Shown in pieces: positions 1 to 64,000 of a stretch of 64,000 nt of DNA (within the stretch, counting starts at the first letter, position 1; every line of letters begins with the position of its first letter). Where the stretch lies: positions 62,620,001 through 62,684,000 of the forward strand of contig OZ024741.1 of assembly GCA_964016885.1 (NCBI GenBank), read 5' to 3'. The notes beneath the pieces were generated by a model that made no database searches, was not told the DNA's origin, and worked only from the letters and a program-made list of their open reading frames with translations. The stretch is from Eledone cirrhosa. Lineage: Eukaryota. Both the position numbers and the translations under genes were made by a program.

Positions 1-163
1 TGTGCCAAAAGTAGAAACTATTTATTTTATTTCACTCTTACTTACTCACTAGGTTTTTAAGTGTACTCACTTAAGGTTATATGTGGGCGCATATGCAGAC
101 AGACTTATTTGTACTTACATATTTACGTGTTTTTATTTATATGTATGTGTGTGTGTATGTATA

Positions 164-195
<32 letters not shown>

Positions 196-197
196 CT

Positions 198-292
<95 letters not shown>

Positions 293-297
293 ATATA

Positions 298-439
<142 letters not shown>

Positions 440-447
440 TATATACT

Positions 448-539
<92 letters not shown>

Positions 540-583
540 ATATAATATATATATATATATATACATATATATAATATATATAT

Positions 584-652
<69 letters not shown>

Positions 653-1146
653 GTATGTATGTTCGTGTGTATATATGTATTTATAGATATGTATGTATAT
701 AGTTGTTTATATGTATTTGTATTTATGTATGCATGTGTTTGTATATATATATTTTTGCGTATATGTTTATATATGCGTGTATGGACTACGTATATGTTTA
801 TTTGTATGCGTGCGTTAATTTCTTATTGCGTGAGTGTGTGCGCACGCGTATGTGTACGTATGTACTTGGGTTATGTACCTTTGAAATTCATTTATTGATT
901 GTAGGGTTTTTTGTATGTGCATGCATGTGGATGTGTGTGTTTTTGTTTGTATGTATGTGTGTGTATATATGCGTTTATATATGTGTATATATATGTATAT
1001 GCATGCACATGTGTGTGTATGAGTACGTATATCTATTTTATATATATACTCATGTATATGCGTGCGTGTTTGCATGTGTGTATAGGTATATATGTATGTT
1101 TATGTATATGTGTGTATGTATGTGTATGTATGTGTATATATATATA

Positions 1147-1195
<49 letters not shown>

Positions 1196-1204
1196 ATATA
1201 TATA

Positions 1205-2470
1205 ATTTCGTTTCTGAATTTGTTTAGCAATATTCTTTATCTGAAAACGTCTGTTGAAACCGATATTGTTATACTTTGGGAGGGTCATGTTGCCAATACG
1301 AAACATACGCACCAGCTGATTTCACTTCAGTTTATTATAAATTTCCAGTTGGTTGCTTGGTTCCACAACCGGATGGTTGTTAATATATTGTCAAAGTTCT
1401 TTCGTCACACATTCTGTGACCTCTTTAGTGACTGGGGATTATTTTCTTTGTTTTGTGCCCCTCCTTAGTTCTGTCATACGCCATCTTGTTTTTGTGTGTG
1501 TTGTGTTCTTAGTTTGCGCATGTGTTACATCCGGGTGTCTGTGTGCGTTTTTATTTGTTTATTTATTTATTTGTTTATTTACATGTTACTAGTTAGTTGT
1601 TTGTTCTATGTGTGTGTGTTTTCATTTTTTGTCCTTAATTGTAAGTTGTGATGTTACTATTCCATTCATGTTTTCTATTTAATTTCGGTTGGAGTTCATT
1701 TATGTTTATTGCCTCTGTGATTTGTCTAAACATTGCGTCTTTTCTGTGTCTAGATTTTTTTTTTTTTCTGTGTTCTCTAATTTGCCTTATGTTCTATTTT
1801 AGCATGTTGGTGGAGTACTGATAAGTCTTTTCAATCTTGGAGTTCTCGCCAGTGTTCATTTAATCGTTCTCCGATGCTACGAGCTGTCTCACCTATGTAC
1901 ATTATATTCTTATCTTTACATTGTCCCTCAGTACATCTTATGCTATATATTATGTTTCTAGTTTTACAGTTAATATGGGGCTTAGTTTACAGATTATGCA
2001 TTTCTTATCTATACAGGGAGGTCTTTGAAAAGGGTATGTATTACTAATAAGTGTTTTTATGGAGGTACCTGGTCTTTCCACTATCTTAATATTAAGTTTA
2101 AGTTTATCTAGGGCCTTCTAAATTTGTAAGGTAGTTCACCTCTCTCTAGGGGTTGTATTGATGAACATTATACTCTGATATTTATTGCTATCATACCATG
2201 AGTTTCTTTTATTAACCTAATTCCTAGGTCTTTCTATTCTATTCCAAAAGTTGCTCCTATACAAGGGGCAGGTCCCATTTGTATCATTATTTACCATTTT
2301 TTCCCATTTGGTTCTGGCTCCTCTATATACTCTGATTTTATCTCTCTGATTGTAACCAGAGAACTGCATACGGTGGATGAAGTGTCTCTCTAGTTCTTTG
2401 GGGTTGCACATGCGGAACACGTTCCTCATCACCCTTACTAAATCCGCAATCAGTATCTTGATTTTGGTGT
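1205..2470 (-). mobile_element. Penelope-like retroelement (Neptune-like) 3' fragment: RT C-terminus, Cys linker, GIY-YIG endonuclease, pLTR; decayed
   Basis: Manual minus-strand translation gives PFQRPPCIDKKCIICK / INCKTRNIIYSIRCTEGQCKDKNIMYIGETARSIGERLNEHW / DAMFRQITEAININELQPKLNRKHEW (GIY-YIG motifs) with frameshifts and stops. ORF 2217-2432 lies upstream. It is followed by a hammerhead-bearing terminal repeat ending in (TA)n. Confidence 0.9.
1390..1433 (-). ncRNA. Degenerate minimal hammerhead ribozyme in the PLE pLTR (family A)
   Basis: GUCA-CUAAAGA-G-GUCAC..GUGAC-GAAA-GAAC-UU-UGAC; G5>A relative to the intact paralog at 38193. Confidence 0.7.
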
Positions 2471-2572
2471 GATCCCGAGATTTAAACTCAGAACATAAAG
2501 GGACGCAACTCTATGCTGCGAAGCAGGGTGTCCGACGCTCTACCGACATACATATCTTAAGTAATGTGTGTA

Positions 2573-2800
2573 GGCATCATGTCGTAGTTTCGATTCCTGG
2601 GCTGAATTGCGTGTTGTGTTCTTGAACAAAACACTTCATTCCACGTTGCTCCAGTATACTCAGCTGAAAATGAGTACCAGCCATAGCTGGGGGTTTAACC
2701 CTGCGATGGACTGGCCTTCTGTCCAGCGGGGGAGGGTGAGTCTTGTACTCTCAGTCGATCCACTCCATGACACCGGCCTAACGAGCATTCTAGGTTACAG
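2573..2800 (+). mobile_element. tRNA-derived CORE-type SINE (diverged)
   Basis: B-box-like gtttcgattcc followed by ttgtgttcttgaacaaaacacttcattccacgttgctccag; reverse copies at ~5660-5905, 33768-33890 and 35590-35860. Confidence 0.7.
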
Positions 2801-3369
2801 ACTTTAGAATAGATCAAGTAATGTGATCTTTTTCCTCCTAGACCGGTCAGAAGGGGTTAATGTTAATAACATATTTAATCAACAGAAACGTTTCCTATGA
2901 CAGGAAAAAGTGTTTAATGCCAGAAAGAAGCGGCTTTAATGACATTAGTATATATTTATTATTGATGACAGTTTGCGCTCCACTTATTAATGCCGAATGC
3001 TATCTCTTCTGAGACTGACATCGATAGTTTTATTTTCGCACTTGCTATTTTTTTCAAAAATATGTTTTTGTTTAAGGTATATTTTTTTCTACTGCAAATA
3101 GTCCTTAATTTGAAGCTTCAAACTCTTCAACCAATATTAACTTCACCTCGCCTATAGATATATGAATTATTTATTTCGTAACTCCAGCTGTAACTACCTA
3201 CATATATACCTACAATACTTTCATACATACATAATTGTTGTTAGATTATATGCATCTTGCAGGCATAAATTGTAGGCATGAAATCTTGTTGGCATTAATT
3301 TAAACTCTTCGTATTAATAACTGTATTGTTTCCGCCTACGTTGAAAACTAAATTTCGTTTTGACATTCC

Positions 3370-3950
3370 ATGAGAGTATCTTGGTCAGCCATTGAACGTT
3401 TCAGCCAACTCACGTACGCGTTCGCCACCTCGACTCGACCTCTCTATTTCTGGTTAAGAATGACCACTCTGTGCGTTACCTCGCCCTAGTTCCTATCAAC
3501 CTAGATATCTGGACCGAACCAGACCCCGAGCAACTTGACAGGTTTATGAAAACGGGACTGAAACTGGTAGCCTTGAGGACAGCCTCCAGGTATTGATGGT
3601 TGACCCCATCAAAAGCTTTCGATTGATCCAAATTGATCAGAACACCACCGAAGCCAGGTGTATTCCCGACTGTCTCTATGATGTATCGCCGGAAATTATC
3701 AATAACGTCCACCTCGTTCTCGTCATGCGGGAGATTATGCTGAGGAAATGTTAAGATGTATTCAGATAACGTGTAGCAAAACCACTGTACCCACTATGAG
3801 AAGAGTAACATTATATACTATGGTTTTAGTGTTCCTCTTAAATGCTGCAGCCACTATGCTGTCATGTATCAAGAGGTTGAGTATGTCAGCTTTTATATTC
3901 CAACACCATCAACCGTTGAATTATTCGATGGCTTCGAAGCAGTGGCTGTG
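3370..3950 (-). pseudogene. Internally deleted, decayed Tx1-clade LINE ORF2 fragment
   Basis: ORF 3476-3712 YIIETVGNTPGFGGVLINLDQSKAFDGVNHQYL matches the Tx1 ORF2 at 28540-28635; GRVEVANAY remnant near 3415-3440. Confidence 0.8.
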
Positions 3951-4579
3951 AAGTGAGTAGGAGCCAGAATAATTTTCTTTGTGTAAATATCTGTTTACTT
4001 GAATAATCAGCACAGTATTGTCGTACACACAATATGTGTGGTGTATTAGTCTTGAAACGAGGCAAAATTAAATGCAGGAATGGGTTGGTGCTGTAATCGG
4101 GGAAGGTATGAAGCAAATAGTTAAGAGGGTTATAAGTATCGGAGTATTTGAACAGCTTGAATACTCCGGAGGGTGCTTGAAAAATAAGCTGTGTTACCTC
4201 TATTCAGTGACAGTAAACAACATCACTACCGTTAGAAGATGAGCGAAAGAATAACAATAATGACAATGGTGTATTTGTATATGTATATGCACACTTACGT
4301 GAATATTAATGTTAATGTGCCTTCGTTTATTCATAATCATATGTGAAGACAATGAAATTGAGAAAGCGCACAACATGTATAAGTAGAGTATAATTTCTTT
4401 AGATTTTAAAGGTAAATTTTGACAGTGAATCGCAATTTCACCTGTCATCAGCTTCGTCTGACTGACAGACAAAGCTGATTACAAGCGAAACTGACATGTT
4501 AGTCTCTGTCAGCATTTTTCTTGTTATTAAATGTATGTCCCGGCGTTTCCCGGGTTACTGCTGTTCTTATTCAGATTAA

Positions 4580-4766
4580 TTGTTTCTACGTTTGGCACAA
4601 AGCCAGAAATTACTCAGTACATTACTGGTACTTTATTTTATCGACCCCGTAAGGATGAAAGGCAAAGTTAACCTCGGCGGGATTTGAACTCAGATCATAA
4701 ATGGACGTAACTCTATGCTTCAAAGCATGGTGTCCGACTCTCTACCGATACTGACAATCCACCGTC
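4580..4766 (-). mobile_element. tRNA-derived SINE with MetaSINE-like central domain
   Basis: On the minus strand: A-box-like (t)ggcagtatcgg, B-box gagttcaaatcc, central gttaactttgcctttcatccttacggggtcgataaaataaagtaccag. More than 15 copies in the window. Confidence 0.85.
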
Positions 4767-5197
4767 ATTATTCAGATTAATAAACAATAAATATGATAAC
4801 TATGAAGATATATTTTTTTTTTCTCATAATTATTTCAAAAAATCTATATTCTACAAAAAAAAAAAATCAAAATTATAATTATAATAGAATTTAGAAATGA
4901 AAATGTGTCAATCTTGAAGGACCTCAGAGTAAACAATATTCATTGTTTCGTATGCATACAAATGTATGTATACTCACACACACGCACATACACTGTCACA
5001 TACACTCACAGACATATGCTTATCAATCGCTACATATGAATATGTGTATGTATATATGTGTGTGTTTAATTCTCTGTGAGTTAAATATTTCGTGAAGATG
5101 TGTGTGTGTGTATGTAACTAACTAAGGCGTAACGTACGTAACGAACGCGCAAACACACACACACACACACAGACACACTCACTCTCACACACACACA

Positions 5198-5294
<97 letters not shown>

Positions 5295-5546
5295 ATTTAC
5301 AAAATGTGACGTCGTAGTCGTCACCGTCGTGTTATAAAATATCCGTTTACTTAGTTGTCTATAGTATATTATTTTAGATAAAGTGTTATATTGTTTAAAT
5401 CCGAATGAAAATAAAAATTACATGTTAATTCCGAGTTCAAATTTGATTTGATTTGGTCGAACTGCTTGAGAATGCATAAAGAAAAGACAGACAGAGACAA
5501 ATAATTTTATATAGATATATATATCTACAGTACAGAGGCAACTTTC

Positions 5547-5591
5547 TTAGCATTCGTTCATAACTCTAAGAGAGTTATGAACGAATGCTAA
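5547..5591. repeat. Perfect 21-bp inverted repeat with 3-nt loop
   Basis: ttagcattcgttcataactct-aag-agagttatgaacgaatgctaa. Confidence 0.9.
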
Positions 5592-6205
5592 TGGACTTTC
5601 ATTTAATTTATGTGCGAAGAGATTGTATCGAAAAACTGTAATTGTACCACGACTCGTATTTCAAACAACGGAACAGCTAGCTCATGGAATTAACGTGCTT
5701 GTGGCTGAGCATTCCACAGATAAAGGGTATTTCAGGGAGATTTAGTGTGACACAGTAGGTGGAATGAACGTTCCTTTGAATTATAGGTACGCGTATTGTT
5801 TTTAAACTAAGTGAACTGGATGAACTTGAAATGAAATGTTTATCTCAAGGACACATGCCGTCGAGAATCAAAGTCACAATCTTAAGATTGTAAGCCGAAG
5901 ATGCTACGTTATTACAACTATAACGATGTGAACAAGCGGTAAAATTCAGATAATGACAAATGGAAAAGCGATTAACATAAACACGATCATATATTCAGTC
6001 ATTTGGAAATGAACTGCTATTTCTGTTTCATTACGTATTTATACTTCTCTCGCTCTTTCTGTATTCTTCCCGTCATAGTTGTTTTCATTTAACCGTACTT
6101 TTTTCTGAAGCTTTGTATTTCTGTGAGTCCATGTTTACTATTTTATAAAATTGTAATTGTTTCGCTTTCTCTCTCTCTATCTCCTTCTCTGCCTGTCTCT
6201 GTCTG

Positions 6206-6280
<75 letters not shown>

Positions 6281-7089
6281 CTCTCTCTATCTCTCTCTTT
6301 CTCTACCTGTCTATGTCTGCTTATCTCTCTATTTCTCACAATAATATATTTCTCAAACAATTAGTTTCTGGAATGCACGGAAATGAAATGGTTGTAGCTA
6401 GTCAATGGAATTTCTAGATAACTTTTATTATGGTTTTTGCTTTTGTTTTTTTCTTACTAAAATTCAAGTGCAACAGAGAAGCAAGGTCGTAATTGTAACA
6501 AACCTCATTCTAAGATGTGGATAGGTGTGTTCAACCCTTGCAGGAAGCATTGGCAGCATGGGCAGAGTGGGTGTAGGGATGCATAACCTGGAGAGATCGG
6601 CCGAAAGAGTAAAAAATCGATATTCTAATGGATTACCAAGAAATATTCTCGAATACTAGTGATAAATTATTAGATGTCTTTAATGGTATAAAGTAAAAAT
6701 ATATATATATATATACTTCTTGGAACGTTCATATTGAGCACGTAAATTTATAATCTACGCATAGATTTGATAATTACCAAACATATACTGGAGACAGTTC
6801 AACCGATTATATCCTTGCATCAATATAAATTCGTAAGCTTATATTCTTGAAAGAATTCAGGAATGGAACGCTAGAGATTATATACATTGCCATATTTAGT
6901 AACATTTCCTTATCTTGTCTAAATATTGTCTTACATCCATTCGGGTTCTATAAATTAAGTACTAGTAAACTAACGAGGCCGAGTCTATCGATTATACGAT
7001 TCTTCTATAAATTCGTAATATTTGTACTAATCTAAAAATCAATATTAGTAGTGAGCACGTTTCAGCAAGAGATAAGCTCATGGCATGTC

Positions 7090-7470
7090 GAAGCAATGAC
7101 AAGGTTTCAATTTTTGCTTTACTTCATTTACATCATTATCTTTCAGCTCAGCCTTTGCAGATCCTTTCTATGCCACCGACATAAGTGTTTTGAGGACCCC
7201 ATTTTAAAGAGATTTGTCCTATTATAGTATTAGACAATATCCTCCCACAAGACAAATTCCGATCCGGAAAATCTACAACTAACCCACGTTTGAAACTCAT
7301 CTAGTTGGATTTTTTTAAATGATTGGATGACAACAGCCATACCTATTGACTTATCTGTTGCAAATGGCACATTGAATCACCATTTTCTTTCGATAAAAAT
7401 CGGCGAGATGACAAACGATCTGGTGTTTACAGACATTATGGCAGCCCTCCTGAAAAATAGGTGCTTGTAT
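7090..7470 (+). pseudogene. Highly decayed non-LTR RT fragment
   Basis: Manual translation SFLCHRHKCFE, ILPQDKFRSGKSTT, AIPIDLSVANGTLNHHFL resembles the RT motifs SLLC..K..E, GFR.G.ST and DLS.AFDT..H. Confidence 0.55.
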
Positions 7471-8012
7471 TATGATTTGTATGTATGAGCCCGTAACTTC
7501 CGGTGGTGTTATAGGGACACCGTAGTGACATAAGGCGTTTCTTGGGTCTTTAAAGCTGGCGGAGCCTATCCCCTTTCCAGGTCCGAAAGAAGGGAGACAA
7601 AGAAAGATAAAGGGATAGTAATAGAAGGGAAGTGAGAAACAGATATAGAAAAAGAATCGACCTCAGTACAGTACTGATACATTTAATATCGACTCCGAAA
7701 GGATGACCTCGGCCGGATTTGAGTGACGGGATGAATAGCGCAAAGTATTCTATCCAACATTTTGATGGGTCTACCAATTCTCCACTTCTTTAATGCTTTA
7801 AATATCAACATTAACCACTGGCGTGACCAACGGATTTCTATAAGATAGTGTATTGGCTTCACTACGATATAAAGCCTACATCTACCTTTAGGCATGGACC
7901 AGAATGCACTTGAGCACAGTGACTATCCTGTCTCTCTTGAAACAACGCTAGCTTCCTCTTTTTTTTAGGGAGAACACACACACACAGACATATATGTATG
8001 TATATATATATG

Positions 8013-8062
<50 letters not shown>

Positions 8063-8818
8063 AACACACTGACGCGCGCACATACATATACATAATTTAA
8101 ATCGAAAGTCAATTCCCGAAGACATGTGATTAATATTGAATTAAATGATGAAAAGATTTACTTGTGGTTGAACTTAAAAAAGAAACCAACTAGTTTTAAT
8201 TTTAATGTAAAAAAAGGTAAAGGTGAAGAGGCTTTCCTTCCTGATGGTTTCATAAGGGTGCTATACTGACACACGGTGTGTCATTTGCATATTAATTCTG
8301 TCTGAGCCCATGGCTCACCAGGAATGACGACAAACGATTTCTTCCAATGAAAGAAAAAAAAATGAGAGAGAGGTTGAGAGTGTGTGTGAGAGAGAGGGAG
8401 AGAGAGGAGAGAGAGAGAGAGAGTGAGCCAAACTCAATACCGCACTGGTATATTTTTAACGATCTCGCTAGGCAAAGTTGATCTTAGAGTGTAGTCAGCG
8501 GGAATAAATGCCGAGGCAATCATGTCTACGCAAATACACAAACACTCTCATTTATAGTCTTTTACCTGCCCCTGTCCCCGGGTTGTTGCCATGCTGGGAT
8601 GCATGGCATGTTTATTAAAATATATGCATACAAATATATAAATACAAAGAATATGATGTCTGTATCCAAATACTTAAAATTCCATATATGCATTGAATAA
8701 TTTTACTCGCTCTTTTCCTCTATGAAAATGTGTTTACTAACCCCCCGCCCCCCACACACACACACAGACACACACACACACACACACAAACACGCACACA
8801 CACACACTCACTCACACG

Positions 8819-8852
<34 letters not shown>

Positions 8853-8898
8853 TATAAATATATATATATATATACACACATATATATATATATATATA

Positions 8899-8994
8899 CA
8901 GGGTGTCCCAAAAATGTATACACACTTGAAGAGCATTCTAATAAATATTGCCTGTACAGGTAATCAAAGTATGTATACATTTTTGGACACCCTG
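8899..8994. mobile_element. Tc1/mariner-type MITE
   Basis: TIRs cagggtgtcc(c)aaaaatgtatac / gtatacatttttggacaccctg, flanked by TA; second diverged copy at ~36848-36958. Confidence 0.85.
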
Positions 8995-9322
8995 TATATA
9001 TACATTTGCACACACATATTTGTAACGGAAATTTGCATATATAGATATTTTTTTTTTTTAACTAAAGTCCATTAAAAGATCATATTGTCTGAACATAAAG
9101 ATCTTTTTAAGAGTTGACTCAACTTCTTCTCACACACATAAATGAAAAGAAAAAATAATCAACAGTTTAGAAGTCGTGGATACTGAGAAGGCCAGATTCT
9201 AAAAAAAATATTACTAAAACGCAAAAAGATGTTAGTAAAATTTCTAAAACGCTGCACCATTATATCTGGTGCGAAAAAATGTCCATTAGCTAATCTTACT
9301 AATAGGTACATTAACAGCACTA

Positions 9323-10748
<1,426 letters not shown>

Positions 10749-11234
10749 CATACATATATTAATACATGTCAATAACCACAAATACTTACGCAGTGTACGG
10801 TGAGTTAATGCAGTCTCGATAATGTTAACACGAAAACTAGTCAACTTGTTTAACAACTAACAAATAAATGCTAACTTATTTATTTCGATACGATGAAATG
10901 CTACCTCACCTCCTTTAAGATTACCATCAAAACAGTTTTGGAATATATTACGGCAATTCACTTCCGTCAGCCTCGAAACTTTATAGAAATTCGTCTTTTT
11001 CAAACTAGAGAGTTCGTAGTATTTCAGAGGAATGTTTTGCAATGCGAAGAAGAATTGCATTGTAATTTTCAACTATATATAGAATGGCTATAATTATGAT
11101 AGAAGTAAGTTGAGTGAACAATGTGGGAGTGTGTTCTCGATACGGTATTTCTGTCTTCCTTAGGGCAGACTACAACTATCTGTCTCTCTGCTATCACTCT
11201 CTCTCCCTCTCGGATTTACTGACCCTAATAATGA

Positions 11235-12236
11235 TTTCTACTTAAGGCACAAAGCCAGAATTTCTGAGGGAGGAGAAAGTCGATTAAACTGACCCCAGTG
11301 CATTACTGGTGCTTTATTTTATAGACCCAATAATGATGAAAGGCAAAGCTAACCTCGGCGGGATTTGAATTCAGAACGTAAAGAGACGTAACTCTATGCC
11401 GAAAGGTATGTTGTCCGACGCTCTACCGATACTGCTAATTCACCAATAATAATAATAATGGTTCCTTTTATAGGTTCAAGGCCAGCAATATTTGGGGAGG
11501 GAAAAGTCGATTAAATCGACCCCAGTGCGTGACTGGTACTTTATTTTATCGTTCCCTCAAAGATGAAAGGCAAAGTTAACCTCGGCGGGATTTGAACTCA
11601 AATCATAAAGCGCCGTAACACTATGCGTCAAAGCATGGCGTCCGACCCTCTACCGATACTGCCAATCCACCACCCTAACCAATAATAATAATAATGATAA
11701 TGGTTTGTGATTTAGGCACAAGGCCAGCAATTTGGGGGGAGGGGAAAGTCGATTAAATCGACCCCAGTGCGTTACTGGTACTTTATTTTATCGACCCCGT
11801 AAGGATGAAAGGTAAAGATAATAATGATGATTATTATTGGTGGATTGGCAGTATCGGTAGAGCATCGGACAACAAGCTGTTCGGCATAGATTTACGTCCC
11901 TTTATGTTCTGTGTTCAAATCCCGTTGTGGTTAACTTTCCTTTCATCATTAGTAGGTTGATAAAATAAAGCACCAGTAATGCACTGGGTCGATTTAATCG
12001 ACTTATCCCTTTCCCTTCAAATTACTGGCATTGTGCCTATACTAGAAATCATTGGTGGATTAGCAGTATCGGTAGAGAGTCGGACGCCATGCTTTCCAGC
12101 ATAGTGACGTCCCTCTACGGTCTGAGTTCAAATCCCGCCGAGGTTTACTTTGCCTTTCATCCTCACGGGGTCGATAAAATAAAGTACCAGTAATGCACTG
12201 GGTAATTACTGGCCTTGTGCCAAAAGTAGAAACAAT
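11235..12236. mobile_element. Cluster of five tRNA-SINE copies (three minus, two plus)
   Basis: Copies at ~11235-11445(-), 11460-11675(-), 11700-11820(-, partial), 11838-12050(+), 12053-12236(+). Confidence 0.9.
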
Positions 12237-12272
12237 TATTATAAACAGTTATATATCTTTTCTAAATTGTAG

Positions 12273-12355
12273 CAAACATGAGCTAGACGAGAGTTAGACA
12301 TGAGCCAAACATGAGCTAGACACGAGGCAGACATGAGTCAGATCTGAGCTAGACA
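12273..12355. repeat. Degenerate ~10-bp minisatellite (acatgagcta-like)
   Basis: Recurrent atgagctaga/atgagccaaa/atgagtcaga units. Confidence 0.7.
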
Positions 12356-12829
12356 AACATTATAGATCTAGATCTTTATAAATGTATGACATTGTTGCTT
12401 AACGCAACATGCATAACCGTACATCAGAGAGACTTAAGAATATCTAAATCTTCACCCAGAAGAAGTACAGTTTGGATAATCCAGTTAAAAGTTAACTTTA
12501 CAGAATCAATACATACGCGTGAAAACCACGAAACACCAGTTATAAGTTATATAGTAATTTAAGGGAAGAATCAATGACCAACAATAGAAATACCAATCAT
12601 ATGTTCATTATTTTTTAAAATACAACGTTATTGGAAATATATGTATAAGACTCACAACTATTATTTTCGGTTGCAGGTTTGAGTTACAAACTAAACTATT
12701 TTCCAATATTAATCTTCTCCAAAATAGAATACTATAACATACACATAGAATAGCTGGAGAGAAAATGCCACTGAATTAAAAGTAAGTTTGGGACCCATGG
12801 ACAAGTTAATTTAAGAATTATTTCATATT

Positions 12830-13195
12830 CTGGCACAAGGTAAGCAATTTGAGAGGAAAGTCGATCAAATCAATCTCAGTGGTACTTTAATTTATCCATC
12901 TCGGAAGGATAAAATGCAAACTGGATCTTGGCAGGATTTGAACCCACAACTTAAAGAGCCAGAAACACTGATAAGCATGGGTCCGACGTACTTACGATTC
13001 TGCCAATCCACTACTCATATAATTCTTGAAATAATGGTTTCCGATTTAGGCACAGGACCAAGAATATTTGGGGAGGGGAAGGTCGATCAAATCGACCCTA
13101 ATGCGTTACTGGTACTTTATTTTATAGAGCTGTAATGATGAAAGGCAAAGCTAACCTCGGTAGGATTTGAACTTACGACTCTGCAAATCCACCGT
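12830..13195 (-). mobile_element. Two diverged tRNA-SINE copies
   Basis: ggcacaagg tail, central domain and ggatttgaac (reverse B-box). Confidence 0.75.
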
Positions 13196-14639
13196 ATTTA
13201 TACACTTCCAAAATAGTAATAATAGAAAAATATAGAAACAGAAGGCTTGAAAGAAATAATACATAACAAAAACAGAAAACAACTTTCAGGCTACAAATAC
13301 CGAAACGTAAATATAGAAGATAGAACCAATAGAAACAAAAACAAACTAAATAACAAAGCAAAACATCAAACTCTAACATACCTACAGTATATTGACGAAC
13401 AAAAGCTGAACCAGAATGACACCAAAGAAAATATAAACGAAAGTAAATATCAGAAAGATGTAAGATTAGAAAGTTCTAAATCTGGAAAGTTTGAATATGA
13501 CAATCATCTAAAGAATTAAAATCGATCTAGACTATGGAAAGAAGATAAAATGAAAGAAAACGGTAACAACAATAGAAAAAATGCAAACTTGACCATTGTA
13601 GACTTAAAGGAAACAGATAGGAATGTCAATATCACCAGGATAAATCACCTATTCTATGCAGGAAACACAGTAGTAGGAAAGGAAAGTAGATTTTTCTTCA
13701 AACCTACTCATATTTGAACATCTACACCAAAATAAGTAGACAGTAAATTAGCGGATAGAATGCTGGACGGTATTCATCCTGGCTTTCTGCGCTCTCTGAA
13801 TTCAAATCTCATCGAAGTCAACTTTGACTTTCACTCTTTCGAGGTCAGTACTGGAATCAATTATTTTTCTTATTCTCACCCCTCTCTCTCCCTGGAAGAA
13901 ACCGGCCGTATTCAGACCTGGGGAGTGAAAGGTTTATGCCAGGTTTAAAGTGACCAATCACGACGGCTTCTCCACGACCCCAACAAAAGTTACAAGTCCA
14001 TAAATATATACAAAGCAAAGGAAAAAGAGAGCAAAACATAAATGAAAAAATGGTTTAATCATCGATGAAACAATGCGGCAACCGAAGTACAACATAAAAA
14101 ATGCATCCGAAAACAAACATCTCCGTTAATTCGCAAAGATTCCGTTGTTATGAAAAACGATTTTTCAGAGAACAGAGACCAATTTAACGCCATCAATAAC
14201 AGAAATAAATATTTTGAGGGCAAGAATTATTCTTTTACTTTATTATTCTTTTACAGTGATTCACTGTCACTATGTTGAGTTTAAACAATCATATTCTCGA
14301 CACTAGCACTTATTTTAACTTCCTACCTATTTAATCGATTTATATTAGTTGACGCACTTAGTGGGCATATATCTATATATAAAGGAGCAGATCACAAAAA
14401 ACTTAGCTTTTTAAGACTTGTGTTAACATAAAATCAGGCATGGACACATGAGCACAAACATATGACGGGTTTTTACTGTTTTCGTCTACCAAATAGCAAT
14501 TGAGAGGTTCTAGTAATACATTTTTAGTATAATATTCACAAATAGAAGCTAAGTGAAATAGCATAACACACTGAACACTCGCATATGGACACACATATAT
14601 ATACATATGTATACAGATATGTATATATATATGTAAGTT

Positions 14640-15418
14640 AAGTGTCTAGCAAAGAGAGAAAGAGACATTGCCAAGTCCAAGCTTGCTGATGAAGACGGCT
14701 GTTTTCGCCCCAGACGCAGCACAGCCGAGCAAATATTCACACTTTGGCAGGTCTTCGAGTAATCGTGGGAATATTGCCAAGAAGTATATTCTTGTTGTGT
14801 AGACCCCGAAAAGGCATATGTCCGCGTCCCTCGGGACATGCTGCGGAAGGTTCTGCAAGAGTATGGAATAGATGGTCAGCTTCTTGCTGCCCTGAAGTCG
14901 CTATACGAACGTCTGAGTAATTGTCTACGGATAAATGGGACTAAATCGACACCATTTAATGTGGGAATAGGACTCCTCTAAGAATACATACTGTCACCTC
15001 TCCTGTTCATTATTTTCACTAACAGGATTGACATGTGCAGCTGGTTTGGAAGTGATATCACGACTAGCAGGTGTAAAATCAGTCGGCTGAGGTTTGCTGT
15101 CGACATTGTGTTACTTATCTCGACAGAAGCCGATCTCCGATTAGCACTTGATAGGTTGGATGCCGAGTACTGCATGGCTGGAATGAAAATCAGTGTGGCG
15201 AAAATTGAGACAAGCGTCCTCTCAAGGAAGCCTGCGCAATTCATTCTATATGTGAATGGAAGCAGCTGGGCAGAATTTCAGGAGCTAGTACACTAATGCG
15301 CCAGCTCCAGCATCCGGAAATCAGAGGGGAGGTAGGTGTAAAAACCAAACTAGCTATCTTCAATTCAGTATTCGAGCCAACCCTTACCTATGGTCATGAA
15401 TCCTGTGTAATGACCGAT
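14640..15418 (+). pseudogene. RTE-clade LINE reverse transcriptase fragment
   Basis: QIFTLWQVFE*SWEY, VDPEKAYVRVPR, ILSPLLFIIF, LRFAVDIVLL (degenerate FADD), YGHESCVMT. Confidence 0.85.
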
Positions 15419-15553
15419 ACTTGGGGTAATAGGGTGTGGTAATATGAAAGATTCGGGACCACAACGGCTGAGGTTATGCCGTGTTTCAACAGCTAGTTCC
15501 GAAGTAGTTCAGCTGTTTGGATCCCGACACTTTCTCATACATAGACACACACT

Positions 15554-15814
<261 letters not shown>

Positions 15815-16151
15815 CCTATTACCCACTCTACTACCCTAAGTATTCTTGTGCGTTATGGTCCATCTTGTTCCTTACCACACTTCCTTCGTTGTATATATAT
15901 ATATATATGAGAAAACTGTATTTCATCCGCCCGTCAGCCACTTCCCCTCTGAGGAAGTTTTGCTAATCGCTGTCTTTGACAATCGCTGTCTTTAGCTGGT
16001 ATAATGGCTGTTCTAGCCACGAGTTTTACATTTTTAAATATATTCAAAAACACTTTCGCTTCGTCTCGCTCAAAGACAATATTTTTTTTTCATATATATT
16101 TAAGTATATATGTTTATATATAGACACATACATACATAAATACACATTTCT

Positions 16152-17340
16152 CCAAGATCACTGTGAAAATGATGAACAAGCAGCTGGAAAGGTAGGTGTT
16201 GGAGGATGTGCTGAACAACTCCTAATCAACAAAACTGCGACAACTTAAGAGGAATATGTCTACAGTCTGGCTGGACTGCATTTCATTCTGTTCCCAACTC
16301 TTGGATAATAGAGGCCCTCCAACTTGCTAAATTCCCAAATATTATTATCAGAGCCACAGAGAAGCTGTCTTCCTCTTGGGCTACTATACTAAAGTTAAAA
16401 ACAGAGAAGGGGGACTCTATTTTCACTGATACAATAGAATATCACAAGGGTATATTTCAAGGCGTCAGTCTCTCTGTGCTACTATTTATCCTGTCATTAA
16501 ACCCCATTGTCCTTTCTGCTCATTAAATGTGAAGGATACATCATTGGCTCACAGGAGGACAGATATACGAACTTAACCCATAATTTCTTTGTGGATGAAA
16601 CTCTATGCCAAGAAAATAGATGGGATGAAGAAAAATCTTGACCTGGTTACAACAATCTCAAAGGATTTAGGAATGGAGTTTTGCTAAAATAAATGTTCAT
16701 ATATGACTGTAAAGCGGGGAGGAAAAACTACAACGCAATCTAGCAACATTTTTATCAATGGCCTAACTGTTTCACTGATATCTGACGAGGAGTGTTACAG
16801 ATACCTGGGGATAGATGAGAATATATCCTATAATGGTATTTGTAATAAGGAACGCGTAACCAGGGAATATTACACCTGATTAAGGAAAATATGGTCATCG
16901 GAACTCTCTGCGCACATAAAAAAACAGTGGCTCACAATGTGTTTGCTGTGCCTGTCCTAACACAAATGTTTGGAATACTTAATTGGACGATAGATGAAAT
17001 CCGAGAAATTGATGTTAAAACTCGAAAAATTCTAAACAACACCGGAAACTTTCACATCAACAGTGACATAGAACGTAAGTAGGGAGGCAGAGGCCTAACA
17101 TCAGTCCAGACAGTATCTGAGTGTCGCATCATATCCATCCGACAACATTTACGAACCTCGAAGCATAGGAGTCCATCTATTGAGCAAGTCTACCTGCATG
17201 AGACAGATAAGATCATGAGAGTTGGGAAGGAGGTCCTTGAAAGATACTCCTGCATGACAATAAAAAAACTCGAAAGCAGCCCAGCAGATGCCAATATAAT
17301 ATTAAAGATTAGCGAAAAGGAGAATATCTATGCAGAACAA
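16152..17340 (+). pseudogene. R4/Dong-clade non-LTR retrotransposon RT fragment, decayed
   Basis: EQAAGKVGVGGCAEQLLINK, KGIFQGVSLSVLLFILSLNPLS, THNFFVD, YRYLGI, NVFAVPVLT..FGILNWT..EI..IDVKTRKIL, FHINSDIER, GGRGL. Confidence 0.8.
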
Positions 17341-17424
17341 ATGAGAAATCAACAGATACTCCACCCTGACTAGAAAGAACACAAGTTAGGAAATTACAAG
17401 TACAATCAATTAATTGTTTGTATT

Positions 17425-17600
17425 TTAGGCACAAGGCCAGCAACTACCCAGTACATTACTGGTATTTTATTTTATCGACCCCGTAAGGATGAAAGACAAA
17501 GTTAACCTCGGCAGGATTTGAACTCAGATCATAAAGGGACGTAACTCTATGCTGCAAAGCATGGCGTCCGACCCTCTACCGATACTGCTAATCCACGCCC
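17425..17600 (-). mobile_element. tRNA-derived SINE
   Basis: Same family as 4580. Confidence 0.9.
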
Positions 17601-18523
17601 TCAAGTACAATCAATTAATGGAACATAAAAATATGTAAAACATTCCAAAAATTCTGCATCTAATAATTGCATATACACATGTACAGATACAAAGCATATG
17701 CACACATACAACTCAAAACATCCACATCCACACATACAATAACATCCACACCTGCACACACATGCATACATGCTGGCATGCATACATATCTACTTAGTTG
17801 ATGTTGTGTAAATTCCAATGAGAGAGTATTGTATCTATGCTGGAAACCGACTCTTTGTCACTATTGGCCAAAATTTGTGAAATTATAAAACCAGAAGAAC
17901 ATACATACACATACATACATACATACAAACACACACATACACACATGTTTGTACTCCACAAACTTGCATATGCTAGGTACCATTAATAAAAATTATATTT
18001 GCTTTGTAATTTATATATTTAAAATACAAACTAAAAACATGACAATATCACAAGAGTAAACATTTTCTGCAGATTTTTCTCTATAATTATTTAGTAGAGT
18101 TGATATGTGTATATTTGTATTCCGAGTATTTAAATTAACTGGAAGTTCCTTATTTATTTTTATTATATAATTTTTCTTTAATATTTATCAATGTCTGATA
18201 ACTAGCCGAAATATAATATAATTAAATATTTGAGAATCTGAAAATTTGATATCAAATTATAAATAAATAACTATTAATTAAAGACTCCAATAAACACATA
18301 CACACCTACGCGCATGCACAGGCACTTATACATGCATAAACACATACATACATACATACATACATACATACATACACACACACACGCAATAATACCCATA
18401 TATATATATATATTCATACACATACCCCCCCCACACACACACATATATATATATGTATATAAATATAAATGAAGATATATATATATATATATATGTAAAT
18501 AAATATATATATATATATGTAAA

Positions 18524-18558
<35 letters not shown>

Positions 18559-18587
18559 CTGTAAATAAATATATATAAATATGTATG

Positions 18588-18625
<38 letters not shown>

Positions 18626-18634
18626 GGGATATAG

Positions 18635-18667
<33 letters not shown>

Positions 18668-19021
18668 TGTATGTATGTATGTATAGGTGTATGTATGTAT
18701 AGTTATGTGTGCATGTGTGTGTTTTGACAGAATGTGTGTAAATATAGAAAAGTTGGAATAGGAAATCACAATGCCATCAATTAATAAAACGGTAATAAAA
18801 AATATCAGATCTGTTATCGATCAACTTGTGTACAAAGACTGACAGTAACTACAAAATCAATGAATACTAAGTTTTCATTCAATGGAGGTATTGAGTATCC
18901 TCTCTCTACATCACGTACCATCGCTTTCTCTCCCCTTTTCTTTCTCTCTCTCTTTATCCATCCATCCATCCATCCATTCATCTATCTATCTATCCATCTA
19001 TCTATCTATCTATCTATCTAT

Positions 19022-19762
19022 CTGGCAGTGCTACCGAGGAGCTCTACCAGTTCGAGACAAGCTCTACAGACATGGGCGCCCGGGCAGGGACCCTGCAAAA
19101 AAGATCTGTCCGAGGTGCGTGCGAGACGAAGAAACCGTCGCGCACGCATTCATACACTGCCCGGGCGTCACTGACCTGTGGGGCTATGTAGAACGACTAT
19201 TGTCGCGGGTGGGACCAATCCAGTTGACCACCGAGTCCATTGTCATGATCAAACCGCCACCCTCCTTCAAAAACGAAGGAGAGGCGGTTTTCCTTTGTGT
19301 GATAGCTATGGCGAAAGAGGTTGTATGGTGGACAAGGTTGAAAGGGCTGAGGTCAGACACCTTTCTCTCCGGCCAACAACTGATTCTTTTTTTCAAATAC
19401 CACTTTGGAAGAAGAATCAGGATGGAGAGAGAGGTGCTGTACCCCAGCAAGTTTTATGAAAGGTGGGTGAAAGTGGCGAGAATGGCCCGAGTGAATGGGC
19501 CTTCTCTCTATATCAGCCTGTAGGTTGAGGAAAAGGAGGAGGAGAGGAAAGGAGTACAAGCTCTTCGTACTCCTGGAGATGAGGGTTGCACATTTTTTTC
19601 GGGGGTCTGTGTTACCCATATAAACTGTCTCCCTCTATTGGGGAAAATCGACTAACTTTTAAATTCCATCTGTGATAACATTTTACACGTTTTTATTGTA
19701 TGTAAACTTCCCCCTTTGTATTTGTCCCCTTCTTTTGTGCCCCTGTGGCTAATAAAGAAATA
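19022..19762 (+). mobile_element. 5'-truncated Tx1-clade LINE (ORF2 C-terminal CCHC plus 3' UTR)
   Basis: WQCYRGALPVRDKL..CPRCVRDEETVAHAFIHCP; ends aataaagaaata(tcta)n; preceded by (atct)n. Confidence 0.92.
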
Positions 19763-19800
19763 TATCTATCTATCTATCTATCTATCTATTATTTTTCTCA

Positions 19801-21142
19801 CAAGGTGTTTGCACTAACCCAGAAATGGGCCAAGTGTAAGCTGTCCCTAAAAGGCCGGGCGGAGGTGGCGAACATTTACATAGCGTCCGTCACTTACTAC
19901 CGCCTGACTGTCGTGCCTTGCCCTAAGGAAACACTCACCACCATTGAACGCATGCTCTTCCAATTTCTTTGGAAGAAGCGCCCTCCTATGGTGAGAAGAT
20001 CCATCTGCTGCCAACAACCTTCGAAAGGAGGGCTGGGGATGCCGTGGTTGATGATGCGTAGGCACGCATTAAGGCTACGGCACCTACAGGTATTCCTCAC
20101 TGGTCAACCGGTGTGGGCTCCGTCGTGAAACGAGCCTTTCCGAGACTCGTCTCGCTCACCGAGCTGCAGTCCTGGGTCAAGCAAAGATCCGGAAAACTGG
20201 GAGACTGGCACACTGAGTGTGCTCAGGCGCTCAGGGCTCTCTGGCAAGCGGGCCAGGCCATCGGTGGAGAATCCACCTCATCATTCTATAGAGGGCTGGT
20301 GGCTAGCAGGGGCGATGACACCCTTGGAGAATCGCTGGACATGGAAGAGGATGAACTGGCCAGCCTGTTCGGTAGGACTTTCGGCCCGGGACCAATGGAC
20401 AACTTCCAGAAGTCACTAGCCTGGCAGTGCTACCGGGGGGCTCTACCCGTTCGAGAGAGGCTCTACAGACACGGGCGCCCGGGCAGGGATCCCTCGAAAA
20501 AGATTTGCCCTAGATGCGTGCGTCACGAAGAAACCGTTCCGCACGCATTGGTGCAATGTCCGGGCGTGGCTGATCTGTGGGGCTACGCCGAACGACTGCT
20601 GTCGCGGTTGGCGCCAATTCGATTGACCGCCGAGTCCGTGATGACAATCAAACCGCCTCCCCTCTTCACAAAGGAAGCAAAGGCGGTTTTTCTGTGCGTA
20701 ATAGCCATGTTGAAAGAGGTTGTTTGGTGGACACGATTGAAAGGTCTGAGGTCAGGCAACTTCCTCTCTGGCCATAGTCTGGTCTACTTCTTCCGATATC
20801 ACTTCGGAAGAAGGATAAGAATGGAGAGAGAGAGGTGCTTGGCCACAGGCAGTTTTATGAAAGGTGGGTGATAGTGGCGAGAATGGCTCGTGTAAATGGG
20901 CCTTCTCTGTATACCATCCTGTAGGTAAAGAAGTGAAGGAGAGGGGAGCACCTTCTCCATGTGCTCCCCGGGCAAAGGATTGCACACTTTTTCGGGGGTG
21001 TGTGCAACCTCCATCACGTCCCCTCCCTTTTGAGGTTGTTTTCGATTATTTTAATTGTATACCCTTTTTACTCGATTTGTATGTAAACTCCCCCTTTGTA
21101 TTTGTCCCTTCTTTTTATGCCTTAATGGTAAATAAAGAAATA
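19801..21142 (+). mobile_element. 5'-truncated Tx1-clade LINE, near-identical to 28962-30302
   Basis: Direct sequence match by eye; ORFs 19745-20128 and 20113-20871. Confidence 0.95.
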
Positions 21143-21154
21143 TATCTATCTATT

Positions 21155-21317
21155 CTTTTTCTGGGTGTGTACAACCCCTGTGTAACGCCTCCCCCCTATT
21201 GGGGATATCAATTGTTATTTGTTATTTTATTAATAGTTTTATTTTCATATACCTGTATGTAAACTCCCCATTTGTATTTGTCCCCTTCTTTTGTGCCCTT
21301 GTGGCTAATAAAGAAAT

Positions 21318-21320
<3 letters not shown>
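21155..21320 (+). mobile_element. Tx1 3' UTR-only truncated copy
   Basis: tgtatgtaaactccc..tttgtatttgtcccc..gctaataaagaaa followed by (tcta)n. Confidence 0.85.
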
Positions 21321-21365
<45 letters not shown>

Positions 21366-21457
21366 ATATCTATTTGACTGACTGTCTTTCTGTCTATCTA
21401 TCTTATCTATTTCTCTATCTGACTCTGTTTTTATATCTAACTAGCTAGCACCCCCTC

Positions 21458-21616
<159 letters not shown>

Positions 21617-21789
21617 TATATATATTTACATATTTATTTATTTACCTGTAATGTGTTTTTCTCGTAATATTCACCTGTAATATGCTTTTTTTGTAATGTT
21701 CACTCAAATTAAATTTTGTTGAAAATGTTTAAGTAAATCTAGAAATGTTGTCTTTGGAATGGGATTCAAAATCTTTTTACAAATATTGA

Positions 21790-22375
21790 AGAAGCTGAAA
21801 AAACACCCACAAAGAAAGAAAGAACGAGAGTGGGTTTGAGGGAAAACAACCACAAAGAAAGAAAGAACGAGAGAGTGGGTTTTGAAGGAAAGAGAGAGAG
21901 AGGGAGAGAGAGAGGGGGTATAAGGGAAATAGATATAGAAGCTATGGGAGAGAGGAAAGAAATGGGAATTATCTGATAAGAAAGAGAGAGTGAGAGAGAG
22001 AAAGAAAGAGAAAGAAGAAAGAAAGATAAAGAAGTAATATTGATGAGAAAGAGATAAAGAAAGAGGAATGGAGTTAATGTTGGGGAGAGGAAAAGGGAGA
22101 GACAGAAAGAAGAATGAAGAATGGAAATAATATAAGAGAGAAAGAAGAAAAGGAAGTAAACGGGAGAGAGCAAAAGTGAGAATGAAGAAAACATTTAACA
22201 TTACGAAAAATGAGAACGAAAACATGGATAGTAAGAGAGAGAAAGAGCGAGAGTGAGAGAGGGAGAGTGTGTGTGAGAGAACAGAAGAGAGAAAGAGAGA
22301 GAGTGGGGAAGAACAGAGAGAATAGGTGTAAGAATTGACAACAGAAACTGCAGAGACCAGAAATAAAAAAAAGCC
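21790..22375. repeat. Purine-rich (GA) low-complexity tract
   Basis: Direct sequence. Confidence 0.85.
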
Positions 22376-22399
22376 TTTCATTACTTAATAAAGTCATTA

Positions 22400-22592
22400 G
22401 TGTAGGTAAAGCATCGGACACCTTGCTTCGTGGCATAGAGTTACGGCCCTTTACGTTCTGAGTTCAAATCTCAGCGAGGTTAGCTTTGCCTTTCATCCTC
22501 ACGGGGTCGATAAAATAAAGTACCAGTTATGCACTTGGGTCGATTTAATCGACTTTCCCCGCCGTTGGCCTTATGCCTAAATCAGAAATCAT
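22400..22592 (+). mobile_element. tRNA-derived SINE
   Basis: B-box gagttcaaatc plus central domain. Confidence 0.85.
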
Positions 22593-22783
22593 TACCTAGT
22601 AAAGTAATTTTATATTATTAAATTCAAATCCTTCTGGTAACACGATTGAGACAGTAACTATCAAGTCAATGCATTTCCGTCGGTTTCGACGATGATTATT
22701 TCAGGTGTACAATAATCGGAACAGCTTTCATATCGTAGTACATTTTTGATGATTACATTCTATTTAATATCTATATTTTCAAC

Positions 22784-23128
22784 CAGGGCCGGATTTAATT
22801 GGGTGCAAAGGGAGCATTGCGGCAATTGTCCCCATCTCCCCTGCAGTACATGTCTGTGTGTGTGTGAGGGTGGGGGCACCAGTGACGGCTGTAGCAATTT
22901 ATTTGTGCTCTCGGCTGGGCTTTTCAGTTTTAGGATGGTTAGAATATTTTAATTTAATACTTGTATGTGCAACCGTTCAATTCCAATTACTTGCGCAAAG
23001 ATAACTGATGTGTAAAATTGGGGAAAGGAATTTGCTGTGTATTCTAATGTTTTGCTGAGTATTCTAATGTTTTGTGTACGAAAGGCCCCCAGAACTGAAG
23101 AGCCCCCGAAGATCTATATCCAACCCTG
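22784..23128. mobile_element. hAT-type MITE with 8-bp TSD
   Basis: TIRs cagggccggattta / tatatccaaccctg; ttttcaac at 22776-22783 and 23129-23136. Confidence 0.85.
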
Positions 23129-23149
23129 TTTTCAACTAAATAATTATTA

Positions 23150-23732
23150 TAATCACTACCTTAAATTCATAGCGAAAGGCCTTCACAATGATTTTAAATA
23201 AACATACAGTATATTATTAAATATACAGTACGTACAATCATATATATATATATATATTAGTATTGGTGCTCTGAAATAGCGATGTATAGATGAATGAATG
23301 TATAGTATATTTGGCAATATACTGTATGTTTAATTAAAAACATTTTGAAGACTATTTGCTATGAGTTTTAAAGTAGTGACTTATTGTCAAATATACTATA
23401 CATACATTCATGTAGACATCACTATTTCAGAGCACCAATACTAATACCTAATTTTTTCTGGATCGGCAACCACTCTGTTTAATTACCTCTTAAATATTAC
23501 TGGAATTCTGCAAGAACCCAGCTTCTATAACTCTCAGCAGAAGCAAAGGAGTGAGTGGTCTTGATAAATGCTAACGAACGAGAAACAGGACTGTCGTTCA
23601 CTTTTCTTTGCTTTTGCCGAGAATAAGTAAGTGACATAGTCACTACTTTAAAACTCATAGCGAATGGTCTTCAAAATGTTTTTAATTAAACATACAGTAT
23701 ATTGCCAAATATACTATACATACATTCATATA
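23150..23732. repeat. Nested inverted-repeat (foldback) element; related copy at 32777-32960
   Basis: attagtattggtgctctgaaatag ... ctatttcagagcaccaatactaat (23256-23446); 23640-23730 is the reverse complement of 23293-23380. Confidence 0.8.
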
Positions 23733-23751
23733 TACATATACATATATAAAT

Positions 23752-24059
23752 ATGCAATTGGAGTCTTTAAGAAAGATTATTTACAATACCATTACCGGTT
23801 TCACAGCTACATGATTTTCAAAAGTTAAGTTAGAGAGATTTAAGGCTATGCCGTAATGTGTGCCGCATCTGATCCTTGGGAAATTTCCGTTTTATGCATA
23901 TTGCATAAAACGGAAATAAATTTTCCAGCCCATCCCCAGATGTAACACACATTACGCATAGCCTCACATCCCTCCAACACACTTAACTTTCGAAATTGAT
24001 ACAACTCTGAAACCGGTAAATAAATTGTAAATGAATCTGCTTAAAGAGTTCAAATGCAT
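23752..24059. repeat. Older diverged foldback with perfect 16-bp core
   Basis: Core atttccgttttatgca-tat-tgcataaaacggaaat; outer arms diverged but colinear (taccggtttca / tgaaaccggta). Confidence 0.75.
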
Positions 24060-24470
24060 GTTCAACTTCTTTTTCCTATATTTTTACCTGTGTAGTATAT
24101 GAAAAGCTTATACAAATGATATATTAACAAATGAGTATCTATTTATTGCTCTTGCTTGATAGGACTAAGCTCATGCTGGTCAGCGATCCCAGAGGCTTAA
24201 ACTCACAAATTGGAATATTTCACTAATGTGAATGTTTTTGTATAGTGTTGGTTTAAAAAAGAAAATTTCGACACTTTTCCATCAACCCCACAATCCTAAA
24301 ACAAAACCACAACCACCACGGCCACCATCCTTATCTCTCTCTCCCCCCTCTCTCTCTCTTCCTCTCTCTCTTTCTTTCTCTTTCTCACACACACACACAC
24401 ATTCAGACACATCCCCTTCGTGTAATTTAGAAAAAAAAATCAACGTTTGTTGCAGCCCCCCCCCTACTAC

Positions 24471-24539
<69 letters not shown>

Positions 24540-24562
24540 CTCTCTCTCTCTCTCCCTATCTC

Positions 24563-24641
<79 letters not shown>

Positions 24642-25065
24642 CAACCACTCAATCTAGCTGTCGTCTGTTCTACAGCGTAGAAGTAATTCACTTCGCGCAG
24701 AAGTTTTGTTCAAATTTATTGCGGAAATTTTGTAAGTTCAAATTTAATTTTGATACTATTGTGTAGCTTGACCCCCCCCCCCCCCCCCGTCTGAACTGTC
24801 AGGCGGTGGGTCAGCTCATCTTTACCCCTCCTAGGGGTGAAAAACCTGTTTTTAAAAATTTTGTGGCAAAAAAATTTCAATCGTCTGACAGAAATGTTAA
24901 ACGAAGCGAACGAAAATAGTAGTGGGGGGACAGCGGTAAGAGTTGTAAGCTCGCACGCTTTAGTCCCCCCTTCCTTCCCAACTAACGTCATAGAGAAGGA
25001 AGGAAAAAAATAAAATAAAAACAGACGAATCTGCGGAGAAAAATGACAAAAACACAAATCTGGAC

Positions 25066-26805
25066 ATGGATTCCAACAACGAAAAAAAAAAATTTGAAAA
25101 ATTGCATGACAATATTAATACCACAAACAAAGACACAACAAACACAAAAATAACATTTGAAAGCAACATCATAACAGAAAGCAAAGCAGACGACAAAGTC
25201 AACAACAACAAGATTTCATTTGCACAAACAAAGAAATCTCTGACATATATACCTGAAAATATTTCAGATGTTGCACAAAGAATCACAGACGCCAAACAAT
25301 ACATAAGTGAAGGAGAGAATGGTATTTTATCGGTAAAAATGCCTCAAGAACTCACCAAAGACATTGAAAGTCGAACGGTCGTGTTCCGCACCATCAACAA
25401 CATTTCTAAAAAACCTGAACAGCCAACTCAAACAGATATCAAAACAGTACTCACAGAAGTACTTAATGAAACCACTTTCATAAGAAAAGACAGACTGTAT
25501 GGAAGCCTAGCAATTATTATGAAGAACGAATCGGCGGCAAAAAAATGTGCTTTGTCACCGATTCGTTCGAAAATGTTTACCTTTTATCCATCTTATATGG
25601 GGAAAAGAACTCAACGCATATGGCTGGATGCAATGATGCCAGATGTGGACTACTGCTGGCTCATAGCTGGCTTCATAGATCCAGTGAATGACAACGTGAT
25701 TTCCATTGGGAAAACCACAGGCAATGCGTTCAGTGGAACAGGTATAGAGCTTGTAGTGCAAATGAAGCCTGAACGTATCGCCCAAATACCCGACAGAATC
25801 CTATTAGAGGGCCACGGGTATATAAACATTAGCGTGGAGGGGAGAAGGCCGTTCTGTCATATATGTGCAGGCAGAGAGCACCTGAAAGCCGCTTGTCCCC
25901 AACTCAACAAAAAGAAAACCCTGCTACCAACACCAGCTCCACCACCACCACCACCACAACAGATAAACAAACAACAAAACTCAGTCCCACCCAACCCGTC
26001 CCTCAGTAAAACTACACCACCACAACAACACAAACAGTCACAACACATTACCCCAAAACAAAATACAGGCCCACCCAACCCCTCACTCAATAAAACAACA
26101 CAACCACCGCAGCCACAACACACAACACAGTCTAACATAGTGACATCCATCTCCCCCACAAAGAAAACCAACACGGAAACATTACCAGCAAACATACCTC
26201 TTCCCTCCAACACTGAAGATAACCCAACGAATTCGGAGGAAGAAACGGAGTCCTTCAGACAGATTAAAAGAAAAAAAAGAAAACATGTGCAAAACACACA
26301 AGGCCAAACAACCCCCACCCAAATGTCAACACAATCCAACAAAACACAAAACACCCCTCCAGCAACAAACAAAACCAAACCTGCCCCTCCCCTCTTCGAA
26401 ACACTCACACCATCCGAAAAAAAGACATTACACTATACTTACATCAACAGAAACAATAATAAATTAAATGAACTCATAAACAATAATCCTTCGGTACAAA
26501 CCGAAGGTGTAAACTTTGTTTCTTCAGAAAACTACCCACATTTAAAATTAAAAAAGATCCCAATGAACCTCTACCAAAAACTAAAAAAGGATTTTAAGGA
26601 GGACGTAGGACCACCCTCTGTCAAACCCATAAACCGCGTCCTACTAAAAAGCTTTCCCCCTCCCCTTCCCCTCCCCAACACAACTCCAAACACCCCAACC
26701 CCACCATACACTGACGACTCCACACCACCACAAGACACCCCTTCACCCAACACCCCCGACCCCATGGAAGTCGTGCGAACCGAACCCCGGGAAGCAGAAA
26801 GGTAG
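25066..26805 (+). CDS. Tx1 LINE ORF1 (CCHC zinc knuckle, P/T/Q-rich tail)
   Basis: 579-aa ORF with CHICAGREHLKAAC; the true start may be the ATG near 24893 with an A-run frameshift. Confidence 0.85.
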   Translation: MDSNNEKKKFEKLHDNINTTNKDTTNTKITFESNIITESKADDKVNNNKISFAQTKKSLTYIPENISDVAQRITDAKQYISEGENGILSVKMPQELTKDIESRTVVFRTINNISKKPEQPTQTDIKTVLTEVLNETTFIRKDRLYGSLAIIMKNESAAKKCALSPIRSKMFTFYPSYMGKRTQRIWLDAMMPDVDYCWLIAGFIDPVNDNVISIGKTTGNAFSGTGIELVVQMKPERIAQIPDRILLEGHGYINISVEGRRPFCHICAGREHLKAACPQLNKKKTLLPTPAPPPPPPQQINKQQNSVPPNPSLSKTTPPQQHKQSQHITPKQNTGPPNPSLNKTTQPPQPQHTTQSNIVTSISPTKKTNTETLPANIPLPSNTEDNPTNSEEETESFRQIKRKKRKHVQNTQGQTTPTQMSTQSNKTQNTPPATNKTKPAPPLFETLTPSEKKTLHYTYINRNNNKLNELINNNPSVQTEGVNFVSSENYPHLKLKKIPMNLYQKLKKDFKEDVGPPSVKPINRVLLKSFPPPLPLPNTTPNTPTPPYTDDSTPPQDTPSPNTPDPMEVVRTEPREAER

Positions 26806-26838
26806 GTCACTACACTCTCCTTTGGCTCTGCCGCCCAC

Positions 26839-29800
26839 ATGGATGTGTTAAGAGTAGGATGTTTGAATGCACGTGGCCTGGGCTCAACTTGAAAGCAAGC
26901 AAAGCTTCTAAATGACCTCAGGTCATGTGGTATAAATGTAATGGTTATCTGTGAGACTCGGATCAGCGTCGTGCGGCAGCTGGCCCCTACCTTCGATGAC
27001 TTTGAGGTGCATGCATCTCTCTGTCAACCTGGAGGTGAGGGTGGGGTTGTCGTACTGCTGCAAAAACACCTGGGTCTTGCCGTACAGGTTGTTCACTCGG
27101 ACCCGGAGGGTCGTTTGTTGGTGCTAGACGTTGGCAGTAGTGAAGGTGCGGCCTTGAGACTGGTCGCCGTCTACTCCCCTTTCGGAGCGTAACGGCCCGA
27201 CTTCTTCCAGCGTTTGGAGACTTTTCTGGGAACGTCGCGTTCCCTGCTTCTAGCGGGGGATTGGAATGACATCCTAGATGCACGTTGGGACTATGCAGGA
27301 GCATGTCCTAATAGAGGGGGGGGGGGTGTAACAGCCTCAAGGGGTTACTCGACCGTTTTAACTTGGTCGATAGATATCGACTAGATTTTCCAACTGTGCC
27401 TACCTGGACTTGGAGAAACCACAGTGGTCAATCTAGATCGTACTTAGATAGATTCTTAGTTAGAAGTAAGGATAGGGACATATTAAGCTGTCCAGAAATG
27501 CGCACGGTTGGCTATACGGATCACAAATTAGTGACCTGCGTAGTCAATCTCGAGAAAACACATAAACAGGGTCCCGGTTACTGGAAACTTAATTTGTCTT
27601 TACCGGCAAAAGAGACTTACAGAAACCGGATTAGCAGATTAGTTAAGGAGAGGTTGACGGGTGCAATCGTCAACAACCGATGGTGGGCATCTCTCAAAAG
27701 AGAGATTAGAACAGAATCAATAAGTTATAGCAAGATGTTAGCTGCCGATAGGAATAGAAACGAGAAAGAATTAACAGGTAAATTAGAAGAGGCAATCAAG
27801 AGCGGAGATGTGGCCAGAGTGCTGGCATCGAGGACGGCCTTGAACCAGTTTTTCGATGCAAAGCACGAAGGCTGCGTCATTCGAAGTAAAATACGTGCTC
27901 TAGGTAATGAGAGGGCCAAAGCCGTTGGCTGGGCCCGCGTGACAGAAGCTAAGAGTGGAAATCGATCCACCATCCGGTCGTTGCAAGACGAGGATGGACG
28001 GGTGATCCGGGAGCCTAAGCAGATGTGCGAGGCCTTTCAAAGGCACTTTGCCCGATTATTCGGGGGAGGCGAGGGTCCGGGCGGGGACGTGGATTTCGGT
28101 CCATACCTCGACGGCCTGCCGCGTCTCTCGAGCGAAGAGGCAGAGTCCTGCGAGGGACCAATCTCGGCTGATGAGATCGGAGATGCGCTGAGCCAATGCA
28201 ACAGGCGCAAATCTCCAGGTCTCGATGGTATACCTTACGAACTTTATTTAGCAATGCGCCGGTCTTCTTCTCCGAACTCCTCGAAGCGGTCTACTGCAAT
28301 TGGCAGCAGAACGGGAGAATTCCTTGTTCTGTAGGGGTAGTCTCGCTGGTGAGGAAGGACGAGAACAAGGGGGATAGTATAAATAATTTTCGGCCCATAA
28401 CCCTGCTAAACACAGAGTTAAAGATTTTGGGCAAGGTGTTAGCAAAGGGGTTGGCGCTTGTCGTGGGTAGCCTGGTGGGAGATGCGCAGACATGTGCTAT
28501 CCCATCCAGGTCCATTCACAATAACCTCCACCTCATGCGATACATCATAGAGAGTGTTGGCAACAAACCCGGCTTCGGTGGGGCCCTGATCAACTTGGAT
28601 CAGTCTAAGGCCTTCGATAGGGTCGACCATGGTTACTGAGGAAGTTAGAGTTGTTGCAGGGTATCCCCCTGGAACCAGGATTGAGCAAAGCGGTGTCGGC
28701 CTACGCAGATGACGTAACAGTAATGGTATCGACCGACTCGGATATCGTGGCGATCGGTACCTTACTGGAGGATTACGAAAGGTAGTCAGGAGCGAAACTG
28801 AACCGGGAAAAATCCATCGGGCTGCAACTCGGAACGTGGAGAGGCAGACCGATGCCTCCCGACGGTGTCGCCGGACACTGGACGGAGGGCCCGGTAAAGT
28901 TGCTTGGGGTCTGGTTTGGACCGGACCTCCAGGTGGAAAAGAACTGGGACGAGGTTACGAACAAGCTGTTTGCACTAACCCAGAAATGGGCCAAATGTAA
29001 GCTGTCCCTAAAAGGCCGGGCGGAGGTGGCGAACATTTACATAGCGTCCGTCACTTACTACCGCCTGACTGTCGTGCCTTGCCCTAAGGAAACACTCACC
29101 ACCATTGAACGCATGCTCTTCCAATTTCTTTGGAAGAAGCGCCCTCCTATGGTGAGAAGATCCATCTGCTGCCAACAACCTTCGAAAGGAGGGCTGGGGA
29201 TGCCGTGGTTGATGATGCGTAGGCACGCATTAAGGCTACGGCACCTACAGGTATTCCTCACTGGTCAACCGGTGTGGGCTCCGTTCGTGAAACGAGCCTT
29301 TCCGAGACTCGTCTCGCTCACCGAGCTGCAGTCCTGGGTCAAGCAAAGATCCGGAAAACTGGGAGACTGGCACACTGAGTGTGCCCAGGCGCTCAAGGCT
29401 CTCTGGCAAGCGGGCCCGGCCATCGGTGGAGAATCCACCTCATCATTCTATAGAGGGCTGGTGGCTAGCAGGGGCGATGACACCCTTGGAGAGTCGCTGG
29501 ACATGGAAGAGGACGAACTGGCCAGCCTGTTCGGTAGGACTTTCGGCCCGGGACCAATAGACAACTTCCAGAAGTCACTAGCCTGGCAGTGCTACCGGGG
29601 GGCTCTACCCGTTCGAGAGAGGCTCTACAGACACGGGCGCCCGGGCAGGGATCCCTAAAAAAAGATTTGCCCTAGATGCGTGCGTCACGAAGAAACCGTT
29701 GCGCACGCATTGGTGCAATGTCCGGGCGTGGCTGATCTGTGGGGCTACGCCGAACGACTGCTGTCGCGGGTGGCGCCGATTCAATTGAGCGCCGAGTCCG

Positions 29801-30084
29801 TGATGACAATCAAACCGCCTCCTCTCTTCACAAAGGAAGCAAAGGCGGTTTTTCTGTGCGTAATAGCCATGTTGAAAGAGGTTGTTTGGTGGACACGATT
29901 GAAAGGTTTGATGTCAGGCAACTTCCTCTCTGGCCATAGTCTGGTCTACTTCTTCCGATATCACTTCGGAAGAAGGATGAGAATGGAGAGAGAGGTGCTT
30001 GGCCACAGGCAGTTTTATGAAAGGTGGGTGATAGTGGCGAGAATGGCTCGTGTAAATGGGCCTTCTCTGTATACCATCCTGTAG
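26839..30084 (+). pseudogene. Tx1 ORF2 (APE endonuclease, RT, CCHC), disrupted
   Basis: MDVLRVGCLNARGL, GDWN, SYLDR, TDHK, FRPITLLN, DQSKAFDRVDH, AYADD; about 7 lesions including stops at ~26890, 27190, 28783, 29656 and a deletion at ~28635 removing QGCPLS. Confidence 0.92.
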
Positions 30085-31179
30085 GTAAAGAAGTGAAGGA
30101 GAGGGGAGCACCTTCTCCATGTGCTCCCCGGGCAAAGGATTGCACACTTTTTCGGGGGTGTGTGCAACCCCCATCACGTCCCCTCCCTTTTGAGGTTATT
30201 TTCGATTATTTTAATTTTATACCCTTTTTACTCGATTGTATGTAAACTCCCCCTTTGTATTTGTCCCCTTCTTTTTATGTCTTTATGGTAAATAAAGAAA
30301 TATATCTATCTATCTCAACCACACACTCTCTTTTACCACCCCCTTTCCACAGAATATGAAATGTATTTTTAGGACTTCAATATAATAGATTACACTTCGG
30401 TAAAAATGTTAGAAAAATTCTCCACTTTCAGGTTCGTGCTAGAAACCGAACAGGGATGAAAAGAAATAAAAAGTGATTTGATGAATGGTTGCGTTGACAT
30501 TAACGCCCTCAACTAGTTAACAGGTTATTTAGTAAATTAATTTCACTAATTAATTCTGGAATTAATTCTAATCTGCCAACACTTGTCGACGTTTTTTCTC
30601 AAGAATCTTTTATGAAGCATCTGAAATGGTAGGTGACATCACATACCATGTCATCACCTGAAGGTGTCTAAAATGTGATTAAAACCATTCAGCTGTTATA
30701 CTTCAGTTTTTCCTAATACACTGAGAAACACAGTAAACTATAATGCTGAACACACGAAACTCTTAAGTATGGGTCTGCAATCTTCTTTACTTTGCACATA
30801 AAATACACATACACACATACACCATCCTACACATTTAGACACACCCAGAAATGTCCCCATTCCCTCTATCACACGCAATTTTTCTGTCTCCCTTTACTAG
30901 TTGTTTATAGAATTCTGATAATGATGTCCATTCCTTTAACGATGTATTTAATAGTTGAACAGACCTATCATGAACCCAAGAGTTCTCTTGCAAATAGGGC
31001 ATGAGTATATATGATAAGGCTGGTCTGGGTAGATGTAATGATGCTAGCATAGGCATATGTGATGATGGGGCATGTTTGTATTTGATAATGGAGGCATGTG
31101 TATATGGGATGTTGATGGTATGGGTATATTTGATAATTGTGGTTTGTGTATATGTGATAAGAATGGTGGGATTAATAAT

Positions 31180-31365
31180 TGTTTCTACTTTTGGCACAAG
31201 GCCAGCAATTACACCAGTGCATTACTGGTGCTTTATTTTATCGACCCCGTAAGGATGAAAGGCAAAATTAACCTCGGTGGGATTTGAACTGAGACCGTAA
31301 AAGGCCGTAACTCTATACTGCAAAGCATAGCGTCCGACCCTTTACCGATACTGCCAATCCACCGC
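31180..31365 (-). mobile_element. tRNA-derived SINE
   Basis: Same family as 4580. Confidence 0.9.
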
Positions 31366-32343
31366 ATTGATAATGATAACTATGGTTGCATTTGTCATAG
31401 CTCTCTTCTATTTCTTCTCGTTGTTTTCTTTCAATGTAAGGCACAAGCTCAGAGTAGGTAATGTCCTTGATGTTCTGGAAGCACCTCACGTGAAAGTGTC
31501 AAATGCCTTAATGTGATCACTGTAAATAACCCTAGCGTCGTAGCCATAGTGCTTTGTTGTGATAGATACCGCTTGCTATCGGAGACTTATGCGAAGGATG
31601 GGAGACAGGTTTTCTAAATGAATCAGCACCGAAGTCTCCCAAAGACAACCGATAAGTTTAATACGGTTCTGGATTTCGATGCTGCCATTCTAAAAGAAAA
31701 GGCTCCTCCTTTATTTGGAAGATGGCACTACTGACAACTAACCACCACTAAACGTAAAGGCAGCCTAAAACTTAATTAACGTTATTTTCAACATTTATTG
31801 CCTATTTGCGTTGATGCATATTACACCCAAACACACACATACACACACACTCAAATATATATATATTCGGATCTAGCTGTCGAAACGCCAGGGGCTCAGA
31901 CGTCGGGGTCTTGTCTCTTTTCATATATATATATATATATATATATTTATTAACATAACAGATTAAAGTTTAAGCAAAGAATCGCTGCTTTCACCCTTAA
32001 CGGGATCTTCTGAAACTAACAAAGTCAATCTGTAAACGCAGAACTGGATATTTCAAAAAACGTTGCAACCGGAGGAAGACAGGAAGACGATACTTTGGTT
32101 CGTGGTAACGTTCCCTGGCAAAGAACGGGAAAAAACGAATAATACGTCATTAATAGGAGCGGTGAAAAACAATTACGCGCAAAGACAAAACCACGTTTAT
32201 GGTATAAAAGAGGTCGTAGACTAATGTTCTCTTAGGTGGTGCATAGAGACGTTCTCTGGCAATGAACGAAAAAACGAAGATAATAAGTCATGTGTGGAGC
32301 GTGGCGAGCCCTCTTTGGATTTTAGTCTTCAATTTTATTATTA

Positions 32344-32374
<31 letters not shown>

Positions 32375-32381
<7 letters not shown>

Positions 32382-32760
32382 AGAAAAAAGAGAATCAGTG
32401 TTGCGACGAAAGGAATTTATTGGACATATTACAATTGTTTCTCATGCGACCAGCTCGAGGTACGATCGATGTGGTGATCAAACCTGACTCTGAAATCGCG
32501 CGGTCCTCGGATACGTCTCGATCCTACGAAGCAGATTTTCATATAGGAAAATCTGCTTCGTTTGATCAGGTTTGATCACCACATCTATCGTGCCTCGAGC
32601 TGATCGCCCGAGAAACAATTGTAATATGTCCAATAAATTCCTTTGTCGCAACACAGATTCTCTTTTTTCTGTGATATCATACTCTGCTCTACGAGGGCAT
32701 CGAGTACTCATACGGCTCACCGCATACGGATGCTTTAAGCATCCAACACCAATTATATAT
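32375..32760. mobile_element. Foldback element (family D) in (TA)n; second copy 60955-61210
   Basis: Arms 32375-32488 / 32565-32678 are reverse complements; inner hairpin cgaagcagattttc..gaaaatctgcttcg. Confidence 0.85.
32423..32517 (-). ncRNA. Hammerhead ribozyme family D, U4>C degenerate copy
   Basis: GACGUAU-CCGAGGA-long stem II-GAAAC-AAUU-GUA-AUAUGUC. Confidence 0.65.
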
Positions 32761-33281
32761 ATATTTATATATATATATTAGTATTGGTGCTCTGAAATAT
32801 CGATGTATACATGAATGTATGTATAGTATATTTGGCAATATACTGTATGTTTAATTAAAAACAATTAGAAGACCATTTGCTCTCAGTTTTAAAGAAGTGA
32901 CTACGTCACTTATTTTTGGCAACGGAGGGGAGAGTGGCTGCCAGTCTGTTTCTTGCTGAGAGAGAGGAGGGGGGAGAGAGATAGTAAACAATGAATTGAA
33001 TTTTAAAACAACCAGCCGAATGTAAAACATGACCAAGTTATGAAGTGTTGTGTAAGCTTCAGCGAACTAACCACCATGTCCGTAGTTAGATACGAAATTA
33101 CAGATTATTGTGAGGAGCCAGAGAATCTAATGAAATCAAGTGTCTTTGCAATGTAGATGTTATTAAATGCTTTTATAGTAAAATCTGTTTACATAGAGTT
33201 ATCTGAGCATAAATATAAATGAATATTTGGCGCTATATAAAATTGCATAGAACGTTAATATATGGTTAAAAGTGTTCCATG

Positions 33282-33352
33282 TATTTTATTATGCGCATTT
33301 CAAAAACAAATATCATCATGGGATGATATTTGCGTTCTCATCAGATAAAATA
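33282..33352 (-). ncRNA. Type I hammerhead ribozyme (family B), intact
   Basis: Exact reverse complement of 33445-33515. Confidence 0.88.
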
Positions 33353-33444
33353 GGGAGACATGGTATGAATATGTTGATTTAACATATGTTGATTTAACAC
33401 TTCACTGCTCGCAGGTGTTCTTTAAGGTTCATATCATGCCTCCC

Positions 33445-33515
33445 TATTTTATCTGATGAGAACGCAAATATCATCCCATGATGATATTTGTTTTTGAAAT
33501 GCGCATAATAAAATA
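33445..33515 (+). ncRNA. Type I hammerhead ribozyme (family B), intact
   Basis: Stem I UAUUUUAU/AUAAAAUA; CUGAUGA 33453-33459; 16-bp stem II with one mismatch; GAAA 33496-33499; palindromic stem III AUGCGCAU; AUA cleavage predicted after 33507. Confidence 0.9.
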
Positions 33516-33891
33516 CATGGAACTCTTTTAACCATCTTTTGATTTTATATTATTTATACTCCAATCCTATAAACTGTTGAGTGCTACTTATCCGATATTT
33601 GCATTGCTTTATTGTGCTACAATAAAACTCGCCTCCTACATATATATATATATGTATATATATATAAAAAGGAACGATCGACTTTTTTGTCAAATCGGAC
33701 CGAGGGAACAATGTTTCCGTTGGTCTTTCCAATTGCTAATACTATCTATCCGTCGCAACTCCAGGTAGAAGGAGCAACGTGAAATAAAGTGTCTTGTTCA
33801 AAGACATAACGCATCGCCTGGTCCAGGAATCGAACTCACAGCCTTACGATTGCGAATACAATCCTCTAACCACTCAGCCACACGCCTTCAC

Positions 33892-33951
<60 letters not shown>

Positions 33952-34032
33952 GGTAAACAGAAATAACAATACAATCGGTACAGTATATGGAAGGGAAATA
34001 TTAGGTTAACGCTTGATATAGCAGGAAGAGGG

Positions 34033-34068
34033 TCTTAACGTTTCGGACGCTAGTCCTTCGCCAGAAGA
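34033..34068 (-). ncRNA. Minimal hammerhead (family E), A6>G variant
   Basis: UCUU-CUGGCGA-A-GGAC-UAGC-GUCC-GAAAC-GUU-AAGA. Confidence 0.6.
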
Positions 34069-34328
34069 AAGAATGAGAAATAAGATTGAGATTGAGGGGA
34101 CGGCGGGATGATAAACAACACACACTCATATATATATATATATGAGGAATGACTGGTCATACAATTGTCTCACACCGTCTCTTTACTGCAAGGACGCCTA
34201 CCTAAAAAGCAATCCAGTCCGGTCTTCTGTTATTTTTACATGATTATATATATATACAAAAGTGTGTGTGCGTGTCGGTGTGTATGTGAGTATGTGTGTG
34301 TGTGTGTATGTATATGTTTGTATATATA

Positions 34329-34503
34329 CAGTGAAATTCCGTTATAACGAAATGCTCAGGGTATAAAAAAATCGTTGTAACGAAAAATTCTTTATAACGA
34401 GATCGACCGAAACTAATCGAGCGTTTGTTTGTTATTACTTCGGGGATTGAAAAAATTTCGCTATACTGACAAATTCGTTATAATGTTAACGGAATTTTAA
34501 CTG
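34329..34503. mobile_element. Tc1/mariner/pogo-type MITE
   Basis: TIRs cagtgaaattccgtta / taacggaattttaactg, TA flanks, internal gttataacg repeats. Confidence 0.8.
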
Positions 34504-37427
34504 TATATACATAAAATCAACTGCACTGTTCTTGTTATTCGCTAATCGGAATAATTCCGTTTTAATCCCATATCTTCTGAAGATATTTATTTTCATTCTC
34601 AATACATTTAAATGCGATTTGAAATATCAATGAAGTTATTTTAATAAATATTTCTAATGGGTTTTCTTTTGTTTTTTTCGAATTTTATTTATGAAAATTT
34701 GATAAATTTTCGAGAACTGCGGTTTTACTCTTCTTTCAAAATTTTCAAATATGTTGAGAAAAACTGTTAAATAATTTATTTTATTTGACATTTTGGAATA
34801 AAATTCGAAATTTATCGAAATTTCCCAGATTTGATGTCTCTAATGTATATATCGAATTTCCCGTTTAAAGTATTTGGTTATTTGACAACGTGGTTATTTA
34901 ATCGTTTTCCTATGATTTCGCAATTTCCTATATTTGAATTTAAATATTTAGACCGGTAAAAACATAAAAAAGCATTACATAATTGTTTCTGCTAACCTTA
35001 TTACATCATAAAGTTTCTTTATTGCTTTTATATTAGATTAGTCTTCCTATATAAGATTAGTCTTCCTAGAAAACGTATATTATTGCATATTAAGTGATTG
35101 CTATTTGGTAATTCATGCATATGTCATGAAACTATAACATTTATAATTTTTGTCAAGAATAGTCACCTATCGGTATTAAGTAATTATCTTAAATCGATAG
35201 GGGATAGATCATTTTTCTGAAGTGGAACAATTTGAATAATTAGATAAATTAATTAATTACAAACAACATCAATTATAAACTTATTGTTTAATTTTACATT
35301 TCGATTCTACTATCAACAATATTATGATGATAACATCTGGTCTAAGAATTTGAGATTTATTCTCGTTATCAATTCCAACCAAATCAGAAAAATGACTTCC
35401 CACTCTTTGCGTTGTGACTTAACGACCTTCCGAGGTAAGCTTTGCGTTTCAGTTCTACGGGTCAATTTAATCGACTTATAGGGGACCTCCCAGACATTTT
35501 CTAGTCAAAAGTACGGATGAAAATCCCATACGAATCTTCATGTATACGAGTTTTCACAATGATTACAGATGTTGCTGGAGACCCGTCACTTCTGACGAGG
35601 AAAGCTCCGATTGTTTAAACAACGAAACAGCCTGCTCGTGAAATTAACGTGCAAATGGTTAAGCATTCCACAGACACGTGCTACCATAACGTAGTTCCGA
35701 AGGACATTCGGCATGACATCATGCATGACAAGTCTGACACTTTGAATTAGAGATACTACTCATTCGTATCAACTGAGTGTACAGAAGAAACGTAAAATAA
35801 AGTGTCATGCTCAAAACAGAACGCGCTGCCGGGAATGAAACCTTACGATCGTGAGCCGAAAAAACAAAACAATAAACTAACGGTCGTAGTATTCTTGGAA
35901 GCTCTCTCAGTGGCTCGCCTAAGTCGCCTAAGTGAAATCTTTCTGATTTTTTTTACCCCAACGTTTCAGTCGTAATTTATTTTTTTAATCATTTTTACGA
36001 TCGAAGTGTACACATTCTGAAGAAACAAATCAAAACAACCTGAGTTACCACCATTTTTTTTTATGTGGACATGAATGTAAATTGGCGCTGATGTTGAGCC
36101 ATAACACATGCGGCCCGCTTCTCGGAAAAGGTTGCCCATACCTGGTGTAGTCAATTAAGTAACCCACGTTATATTTAAGTAATTCTGACTATGATAGACA
36201 CGATAGACAAGCTATTGACCACCAGCTAACTATAGCCACTATAGAACAGCTGTTGACCACCAGCTAACTATAGCCACTACAGAAGAGCTATGCAACATGT
36301 TTACCAACAACACCACGACATTTCAATTTTACAGTTTATTTCGTGTTATACAGTGTAAATAACATGTGTCCTCTTCACTAACTTAAACAACCAAAACAAA
36401 TGTCATAAACACTAAGACTTGAACAGTGAATACTGACAAGTGTGTGTGTAGTTTACACATCTTGTCTTCTGACTCACCTCCTTCTGCATCCATTTATTCC
36501 TGAGCAGAATCCTGAAACACATCTTCCAGCGAGCAAGTTCTGTCAGAAGCAGCCGTCTCTAATTGATACGGCTGGATCCCTTAAGCGAGACCAACAATAT
36601 AAACTTCACTTTAAATGGAATTATATTAGCTAATCTCGCCAGGATTTAATTACTTACCTGAGAAGGAATCTACCAGTTCATGTATGTTTCATTTAAATGT
36701 TACTTTAACTGTTTAAGGTATTCAAAGCTACTATCGGTATCCACATATACGAGTGAGAACTGAAACGTTCATAGGCTGACTATAATGGAGTGATGCTAGA
36801 GCTATGAAATCTTGCATGCTTTAATTTCAACTCTCCTTATATTTATACATGGTGTCCCCCCAAAAATGCATACACAAAGGCTATGCATTCTAATAAATAT
36901 TGCCTGTATAGGTGATCAAAGTGTGTATACATTTTTTTTTGGGGGGGGGGGCACCTTATATATATATAAATATTGTTATATTTGGGGAAGGTCATGTTAT
37001 AATATTGCAAGAAAAATATTGTAAAACACACTCACTGATTGGTTTTCGTTTCAGTACATTTTTATATTTCTATGGCAATCAATGTTTATCATTGATAGCG
37101 CAACAGTTAAAGTTTGTACATATGCAGCAACACTAACTTCGATTCTTTTAATTCTATTTACACTGTGCACTCTACAGCTGTAACACTGGAATACAAACGA
37201 AACAGACCTCGTAACAGCATCGAGTGCTTCGAACGTCACGCCGCCTGTAACTGTTGTTACAAACGTAACACCCCCCACATTTATATGTACTTGATTAAAC
37301 CTTGGAGTTTTGTATGTATGTAATAAGCAATAAAGTTTCATAACAAGTTGCACATCTGACTTCCTATTATCACCCCTCTCTCTCCCCCCGCTCTCTCCCT
37401 CTTTCCCTCTCTCCATCTCTCACCCCC

Positions 37428-37467
<40 letters not shown>

Positions 37468-37519
37468 GTAAGTATGTATGTATACGTACATACATATATG
37501 TATACAGACGTACAGTAGC

Positions 37520-37594
<75 letters not shown>

Positions 37595-37930
37595 CATACA
37601 GGCACACATATATATATGTACGTATCAGTTTAGCGAACATTTAATATAATGTTCGCTTTGTTCGTTTGTAAACAAACTGACAGCCTGATTTATGCCGTAC
37701 GGTGTTAAGGCAACCACGTCACCATTTCTTTTTTGTTTTTTTTTTGTTCAACACTGACACAGGAACGATGTACTAGTTTCAAGCTTGTTAGCTATCGTCA
37801 GCACCGTATACCCTTCTGCCAGATGGTTGAACGTTCGAAAGTATATACTTTCCTTATGAAAATTAACGGCTGAGCAGTAAGTGCCGAACTAAGAGTGAGA
37901 AATGAAATTTCGTTTCATTCTATTCCATTT
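37468..37930 (-). mobile_element. Diverged monomer of the family C hammerhead element (see 54959)
   Basis: Colinear similarity to 55020-55410 (gaacattta.tataatg, gtttgtaaacaaac, ttgttcaacactgaca.aggaacg). Confidence 0.8.
37765..37807 (-). ncRNA. Minimal type I hammerhead (family C), intact
   Basis: ACGGUG-CUGACGA-U-AGCU-AACA-AGCU-U-GAAAC-UA-GUA-CAUCGU. Confidence 0.82.
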
Positions 37931-37951
37931 ATATATATATATATATATATA

Positions 37952-38452
37952 TATTGTTATACTTTGGGAGGGTCATGTTGCCAATAAGAAACACACGCAC
38001 CAGTTGCTTTCACTTCAATTTAATTTATTATATATTTATAAATTTACAAATTTATAAATTTCTGGTTGGTTGGTTGGTTCCACAACCAGATAGTTGTTTA
38101 TATATATATAGTCATAGTTCTTTCGTCACACACAAACAAAATGGCGTAGGATAGAAGAAAGGAAAGGCACAGAAACGAAGAAAGAAATCCCCAGTCACTG
38201 AAGAGGTCACAGAGTGTGTGACGAAAGAACTATGACTATATATATATATAAACAACTATCTGGTTGTGGAACCAACCAACCAACCAGAAATTTATAAATT
38301 TGTAAATTTATAAATATATAATAAATTAAATTGAAGTGTAAGCAACTGGTGCGTGTGTTTCTTATTGGCAACATGACCCTCCCAAAGTATAACAATATCG
38401 GTTTCAACACACGATTTCAGATAAAGAATCTTGCTAAACAAATTCAGAAACG

Positions 38453-38456
<4 letters not shown>
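37952..38456. mobile_element. Inverted pLTR-only foldback of the Penelope family at 1205
   Basis: Arms 37952-38133 / 38214-38397; 38140-38456 matches the reverse complement of 1205-1490; (TA)n on both sides. Confidence 0.88.
38193..38237 (+). ncRNA. Minimal type I hammerhead (family A), intact core
   Basis: AGUCA-CUGAAGA-G-GUCAC-loop-GUGAC-GAAA-G-AA-C-UA-UGACU; cleavage predicted after 38232. Confidence 0.8.
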
Positions 38457-38546
<90 letters not shown>

Positions 38547-38877
38547 TCTGCTGTATTGGGGTCGGGAAGACAACAAATCAAATAAGTACACTATACATTG
38601 TATTACCAACGATTTATTAGGCTGATTCTATCTTATCAGATAACATCAGGCTAATAAATCAAATGTTTATGTTCTATAACAGTTGAATATATATAACTCT
38701 CAAAATCCTACAGACATTTCGGACTATACGCAACATTCCAATGGATGCGACCAATTGGCAGAGTCGTTAGTATATATATAATGAAATTATTGTGTAAAGT
38801 GCTCAGGTGCACTACAACTCGTCAATATAGTACATAGAATAATACACAAATGTCAGGGAAGTACATGTGTGTATGTG

Positions 38878-40422
38878 TTAGCTGTAGTGTTGGCGGATCT
38901 CGGGAAGCATGGAGGCCTTAAAGGATGCAGTGTCTCGACAGCTAACAACTGATGCAGGTAGTTTGTTCCATGCTTCAGCAACTCTGAGCGTGAAAAAATG
39001 TTTCCGAAAGTCACAGGAACTGTGCTGTTTTCTTACTTTGTGGGCATGTCCACGTGTGTTAGACACATGGAAATCAAAAAGGTACTCAGGGTTGTTGTTG
39101 GCAACATGGTTAACAATTTTGTGGGTGTTTACCAAGTCAGTTGCCAGGCGTCGGAGCTTCAATGAATCCATGCCCAGGGAAGCAAGGCGCTCAGAGTATG
39201 GTAGATGCCTGATGGAGGGTATTCGCTTGGTTGCACGTCTCTGAACAGTTTCCAGGCGGTCAATGTCCTGAGCAAGATAGGGGTTCCAGACTGGTGATGC
39301 AATTTCTAAGTGTGGTCGCACCATAGCTGTATACAGCCTTAAATAGATATCTGGAGAGCGGCTGACAAAGGTCTTGCTGAGTGATGCTAAGACACCCTCG
39401 GCCCTCTTGACAATTTTAGAGACGTGCCTCGTCCAACGCAAATCGCTGCTGACCGTAATGCCCAGGTCACGTTCACAGGAAGACTTCTTGATATTAGTGC
39501 TGTGGAGGGAGTATGTGGACGCTGGGTTTTTACTCCCAAAATGCATGGTGGTGCACTTGTCCACAGCTAGCTTGAGTTGCCAGTCTGAGATCCATTGTTG
39601 CATTGTGTCCAGGTCAGACTGCAAGCAAGATCTATAGTGTTCAGGATCTGTCCTTTTTATCTCAAGGTACAGCTTGATGTCGTCTGCGTACTTTAGTACT
39701 GTGGCATTCCTTAAGTTGGCATCTATGTCATTAATATATGCCACAAACAAAAGGGGGCCAAGAACAGATCCCTGTGGTACACCAGATGACATCTCATATG
39801 GTGAGGAATGCTGTCCCAGAACCGTGACTACCTCTCTTCGACTGAGAATGAAGGACTTCAACCAGTTAAAAAGATCATCCCTCACACCCATTGCAGAGAG
39901 TTTTGCCATAAGCTTTTTGTGTGGCGCAGAATTGAAGGCCTTCGCAAAGTCAAGGTAAACAACATCCACCCATGAGCCGCCATCAGTGATCCGGGTGATG
40001 TCCTCAAGAAACTCTATAAGTTGATCACAGCAGCTGGAGTTGGGGATAAATCCAAATTGCGAGGGCCGGATAAGACTGTGAGAGATCCAGAAGTTCCAAA
40101 GTGTTTCTCTGACACAGGATTCCATCAGTTTGTCAATGCAACTAGTAAGACTGACTGGACGATAGTTCACAGGTGATGTGCGGTCACCCTTTTTGAACAG
40201 AGGAATGACACTGGCAGTTTTCCACTGTTCTGGAGTAGCACTGTTGTTCAGACAGAATTGGAAGAAGCGTGATAACTGGTGTAGAAAGAAGTACCCACCA
40301 CGTTTAAGAAGCAGGTACGTAACACCATCAAGACCAGGAGAGGCATGGTTGCATTTATTTTTTAGGTGACGTGGCAGCAATGCAGGTGTAAATTCCATGG
40401 TTGTAATAGAGTCCGGTGTCAT
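38878..40422 (-). CDS. CR1 ORF2 reverse transcriptase portion
   Basis: 514 aa with NYRPVSLTS, YLDFAKAF, GVPQGSVLGPLLF, KYADD, RDLG, RGH..K..RKHFF..RV...WN.LP. Confidence 0.92.
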   Translation of the reverse strand: MTPDSITTMEFTPALLPRHLKNKCNHASPGLDGVTYLLLKRGGYFFLHQLSRFFQFCLNNSATPEQWKTASVIPLFKKGDRTSPVNYRPVSLTSCIDKLMESCVRETLWNFWISHSLIRPSQFGFIPNSSCCDQLIEFLEDITRITDGGSWVDVVYLDFAKAFNSAPHKKLMAKLSAMGVRDDLFNWLKSFILSRREVVTVLGQHSSPYEMSSGVPQGSVLGPLLFVAYINDIDANLRNATVLKYADDIKLYLEIKRTDPEHYRSCLQSDLDTMQQWISDWQLKLAVDKCTTMHFGSKNPASTYSLHSTNIKKSSCERDLGITVSSDLRWTRHVSKIVKRAEGVLASLSKTFVSRSPDIYLRLYTAMVRPHLEIASPVWNPYLAQDIDRLETVQRRATKRIPSIRHLPYSERLASLGMDSLKLRRLATDLVNTHKIVNHVANNNPEYLFDFHVSNTRGHAHKVRKQHSSCDFRKHFFTLRVAEAWNKLPASVVSCRDTASFKASMLPEIRQHYS

Positions 40423-40473
40423 AGGTGGTGGAGATGGTACACTCTGGTCTTCAATAGTGAAAATGCCTGCATA

Positions 40474-41660
40474 TCATTCAGCAATGAGCTCTGCGCATTC
40501 CTTGGGGTCGTCAGTAACCTGGCTTGTGTGGGGATTGCTAAGAGGACCAACTGGAGAGTAAGGCCTCTGCTTTGAGTGAACATACTTCCAGAACACCTTA
40601 CTGTCAGGGCTGGTTGCTATGCGCTGCTCAAATTGAAGCACTGCCTTTTTTGTCACCTGTTTGAGGTGGTTGGACGATCTATTTCGCCTCTTCCTATTAA
40701 TGTCTGATTTGTGAAGTTTGTACTCACGTTCAGCATTGCGCCGTTCTTTTCTGGCAAGACGGACTGCTGCAGTCTCCCAAATAGCGCTTTTGGGATGTTT
40801 TTCCCGCTTACGTGGCACCGATGCTGCACATGCTGTCCATATTGAGCTCAGGATGTTCTGGAGTACAGTGTTGACATCTCCAGAGTCGTAGAACTCAAAC
40901 CAGTTTGGCCGTTGCAACTCGGTGCAGTAACAGTTCCAGTCTACTTTATTCCAGTCAAAATGAGCAGTTTGGAGATAGTTGTGGTTCTTTTTACTGCCCA
41001 TGAGGGATAGATTGGCAATGATCATAGCATGATCAGAGTCACCTAAAGGTTCCTCAGCAGTAACACTAATGACCGTTGCAGGAATAGTGGTGAAGAGTAG
41101 GTTCAAAGTGTTGTCACCTCTCGTTGGTGAGGTGACCACCTGGAACCAACTCGAGTCCAGCACCAGCTCAAGGAAGTCATTTGCAATTGGCGGCCAACGA
41201 AAGGTCTCCCAGTCAATCTCAGGGTGATTGAAGTCACCTGCAATGAAAACATAAGTGCCTGTCTTCCTGGCAGCAGCTCTGAGGATATCACAAAGTTGAG
41301 TGTCCTGATGGTCATTTGGGGGACGGTAAACGACTCCAAGTAGCAGTGTTGACATGGTCATACGTATATCGCAGAAAAAAACTTCCTGCTGTGATTGGTT
41401 CAAATCAGCACAAGGAATTGCCGACAGATTTGACTGAACGTAGACCATTACACCACCACCACGACGATTAATGCGGTCTTTACGAAACAGGTTGTAGCCA
41501 GTCATGCTGAAAACCCATCACAGAGTAAGGGATGTGCCCAAGTTTCCGTGACTGTAATGAAGTCCGGGTTGATACTTTTGACGTAGGAGTCAAAAAGATG
41601 AATCTTATTGCATAGACTACGTGCATTCAAGGACCGCAACTTGTACTTTGATTCCAGTCT
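40474..41660 (-). pseudogene. CR1 ORF2 APE endonuclease portion (frameshifted at ~41515 and ~40470)
   Basis: LNARSL, TVTETW, RKDRINRRGGGV, VYRPP, GDFNHP, PTRGDNTLNL, SDHAMI. Confidence 0.9.
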
Positions 41661-41695
41661 ATGATTATGTGCAGGGGATGGCAGGTTGTTCTGAT

Positions 41696-42930
41696 TTAGT
41701 TTCCCAGAGTTTTTTCAGTTTCTTTATTGTCAGTTGTTGTGGGTACAGTATTTTCAGACCAGCTGGTGTCTCTTTTCCATGATTCGCCAGCCTTAACAAA
41801 CTTCCATATCTGCCCATCATCTCGTAGGCTGAAGCTTTCATGTTCTGCCGAGCTGCGGTTTAGGGAAGCTGCAGCACGCAACTTTGGGCGGACATCAGGT
41901 GGAAGACCAGGACGTGTTCGGAAAGCAATCCGACTTTCACGCCTAGCTTTATCAGAGGCTACAAGGTATGAACGTGCCTCAGTTGAGTTTTAAAACGACA
42001 GTCTAATTAACCTGGGTTTCGGGCCTGGTCGGCCAAGGCGTAGGGAACCCTTTGCGGGAGCACAGCCCAGGTCTTTGGATGAACTGGCAGCAAATGCCTG
42101 AAGATCAACTATGTCTTCCGGCACACCAATAGCAATCACTTCGTGGTTTGCAGATTCAGTGGCATTCTCAATGCGTCTAGGTTCAGCATGAGGTACGCGG
42201 AGATTTTTTAACCAGGCATTCCGGTAAGATCCCTCATTGTGGGGTTCTACACGAACGCTTGATTTTATTTCCGCTATTTCTTGACTTAAAGCGGAAATCA
42301 TTTGCCGTATTTCCTCAAACTCCGTATTGACGGTCGGTTTTTGTTGTTGTTCTTCTCCTTCAACAGGCATGGTAGAAGACACAGTCGTCGGTTGTTGTTG
42401 TTGAAAAGTAACGGGTGAGGAAGACATGGGTTGCTGTTGTTGATGAAGTCCTTCAACGGGGGTAGTAGCAGAAGCTACGGTCGTTGGTTTTTGCTGTTGT
42501 TCAGGAACAATGGTAGAGGAAGACACGATCCTCGGTTTTTGTTGTTGTTGTTCGGGAACAATGGTAGAAGACACGATCTTCGGTCTTTGTTGTTGTTGTT
42601 GTTCCGCAGCAATGGGAGAAGCAGGCATACAGTCCAGGCACTGAAAGGACCAGTTTGTTAGCTGGACCATCTCCCAGAGTCCATCCATCGTAGCAATATG
42701 ATGTTTCTTATTTTGGCCTGGGATCTTCCGGAAGCCTGTGGCTCATTGAAGGCAGACAGAGATGCGACAGGTTCCACATTCGACCCAACGATTACGGAAC
42801 GAGTTTTCGGGTTCCGTACAGATATGGCAGGTGTGATCTTCTGGGCAATGTTCTATTTTGGAACATCGACCAGTTTTGTCGCATACTTCATCGATGGATA
42901 TCACCATGGCAATTTTGTTATTTCTACCCA
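41696..42930 (-). pseudogene. CR1 ORF1 with PHD-like finger and Gln-rich repeats, frameshifted
   Basis: CHIC...WVECGTC...FQCLDC; RLGRPGPKPRLIRLSF; QQQQKP repeats. Confidence 0.75.
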
Positions 42931-44171
42931 TCCGTAGAAAAACACAGAATGTAAACAATATAGGTTTAGCGCACTTGATTACGATAGAAATAAAATGTCT
43001 GTTTTTTGTTTTGTTTTTTTGTGTATTTTGTTTCCGTTTTCCTAAATGTTGTGTGTGTACAGAAGAGTCTGTGCATGTAAACAAATAAATATGCTGCGTA
43101 AGTTAAATGAAACGTACTGTAGAAGGCAGTTGTTTATTAACAGCGAAATAACGTTTTTTTTTCCTGATACTGATTCTTTATAATAAACTTTCAATAATAT
43201 TTTTTTCAAATTATTAACTTTCAGCTGCTAGTATATATATATAATTAAAAGGTGTATGTGGGTTAGAAGCGAAGTCAATGTTCAGAAATATTTTACCAAT
43301 GTAAATTGGTAAAATTGGCCGGTATAATGTCTCACACGAAATAGTGTGGTTTCTTCTCACGTGTGTGTATATGCATATGGTATATATCTGTATATAAATC
43401 TGTGTGTATATTGTTGTTTATATGTTTTGTGGAGTACTTACTGCGATCCTTAAGGAATGTAGTGATTTGTTTTATTTTTTTCCTTTTTCCCCGTTCATGT
43501 CCACACGTGGTTTGTTGGCGAAAATCAAGTCAAATTATATATACTTCGTTAAGATAATTCTATCTTGAAACTGGTACTAGTTGTCAGGGAACAGTCAAAG
43601 TAATTGTAATAATGAATATTGTAATCCATCTGACATGTGTTTAAAGGGCAGTTTTTGGTGAAAATATTATATTTTGTTTGGTCAAGACGTGGTCAAGCGA
43701 CCTTCCTTGTCGCCATTTTGGCCGGATACATGTTTTGCGCTATTTGTTCCTGCTCTGAGTTCAAATCCTCCCGAAGTCAATTTTACCTTTTATCTTTTCG
43801 AAGTCGTTAACACATTTACTTCTATACTTACCAGGGATGATTCTTCTCATATATCTCTTCCACACTTTCTCTCCCTTTCTCTGGACGAAATCAGCTGTGT
43901 TTAGCATTTGACATGGAATGAGTTCTCCCAATCTTAAAGACACGTCGCATGTCATGATGGTGCCCATGCGTTACGGATCCATACACCAATTCACATATAT
44001 GCTTACATACATACACACATACATACACACATACATATATTGGAAAAAACATTGTGAAATTATAAAACCAGGACATACATACATACATACATACATACAT
44101 ACGTACGTACATACATACATAAATATGTACGTACATACATACATACATACATACATACATACATACATACA

Positions 44172-44202
<31 letters not shown>

Positions 44203-44204
<2 letters not shown>

Positions 44205-44812
44205 GATGGCTGCCAACTCGTTTTCGAGTACGGCCACTACTTTATATCCATGTAGGAGAACCCCTACCGATGCGCTGAACGAGTGTGACTTTTTAGTCCA
44301 GCCATCGACTTGAAAACTCTGGTACAAACACTACACTTGTGACAATTATTGACACATAGTGCTTGACCCATGGTACCATGTGACGGCAAGTGCAGAGAGA
44401 TCTCCAGATATAAAGCAATTCCTGTGCTGTGAAGCTTTTATAGTGAGCAAAGGCACTGCACAAAGCCAGTCCCACTCTCTTAACCAAGATAATATTTACC
44501 AAAAAGAAGAACAAGTCAACATTATTGGATACCATCAGGCTTGCAGGTGTTATATCAGAGTTTTCCTTCTCCTAGAATTCTGCCTTGACAAAGGCTAAGG
44601 GGTCATCTCTCCCGGTGATTTTGGATGGCCATTGACTCTTAAGAGCTCCTTTGCCCTTTGGCAGGTTTTGATTTTAGTTCAGCAGGATGTCCAAAGTCAC
44701 CCTCCTCACCAAGAAACCTTGGTGGGGTTGCCAGTTTAGTCACCAACGACCCGACCATGAGACAGGTTGTACTAGGATACATGTTACCAGTAGCACCAAC
44801 TGGTGACCTGAC
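44203..44812 (-). mobile_element. Bipartite non-autonomous RTE-derived retroelement with (TATG)n tail
   Basis: RTE-like 5' UTR motif ctaggagaaggaaaactctga; 3' end encodes HKCSVCTRVFKSMAGLKSHTRSAHR* (44341-44264); copies at 47577-47942 and 60294-60808. Confidence 0.7.
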
Positions 44813-44861
44813 ATATATATATACATATATATATACATACATATATATATATTTATATATA

Positions 44862-47366
44862 CTAGCAGAAGTACCCGGCGTTGCCCGGGTGTAAGTCGAC
44901 CTTTGGTCTGTTAGAATGTGTTAAAGTTACTTCCCGCGCATCACAGGTTCAAAACTTCGAACTTCAATGGAAAAAAATAGGTTAGTAGACACAGGTGTGT
45001 AATTTATTAATTGTAGTTACACAGTGTATCGTTGAAATTGTTCTCTGCACGACTGAAGGAAGTCAAAATCGCTTGATATTGAATGTTCAGTTAATTTAAA
45101 GCAGGGTGAAAATGTCGATTACTTTCAGGGGTTTTCTTTTTTACAATTTTTGCGCTCACATGTGCAGAAGAAGAATTAAAAGGGCCTTTATCTTAACCGC
45201 GGCATAATGGCGAGTCTTTTGTGACAGTTTTCAAGAATATAGGACGTTCCTGTAAAAAGTTTTCCCATGTGTAACTTTGCCTTGTTTTTTTGCGCAAAGT
45301 CGAGCCCCGCTTCAGTTTTACTGATTTTTTTACATCAATGCGTGATCTCTGAAGTAGATTTGAGTAGCTAAAAACCTGTCCCGGTAAATTTGCTATAGGT
45401 GAAAAAAAGTTGATTAAAATTGTATCTAGGGTTATTGCCCTTTGCCACAGCCTTAAGCCTCGTCTGACGGGATGTTGGTGATTCCTCCGTCAGCGCTTGT
45501 TGGCGACGAAGGCGAACATCAGCAAGCCTTTTCGTACGTGATGTTGGTGACTCAACCAGCCGGGAAAGACGTCTATCAGCGAGTCGAGATTCGCGCTCAG
45601 CAGGTGTTTCCTAGAGAAAATTAATTAATTCTACTGGTTAGCTAAGCCAATGGCAGTGTCAATAGTAAATGAGAAAAGTCTAACATGAACAAAAGGGAAT
45701 CAAGGTAAGACAATAAATTTAATATAACTACGATTATAATGTTGTAGTTGCTTAAAAGTGGTGACAGTTAGGATAAACGCAGTACTTGCTAACATTAAGG
45801 GAGAATATTGCATAAAGGATTAATCAATTGTGAATGAACTCATACCTGAGAACGCCTAATTCGTTGTCTCAAAGCAATAGCTGTACCTTTTTTGGAGGTA
45901 AGTCTTGAACGTTTCCGTGTGGGCATAACGACGTGTAACGAAGCTGTTAGGTTAGAGAGAGGTGATTAAATACAGAGAGAGATGACACCAGATTCGTTAG
46001 CATGGTTACTGGTGAATGGAAAGATTTGGAAATATGATTACAATAACTTACCGAATTTTCCCGTCTATAAATTGCACTTAAAATAATTAAATCTAATAAA
46101 AAAAACAGCTCTGCGCTTTATACTCCGGTGAGCCTTATGTATAAATAATACAATGGTAATCAATCACGGCTCTAACAGAAGTAATAGATCTAGACTAAAA
46201 GTAAAGAAGATAGCATTTTCTGGTTGGCCTTACACGCCGTTGCGCGGACCTGATTTTAAATGATACGCCTTATATCCTGGTGAGCCTTATAGAGCGGAAA
46301 ATATCTATTGGAAAAGAATACGAATTCATGACCAAGGTGTGACAAAATAGGCGTCTATACAGCGCGTGAAACAAACTTGTCCAAAACCCTAGGATTTTTC
46401 TCGTTAAGTATCCACCCAAAAGGAACCGTTTTTTAGTTACAAAAATAACCAAAGTGTATAGTAGCTATATTTCTGACATATCATGCCAAAAAGAACAATA
46501 TATTCAAAAATGTTCTAAAGTTCATTCAATCTCTCCTTTTGACCGATATCTTAATAAGCAAGTTATCGATTTTTTATTGGCTGTCAGTGTCTATCTGCAT
46601 GCAGGTGTGCACGTGTGCGCAATTAATTTCAAATACGCTCATAACATTTAGTCGTAAGCAGAACAAAAAATGCCATTAGAGGTGGGCTAATAATGAAGAC
46701 ACAAACCCTGGTGAACTTACGTTTAAACACCCGAAAAGTTACTCACTTCCTGTGCAAAAGACTGTATTATAAATTAAGTAATTTTTTAGAATCTTTTGTT
46801 TAAAAAAGGAAAACATTGGTACGACGTAAATTTTTTTACTTGTATTGTATGTGTACAACACAACTTGGTCAACGTATTACTTAGTATTTTTTTTTTCAAA
46901 AAGCATGATTATTTAAGACTGTTTGAAAATTTACTCACAGCTTTTAGGTTCACAAAAGACACCATTAAATTTGGTTCCCTTTTCAGATAGGGATAATACT
47001 GAATTTCCACTTGAATATGAAAAATAAACTCTTTAATGGTCGGTAGTTTACTGAGACAGCTGGGAAGACATGCAGCTGGCCGTCCAATCAATAACGCACG
47101 TCCTTATATTGGCATATGAAATTTATTTTTTTTGCGCCAGATGTAACTAAGAGTTCTTGTGTTCGAATTCACATACAATTTCATTGGAATCGAAAAACAT
47201 TCTGTCATAGGGCCCGATTATCGATTTTTCGAAAATTTCAAGTAGCCTATTCCACTCCACGCGTTGAGTTTTATATATGTGTGAGGTTTCATGAAAATTG
47301 GATGAACGGTGTAGCATGCAAGTTCGGTACACTAAACAATGTCCACCTTCCCTTTATATATATAGA
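44862..47366 (-). mobile_element. Non-autonomous Helitron (2.5 kb)
   Basis: Minus strand A|TCTATATATATAAAG ... cccgggcaacgccggg hairpin-tacttctgCTAG|T; inserted between A and T, no TSD. Confidence 0.88.
45368..45926 (-). CDS. Two-exon 107-aa ORF resembling the STPR-repeat N-terminus of Helitron RepHel proteins
   Basis: Exon 45926-45846 MPTRKRSRLTSKKGTAIALRQRIRRSQ; GT-AG phase-0 intron 45845-45611; exon 45610-45368 ETPAERESRL..ESPTSRTKRL..EESPTSRQTRL..GF*. Confidence 0.65.
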
Positions 47367-47576
47367 TATATACACACATATATATACATTTATATATAAT
47401 AAAGTATATATCCCTACACGCAAAAAGCGTATAGGGACACATGTATTGTCTAACCATATGCCAATGTGGTTCAATGGCAGTTTAATAAATTAACGAGCCA
47501 GAACATATATAATCAAGTTTCAGCAAATAAGAAAAAGTTTCATAAGAAATAAAAAAAAAATACATACATACATACA

Positions 47577-47942
47577 TGGTGGCTGCCAACTCGTTTTCGA
47601 GTACGGCCACTACTTTATATTCATGTAGGAGAACCCCTACCGATGCGCTGAACGAGTGTGACTTTTTAGTCCAGCCAGCGACTTGAAAACGCTGGTACAA
47701 ACACTACACCTGTGACAAATATTGACACATAGTGCTGAGCCCATGGTACCATGTGACGACAAGTACAGAGAGATCTCCAGATATAAAGCAATGCCTGTGC
47801 CGTGAAGCTTTTATAGTGAGCAAAGGCACTGCACAAAGCCAGTCCCACTCTCTTAACCAAGATGATATTTACCAAAAAGAATAACAAGTCAACATCATTG
47901 GATACCAGCAGGGTTGCAGGTGTTATATCAGAGTTTTCCTTC
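47577..47942 (-). mobile_element. 5'-truncated copy of the bipartite RTE-derived element
   Basis: High similarity to 44205-44570. Confidence 0.85.
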
Positions 47943-48011
47943 ATACATACATACATACATACATACATACATACATACATACATACATACATACATACAT
48001 ACATACATACA

Positions 48012-48045
<34 letters not shown>

Positions 48046-48382
48046 CATACATACATACATACATACATAATTGCAAACTTTAATCAGCTATTTCTAAAAG
48101 TAGAATCCCCCGATCAATATACTTAAATAGAGTAATTCCCAAGATAATTCAACCTTTTTACTCCTACATAATTTAGAAAGAAATATTTGATCTAATAAAT
48201 GTTGATCATTTGTCGTTTGTATTATAACAACCAGCACTCGAATCCATTAGCAGAATATTTCCTACTCATTCTGTTATTTTTATATTTACGCTCAATTATC
48301 TTCATATATATATACTAAGATTAAAATAACTCCGATCCTCTGTGTATGAACTAAGATATATATAAATATATATATATATATA

Positions 48383-49259
48383 TGTAGCGATATCTGTCCA
48401 CGCCTTGAACCTTGGGTGACATCTAAGGGTCAAACTTTAGGTCACCACCCTTTTGGTGTGAACAGGTTCATCCTCTCAAGGTGGGAGACAGAAAGCGACA
48501 GGTATATAAAGCCTATATTTTCCCACCTTGCATACAGAGAGATCGGAGCACCACGATACAGACAAGCTATGTGAAAGATTCACCGCTATCTTCAGGCCGC
48601 AGAGCTCAATAGACATACAGAGCGATCAGAGCAGTATGCTATTACAAGCTATGTGAAAGATTCACCGCTACCTTCAGGCCGCAGAGCTCTACAGACATAC
48701 AGAGCGATCAGAGCAGTATGCTATTACAAGCTATGTGAAAGATTCACCGCTATCTTCAGGCCGCAGAAGTGTACAGACATACAGAGCGATCAGAGCAGTA
48801 TGCTATTACAAGCTATGTGAAAGATTCACCGCTACCTTCAGGCCGCAGAGCTCTACAGACATACAGAGCGATCAGAGCAGTATGCTATTACAAGCTATGT
48901 GAAAGATTCACCGCTATCTTCAGGCAGCAGAGGTGTACAGACATACAGAGCGATCAGAGCAGTATGCTATTACAAGCTATGTGAAAGATTCACCGCTATC
49001 TTCAGGCCGCAGAGCTCTACAGACATACAGAGCGATCAGAGCAGTACGCTATTACAAGCTATGTGAAAGATTCACCGCTTCCTTCAGGCCGCAGAGGTGT
49101 ACAGACTATTACTCTCTCAGACTACGCCAGCCTCATGAACCAACAACAAAAATAACATTGTCAACCTTCGCAACTCGTGGTTATATGTTTATTGTTCTTT
49201 TTGATTGAAGTGAAGTAAACCTTTATATATAAAATATATCGGCCATTCTTGTTATTTCA
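48383..49259 (+). mobile_element. Probable solo LTR containing a tandem array
   Basis: Starts TGTA after (TA)n; TATA-like tatataaa 48503-48510; 3' end uncertain and abutting a SINE. Confidence 0.45.
48563..49106 (+). repeat. 82-bp tandem repeat, about 6.6 copies
   Basis: caagctatgtgaaagattcaccgct recurs at 48563, 48645, 48727, 48809, 48891, 48973, 49055. Confidence 0.97.
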
Positions 49260-49269
49260 TCTAATAACT

Positions 49270-49452
49270 GTTTCTACTTTAGGCACAAGGCCAGCAATCA
49301 CCCAGTGCATTACTGGTACTTTATTTTATCGACCACGTAAGGATGAAAGGCAAAGTCAACCTCGGCGGGATTTGAACTCAGATCGTAAAGGGACGTAACT
49401 ATGCTGGAAAGCATGGCGTCCGACCCTCTACCGATACTGCCAATCCACCGCC
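49270..49452 (-). mobile_element. tRNA-derived SINE
   Basis: Same family as 4580. Confidence 0.9.
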
Positions 49453-49483
49453 AATACACCTATGTATGTATATATATATATAT

Positions 49484-49593
49484 ATTTAACGAAGGGTATT
49501 GGTAAGAAATTATTAGATGAATTAACATGGTTATTTCATCTAATAACCATGTTAATTCATCTAACAATTTCTTACCAATACCCTTCGTTAAAT
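49484..49593. repeat. Short foldback (about 50-bp arms) inside (TA)n
   Basis: atttaacgaagggtattggtaagaaatt..catggttatt / aataaccatg..aatttcttaccaatacccttcgttaaat. Confidence 0.9.
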
Positions 49594-49615
49594 ATATATA
49601 TATATACATACATAC

Positions 49616-49743
<128 letters not shown>

Positions 49744-49855
49744 TGTGCGTGTGTGCGTGTGTGTATGTGTGTATGTGTGTATGTGTGTGTATGTGTGGGG
49801 TCCTCCATCGTCTACGATGAGGTGTCAAAACAACGGAACAGCCTGCTCATGAAAT

Positions 49856-52800
49856 GACAGCAACAACTGTAGCAGTAACAACAGAAGCAACGGTAACAGC
49901 AACAATCCCAGCAACTGTAGCAGCAACAGTAGCAAAACCAGCACCACCACCACCACCCACCGCGCCAGAATTAACACCAGCGCCTATGCCACCACCCACA
50001 CCAGCATCACCAGCCCCACCACAACAAACACCAACACCATCACCATCATTAACCCGAACACCACCATAACCAACACCACAGAAATCACCAAACAGAGAAA
50101 CAGAAACAAACCCACAACAAACGCAAATAAAACAAAACAACTAAAACGATACACACCACACAGCATTAAATTTGAACAACAACCAATTATTTCACTACAT
50201 CCAACACAACACCAGCATCACAGAAAAAGACTACACAACACCGCAAAAATTCACACCACCTCCACACATACAAATCACTCGCATCACACAGAAAACGTAC
50301 ACGACACTAAAATAAAATTCCCCAAGGACATCGGAGACTTCCGACAAACACTCTCCAAGAGGATTTATAAGGACATCCTTCCGGAGGAGGACACAAGCAG
50401 TGAGAAGGATGGAGAAACCATCCTTCCTCTACGAGAAGTTAGGTAAGTGGTCTTTCCCATCTTTTTCCACTCCTTTTCAACATGAAATCACTCAGAATAG
50501 GGAGGATAAATGCGCGTGGTCTGGGGTCGTCATGGAAGTAGGTCCACCTGCTCAACGACCTCAGGTCACTAAACATAGATGTGGTGGCCATCAGCGAGAC
50601 AAGAATCTCCGAAGCACGGGCCTTTGCACCGATCTTCGGTGGCTACGATGTGTACGCATATCCCAGCCGTCCTGGACCGGGGGGTAGGAGTTGCTGTGCT
50701 TTTTCGGAGAGGTTTGGATCTCGCCATACGGGCCATCTTCCTGCATCTAGAATATAAGTTAGTGGTGCTGGACGTGACCAGCGGAGACGGGCAAGCTTTC
50801 AGGCAAGTGGCCGTCTATGCTCCGACAGGAGCATGGCGGCCTGATTTCTTCCGGCGTCTGGAGACCTTTCTTGGAACGTCCCGCTTTTTAGTGTTAGTGG
50901 GCGACTGGAACGGGATCTTAGATGCACTGGGTGGGCTTAGCGGATATGGGAGGAGGGTGTAAAAGCCTCGCAAACCTGCTCAGACGGTTTCAACTGTCTG
51001 ACAGGTACCGTCAGGATTTCCCGAATGTGCCAATGTGGACTTGGACAAACCGCATAGGGTCATCCAGATCATATCTAGATAGGGTATTTTGTAGGGAAAT
51101 AGATAGGTCTAGCATAGATGACCACATTTCAAAATAGTCGATTACACGGAACACAAATTCGTGATCTGTGAGGTTGACTTAGATAGGCTTCATAGACAGG
51201 GACCCGGCTACTGGAAGCTAAACGCCTCATTAACAGCGCGCAAGCCCTACGGAGACCGGATTAGCGGACTAGTTAAGCGGGCATTGACGGGGGCCATCGT
51301 CAACAACAAATGGTGGTTTGCTCTGAAAAGAGCGATTAGAATAGAGTCCATTAGGTTTAGTAAGGCTTTAGCAATAGAGAAAAATAGAACAGAGGGAGAA
51401 TTAGTTAGAAAATCAGACGAGGCGATTAGTAAAGGCATTGCGACCGACGTACTTGCGGTGAAATTGGTCCTTGACCAATTCTTCAATGCAAAGGACGAAG
51501 GTTGCGTTGTCAGAGCTAGGGTGCGTGCTCTTAGACACGAGAGGAAGAAAGCGGTTCAATGGGCCCGAGTGGCGGAGGCGCGTCGAGGTAACAAAGTCAC
51601 GATCCGGTCTTTGGTGGATCACGACGGGCGCATGCTACTCGATCCCAGGAAAATGTGTGAAGCTTTTCAGCGACACTCCGCTCAGCTGTTCGGGGGCAGC
51701 GGCGGGCCGGATCGAGGGATGGACTGTAGTGCTTACCTCGACGGACTGCCGCGGCTCTCGGCCACTGAGGCGGAGTATTGCGTAAATACAATAACAGCCG
51801 CTGAAGTACGGGAGGCAATGACTGGCTGCACAAGGGGTAAATCGCCTCGTTTGGATAGTCTGCCCTATGAACTTTACGTACAAATGCCAGACTTGTTCAG
51901 AGGCCTCTTGGCGGACGTCTCGTGCAACTGGCAACAGAACGGGATAATTCCCGAGCGTGTGAGCCGAGGAGAGGTGGCACTGCTGAGAAAGGATCCGAAC
52001 AAGGGGGATAACAGATCATTTCAGGCCCATAACTCTGCTAAACGCAGAGTTCAAGAGTTGGGCATAGGAGCTAGCAAAGAGGTTGGCGCTTGGCGCTTGT
52101 TGTTGGTGGTCTGGTGGGAGAGGCGTAGATATGAGCCATTCCAGACAGATCCATCCACGACAACCTCCAACTCATGCGATACACCGTGAAGAGGGTAACT
52201 AGGGAACCTGCCACGGGTGGGTCCTTGATCAATTTAGATCAGTCGATAGGGTCAAGCATCGTTATCTGGCAGCAGTCCTGGGCCCGTCATGAGAGTGAGA
52301 GTGAACGGTCACCTTTCGGACCGTTCAACATCATGCGCTCGGTCCGCCAAGGATGTCCCATCTTGTCCCTCTTGTACGTATTGACCACAATTCAGCCGCT
52401 GAAGTACAGGAGGCAATGACTGGCTGCACAAGGGTTAAATCGCCTCGTTTGGATGATCTGCCCTATGAACTTTACGTACAAATGCCAGACTTGTTCGGAG
52501 GCCTCTTGGCGAACGTCTACTGCAACTGGCAACAGAGCGGGAGAATTCCCAGCTCTGTGAGCCGAGGAGCTGTGGTGCTGCTGAGAAAGGTTCCGAACAA
52601 GGGGAAAACAGATAATTTCAGGCCCATAACTCTGCTAAACACAGAGTTCAAGATTTTGGCCAAGGTGCTAGCAAAGAGTTTGACGCTTGTCGTTGGTGGT
52701 CTGGTGGGAGAGGCGCAGAAAATGTGCCATTCCCGACAGATCCATCCACGACAACCTCCACCTCATGCGATACATCGTAGAGAGGGTAGCTTTAGATCAG

Positions 52801-54696
52801 TCGAAAGCTTTCGATAGGGTCGACCATCGTTACCTAGCGGCAGTCCTGAGGGCGGCTGGCTTTGGGCCCGTCTTCAGAGGCTGGATCGCTGCCATGCACA
52901 GCGACATCTGCTCTGTAGTGAGAGTGAACGGTCACCTTTCGGAACCGTTCGACATCATGCGCTCGGTCCGCCAAGGATGTCCCCTCTCGTCCCTATTGTA
53001 CGTATTGACTCTCGAGCCATTACTGCACAAACTGGAGACGTTGAGGGGGGTCCCGCGCGAACTAGGATGCGGAAGATCCGTGTCAGCATATGCCGACGAT
53101 GTCACCGTAATGGTGTCGAACGCCAAACACATCGAGGCGATCGGCACTACACTAAGATAATACGAAGCGGTGACAGGAGCAATGATCAACCAGGAAAAGT
53201 CAGTGGGCCTGCAGCTCGGCACCTGGAGAGGCAGGTCCATGCCGTCCAACAGCGTCGTCGGGCGCTGGACGGACGGACCGGTTAAATTGCTAGGAGTCTG
53301 GTTCGGTCCAGACCTCCAGACGGACAAAAACTGGGACGAGGTGACGAGCAGGGTGGCTTCTCTCACCCAGAAATGGGCCGAGAGGAAGCTATCCCTGAAA
53401 GGTCGAGCGGAGGTGGCGAATGCGTACATCGCGTCCGTCATCTACTACCGCCTGACCGTCGGACCTTGTCCTAAGCCCCGCCTGACTGCGCTGGAGAGTT
53501 TGCTCTTTCGCTTCTTGTGGAAGGGACGCGCTCCGATGGTCAGGCGGTCCATCTGCTGTCAACACCCGCTACGTGGAGGGCTGGGCATGCCGTGGCTGAT
53601 GATGCGCAGACACGCGCTCAGGCTACGACATCTCCACCTCTTCCTCGACGGTGATCAGGTGTGGTCGCCGTTTGCTAGACACGTTTTTCCCCAGCTCGTC
53701 TCCTTGACGGAGCTGCAGTCCTGGGTCAAGCGAAGACCGAGAGGGAGCGCTTGGAGACTGGAATGTCTTCAGGCGCTCACAGCCCTCGACCAATCGGGCA
53801 ATGTGATCGGTGGAAACTCCACCTTGGCGTTCTATAGGGGATTAGTGGAGGGGAAGAGCGACGACGTACTTGGAGAAACTCTAGGCGTCGACGAAAATCA
53901 ACTAGCCAATCTCTTTGGAAGGACTTTCGGGCCGGGGCCTATGGACAACTTCCAGAAATCCCTGGCCTGGCAGTGCTACCGAGGAGCTTTGCCAGTTCGG
54001 GATAAACTCTACAGGCATGGAGGTGCCGTCAGCCGGGCATGTCCGAGATGCGCGCAGGGCGACGAAACCGTCCTGCACGCACTCGTCCAGTGTCCGAGCA
54101 TTGATGACTTGTGGGTTTATGTCGAACACCTGCTGTCACGTGTAGGACGGATTCTATCAGCTGAGTCCATCGTGAGGATTGCCCCGCCGCCTTCCTTTAG
54201 CCGGGAAGGGCAGGCAGTTTTTATCTGTTTGGTGGCCATGGCGAAAGAGATAGTATGGTGGACACGTTTGAAAGGGCTAAAGACGAGCACTTACCTCTTA
54301 GGTGATGCCCTGATTAACTTTTTCAAATTTCATTTGAAAAGGAAAATCAGGGTAGAGAGGGAAGTGCTCTCTTCCCAGCATTTTGTTGAATGATGGGTGA
54401 GAGAAGCAAGTATGGCCCGAATGAATGGGCCTTCTCTGAGTATGTGTCTGTAAATTAAAGGTGGAAAACTGGGAGAGGGCACTTGCCCTGGTGGTCAGGG
54501 CCACTGTGGTCTTTTAATGGGCTTTCTCCACAAATGTCCCTCGGAAGTCTCCCCCCTATTGGGGAATTTTTCTTTGTTATTTTATTTCATCCTCTGTTTT
54601 TTTTACACGCAGAAATGCTCATTTGTACCGTCCGGTTTTGTCCTGTACTGTCCTTAATGTCTACTTCATGTAAACCCTTGTGGTTAACAAAGAAAA

Positions 54697-54730
<34 letters not shown>
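49856..54730 (+). mobile_element. Second Tx1-clade LINE family, 5'-truncated in ORF1, (TTA)n tail, disrupted ORF2 with internal duplication
   Basis: ORF2 from ~50482 MKSLRIGRINARG; GDWN, DQSKAFDRVDH, QGCPLS, AYADD, CPRC..ETVLHALVQC; tail 54699-54730. Confidence 0.92.
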
Positions 54731-54890
54731 ATTAGTAGCACAGATTAAAACTTTTGATATGTAACAATAATAAATATTTGATATACTTATATACATACAA
54801 CCTTTATCGCGTCCTACCTAGATTTTGGACTTTGTATTTATTATGAATTACTACTACTATATATATGTGTATGTATATATCTATGTTTAC

Positions 54891-54961
<71 letters not shown>

Positions 54962-55225
54962 AACGGAAAAAATGAAACGAAATTTCATTTCCCACTCCTA
55001 GTACGGCTGTTACTTATATATAAGTATGTACACGTACATACATATATGTATACAGACGCACAGTAGTATGTGTATATATATACATACATGCACACATATA
55101 TATATGTACGTATGGATTCACCGAACATTTATTATAATGCTCGGTGTGTTTGTAAACAAACATCCCGTATTAAGCCGTAGTGTCTAGCAACCATCGTTGC
55201 TCGTTTGTTCAACACTGACAAAGGA

Positions 55226-55268
55226 ACGCTATACTAGTTTCAAGCTTATTAGCTATCGTAAGCAACGT
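55226..55268 (-). ncRNA. Family C hammerhead, G5>U degenerate copy
   Basis: Core reads CUUACGA. Confidence 0.6.
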
Positions 55269-55688
55269 AGACCTTCCTGCCAGATTGTTGAACGTATATA
55301 CTTACCTTATGTATATTAACGGCTAAGTAGCCCAATTTGCATATCGAGTGGGTTAATCGGCCGGGTGCACCGAAAACGATAAACGGAAAAAATGAAACGA
55401 AATTTCATTCCCCACTCCTAATACGGCTGTTACTTAAATATAAGTATGTACACGTACATACATATATGTATACAGGCGCACAGTAGTATGTATATATATA
55501 TAAATGTACATACTTATATTTAAGTAACAGCCGTACTAGGAGTGGGAAATAAAATTTCGTTTCATTTTTTCCGTTTATCGTTTTCGGTGCACCCGGCCAA
55601 TTAACCCACTCGATATGCAAATTGGGCTACTCAGACTTTAATATGCATAAGATAAGTATATACGTTCAACAATCTGGCAGGAAGGTAT

Positions 55689-55731
55689 ACGTTGCTGACG
55701 ATAGCTAATAAGCTTGAAACTAGTACAGCGT
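55689..55731 (+). ncRNA. Minimal type I hammerhead (family C), intact
   Basis: ACGUUG-CUGACGA-U-AGCU-AAUA-AGCU-U-GAAAC-UA-GUA-CAGCGU; cleavage predicted after 55725. Confidence 0.82.
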
Positions 55732-55934
55732 TCCTTTGTCAGTGTTGAACAAACGAGCAACGATGGTTGCTAGACACTACGGCTTAATATGGGATGTTTG
55801 TTTACAAACACACGGAGCATTATAATAAATGTTCGGTGAATCCATACGTACATATATATATATGTGTGCATGTATGTATATATATATACATACTACTGTG
55901 CGTCTGTATACATATATGTATGTACGTATACATA

Positions 55935-56001
<67 letters not shown>

Positions 56002-57118
56002 TATATATGTGCGTGTGTGTGTCTTCTTGTGTATGTGTGCGTGCATGAGTGTATCTGAGAGTGCGGATCTTTGTATGGATGCAAGTCATCTTTTAACTGG
56101 ACACAAGATGAAATCTAACAGTTGAAAAATTGTTTTATATGAGATTTAAAATTCTCAACAATTTCTAAGGGAAACAACGAATAAATGAAGTTCAAAAACT
56201 CTTTCTTATTTTATTTGTTATTATAAACTTTTGGCTAGTTTCATAGTTACGAAAGTATTGGAAACGAGAAGGGATTCAATCATTTTAATCAAACAATATT
56301 AGAATGAATATTAATGAAATAAAATAGAAGAAAAATACAAAATTAAGCAAAACGAAAACAAAACTTAAAGTTATTTAACGTCATCAGCCGTGTGGTGCCA
56401 AGTGTTTTAATGGCTTATCTTAAAATATCAGAAAACAAGGAAATTACAATAATAATTTCAATAGCAACAGAAAAATCCATTAAACTCTACAGCTGAAAAA
56501 GATAACTCACAACTGAAATGATTAAAATAGCAGCTAATATTAGAAGGATTCACTAGACACTTGTTTTTCATCCATCCTCGACTATTAGGGAATTACGTAA
56601 ATTCAATAACAAAGACACGGGGAAATATATATAAAAGAAATTAGAATTTGGAATATTAATCCTAGGTCATCATTCAGAGTTCTTATGAAAGATAGAATGT
56701 AGCTTTGGTTTCATGACGTTAGAAGAACTGTAGATTCTTTTGGACAAAAAAAAAACAGTCAATCATAAGTAAGATTCTAAGATGATTTGATTGATACATA
56801 GTTCCTTAAGCCAAGGAAACTGAAGTATTCCTACAGAAAGCTCTTCTCTCTCCCCCATCTCTCTCTCTCTCTCTCTCTCTAGTGGTTATATTAAAACGCT
56901 TTTACTCCTACTCGTATTGTTACCAATATGAAAATGAAAATAAATTGAAGTTTAAGGAAAATTTGCTGGCTCAAGTATCTTCAGATTTGATGTTTTAAGC
57001 CAGGAATTATTGAAAAGAATTACTATCAACTTCGCCACTTTTTACTGGTACTGTGCTAGTGTATATATACACATACACCAACACACACACCAACACACAC
57101 ACACACACACACACACCA

Positions 57119-57149
<31 letters not shown>

Positions 57150-57153
57150 CACC

Positions 57154-57243
<90 letters not shown>

Positions 57244-57253
57244 AACACACACC

Positions 57254-57322
<69 letters not shown>

Positions 57323-58959
57323 GTGTGTGCATGCGTAATGAATTATAGCTTTAATCCATCCCACAGGCTTCCATATAGCTTCCTTTTATCGAACTTCTCT
57401 CACAAAGCTTAGGTCGGTCCGAGGCTAAGGCAAAGACACATCCACAGGGTGTCAAGATACCTTATGAGTGTGAATAGAATGTCTAAAACACTGAAACATG
57501 TCAGCTTTCCTACGATATATCAGGTACGTTTTTCACTAATTCTTCTGTTCATAGGCGTTTTCTTGACTACTCTTTTAATTACTACATGAAAAACTTAGAC
57601 AAAATAATAGTGAGACTTTGTTGCAAGCGTTGCAAAAGTACAATGGCGTTCAAATCTTTACAAATATTCTCGTATATTTCTAATACTGAACAGCGTGTGG
57701 AATATGTATAGACAAGAATTTATTTCCATTATGAAGAATGAATGCCCTGAAACTGACTTTTGAGGAATCAATGTAGAATCAGCAGTCACCCATGAACCCC
57801 CACGATTGAACTATCACTTTTTCAAAGTAACTTGTCAGAGTTAATATGGTTAATTGAAGGAAGAGGTAGCCTGTCATTTTAGACCAGAAATATTTTCATC
57901 TTTTCCCCCATAATATGCTTCAGCTATTTTTTCAATTCTTCATCACATATTTTAACATTGTCAAAAGAATTTTCTAAAGGGGCAGCATCAGCACTCGACT
58001 GATAATTTTTTTATCGATCTCGAAAGATCAAATAGCAAAGTGGACGTAAGCGGGATTTGAACTCAGAATGCAGAGAGCTGGAACAAATATACAACACTCT
58101 AACAACTCTGTTAAATAAAAGTACATTGAAAACACATATCAACACATTGTGACAAAATAGCTATTGTACAATGTTTTCAAAAGTTAGTTCCTGACTATTC
58201 TGCATTCCTCATAATTTCTACTGTCAATGATCCCCAACGTTGTCATTTGAACTGTTTCAACTGCTAATAATAATACCCAAATCACCCTCAAACCAAATCC
58301 TACCGTTTTGAAAAGAAATAGGTATATTGTGCAATTTAGATGTAAATACGTAATGAAGCGTTGATCATTGAAGCAAGCACTTTAATCTTAGGTATGAGCA
58401 ATCAATCATAACCTATTGCTTAACAACCTCAGCAACAACTTTCCTGATTCATACATATGAAATTCATGTGTTGCTTTGTATTGATGTAACTGAAAGTTGT
58501 ACAAATAACAAAATCGATGCTTTCTATTCTGCCTTTACCATAAAACTTTATAGTTACATGCGAAATAGTGTAAATATATTTGTATAAAAGGTCACAACTT
58601 TCACAAGCAAACAATCATTCTAGAGAGAGAAAGTAGACGACTAAATTATAACTAGAATATATAGGTAATATGGACATCAAATTGTACACAAATACGTATA
58701 TTGTATACAAACATAATTGTACAGTGTGTATTTGTAAACAGTAAAAAATCTATGCATATGTAAGGCTGCTTTTCTTCCCGCACCTCTCTTCTTTTCTCTA
58801 ATCATGCAAACATACACGCACACAAGTACACCAACAACCGTGTTAACTCCCCACCCATATAAATGCACATGGTCAAAATAAAACATTGAAGGTCAAAGTT
58901 CGGTAAAAAAAAGCCAACATTGGCAGCAGGGTGTCAACAACCTTTTGGAAATAATTACT

Positions 58960-59563
58960 TCTAATTTAGAAACAAAGTCAGCAAATTGTGGGAGAAGGTA
59001 TGTCGAGTGCAACAAGCTCAGTACTTTACTGGTACTATATTTCATCGATATCGGAATGATGAAAAGCAAAGTTGACTTCGGTGGGATGTGAAACCAGTGT
59101 GTAGTAGGTCGTGACGCAATAGTGTAATACATCCGACGCACTATTGATTCTGCCAATCTGCCACTCTCATATTTTCTAAAATAGGAACGAGAAACCAGGA
59201 ATTTTCTGAGCAGGAAAGTCGATTACAGCAATCCCAGTAGTTATTGGTACTTTGATCTATCGACCCCGGAAAGATGAAATGCAAAGTAACCCCGGTGGGA
59301 TTTTAAATCAGAACATAAAGAGGTGTAACAAATACTGCTACGAATCACGACGTTCTAACAACTCTACCAATCCACCGTCCTAAGGTTCCTAATGATAATT
59401 GTTTCTACTTTTGGCAAAAGGCCAGCAATTATCCCAGTGCATTATTTTATCGACCCCGTAAGGATGAAAAGCAAAGTTAACCTCGGTGGAATTTGAACTC
59501 AGATCATAAAGGGCCGTAACTCTATACTGCAAAGCATGGTGTCCGGCCCTCTACCGATACTGC
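58960..59563 (-). mobile_element. Three tandem tRNA-SINE copies of differing divergence
   Basis: ~58960-59165, 59190-59380, 59400-59563. Confidence 0.8.
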
Positions 59564-59979
59564 AAGGTTCCTAATAATAATATAAAGAAGCTAGAAAGAA
59601 ACTGTTATACAAAGTAGTGATTTACACGAAACTGGTACTGTAATCTATTTGCGGATACTTTATAGATGACTTACGCGTACAGAGATAGAAAGTATTACTT
59701 GACTTAATGTACGTGAAGAAAATACCGTGTGGTATTCGGTTAGGTCGCTTTAGGTTTTCAGTTACAAATTTACTTACGAAGACTTTATCTTTCATTCCTT
59801 CTAGCTTCAGAAAAATAGGTACCATTCAATACTCTCCTTCAGATAATTGACCATGCTCTTGAAAGTGATGTCTGTACCTACACACAAAGCAGCGACTAAA
59901 AGCTGTAAAAGAATCAATTATATTTTAATCCACTTAGTGTAGTAAATTTCTTAATTAAATATTACACACGCGCACAACA

Positions 59980-60111
<132 letters not shown>

Positions 60112-60293
60112 ACACACACACGCACGCACACACACATATGTATATATATATATATATATAGGCGGTAGCACTAACATAGCGTTGGTCAGAGTATGGGTGT
60201 ATAATGAAACATTTTAATGCATAATGTAGAATAAACACACCAGAATTTCATGTATGTTTCTTATATACACACACATATACATACACATATATA

Positions 60294-60808
60294 TGATGGC
60301 TGACCCCTCGTTATCGAGTATGGCCATTGCACGATATACCATTATTAATAATTATTAATTAATTCTATTGTGCAATGCCTATGCGTGAAGATATTTTGTA
60401 AAGTGAGAAAAGACTGTGCACTGAGACAATCCCACTCTCTGAGCGACAGTAGCTATAACCCGAAAAGAAGAAAAGATCAACATCATCGGTAACTACTGAG
60501 CCGCAGGTTTTATATCAGAGTTATCCTAGATTCCTGAGTTAACTTCTCCTAGAACAATGCCCTGACAAAGGCTAGGGGTCCTTCATTCCAGTGGTTTAAC
60601 CACGCGGTACATGTGTATATACATATTTACGCACTCTTATGAGTTCTTCCGCCCTTTGTCAGGTTTTGTTTTTTGTTCTGCAGGGTGTCCAAAATCCCCC
60701 TCCTCAAGTAAACTTGGTGGGGTTGCCGGTTTAGTCGGCGACGACCCGACTATGCGACAGGTTGTACTGGATTACATGTTACCAGTAGCACTCAAGAGTG
60801 ACCCGACA
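60294..60808 (-). mobile_element. Diverged copy of the bipartite RTE-derived element, lacking the zinc-finger segment
   Basis: Colinear with 44203-44812. Confidence 0.75.
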
Positions 60809-60811
60809 TAA

Positions 60812-60957
<146 letters not shown>

Positions 60958-61084
60958 ATTTGGTGTCGGATGCTTAAAGCGTCTGTAAGCGCTATACCGT
61001 TTGAGCACTCGATGATCTTACAGAGCAGAGTATAATATCACATAAGAAACGGAGAATCAGTGGTGCGACGAATAAGATTTATTA

Positions 61085-61179
61085 GACATATTACAATCGT
61101 TTCTCTGGCGACCAGCTCGAGGAACGATCGATGCAATGATCAAACCTGACTCTGAAATCGCAAGATCCTCAGATATGTC
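61085..61179 (-). ncRNA. Type I hammerhead (family D) with 62-nt stem II region, intact core
   Basis: GACAUAU-CUGAGGA-UCUUGCGA...UCGCCAGA-GAAAC-GAUU-GUA-AUAUGUC. Confidence 0.8.
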
Positions 61180-61219
61180 GCGATTCTACGAAGCAGAGTC
61201 TCCAAACTCTGATATATAT

Positions 61220-61311
<92 letters not shown>

Positions 61312-62391
61312 ATATATATACACGTACGTATGTATGTTTGTGTGTATGTATGAATGCATTTGTATGGATATACTTGCTTGTGTTTATGTTTGTGTCTGTC
61401 TGTAATTATGTCATGAAACCCAGTGGTTTGACAAAAATGAAATTGATAAGATAAACCATACTTGGAGAAAATGTATACTGGTTCGGTATAATTGACTAAA
61501 CCTAGGAGTTACTCCAGCATGCCAGAGACTACGACTGAAATTAATGATAGAATAAAAGATCTTTACAAATGAATGCCTTTCACAAAGTTTCTGCAACCAA
61601 ATATGAACTTGTAGCTTCATTTTCGAGATACAAAAGAGATACAGTTGTATATTAGTTCTTCTCGAAGCATATTCACTCGAAATGTTATCAGCTGAGAAAG
61701 TCTGAACTTTTTCAATTAGCAGTTAGTGATTTATTCTGTTTAGAAAATGAATTACAATCGTAAATCTGAAATGAGAGCGATGTCCGGTGTTTATCTTTAC
61801 TGTTAATGTTTCTGTTATTGTCCAGGCCACATAACTATAGAACAGATCTATATATATATGAAAGCGTTGAAAAATATGACTTTAATTTCATCACTAACTC
61901 TATACAAATAACTAACTAACTCTATACCAAATAAATTAATTTTCACTTTACTACACATGCTAATATAACAAAAATATTCTACATTAAAACGTTGAGCTTC
62001 TGGAACAATGCTCAGGTCAGCATCAAACTTTTCTTCGGTTTTATTTGGCTATTGATTTTTAAACCTTCATTTGCATGTCAAGTTTCAAAACTTCTCAGTT
62101 ATCTTCGAAGTGCCAAGGCGTTATCACATAACATTGTAGGATCATCAACAAAGGCTAATATAAGAGGTTTTGAAACAGAACTTTGTTAGACTATATATAT
62201 ATATGTGTTTGTGTCTATATTGTATCTGTATTTTTTGACCGTTGGTCAGTCAATAGTAACATTGAGGACCGAATAAATTAAATTAACCGATATAAAAGAC
62301 ACAGAAGCGAAAACCAACCAAACAGTGAGTGTGTTCTGTTATTAATTCTGGTAATATTATTACACAAATATGACCCTCCCCAAGTATAACA

Positions 62392-62422
<31 letters not shown>

Positions 62423-62476
62423 TAAAAAAATAATGAATAAAACAATGAAACAGTTCCTTATATTAAACAAAAAAAG

Positions 62477-62629
62477 TTCATTATTTAACGATCGTTTCTA
62501 CGACATATATGTGTTAGAATTGGCATGCATATTCAACAGATCTATGTACAAAATTATACAAAATTATACAAACTATCAAATTTAATATACATACCAACAC
62601 ATATATATGCCGTCTTCAGAAATAATGAA
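62477..62629 (-). ncRNA. Type I hammerhead (family F) with very long stem-loop II
   Basis: UUCAUUAUUU-CUGAAGA-CGGCAUAUAUAUGUGUUGG-76 nt-CUAACACAUAUAUGUCG-UA-GAAAC-GAUC-GUU-AAAUAAUGAA. Confidence 0.78.
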
Positions 62630-63424
62630 ATATATTTATTGATAATAACAACAATTCAAAATTACAGGTCTGTTTGGGAACAGAGTTCAAATTGACCAAT
62701 GAAATACACAAAAAATATATCTAGAAAATACAGTTAGGTGTGTGTATATATGTAAGTAACTTCGTTCACAGATATGCATAAAAATATATGTTCACATGCA
62801 TACGCATGTCGAAAAAATGTATGTAAATACAAAAATTCAGGGCTAATGTCTCTGTATGTTTATAATCTACAGATAAAATACATACACGTATATAAACATA
62901 TATACATTCATATATACACACATAAACATACATTCACACACACACGCGCATATACGCATAAACATACACATAACCACGAACATACACACACACACACACC
63001 CACCCACACACACACACATATATGTGTATATATTATTATCATAAGCATATGGACATTAAGGCGCGCACATAAGCACTGCCACATATATTTAGATCCAGAT
63101 ACAGAAAGTAGATGGGGGGGGGGGTCAGTATTTACGGGTGTCAGACAAACTGCCTATTTAAAAATGTATCTATAAATTTAGAAATAAAAAGAAGAATATT
63201 AAAAAAATATATATATATATAAAAAAACAAGTAAAATATAAAATACACATCGATATATATATATATATATATACATATATACATACACATATATATATAT
63301 ATATACAACTATATATACATATATATATATACACACATATACATAGAGACACATACATATACACATATAAATACATAGACACATATACATACACACATAT
63401 ATATACACATACATAATTCACAAG

Positions 63425-63489
<65 letters not shown>

Positions 63490-63644
63490 TGTACATACAC
63501 ACATACACATACATACCCATATATACATATATATATACACACACATACACACACACATATACACACACACATATACATAGATATATATATATATATATAT
63601 ATACAATATTAAATAAATGGAAACTATATTTATAAAACCATATT

Positions 63645-63710
63645 TATTTCATTATATATATTTCAGGGATATCATATTAACAATATGCTATGCCTTCCTC
63701 AGACAAAATA
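63645..63710 (-). ncRNA. Type I hammerhead (family G), intact
   Basis: UAUUUUGU-CUGAGGA-AGG..CAUAUU-GUU-AAUAUG..CCU-GAAA-UAUAUA-UA-AUGAAAUA. Confidence 0.8.
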
Positions 63711-63865
63711 CAATATAAACAGTTTTATAGATAAATAGATTCGACATACCGTAACAACATCGACTTGTATTTGAAAAAGTTGAATTGCCAATTCAACTTT
63801 TTCAAATACAAGTCGATGTTGTTACGGTATGTCGAATCTATTTATCTATAAAACTGTTTATATTG

Positions 63866-63931
63866 TATTTTGTCTGAGGAAGGCATAGCATATTGTTAAT
63901 ATGATATCCCTGGAATATATATAATGAAATA
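63866..63931 (+). ncRNA. Family G hammerhead mirror copy, A13>G
   Basis: Same fold, but GGAA at 63912-63915. Confidence 0.6.
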
Positions 63932-64000
63932 AATATGGTTTTATAAATATAGTTTCCATTTATGTAATATTGTAAATATACTCCAAATACTTGTCGAGTG

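Follow-up and report, generated by a model that had tools for sequence, protein, structure and literature searches.

A mirror-image pair of hammerhead motifs most likely formed by head-to-head joining of two truncated Penelope-like element ends

Introduction

Penelope-like elements (PLEs) have been described as leaving inverted, 5'-truncated copies with a one-sided tail (PMC8557442, PMC3846280), and a head-to-head arrangement with palindromes at the junction is also on record (PMC3846280). In the endonuclease-bearing PLEs of the Neptune, Nematis and Hydra types, which target (TA)n, the inverted pLTR pairs consist of head-to-head 5'-truncated copies with a hammerhead near the 3' end, a tail at one end only and palindromic or duplicated junctions. 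In Schistosoma, hammerheads occur mostly as solo motifs from truncated PLEs, with a palindromic helix III and low in vitro activity, and dual minimal hammerheads lie about 100-700 bp apart on opposite strands (PMC4209133); the supplement of that paper also gives a truncated element with a second, opposite-strand hammerhead copy at its 5' end. Cleavage by related PLE hammerheads is weak, or takes place only with protein (PMC4209133, PMC11167929). A further group, the animal non-LTR retrozymes (PMC7229834; bioRxiv 10.64898/2026.07.22.740005), comprises short non-coding, high-copy repeats with type I hammerheads in head-to-tail tandems, and has been proposed to derive from PLEs (bioRxiv 10.64898/2026.07.22.740005).

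Work on a purified PLE protein, predicted to be a dimer, indicates how such copies may arise (PMC11167929). On AT-rich DNA, the protein both cuts and extends the two strands. It has two internal start sites on the RNA, and the distance between them accounts for the tail. The hammerhead of that PLE cleaves only with protein and is dispensable for insertion in vitro.

Here we describe a foldback at 33262-33535 of a 64-kb stretch of DNA (the window), which carries a hammerhead motif in each arm and belongs to a repeat that we call family A. It shares the features of the inverted pLTR pairs listed above. However, its tail measures about 80-100 nt, compared with 30-40 bp in the PLE literature (PMC8557442), and its left end lies outside a TA run, unlike the ends of the (TA)n-targeting pairs. 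The motif has the type I topology of PLE minimal and variant hammerheads (Cervera and de la Pena 2014; PMC4209133), and shares with them a U-rich stem I, a long stem II and a palindromic stem III suited to a dimer. In contrast, its stems are longer (8 bp in stem I and 15-16 bp in stem II, versus 4-5 and 7-8 bp in Schistosoma), its palindrome is 8 nt long, and it departs from the PLE minimal consensus in having G-U for G10.1-C11.1 and no unpaired H after the core. Family A resembles retrozymes as a short non-coding, high-copy type I hammerhead repeat, but those are head-to-tail tandems whereas this locus is an inverted pair without a tandem unit.

The family A foldback has the architecture of a PLE insertion, a class of retroelement remnant that is already known. 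It differs in the longer tail, the long stems and a tail-start motif common to three families, of which the tail and the motif are small new points. Our literature search, with most subscription journals and repeat databases outside its scope, returned no description of these hammerhead families.

Results

The window consists of animal-type DNA rich in (TA)n tracts, SINE-like repeats and LINE fragments, a repeat landscape that we take to resemble that of octopus genomes. Matches to RVT_1, endonuclease or zf-RVT mark LINE-type remnants at 38878-42688 (-), 18882-21262, 25066-30084 and 51161-54393. One dispersed SINE-like family has copies at 4545-4764, 11226-12202, 17379-17598, 31145-31364, 49259-49400 and 59380-59521, both inverted and tandem near 11230-12202, and a tandem array with a period of 82 nt occupies 48480-49217. 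Foldback repeats that adjoin (TA)n and contain no hammerhead (32775-32915, 23149-24062 and 49461-49618) are possibly the ends of hammerhead-less PLEs.

A descriptor search of both strands identified the type I hammerhead core (CUGANGA, GAAA, NUH, stems I-III) in both arms of the family A foldback, each with an 8-bp stem I and an 8-nt palindromic stem III (cores at 33453, +, and 33344, -). In the right copy, stem I (33445-52/33508-15) encloses the core (33453-59), stem II (33460-95), GAAA (33496-99), the palindromic stem III (33499-33506) and H17 (33507). Cleavage is predicted after the H17 of each copy (33507 and 33290), the former being the site named in an earlier note on this DNA. That note had also reported two intact mirror-image hammerheads, one per strand, and the 81-nt ribozyme regions indeed have the same letters on both strands. 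No variant fell on a core position among the 40 of 93 read-mapping variants listed. Across the window, the search yielded 7 perfect-core hammerheads versus a mean of 0.01 (maximum 1) in 100 block-wise dinucleotide shuffles, and 11 motifs versus a mean of 0.27 when one core change was allowed. Since 7 perfect cores were found where shuffles gave 0.01, the motifs are not due to chance; the descriptor behind these counts was adjusted after a relaxed scan had been seen.

The make-up of the ribozyme differs in part from what had been proposed. The 8-bp stem I and the palindromic stem III stand, but stem II forms 15 pairs over its 16 positions: 33463/33492 is a C-U mismatch, and the closing pair is G-U. 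This closing pair (G33460-U33495) takes the place of G10.1-C11.1, and many copies have an A at 33460. In the folding model, stem III of the monomer has a pairing probability of 0.001. A two-molecule fold is predicted to form the intermolecular stem III with a probability of 0.96 and a trans stem I with 0.84, at a computed energy of -40.5 kcal/mol for the dimer compared with 2 x -10.3 kcal/mol for the monomers, which bears out the expectation that a dimer is needed. Because the monomeric stem III is so improbable and G10.1-C11.1 is absent, the term "canonical" is too strong. Rfam is blind to the motif: no family matched in the 64-kb window at the gathering score, and the 34 weak matches in 32000-35000 included no hammerhead, being mostly miRNA models on hairpins or microsatellites.

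The two arms (33262-33369 and 33428-33535) are 108 nt each and align without gaps, with 3 mismatches (33273, 33358 and 33363) and a perfect match over 84 bp. The fold energy of the foldback is -182 kcal/mol (z -27), and 0 of 200 shuffles folded as well. The earlier note had described a foldback of 274 bp. However, the element spans 33262 to about 33639, and the repeat takes in most of what had been called the spacer (Table 1). The locus combines a short inverted copy with a direct copy of greater length, the truncated 5' ends of the two meeting at a filler that shows as a 15-nt tandem duplication (33369-33383 = 33384-33398). From H17, the distance is 51 nt to the short end and about 130 nt to the long end. 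The left end at 33262 falls 23 nt short of the main short end of the family and consists of a short AT stretch only, the nearest (TA)4+ run being 378 nt away. Neither a target-site duplication nor an empty site was observed at the foldback.

Table 1. Coordinates of the family A locus, of the other hammerhead foldbacks and of the Penelope-like remnant in the window
Feature	Position	Strand	Basis or remark	Arm mismatches	Cores
Inverted 5'-truncated copy of the repeat 3' end, tailless	33262..33369	(-)	equivalent to 33428-33535		
Type I hammerhead motif, left copy	33282..33352	(-)	core 33344-33338, H17 33290		
Locus-specific junction filler, copy of 33385-33397	33370..33382	.	depth and sequence comparison		
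Direct 5'-truncated repeat copy: most of the "spacer", hammerhead, tail	33383..33639	(+)	read depth, loose ends		
Type I hammerhead motif, right copy	33445..33515	(+)	descriptor search, folding		
One-sided 3' extension (tail)	33536..33639	(+)	loose ends of other copies		
ATACTC-N-GAGTR motif, tail start	33556..33583	(+)	also at tail start of families B and D		
(TA)n tract adjoining tail, likely target site	33640..33665	.	sequence		
Family A foldback	33262-33535			3/108	both whole
Family B foldback	63596-63980			2/185	one with point change
Family C foldback	55015-55944			20/452	one with point change
Family D foldback	32375-32677			6/113	one arm cut off inside stem II
Family E foldback	37951-38398			1/183	one arm cut off inside stem II
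Decayed 5'-truncated PLE	1205-2510	(-)	RT thumb, cysteine linker, GIY-YIG, hammerhead E, tail, (TA)n		

Four of 12 public sequencing runs (X1, X5, X7 and X10) were mapped on 32985-33637 at 80% likeness. In X1, depth (summed over contigs, and not a copy number) was 12 on the left flank versus 36,200-2,015,193 on 33271-33637. Because flank and repeat differ in depth by three to five orders of magnitude, and 3,113 contigs and 5,093 RAD reads match 32985-33637, family A is a high-copy repeat. Two other organisms also carry it (25 and 5 contigs, with the left flank uncovered), and the left flank is missing in the three runs other than X1. High depth spans 33381 to 33637, the end of the mapped stretch, and climbs toward the 3' end of the repeat. 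The 100 nt to the right of the foldback are part of the repeat, and 33383-33427, most of the "spacer", is its own upstream sequence. Copies in all four runs extend past 33383 with other letters (loose ends), and contigs of the left arm run past 33369 into sequence resembling the reverse complement of 33398-33427 (X5, X7). Depth at 33380 was 229 in X1, 12 in X10 and 0 in X5 and X7, compared with 36,200-50,267 over 33381-33424 in X1. The 13-nt junction 33370-33382 is the sole part specific to this locus.

Other copies stop at 33545-33558 or near 33634-33639, about 80 nt apart, and continue into (TA)n, as read among the 19 of 198 loose-end entries listed. Behind 33550 and 33558, (TA)n loose ends were present in 8 and 26 contigs of X1, in 198 and 191 reads of X10 and in 1 contig of X5; behind 33634 they were present in 110 reads of X10. 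Other inverted junctions occur as single contigs (33350-33441 in X1 and 33362-33505 in X7). The joints 33305-33493, 33308-33489/92 and 33315-33482 were excluded from this count, being probably due to the self-complementarity of stem II. The locus has one direct copy and no head-to-tail tandem units. The X1 loose-end consensus before 33383 has 10 letters in common with 33529-33538, which faintly hints that family A may include partial tandems. At 33501, within the stem III palindrome, about half of the X10 reads from one of the strands are altered, probably at one or a few deeply read loci. Pattern scans of metagenome contigs returned 2 matches, both 20-nt chance matches in bacterial coding DNA, and those of viral contigs and prokaryote genomes returned none.

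The long, near-perfect inverted arms and TA-rich flanks could also suggest a MITE or Foldback-type DNA element that is mobile as a 274-bp unit, with a hammerhead present by chance in its inverted repeats. In such an element the arms would be the termini, and its copies would have the interior in common. Here the repeat continues about 100 nt past the right arm and takes in 45 nt of the spacer, with depth increasing toward its 3' end, and the tail lies outside the arms. Moreover, the junction has a depth near that of a single copy, in contrast to the very high depth of the arms, and other junctions and solo copies exist. Junction depth, tail and solo copies largely refute a DNA element of this kind, which we regard as very improbable.

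The relaxed scan of the window gave 20 hammerhead sites, of which 12 were kept, in six families; the remaining 8 (11333, 28168, 35575, 38770, 24285, 10930, 5719 and 3130) were dropped as likely chance. All five hammerhead foldbacks have an outward-pointing ribozyme strand and a one-sided tail, and family A alone has two whole cores. In the number of arm mismatches, A does not stand out among the five (Table 1). For B, D and E, the (TA)n end of the inverted arm coincides precisely with the tail start. Solo copies exist for families C, D and E, those of D and E with a tail. At 14 of 16 element ends a (TA)4+ run lies within 3 nt (the exceptions being the family A left end and one end of F), compared with 9% of random positions within 10 nt, a count that is partly circular because the ends were picked by eye and partly at TA runs.

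The families vary in form. Family B (63596-64000 in the window) is a near-perfect palindrome with 185-bp arms, its right copy reading GGAA for GAAA; its stem I and 8-nt palindrome resemble those of family A, and blastn of A against B or D returned no similarity. Family D (32375-32752 and 60957-61197) has a hammerhead with a 62-nt stem II domain and comprises a foldback with a tail of about 75 nt and a solo copy with an intact core. Family C (54959-55944) shows a partial tandem of about 420 nt and an inverted copy, with a solo relative at 37579-37932, and is the best retrozyme-like candidate in the window. The family E foldback (37951-38457) has one whole hammerhead (38198) and a tail of about 58 nt. 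Family F (34036-34068, -) is a solo minimal hammerhead with one core change, placed between microsatellites and close to the published PLE minimal consensus.

The earlier note had suggested that in read-through RNA the ribozyme could be masked by its own antisense copy, and that initiation in the central spacer would give cleavage without masking. The folding model agrees with the first part: masking by the antisense copy is complete (stem I probability 0.0), and a read-through RNA would be a 108-bp duplex without a ribozyme fold. On the plus strand, unmasking holds only for a start close to the arm (33428, stem I probability 0.73) but not for starts at 33370, 33384 or 33400 (0.006-0.007), the element's own upstream 45 nt being predicted to block stem I. 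A switch of this kind, selected by the host, would accord with the two intact cores and with the bidirectional promoters raised as a possibility for inverted pLTRs in PMC3846280. No promoter was found; the scan used bacterial models, which are unsuited to animal DNA, and stayed at chance level. Two intact cores do not require selection, because at 1.4% change per arm both would remain intact with a probability of about 0.70 from age alone. The left flank is absent from the three other runs, and conservation is therefore unsupported. Furthermore, the foldback is a locus-specific junction of two high-copy repeat copies, and the four other foldbacks of the same plan all have one core mutated or cut off, which speaks against a purpose-built pair. 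We give a host-selected switch very little credence; the ribozymes at this locus are most likely passengers.

Family E, one of the five foldback families, has a direct link to a PLE-type frame. A six-frame motif search of the window returned one GIY-YIG signature, at 1947 (-). It belongs to a decayed frame (2471-1644, -), broken by stops and shifts, with a CxxxxCxxC linker and a GIY-YIG domain (Pfam 24.0 bits, cut-off 22.6); weak Pfam matches (E 0.09 and 0.45) were treated as chance. A linker of this type has been described for Neptune and Nematis PLEs (PMC8557442). In a tblastn search with 151 RT-related proteins (P0001, a relative with RT motifs, and 150 more retrieved by it), 82 matched the window (best E 5e-39), and every match fell on the minus strand at 1500-2500. 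Seven of these proteins were scanned, giving 2 GIY-YIG and 1 RVT_1 matches, all below the Pfam cut-off. About 210 nt downstream of the decayed frame lies a family E hammerhead (core 1428, one core change), followed by a tail and (TA)n; the copy matches the E foldback at 80% identity over 335 nt. The same 151 proteins found no PLE frame near family A in the window. Its PLE membership rests on architecture, since no such frame is linked to it.

It could also be that a solo repeat inserted first and acquired its second arm later at the DNA level, by fold-back repair or a template switch, with no retrotransposition involved in the inversion. The atypical left end, away from a TA run, would fit this history, as would the 84-bp perfect match of the arms and the 13-nt filler, a local copy of neighbouring sequence that appears repair-like. 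However, all five foldbacks share the same polarity and a one-sided tail, and the inverted arms of B, D and E end in (TA)n at the tail start, unlike what random repair would leave. Nor do the arms diverge differently from the unpaired parts (3/216 versus 5/147 near-fixed differences, the latter drawn from the 40 of 93 variants listed; Fisher p 0.28), and homogenisation of the arms or selection on them in family A is not supported by this comparison. Taken together, a DNA-level origin of the second arm seems to us unlikely, if less so than the DNA element or the switch.

The sequence ATACTC-N10-20-GAGTR has 5 matches in the window versus 0.96 expected, and 3 of 100 shuffles reach 5. Four of these coincide with a tail start (A, B, D and the D solo copy), where the short ends fall. 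As the pattern was drawn from those same copies, it is a lead only. A hairpin at this motif is predicted in B and D, is unclean in the D solo copy and is shifted in A; with the hairpin inconsistent in these last two, we claim a sequence motif and not a conserved fold.

Discussion

We consider it highly probable that the foldback consists of two 5'-truncated, hammerhead-bearing 3' ends placed head to head, most likely by a single insertion of the PLE (RT/GIY-YIG) type. In such an insertion, the PLE protein would cut AT-rich DNA on both strands and prime a cDNA from each end. One cDNA would begin at the far start site and keep the tail, and the other would begin further in and be tailless. Both may then have stopped early, a short filler copied from a template joining their truncated 5' ends. 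PMC3846280 proposes self-priming on an antisense template, which could lead to the same outcome by a different route. The hammerhead itself would serve the RNA cycle of the parent element, through a dimer formed by the palindromic stem III and probably with the help of protein. The parent could be an autonomous PLE, or else a non-autonomous unit that is short and resembles a retrozyme.

A broader and more speculative proposal, which we hold as possible but doubtful, is that one PLE enzyme serves families A, B and D, which would be short hammerhead elements of a non-coding kind, that the shared motif marks the start of reverse transcription by this enzyme, and that two-strand priming by an enzyme acting as a dimer has left its record in the thousands of foldbacks across this genome. 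If true, the mechanism of PLE integration would be readable from the genome statistics of foldbacks.

The single family A locus is ordinary retroelement debris, and its value is as a pointer. The density of hammerheads in the window, about a dozen motifs belonging to six families within 64 kb, implies that this animal genome is very rich in them. Young copies with intact cores are clean substrates for the question of what role the hammerhead plays in PLEs, and the shared tail-start motif is a testable candidate for a reverse-transcription start signal.

Follow-up and report, generated by a model that had tools for sequence, protein, structure and literature searches.

The repeat at positions 54959-55944 of the window (the whole 64,000-nucleotide stretch of DNA analysed here) is very probably an insertion of a protein-free, hammerhead-bearing 420-nt retrozyme, likely pasted into a (TA)n microsatellite by the enzyme of a Penelope-like element (PLE) from an RNA, circle or multimer, that would be continuous across the predicted ribozyme cut. 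Judged from its sequence features, the family probably belongs, as a new member, to a class already described, the animal non-LTR retrozymes. The window locus is an ordinary decayed copy among thousands, and the value of the finding lies not in this locus but in the link between retrozymes and PLEs, which is made testable.

Positions in the repeat unit (U) were numbered on the hammerhead-sense strand, with U1 at 55378 and U420 at 54959. The locus consists of two oppositely oriented arms joined by their 5′ ends. Arm 1, with its sense on the minus strand, is a full 420-nt unit (54959-55378, GC 37.6%) preceded by a 5′-truncated partial unit of 0.3 unit length (~U296-420, 55379-55503). Arm 2, on the plus strand, runs from ~U349-420 into U1-364 (55506-55944). 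Both arms are 5′-truncated and meet head to head at approximately 55503-55506, in TA-rich sequence. The outer end of arm 1 carries a 56-nt tail (U365-420, 54959-55014, minus strand) and is the tailed end of the insertion, while arm 2 ends untailed in (TA)n. The target microsatellite flanks the insertion on the left (54858-54958) and on the right (55945-56008); because both flanks are (TA)n, a target-site duplication is not readable here.

The initial annotation of this locus was partly confirmed. The 420-bp head-to-tail period that it reported is exact, with 115 of 120 bases matching at offset 420 (next best offset 55), and the second, partial unit, from 55379 to ~55503, agrees with its estimate of about 1.3 units. 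The inverted arm, given as ~438 bp, measures 439 bp (~55506-55944), and is identical to the first unit at 351 of 366 positions. The unit had been called non-coding, and the longest stop-free frame in a natural dimer of the family is 53 codons; no RT/GIY-YIG ORF was found upstream of the repeat at the window locus. The position of the cut site also held. What did not hold were the claims of one hammerhead in each unit at this locus and of a plain monomer near 37468.

The predicted type I hammerhead domain lies in the plus arm at 55664-55750, with its core at 55695-55725 and the predicted cut GUA/CAGCG at 55725/55726, just where it had been placed. The core comprises CUGACGA, a stem II of 4 bp above a U-U pair, then GAAA, a palindromic stem III of 2 bp and finally GUA; stem I is 6 bp long (55689-55694 with 55726-55731) and is extended by further helices. 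The hammerhead of the full minus-arm unit (55232-55262, minus strand) carries a G5 to U change at 55260, and an adjoining stem I base is altered. G5 is essential in the hammerhead, and this core is predicted to be inactive. A strict hammerhead scan of the window returned only the sites at 55695(+) and 37801(−). One hammerhead per unit is thus a property of the family but not of the locus, where only the plus arm has an intact core, the two hammerhead sites lie on opposite strands, and the 0.3 unit has none. With a single intact ribozyme and a mutated minus-arm core, this copy is expected neither to set free a monomer nor to yield an RNA circle; the proposal of a circle joined at 55725/55726 is not supported for this locus. 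The pair of consecutive units with complete hammerheads that marks a retrozyme as active in the available text of 10.64898/2026.07.22.740005 is absent from the window locus; two consecutive intact ribozymes were seen at 19 of the 128 sampled family loci.

The ribozyme call rests on the core motif and its pairing and not on a family model, because Rfam gave no hammerhead match: its hammerhead models had no match at E ≤ 10 within 55560-55840, and no hammerhead appeared among the 150 of 165 window matches listed. Rfam miRNA matches were rejected as TA-rich hairpins below threshold. When isolated, the 76-nt hammerhead domain was predicted to fold no better than its shuffles (z −0.9). In a family alignment of 14 related, hand-picked rows, 95% of cells pair and covariation is thin, with 1 of 29 pairs changing on both sides; one stem I pair is U-G, G-U and A-U in three subfamilies. 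The hammerhead core is identical across subfamilies that are only ~74% alike overall, and this constancy suggests that the ribozyme is under selection. In the portion available of a Xenopus study, 8 of 9 predicted retrozyme dimers failed to cleave in vitro (10.64898/2026.07.22.740005).

Genome-wide, an exact 31-nt core occurs in 12,756 copies, compared with none in a reversed control. The family was sampled as 29 best-matching loci, 30 sister-subfamily loci and two position-ordered samples. Sample 1 contained 68 loci picked by the hammerhead core in chromosome order, and sample 2 contained 60 loci picked by a motif downstream of the cut (60 regions from 100 matches listed). The search for multimers of the monomer that had been suggested as a check gave dispersed copies with head-to-tail multimers of up to 10 units, most loci having 1-2 units. 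Arms of at least 8 units have no ORF, and neither a tRNA gene nor a tRNA head was found. Dispersed tandem units a few hundred base pairs in length, a type I hammerhead, the lack of a protein and low GC are the sequence features of retrozymes, and the family has all of them. Among the papers listed by searches of the openly accessible literature, none deals with the 420-nt family or with how retrozyme insertions end.

The second copy in the window, at 37468-37932, had been described as a diverged monomer (37468-37930). It is diverged (74% identical), but it is a head-to-head pair of a sister subfamily: a minus-strand arm without U1-48 (U49-364, 37468-37877), with an intact core at 37801-37771 and its untailed end in (TA)n, is joined to an inverted 56-nt tail on the plus strand (U365-420, 37876-37932, 86% identical), which is followed by (TA)n. 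The sister subfamily (also at L087, L098 and L100-L103) has a period of 466-490 nt with the same core and the same end rule.

Array length varies within the family. The arrays at L076-L078 each contain 6-8 units that differ by few private changes, and a young subfamily defined by three common markers holds most of the long arrays (L024, L030, L076, L077, L078, L150 and L189); these are the best candidates for active source loci. At L075 (3015-7766) and L152 (2337-4273), A and B units alternate with a dimer periodicity. The duplicated units there carry variants absent from the flanking arm or partial unit, and in L075 a change that breaks ribozyme stem II is found in 4 of 5 A units. A dimer circle is conceivable for L075, but DNA duplication fits better, and the periodicity of both loci is best explained by duplication after insertion. 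Because some long arrays probably grew at the DNA level, array length alone is no proof of rolling-circle copying, and the long arrays were set aside as evidence for it.

The ends of the copies follow a simple rule. The 3′ ends fall at ~U364 or ~U420, 56 nt apart, in 110 of 128 arms in sample 1 and 91 of 108 in sample 2, and these canonical ends abut a TA run in 92 of 110 and 77 of 91 cases, respectively. The 5′ ends at the 128 position-ordered loci are variable and spread over the whole unit; an apparent pile-up at U1 was discounted, 11 of the 15 cases inspected running a few bases into the tail. Among 76 head-to-head pairs (L156 being counted twice through a local duplication), 54 had both ends canonical and 22 had one end at neither site. 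Of these 54 pairs, 49 combined one tailed with one untailed end, 3 were untailed twice and 2 tailed twice (binomial p = 2e-10). Both the window locus and the 37468-37932 copy obey this one-tail rule. The inversion junction differed at each of the 42 pairs listed, save for the L156 local duplication.

The 5′ truncation, partial tandem, inverted 5′ copy and single tail seen in the family are the features of PLE-type insertions. Where its text was available, PMC8557442 describes PLE insertions with partial tandems, an inverted copy truncated at its 5′ side and a tail that is often confined to one end. The available text of PMC11167929 reports that a purified PLE nicks both strands of AT-rich DNA and that PLE reverse transcription starts from two internal positions, which form the limits of the tail. 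RT/GIY-YIG frames as long as 1096 codons are present in the genome, most with a zinc-finger-like motif before the nuclease; judged from this motif, the families appear Neptune-like by the description in the accessible part of PMC8557442. Copies of these PLE families mostly end in (TA)n and have tails of 50-58 nt. In one of them, the head-to-head pair L073, the tail is carried by one arm and lacking from the other, following a TA-like motif. From this shared end rule and the published two-start-site behaviour, it is likely that a PLE enzyme inserted the 420-nt repeat. The interpretation in the initial annotation therefore survives in part: a retrozyme-type element, dispersed, tandem, ORF-less and hammerhead-bearing, moved by PLE machinery, whose two-start-site rule its ends obey.

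Under the preferred explanation, a locus with two or more intact units would be transcribed, and a PLE protein would bind the unit RNA in trans. The enzyme would nick both (TA)n strands and reverse transcription would be primed at two internal sites, U420 and U364. Each cDNA would extend back for a variable length through the unit joints, and the two 5′-truncated cDNAs would then be joined head to head. The minus-arm ribozyme of the window locus was probably inactivated afterwards by point mutations (~2.5% between arms).

The nature of the RNA template can be read in part from the way in which copies cross the cut. In sample 2, picked downstream of the cut, 67 of 71 units pass the cut site and reach at least U135, and starts at U144-150 number 3 among 108 arms, compared with 1.8 expected. 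Since the units run past the cut without an excess of starts there, cleaved linear monomers were not the usual template. An earlier stop-at-cut test (1 of 131 sites) was discarded as biased, its loci having been picked for an intact core, and was redone on the downstream-motif sample. In a sample partly picked for intact cores, the cut site is free of indels in 146 of 147 units. Opposite arms also resemble each other: variant sites are common to them in 27% of cases versus 3.5% between loci, rare alleles in 7.6% versus 0.22%, and a rare allele is found in both arms at 9 of 33 loci (212 units and 75 loci at least 88% identical, from 97 loci). Part of this sharing could reflect gene conversion within the inverted repeat. 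For eight subfamily markers, chosen from 20 candidates after the table was seen, 40 of 47 multi-unit carriers were uniform, and 4 of the 7 mixed cases were from L156, which holds separate insertions; all 20 markers gave 53 uniform and 43 mixed cases. L155 has mixed variants.

These data fit a template of one type per insertion that is continuous across the cut, and a circle and an uncleaved homogeneous multimer fit them equally. The 'circular or multimeric' template of the initial annotation thus holds as an either/or, in that cDNA nearly always runs through the cut and multi-unit arms are internally homogeneous. That the partial tandem points to a circle in particular is not supported, because PLE reverse transcriptase, in the part of PMC11167929 available to us, primes internally and uses mainly unprocessed RNA in vitro. 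Analogy with the retrozymes of coral, mussel and axolotl is the sole ground for proposing cleavage and circularisation here. A monomer circle would have nearly even chances of having been the main insertion template; an uncleaved multimer is a realistic candidate at somewhat under even chances, and other main templates are improbable.

The strongest competing account is itself a variant of the preferred one, with the same element and the same PLE enzyme but no circle: a tandem array would be read through into a transcript that serves, uncleaved, as the template, and insertion would not depend on the hammerhead. We consider it quite possible, if short of an even bet. It too predicts the absence of a stop at the cut site, and the young homogeneous arrays of 4-8 units at L076, L077 and L189 are possible sources for such a transcript. 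According to the available text of PMC4209133, minimal PLE hammerheads cleave poorly. Three observations speak against it. The core unchanged across ~74%-alike subfamilies suggests selection for the ribozyme; a natural monomer is predicted to pair extensively when folded in circular form (−140 kcal/mol, z −8.3 versus 60 shuffles, a value inflated by a TA-rich hairpin); and the fixed 5′ end that a transcription start might give was not seen.

The search for a parent PLE covered 46 GIY-YIG stretches from 150 scored of 10,597 candidates. No PLE sharing the unit at its own 3′ end was found in the 46 stretches around GIY-YIG matches, nor was a pLTR homologous to the unit in these stretches, which are a small part of the 10,597 candidates. 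Among 58 ORF ends, the unit follows only one, at L244 (828-2300). This locus is chimeric, with a PLE pLTR arm on the left and a PLE nuclease end fused to U204 on the right. Here the coding sequence of a nuclease of the L064 family passes, in its final codons, into U204 via ~7 nt of microhomology, both outer ends are tailed, and the pLTR and hammerhead of this PLE family differ from those of the 420-nt unit. We did not take L244 to prove a partner, because a deletion between the 7-nt microhomologies fits as well as a template switch and because both outer ends are tailed. Copies near PLE ends at L055, L072, L132, L174, L216 and L228 were rejected as parents, lying apart from the ORF or in opposite orientation, and ORFs beside the window copies proved to be LINEs instead of PLEs.

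In a bolder version of the preferred reading, a Penelope enzyme would have copied a small circular RNA through twin-primed, rolling-circle reverse transcription and left the family in the genome as its record, and L244 would be a switch from that circle to the RNA of its helper PLE. We regard it as doubtful. If true, one 420-nt circle primed at two fixed sites would account for both arms and all tandem units, and the template switch at L244 would name the helper PLE partner.

That the copies are ordinary 5′-truncated pLTR debris of an autonomous PLE yet to be found is improbable. The end anatomy is that of PLE pLTR pairs, among them the one at 37951-38455, a family found elsewhere next to GIY-YIG-like ORF ends and joined to them, and the partner search was shallow (46 stretches). 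However, arms that pass U1 run into the tail of the previous unit and not into an ORF, and some reach 8 or more units, still ORF-less. The initial annotation had named copies always attached to a PLE ORF with fixed ends as the outcome that would count against a retrozyme; among the 128 position-ordered loci, PLE coding sequence was joined to the unit only at the chimeric L244, with its differing pLTR and hammerhead.

Very unlikely is a fold-back (MITE-like) DNA transposon or a satellite spread by DNA-level copying. The locus is indeed a long inverted repeat in TA, and the dimer-periodic L075 and L152 fit DNA duplication after insertion, but the junction varies at the 42 pairs listed, except L156, one end exceeds the other by precisely the tail, and most loci are dispersed with 1-2 units. 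The family lacks the fixed element with equal terminal inverted repeats that defines a MITE, and the variable junctions already largely refute the fold-back transposon reading. An assembly artefact can practically be dismissed on the sequence itself: assembly is difficult where inverted repeats lie in microsatellites (PMC8557442, available text), but 11 of 257 non-repetitive positions distinguish the arms, with private changes in each, and the asymmetric build recurs at dozens of loci with differing junctions.

The preferred explanation, a retrozyme inserted by a PLE enzyme, agrees with what the available texts report of animal non-LTR retrozymes (PMC7229834; 10.64898/2026.07.22.740005): tandem, ORF-less units of a few hundred nucleotides with low GC, a single type I hammerhead in each unit, copy numbers in the thousands and co-existing PLEs. 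The U-U pair under stem II and the 2-bp stem III recall axolotl HHR_Amex2 as described there, and the unit size of 420 nt is near that given for mussel repeats (350-390 bp). In those accounts RNA circles and cleavage are shown, whereas the 420-nt family is known here from DNA; PLE mobilisation was proposed in them from co-occurrence and pLTR homology, whereas here it is suggested by insertion anatomy and a homologous pLTR was not found in the stretches searched. Unlike the retrozymes in these accounts, most 420-nt loci are 1-2 units in head-to-head pairs. As in published type I hammerheads, the short palindromic helix III is expected to need a dimer, and opposite-strand pairs lie 100-700 bp apart. 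The 6-bp helix I and 4-bp helix II resemble canonical type I sizes; unlike the published set, the 420-nt units form ORF-less tandem multimers.

Endonuclease-positive PLE insertions, in the available portions of PMC8557442 and PMC11167929, share with the family 5′ truncation, partial tandems, an inverted 5′-truncated copy, a single-end tail, AT-rich or microsatellite targets and a hammerhead in the repeat. The 420-nt family differs in that the RT/GIY-YIG ORF is absent and the whole element is the repeat. Its 56-nt tail compares with 30-40 nt for the PLEs in these texts and is close to the 50-58 nt of the genome's own PLE families. The Chlamys PLE MRC1, in the available text of PMC8557442, is likewise non-autonomous, pLTR-forming and multicopy, with head-to-tail insertions. 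Unlike the 420-nt unit, the MRC1-type Chlamys PLEs resemble an autonomous partner at the 3′ end and, by the same text, belong to a clade without canonical hammerheads.

In the available text of PMC7229834 and 10.64898/2026.07.22.740005, the PLE as mover of animal retrozymes is still a proposal, and the one-tail end rule lends independent support to such mobilisation. A direct test now has its reagents, namely an RNA of 420 nt with a predicted pair of priming sites, (TA)n as the target and a choice of candidate proteins, and it would also settle whether PLE reverse transcriptase can copy a circle.

Several other features of the window were recorded. A head-to-head pLTR pair of another family lies at 37951-38455, with arms (37951-38133 and 38214-38398) that are 98% alike, a hammerhead-like motif at 38198(+) and a ~58-nt tail on the right only; its relatives follow GIY-YIG-like ORF ends in L005, L132, L153 and L228. 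A palindromic element at 33262-33535 has hammerhead-like motifs with a long stem II at 33344(−) and 33453(+), with similar sequence in 25 fetched loci. A near-perfect palindrome at 63676-63900 and beyond has such a motif at 63702(−), and is similar to sequence in 10 fetched loci. A broken LINE with AP-endonuclease and RT domains (38878-42742, minus strand) adjoins the sister copy and is unrelated to it. The 3′ part of another LINE (52684-54734, plus strand), which has an RT domain, a zf-RVT domain and, at 54698-54734, a tail of (ATT)n, ends 225 bp to the left of the insertion, and further zf-RVT pieces occupy 18864-20871. An 82-bp tandem repeat spans 48562-49106 (6.6 copies, 95% alike), and a SINE-like repeat is abundant, its 77-nt core occurring 11 times in the window (at 4626, 11307, 11534, 17460, 31226, 49314, 59435 and other positions).

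Follow-up and report, generated by a model that had tools for sequence, protein, structure and literature searches.

A stretch of 64,000 nucleotides of Eledone cirrhosa DNA (the window, in what follows) contains, on the minus strand from 62629 to 62477, a type I hammerhead motif in which the two halves of the core are separated by a domain II of 114 nt; the question raised by this locus is to what kind of element such a motif belongs, and whether and how it could cleave. The feature is very probably the hammerhead of a Penelope-like element (PLE), an identity that is well supported; the whole account proposed below, namely that of a type I hammerhead with a palindromic stem III, located near the 3′ end of a PLE, carrying a stem II rod of 43 pairs and cleaving weakly and only as a dimer, is put forward tentatively, at slightly under an even chance, and all its kinetic steps are inferred.

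All the features named in the first-pass annotation were found again, on a strand that it had left unstated and that turns out to be the minus strand. Stem I, claimed to be perfect, is indeed composed of ten Watson-Crick pairs flanking the core (62629-62620 with 62486-62477), and the word CUGAAGA (C3-A9; 62619-62613), an instance of CUGANGA, follows straight after its 5′ strand. Domain II (62612-62499) ends with the two extra bases, UA, that had been noticed ahead of GAAA; they lie at 62500-62499, immediately 5′ of G12, and together with G12 (62498) read UAG. The other half of the core, GAAAC-GAUC-GUU (62498-62487), comprises G12-A13-A14, a stem III of two pairs (among them A15.1-U16.1) closed by a GAUC loop, and U17, that is, an H and not a G; the cut is predicted between 62487 and 62486. 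The departure from the type I scheme concerns the junction, as stem II does not close directly on G12, where the usual pair is G10.1-C11.1: in the window copy the base of stem II is a C-G pair, followed by UA before GAAA. On account of this junction the motif is called here a variant working like a PLE hammerhead, and not a proven ribozyme.

A chance assembly of such motifs, in a region that is both AT-rich and microsatellite-rich, is a negligible probability, and was ruled out on three grounds: the whole motif folds at -44.8 kcal/mol (z -5.45), a stability equalled by 0 of 200 shuffles; a loose type I descriptor has eight matches in the window, compared to a mean of 0.11 in 150 block shuffles; and a repeat family shares the same core. 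In particular, stem III is palindromic in six of the eight window matches, while the 150 block-shuffled windows yielded no match with either a palindromic stem III or a stem I of ten Watson-Crick pairs. The hammerhead motif is real.

That standard descriptors would miss it had been foreseen correctly. At gathering scores Rfam matches neither this motif nor the seven others of the window, and no hammerhead family appears among the 150 of 234 Rfam E-value matches listed, which are microsatellite hairpins. The published PLE descriptor (PMC4209133, supplement; here and below, what is said of published systems refers to the available excerpts of the papers cited) admits a stem II of 3-7 pairs, a loop of 3-10 nt and at most one extra base before GAAA, and is too narrow for a 114-nt domain followed by two extra bases. 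The size of domain II is 14, 14, 18, 31, 36, 36, 62 and 114 nt in the eight window motifs, the long ones being predicted to fold as hairpins; it thus exceeds 30 nt in five of eight motifs, none of which is found by Rfam. The other type I motifs belong to five other families (33282-33515, 63645-63710(-), 61085-61179(-), 55689-55731(+), 37765-37807(-), 38193-38237(+), and a core at 32510(-)); the closing pair of stem II varies among them (G.U, A-U, U-A, U.U, G-C), and MAFFT gave no useful alignment of six window motifs from different families. Inverted-repeat structures of a kind typical of PLE insertions surround hammerhead motifs at 33262-33535, 63687-63889, 55073-55884, 38062-38287 and 32370-32752, the core at 63874(+) being the inverted partner of that at 63702(-). 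An 82-bp tandem repeat (48480-49217) contains four CUGAAGA words with no matching GAAA half. Exact-pattern scans of metagenome contigs, viral contigs and prokaryote genomes found nothing.

As for the element that carries the motif, contigs of four of 17 public runs were aligned to 62411-62800 at 80% likeness (ten further holders and three raw-read runs were left out; no RNA run is among the 17, which says nothing about whether the family is expressed), and the paralogs were seen as difference tables, in which letters and indels are tabulated when they reach at least 5%, the lack of a row being no proof of identity. The run X1 gave 1,570 contigs, 1,196 of them at a likeness of at least 95%; its summed depth, which is no copy number, reaches 8.7e5 near the 3′ end, single low-depth contigs standing at 10-34. 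The family is read as young and as made up of thousands of copies or more. The window copy of this high-copy repeat, read as a Penelope-like 3′ end, occupies 62414-62800 on the minus strand, the cover extending to the edge of the aligned region at 62800; no second copy of the family occurs in the 64-kb window. In X1 the cover stops at 62414 with loose ends, at a (TA)n tract (62392-62415) that marks the end of the element and is its likely insertion target, while depth peaks over the 3′ tail and the ribozyme and declines to about 1e5 at 62658-62696 and about 3e4 at 62723-62787; a fixed 3′ end, 5′ truncation and a microsatellite target are the marks of a dispersed repeat. An inverted junction is seen in one contig each of X4 and X6, where the loose letters at 62624-62626 read as the minus-strand core; at the window locus no inverted 5′-truncated copy stands beside the repeat. 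Inverted 5′-truncated copies and (TA)n targeting are both PLE traits (PMC8557442). The runs X4, X6 and X7 carry other organism labels and yet contain the same family, at depths thousands of times lower than X1 (in X7 a single contig covers 62414-62625, with 4 substitutions and 2 insertions); these sequences may be traces of the same animal's DNA and were not counted as independent species.

The short palindromic stem III expected of PLE hammerheads is also present: 62496-62487 is a perfect 10-nt palindrome, which contributes only two pairs to the stem III of a monomer and is predicted to form with a second copy a duplex of -11.8 kcal/mol. Beside the window copy no remnant of a reverse transcriptase or of an endonuclease was recognised, and the link of this family to PLEs is therefore one of architecture only. 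Elsewhere in the window, a GIY-YIG remnant (1834-1956, minus strand; PF01541, 24.6 bits with a cut-off of 22.6) has, about 400 nt downstream, a decayed paralog of the 38193 motif (near 1385-1435), and motifs of this sort are thereby connected with PLEs in the present genome. Remnant and decayed hammerhead are parts of a 5′-truncated, broken Penelope-like element (about 1207-2560, minus strand), with a C-x4-C-x2-C linker upstream of the GIY-YIG remnant that is Neptune-like by the description in PMC8557442. The 3′ end of the PLE family bearing the 38193 motif recurs at 1268-1291, 37956-37979 and 38370-38398, and at 62316-62395 (plus strand) it abuts, from the opposite side, the same (TA)n tract. 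For the rest, the window consists of animal DNA rich in microsatellites and includes LINE remnants (38881-41517(-), 53161-54390(+), 24994-30084(+)) in which reverse transcriptase (PF00078), endonuclease (PF14529 and PF03372) and zf-RVT (PF13966) domains are recognised; two frames, one of 603 aa at 24994 and one of 339 aa at 27315, have no Pfam match. It also contains eleven copies of a SINE-like repeat (4626, 11307, 11534, 12880, 17460, 31226, 49314, 57999, 59030, 59245, 59435), which we take to be typical of octopus genomes.

The same lack of a coding remnant beside the window copy would suit a hammerhead-bearing SINE or non-LTR retrozyme instead of a PLE end, the more so since animal retrozymes bear type I hammerheads (PMC7229834); this reading is nevertheless very improbable, because the window contains no tandem copy, let alone the tandem units of a retrozyme, the family thins towards its 5′ end and shows inverted junctions, the loop-loop motif is not recognisable, and animal retrozymes have themselves been proposed as derivatives of PLE repeats (bioRxiv 10.64898/2026.07.22.740005). 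On the PLE reading, preferred here, the cleavage triplet is nothing unusual: GUU had been taken as a weaker triplet, a judgement that is not supported, since U17 is present in 20 of 44 rows of the PLE alignment, including all three mollusc rows, and is ordinary for PLE hammerheads; GUU as a sign of decay was rejected on the same count of published PLE rows.

The paralogs keep the core. Neither CUGAAGA nor the first four bases of domain II, UA or GAAAC-GAUC-GUU has another letter or an indel tabulated at 5% or above; within stem I the outermost base, 62629, alone is listed (6%), and three X1 contigs have a loose end at 62471, running into the 3′ strand of stem I. The family is young, 1,196 of its 1,570 X1 contigs having a likeness of at least 95%, and the constancy of the core is therefore no evidence of selection. 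The idea that UA is a private decay of the window copy was rejected, as no indel is listed for the family. The window copy is the deviant one at other positions: 62501 differs from the family in all depth and in all four runs, 62504 in 82-100% and 62583 in 77-100% of depth, and 62596 in 60% of depth in X1. The paralog comparison that the first-pass annotation had proposed is in this way answered in part, as the core is kept and the apex of domain II, as described next, is shorter and different in a subfamily.

The annotation had drawn domain II as a 17-bp stem II with a 76-nt loop. Such a stem can be drawn (10 pairs, a 2-nt bulge, 7 pairs), whereas an open loop is not supported, its bases being mostly predicted as paired: in the minimum-energy fold the domain is a rod of 43 pairs (28 A-U, 9 G-C and 6 G.U), with the duplicated acaaaattat that had been pointed out, a tandem duplication of 10 nt, located at its apex (62548-62567, plus strand). 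In 14 X1 contigs a loose end before 62584 reveals the subfamily with the different, shorter apex. The fold has a z of -5.60 on the minus strand and of -2.63 on the plus strand, and the arm mismatches are six G.U and one A.C (weak, p about 0.06); the excess of G.U over A.C may be a weak hint of selection on the RNA. Paired by hand, the family letters at 62504 and 62583 add pairs to the rod, that at 62583 giving a U.G pair, and the private change at 62501 shifts the base of stem II in the window copy; the family letters then read CUGAAGA, an unpaired C, G10.1-C11.1, G-C, a bulged C, 15 consecutive pairs, UA and GAAA. An alternative in-register pairing of the same letters (C.A, G.U, G-C, C.C, then the same 15 pairs) requires no insertion. 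The first 17 nt of domain II (62612-62596) are predicted to fold alone into an unpaired C, a 6-pair stem and a 4-nt loop (-1.8 kcal/mol), which in this model is the shape of a compact PLE stem II.

Stem I is exposed to a competitor. A second exact copy of its 5′ strand lies downstream (62428-62437, minus strand), and is the predicted competing partner of the 3′ strand, which it would capture with a pairing probability of 0.94, a value as high being reached in 5 of 200 shuffles. With 50-250 nt of flank the predicted pairing probability of stem I is 0; its mean falls from 0.35, before the downstream partner exists, to 0 as the transcript lengthens by about 45 nt. In a second family, too, the 3′ strand of stem I has a strong competing partner just downstream (33220-33289(-), with 6 of 200 shuffles as high; 62428-62486(-) is the stretch that gives the 5 of 200 above), and a downstream partner has little or no such effect in the other six motifs tested, where 11-195 of 200 shuffles score as high. 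The competing partner, the Penelope-like context, the palindromic stem III and the splice-like signals discussed below had all been overlooked at first reading.

How could such an RNA work? PLE hammerheads with a palindromic stem III are described as cleaving weakly, as dimers (PMC4209133; PMC6765202), and the loop I/loop II tertiary contact of canonical hammerheads is absent from PLE minimal forms. According to the account preferred here, the element would be transcribed from the minus strand, and two RNA copies would pair through the 10-nt palindrome into a long stem III. The long stem II would stack on the core and point away from it, so that its length would be tolerated; a rod of more than 15 pairs presumably cannot bring its loop to where canonical 4-pair stems have it, and a loop I/loop II contact would not be possible, as in other minimal PLE hammerheads. 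The PLE consensus is CUGANGAH-G...C-GAAAN-palindrome-NUH (PMC4209133), and the junction of the family can be regarded as this consensus (one unpaired base, then G10.1-C11.1) with UA added, the UA probably slowing cleavage further. In the part of the literature consulted, base-of-stem-II mismatches can be tolerated and a natural hammerhead is impaired by a 2-nt core insertion at another position (PMC3088659), while a stem II extension may lower the rate (review, PMC3138052). Once transcribed, the downstream partner would take the 3′ strand of stem I, and cutting would thereby be confined to a short co-transcriptional window. New copies would arise from uncut RNA, because the end of the element lies about 70 nt beyond the cut site, with the PLE enzyme supplied in trans; in vitro, insertion proceeds without need of cleavage and the main template is uncut RNA (PMC11167929). 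Counted for the PLE reading are the motif nulls, the family, its 3′ end, its 5′ thinning, the inverted junctions and the energy of the palindrome duplex, together with the signs of a rod at the RNA level (strand bias of the fold, G.U versus A.C, pair-adding family letters); against the account stand the 2-nt extra before GAAA, outside the published PLE descriptor, and the predicted outcompetition of stem I in the presence of flanks.

These last two points can be turned into a different explanation, according to which rod and UA entered the master copy by a fold-back duplication that put an end to cleavage. The ribozyme would then be dead, and hairpins of this kind may do no more than signal to the PLE protein where to bind or prime; as PLE insertion has no need of the cut, the family would have multiplied anyway. 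A non-canonical junction for which no variant is listed, and a stem I predicted to be outcompeted in its context, agree with such a history, as do the published reports that core mutants insert normally in vitro (PMC11167929), that whole PLE clades without canonical hammerheads are still high-copy (PMC8557442) and that PLEs commonly show palindromic inverted junctions (PMC3846280). On the other hand, a dead ribozyme would hardly be expected to retain intact all the core bases, a perfect palindrome and a perfect 10-pair stem I; G10.1-C11.1 is moreover intact in the family letters, and intact cores also occur in other window families with domains of 31-62 nt. The loss of cleavage is on balance unlikely, although it deserves serious weight.

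A further possibility, which we consider rather improbable, is that the hammerhead is split by an intron, the 97 nt from 62594 to 62498 being a spliceosomal intron retained within domain II. G62595 would be joined to A62497, so that an upstream G stands in for G12 and UA is lost, and what remains after splicing would be a PLE hammerhead of compact form, with one unpaired C and a 6-pair stem closed by a 4-nt loop; the unspliced RNA would cleave poorly and serve as template, and the spliced RNA would cleave. Under the same improbable scheme, the rod would hide donor and branch point, and splicing would rebuild the GAAA core and switch self-cleavage on. The candidate signals are a donor G/GUAUGU (62595-62589), a branch-point-like UUCUAAC (62519-62513) that is also the pairing partner of the 5′ arm, and an acceptor UAG (62500-62498) formed by UA and G12, for which no other letter or indel is listed in the family; donor and branch point were picked post hoc, by general splice consensus patterns and with criteria chosen after viewing the sequence, which itself weakens the case. 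With this proviso, the combination of donor, branch point, YAG at G12 and an exon-side stem of at least 5 pairs occurs in none of 40,000 dinucleotide shuffles, where the three splice signals by themselves reach 0.04%, and among the 24,308 window segments that precede a G, three have the splice signals and one, the segment in question, has all four features. The exon-side 17 nt fold alone into the compact shape, the 3′ strand of their stem equals that of the Lottia (1) row of the published alignment (PMC4209133), the fixed UA would be explained, and PLEs keep spliceosomal introns, that of D. virilis ending at helix I (PMC4209133; PMC8557442). The objections to an intron are several: the branch-like motif complements the 5′ arm and is thus tied to the hairpin; the donor, like the branch point, is predicted to lie buried within the rod; the pyrimidine tract is weak; an upstream acceptor that looks equally good (62721-62722) is altered in 89% of X1 depth, and hence such signals arise here by chance; the commonest family letter at 62596 would produce a G.A mismatch in the first pair of the spliced stem; the 3′ arm is complementary to bases on the exon side, as befits a rod with a role in the unspliced RNA; and four other window motifs tested, with a domain II of 31-62 nt, are without these signals. 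The A found at the -2 base of the donor in 60% of X1 depth was tried as favouring splicing over a hairpin and rejected, as it fits both. No spliced DNA copy (the joint) and no pile-up of molecule ends is listed among the contigs, which cannot show absence.

Each of these readings has its own consequences. Should the long form cleave, PLE hammerheads can accommodate a domain II five times as long as those in published alignments, and genome counts based on short descriptors overlook entire high-copy families. A dead motif would be a further sign that PLE hammerheads are dispensable for spreading. Were the 97 nt an intron, the family would connect the retained introns of PLEs with their weak ribozymes, two traits so far unexplained, and the motif would be a natural splicing-gated ribozyme, giving a function to the retention of introns in PLEs.

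Among known systems with a large insertion between the core halves, as here, is reportedly the discontinuous CLEC2 hammerhead of rodents, which is said to differ in being type III, with the insertion in stem I, and in residing in a host 3′ UTR and not in a high-copy retroelement. The closest likeness is with the PLE hammerheads of Cervera and De la Pena (2014; PMC4209133), which share the type I topology, the CUGANGAH-G start of stem II, the palindromic stem III, a common U17, U-rich 5′ and AU-rich 3′ flanks, the occurrence as dispersed single copies and inverted pairs and the position at the element end; nevertheless, domain II measures 114 nt here compared to at most 23 nt in the 44 published rows seen, stem I has ten pairs and not 2-6, and two extra bases precede GAAA where those rows have none or one (PMC4209133). 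Penelope of D. virilis also has a short palindromic stem III, and there splicing of the pLTR intron changes the hammerhead, an event hypothetical here; its intron extends as far as the 5′ edge of helix I, whereas the present candidate lies inside domain II and ends on G12 (PMC4209133). Anolis Poseidon (PAc) resembles our family in the hammerhead at the repeat end, the 3′ end beyond the cut and a tail stem-loop, and differs in a reading frame that begins in stem II, whereas here no frame that opens in domain II continues through the core, and in its demonstrated cleavage in vitro (PMC11167929). In the 'HHR_half_core' of Naiad the halves of a PLE core are likewise far apart, by 35-50 nt; here they stand 114 nt apart, and each of the three stems can be drawn (PMC8557442). 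Animal non-LTR retrozymes share with our repeat the type I hammerhead and a high-copy, non-coding nature, dimer cleavage being described for them, and one axolotl retrozyme family tolerates a U.U mismatch at the base of helix II; they are tandem units of 220-390 bp with mostly canonical short helices, unlike the solitary copy with a giant stem II found here (PMC7229834). The literature searched describes neither such a motif nor an intron within stem II, though Lunse 2017 and Arkhipova 2017 may contain longer stems. With respect to the known PLE hammerheads, what is new is a domain II roughly five times as long as the longest published one, together with a fixed UA.
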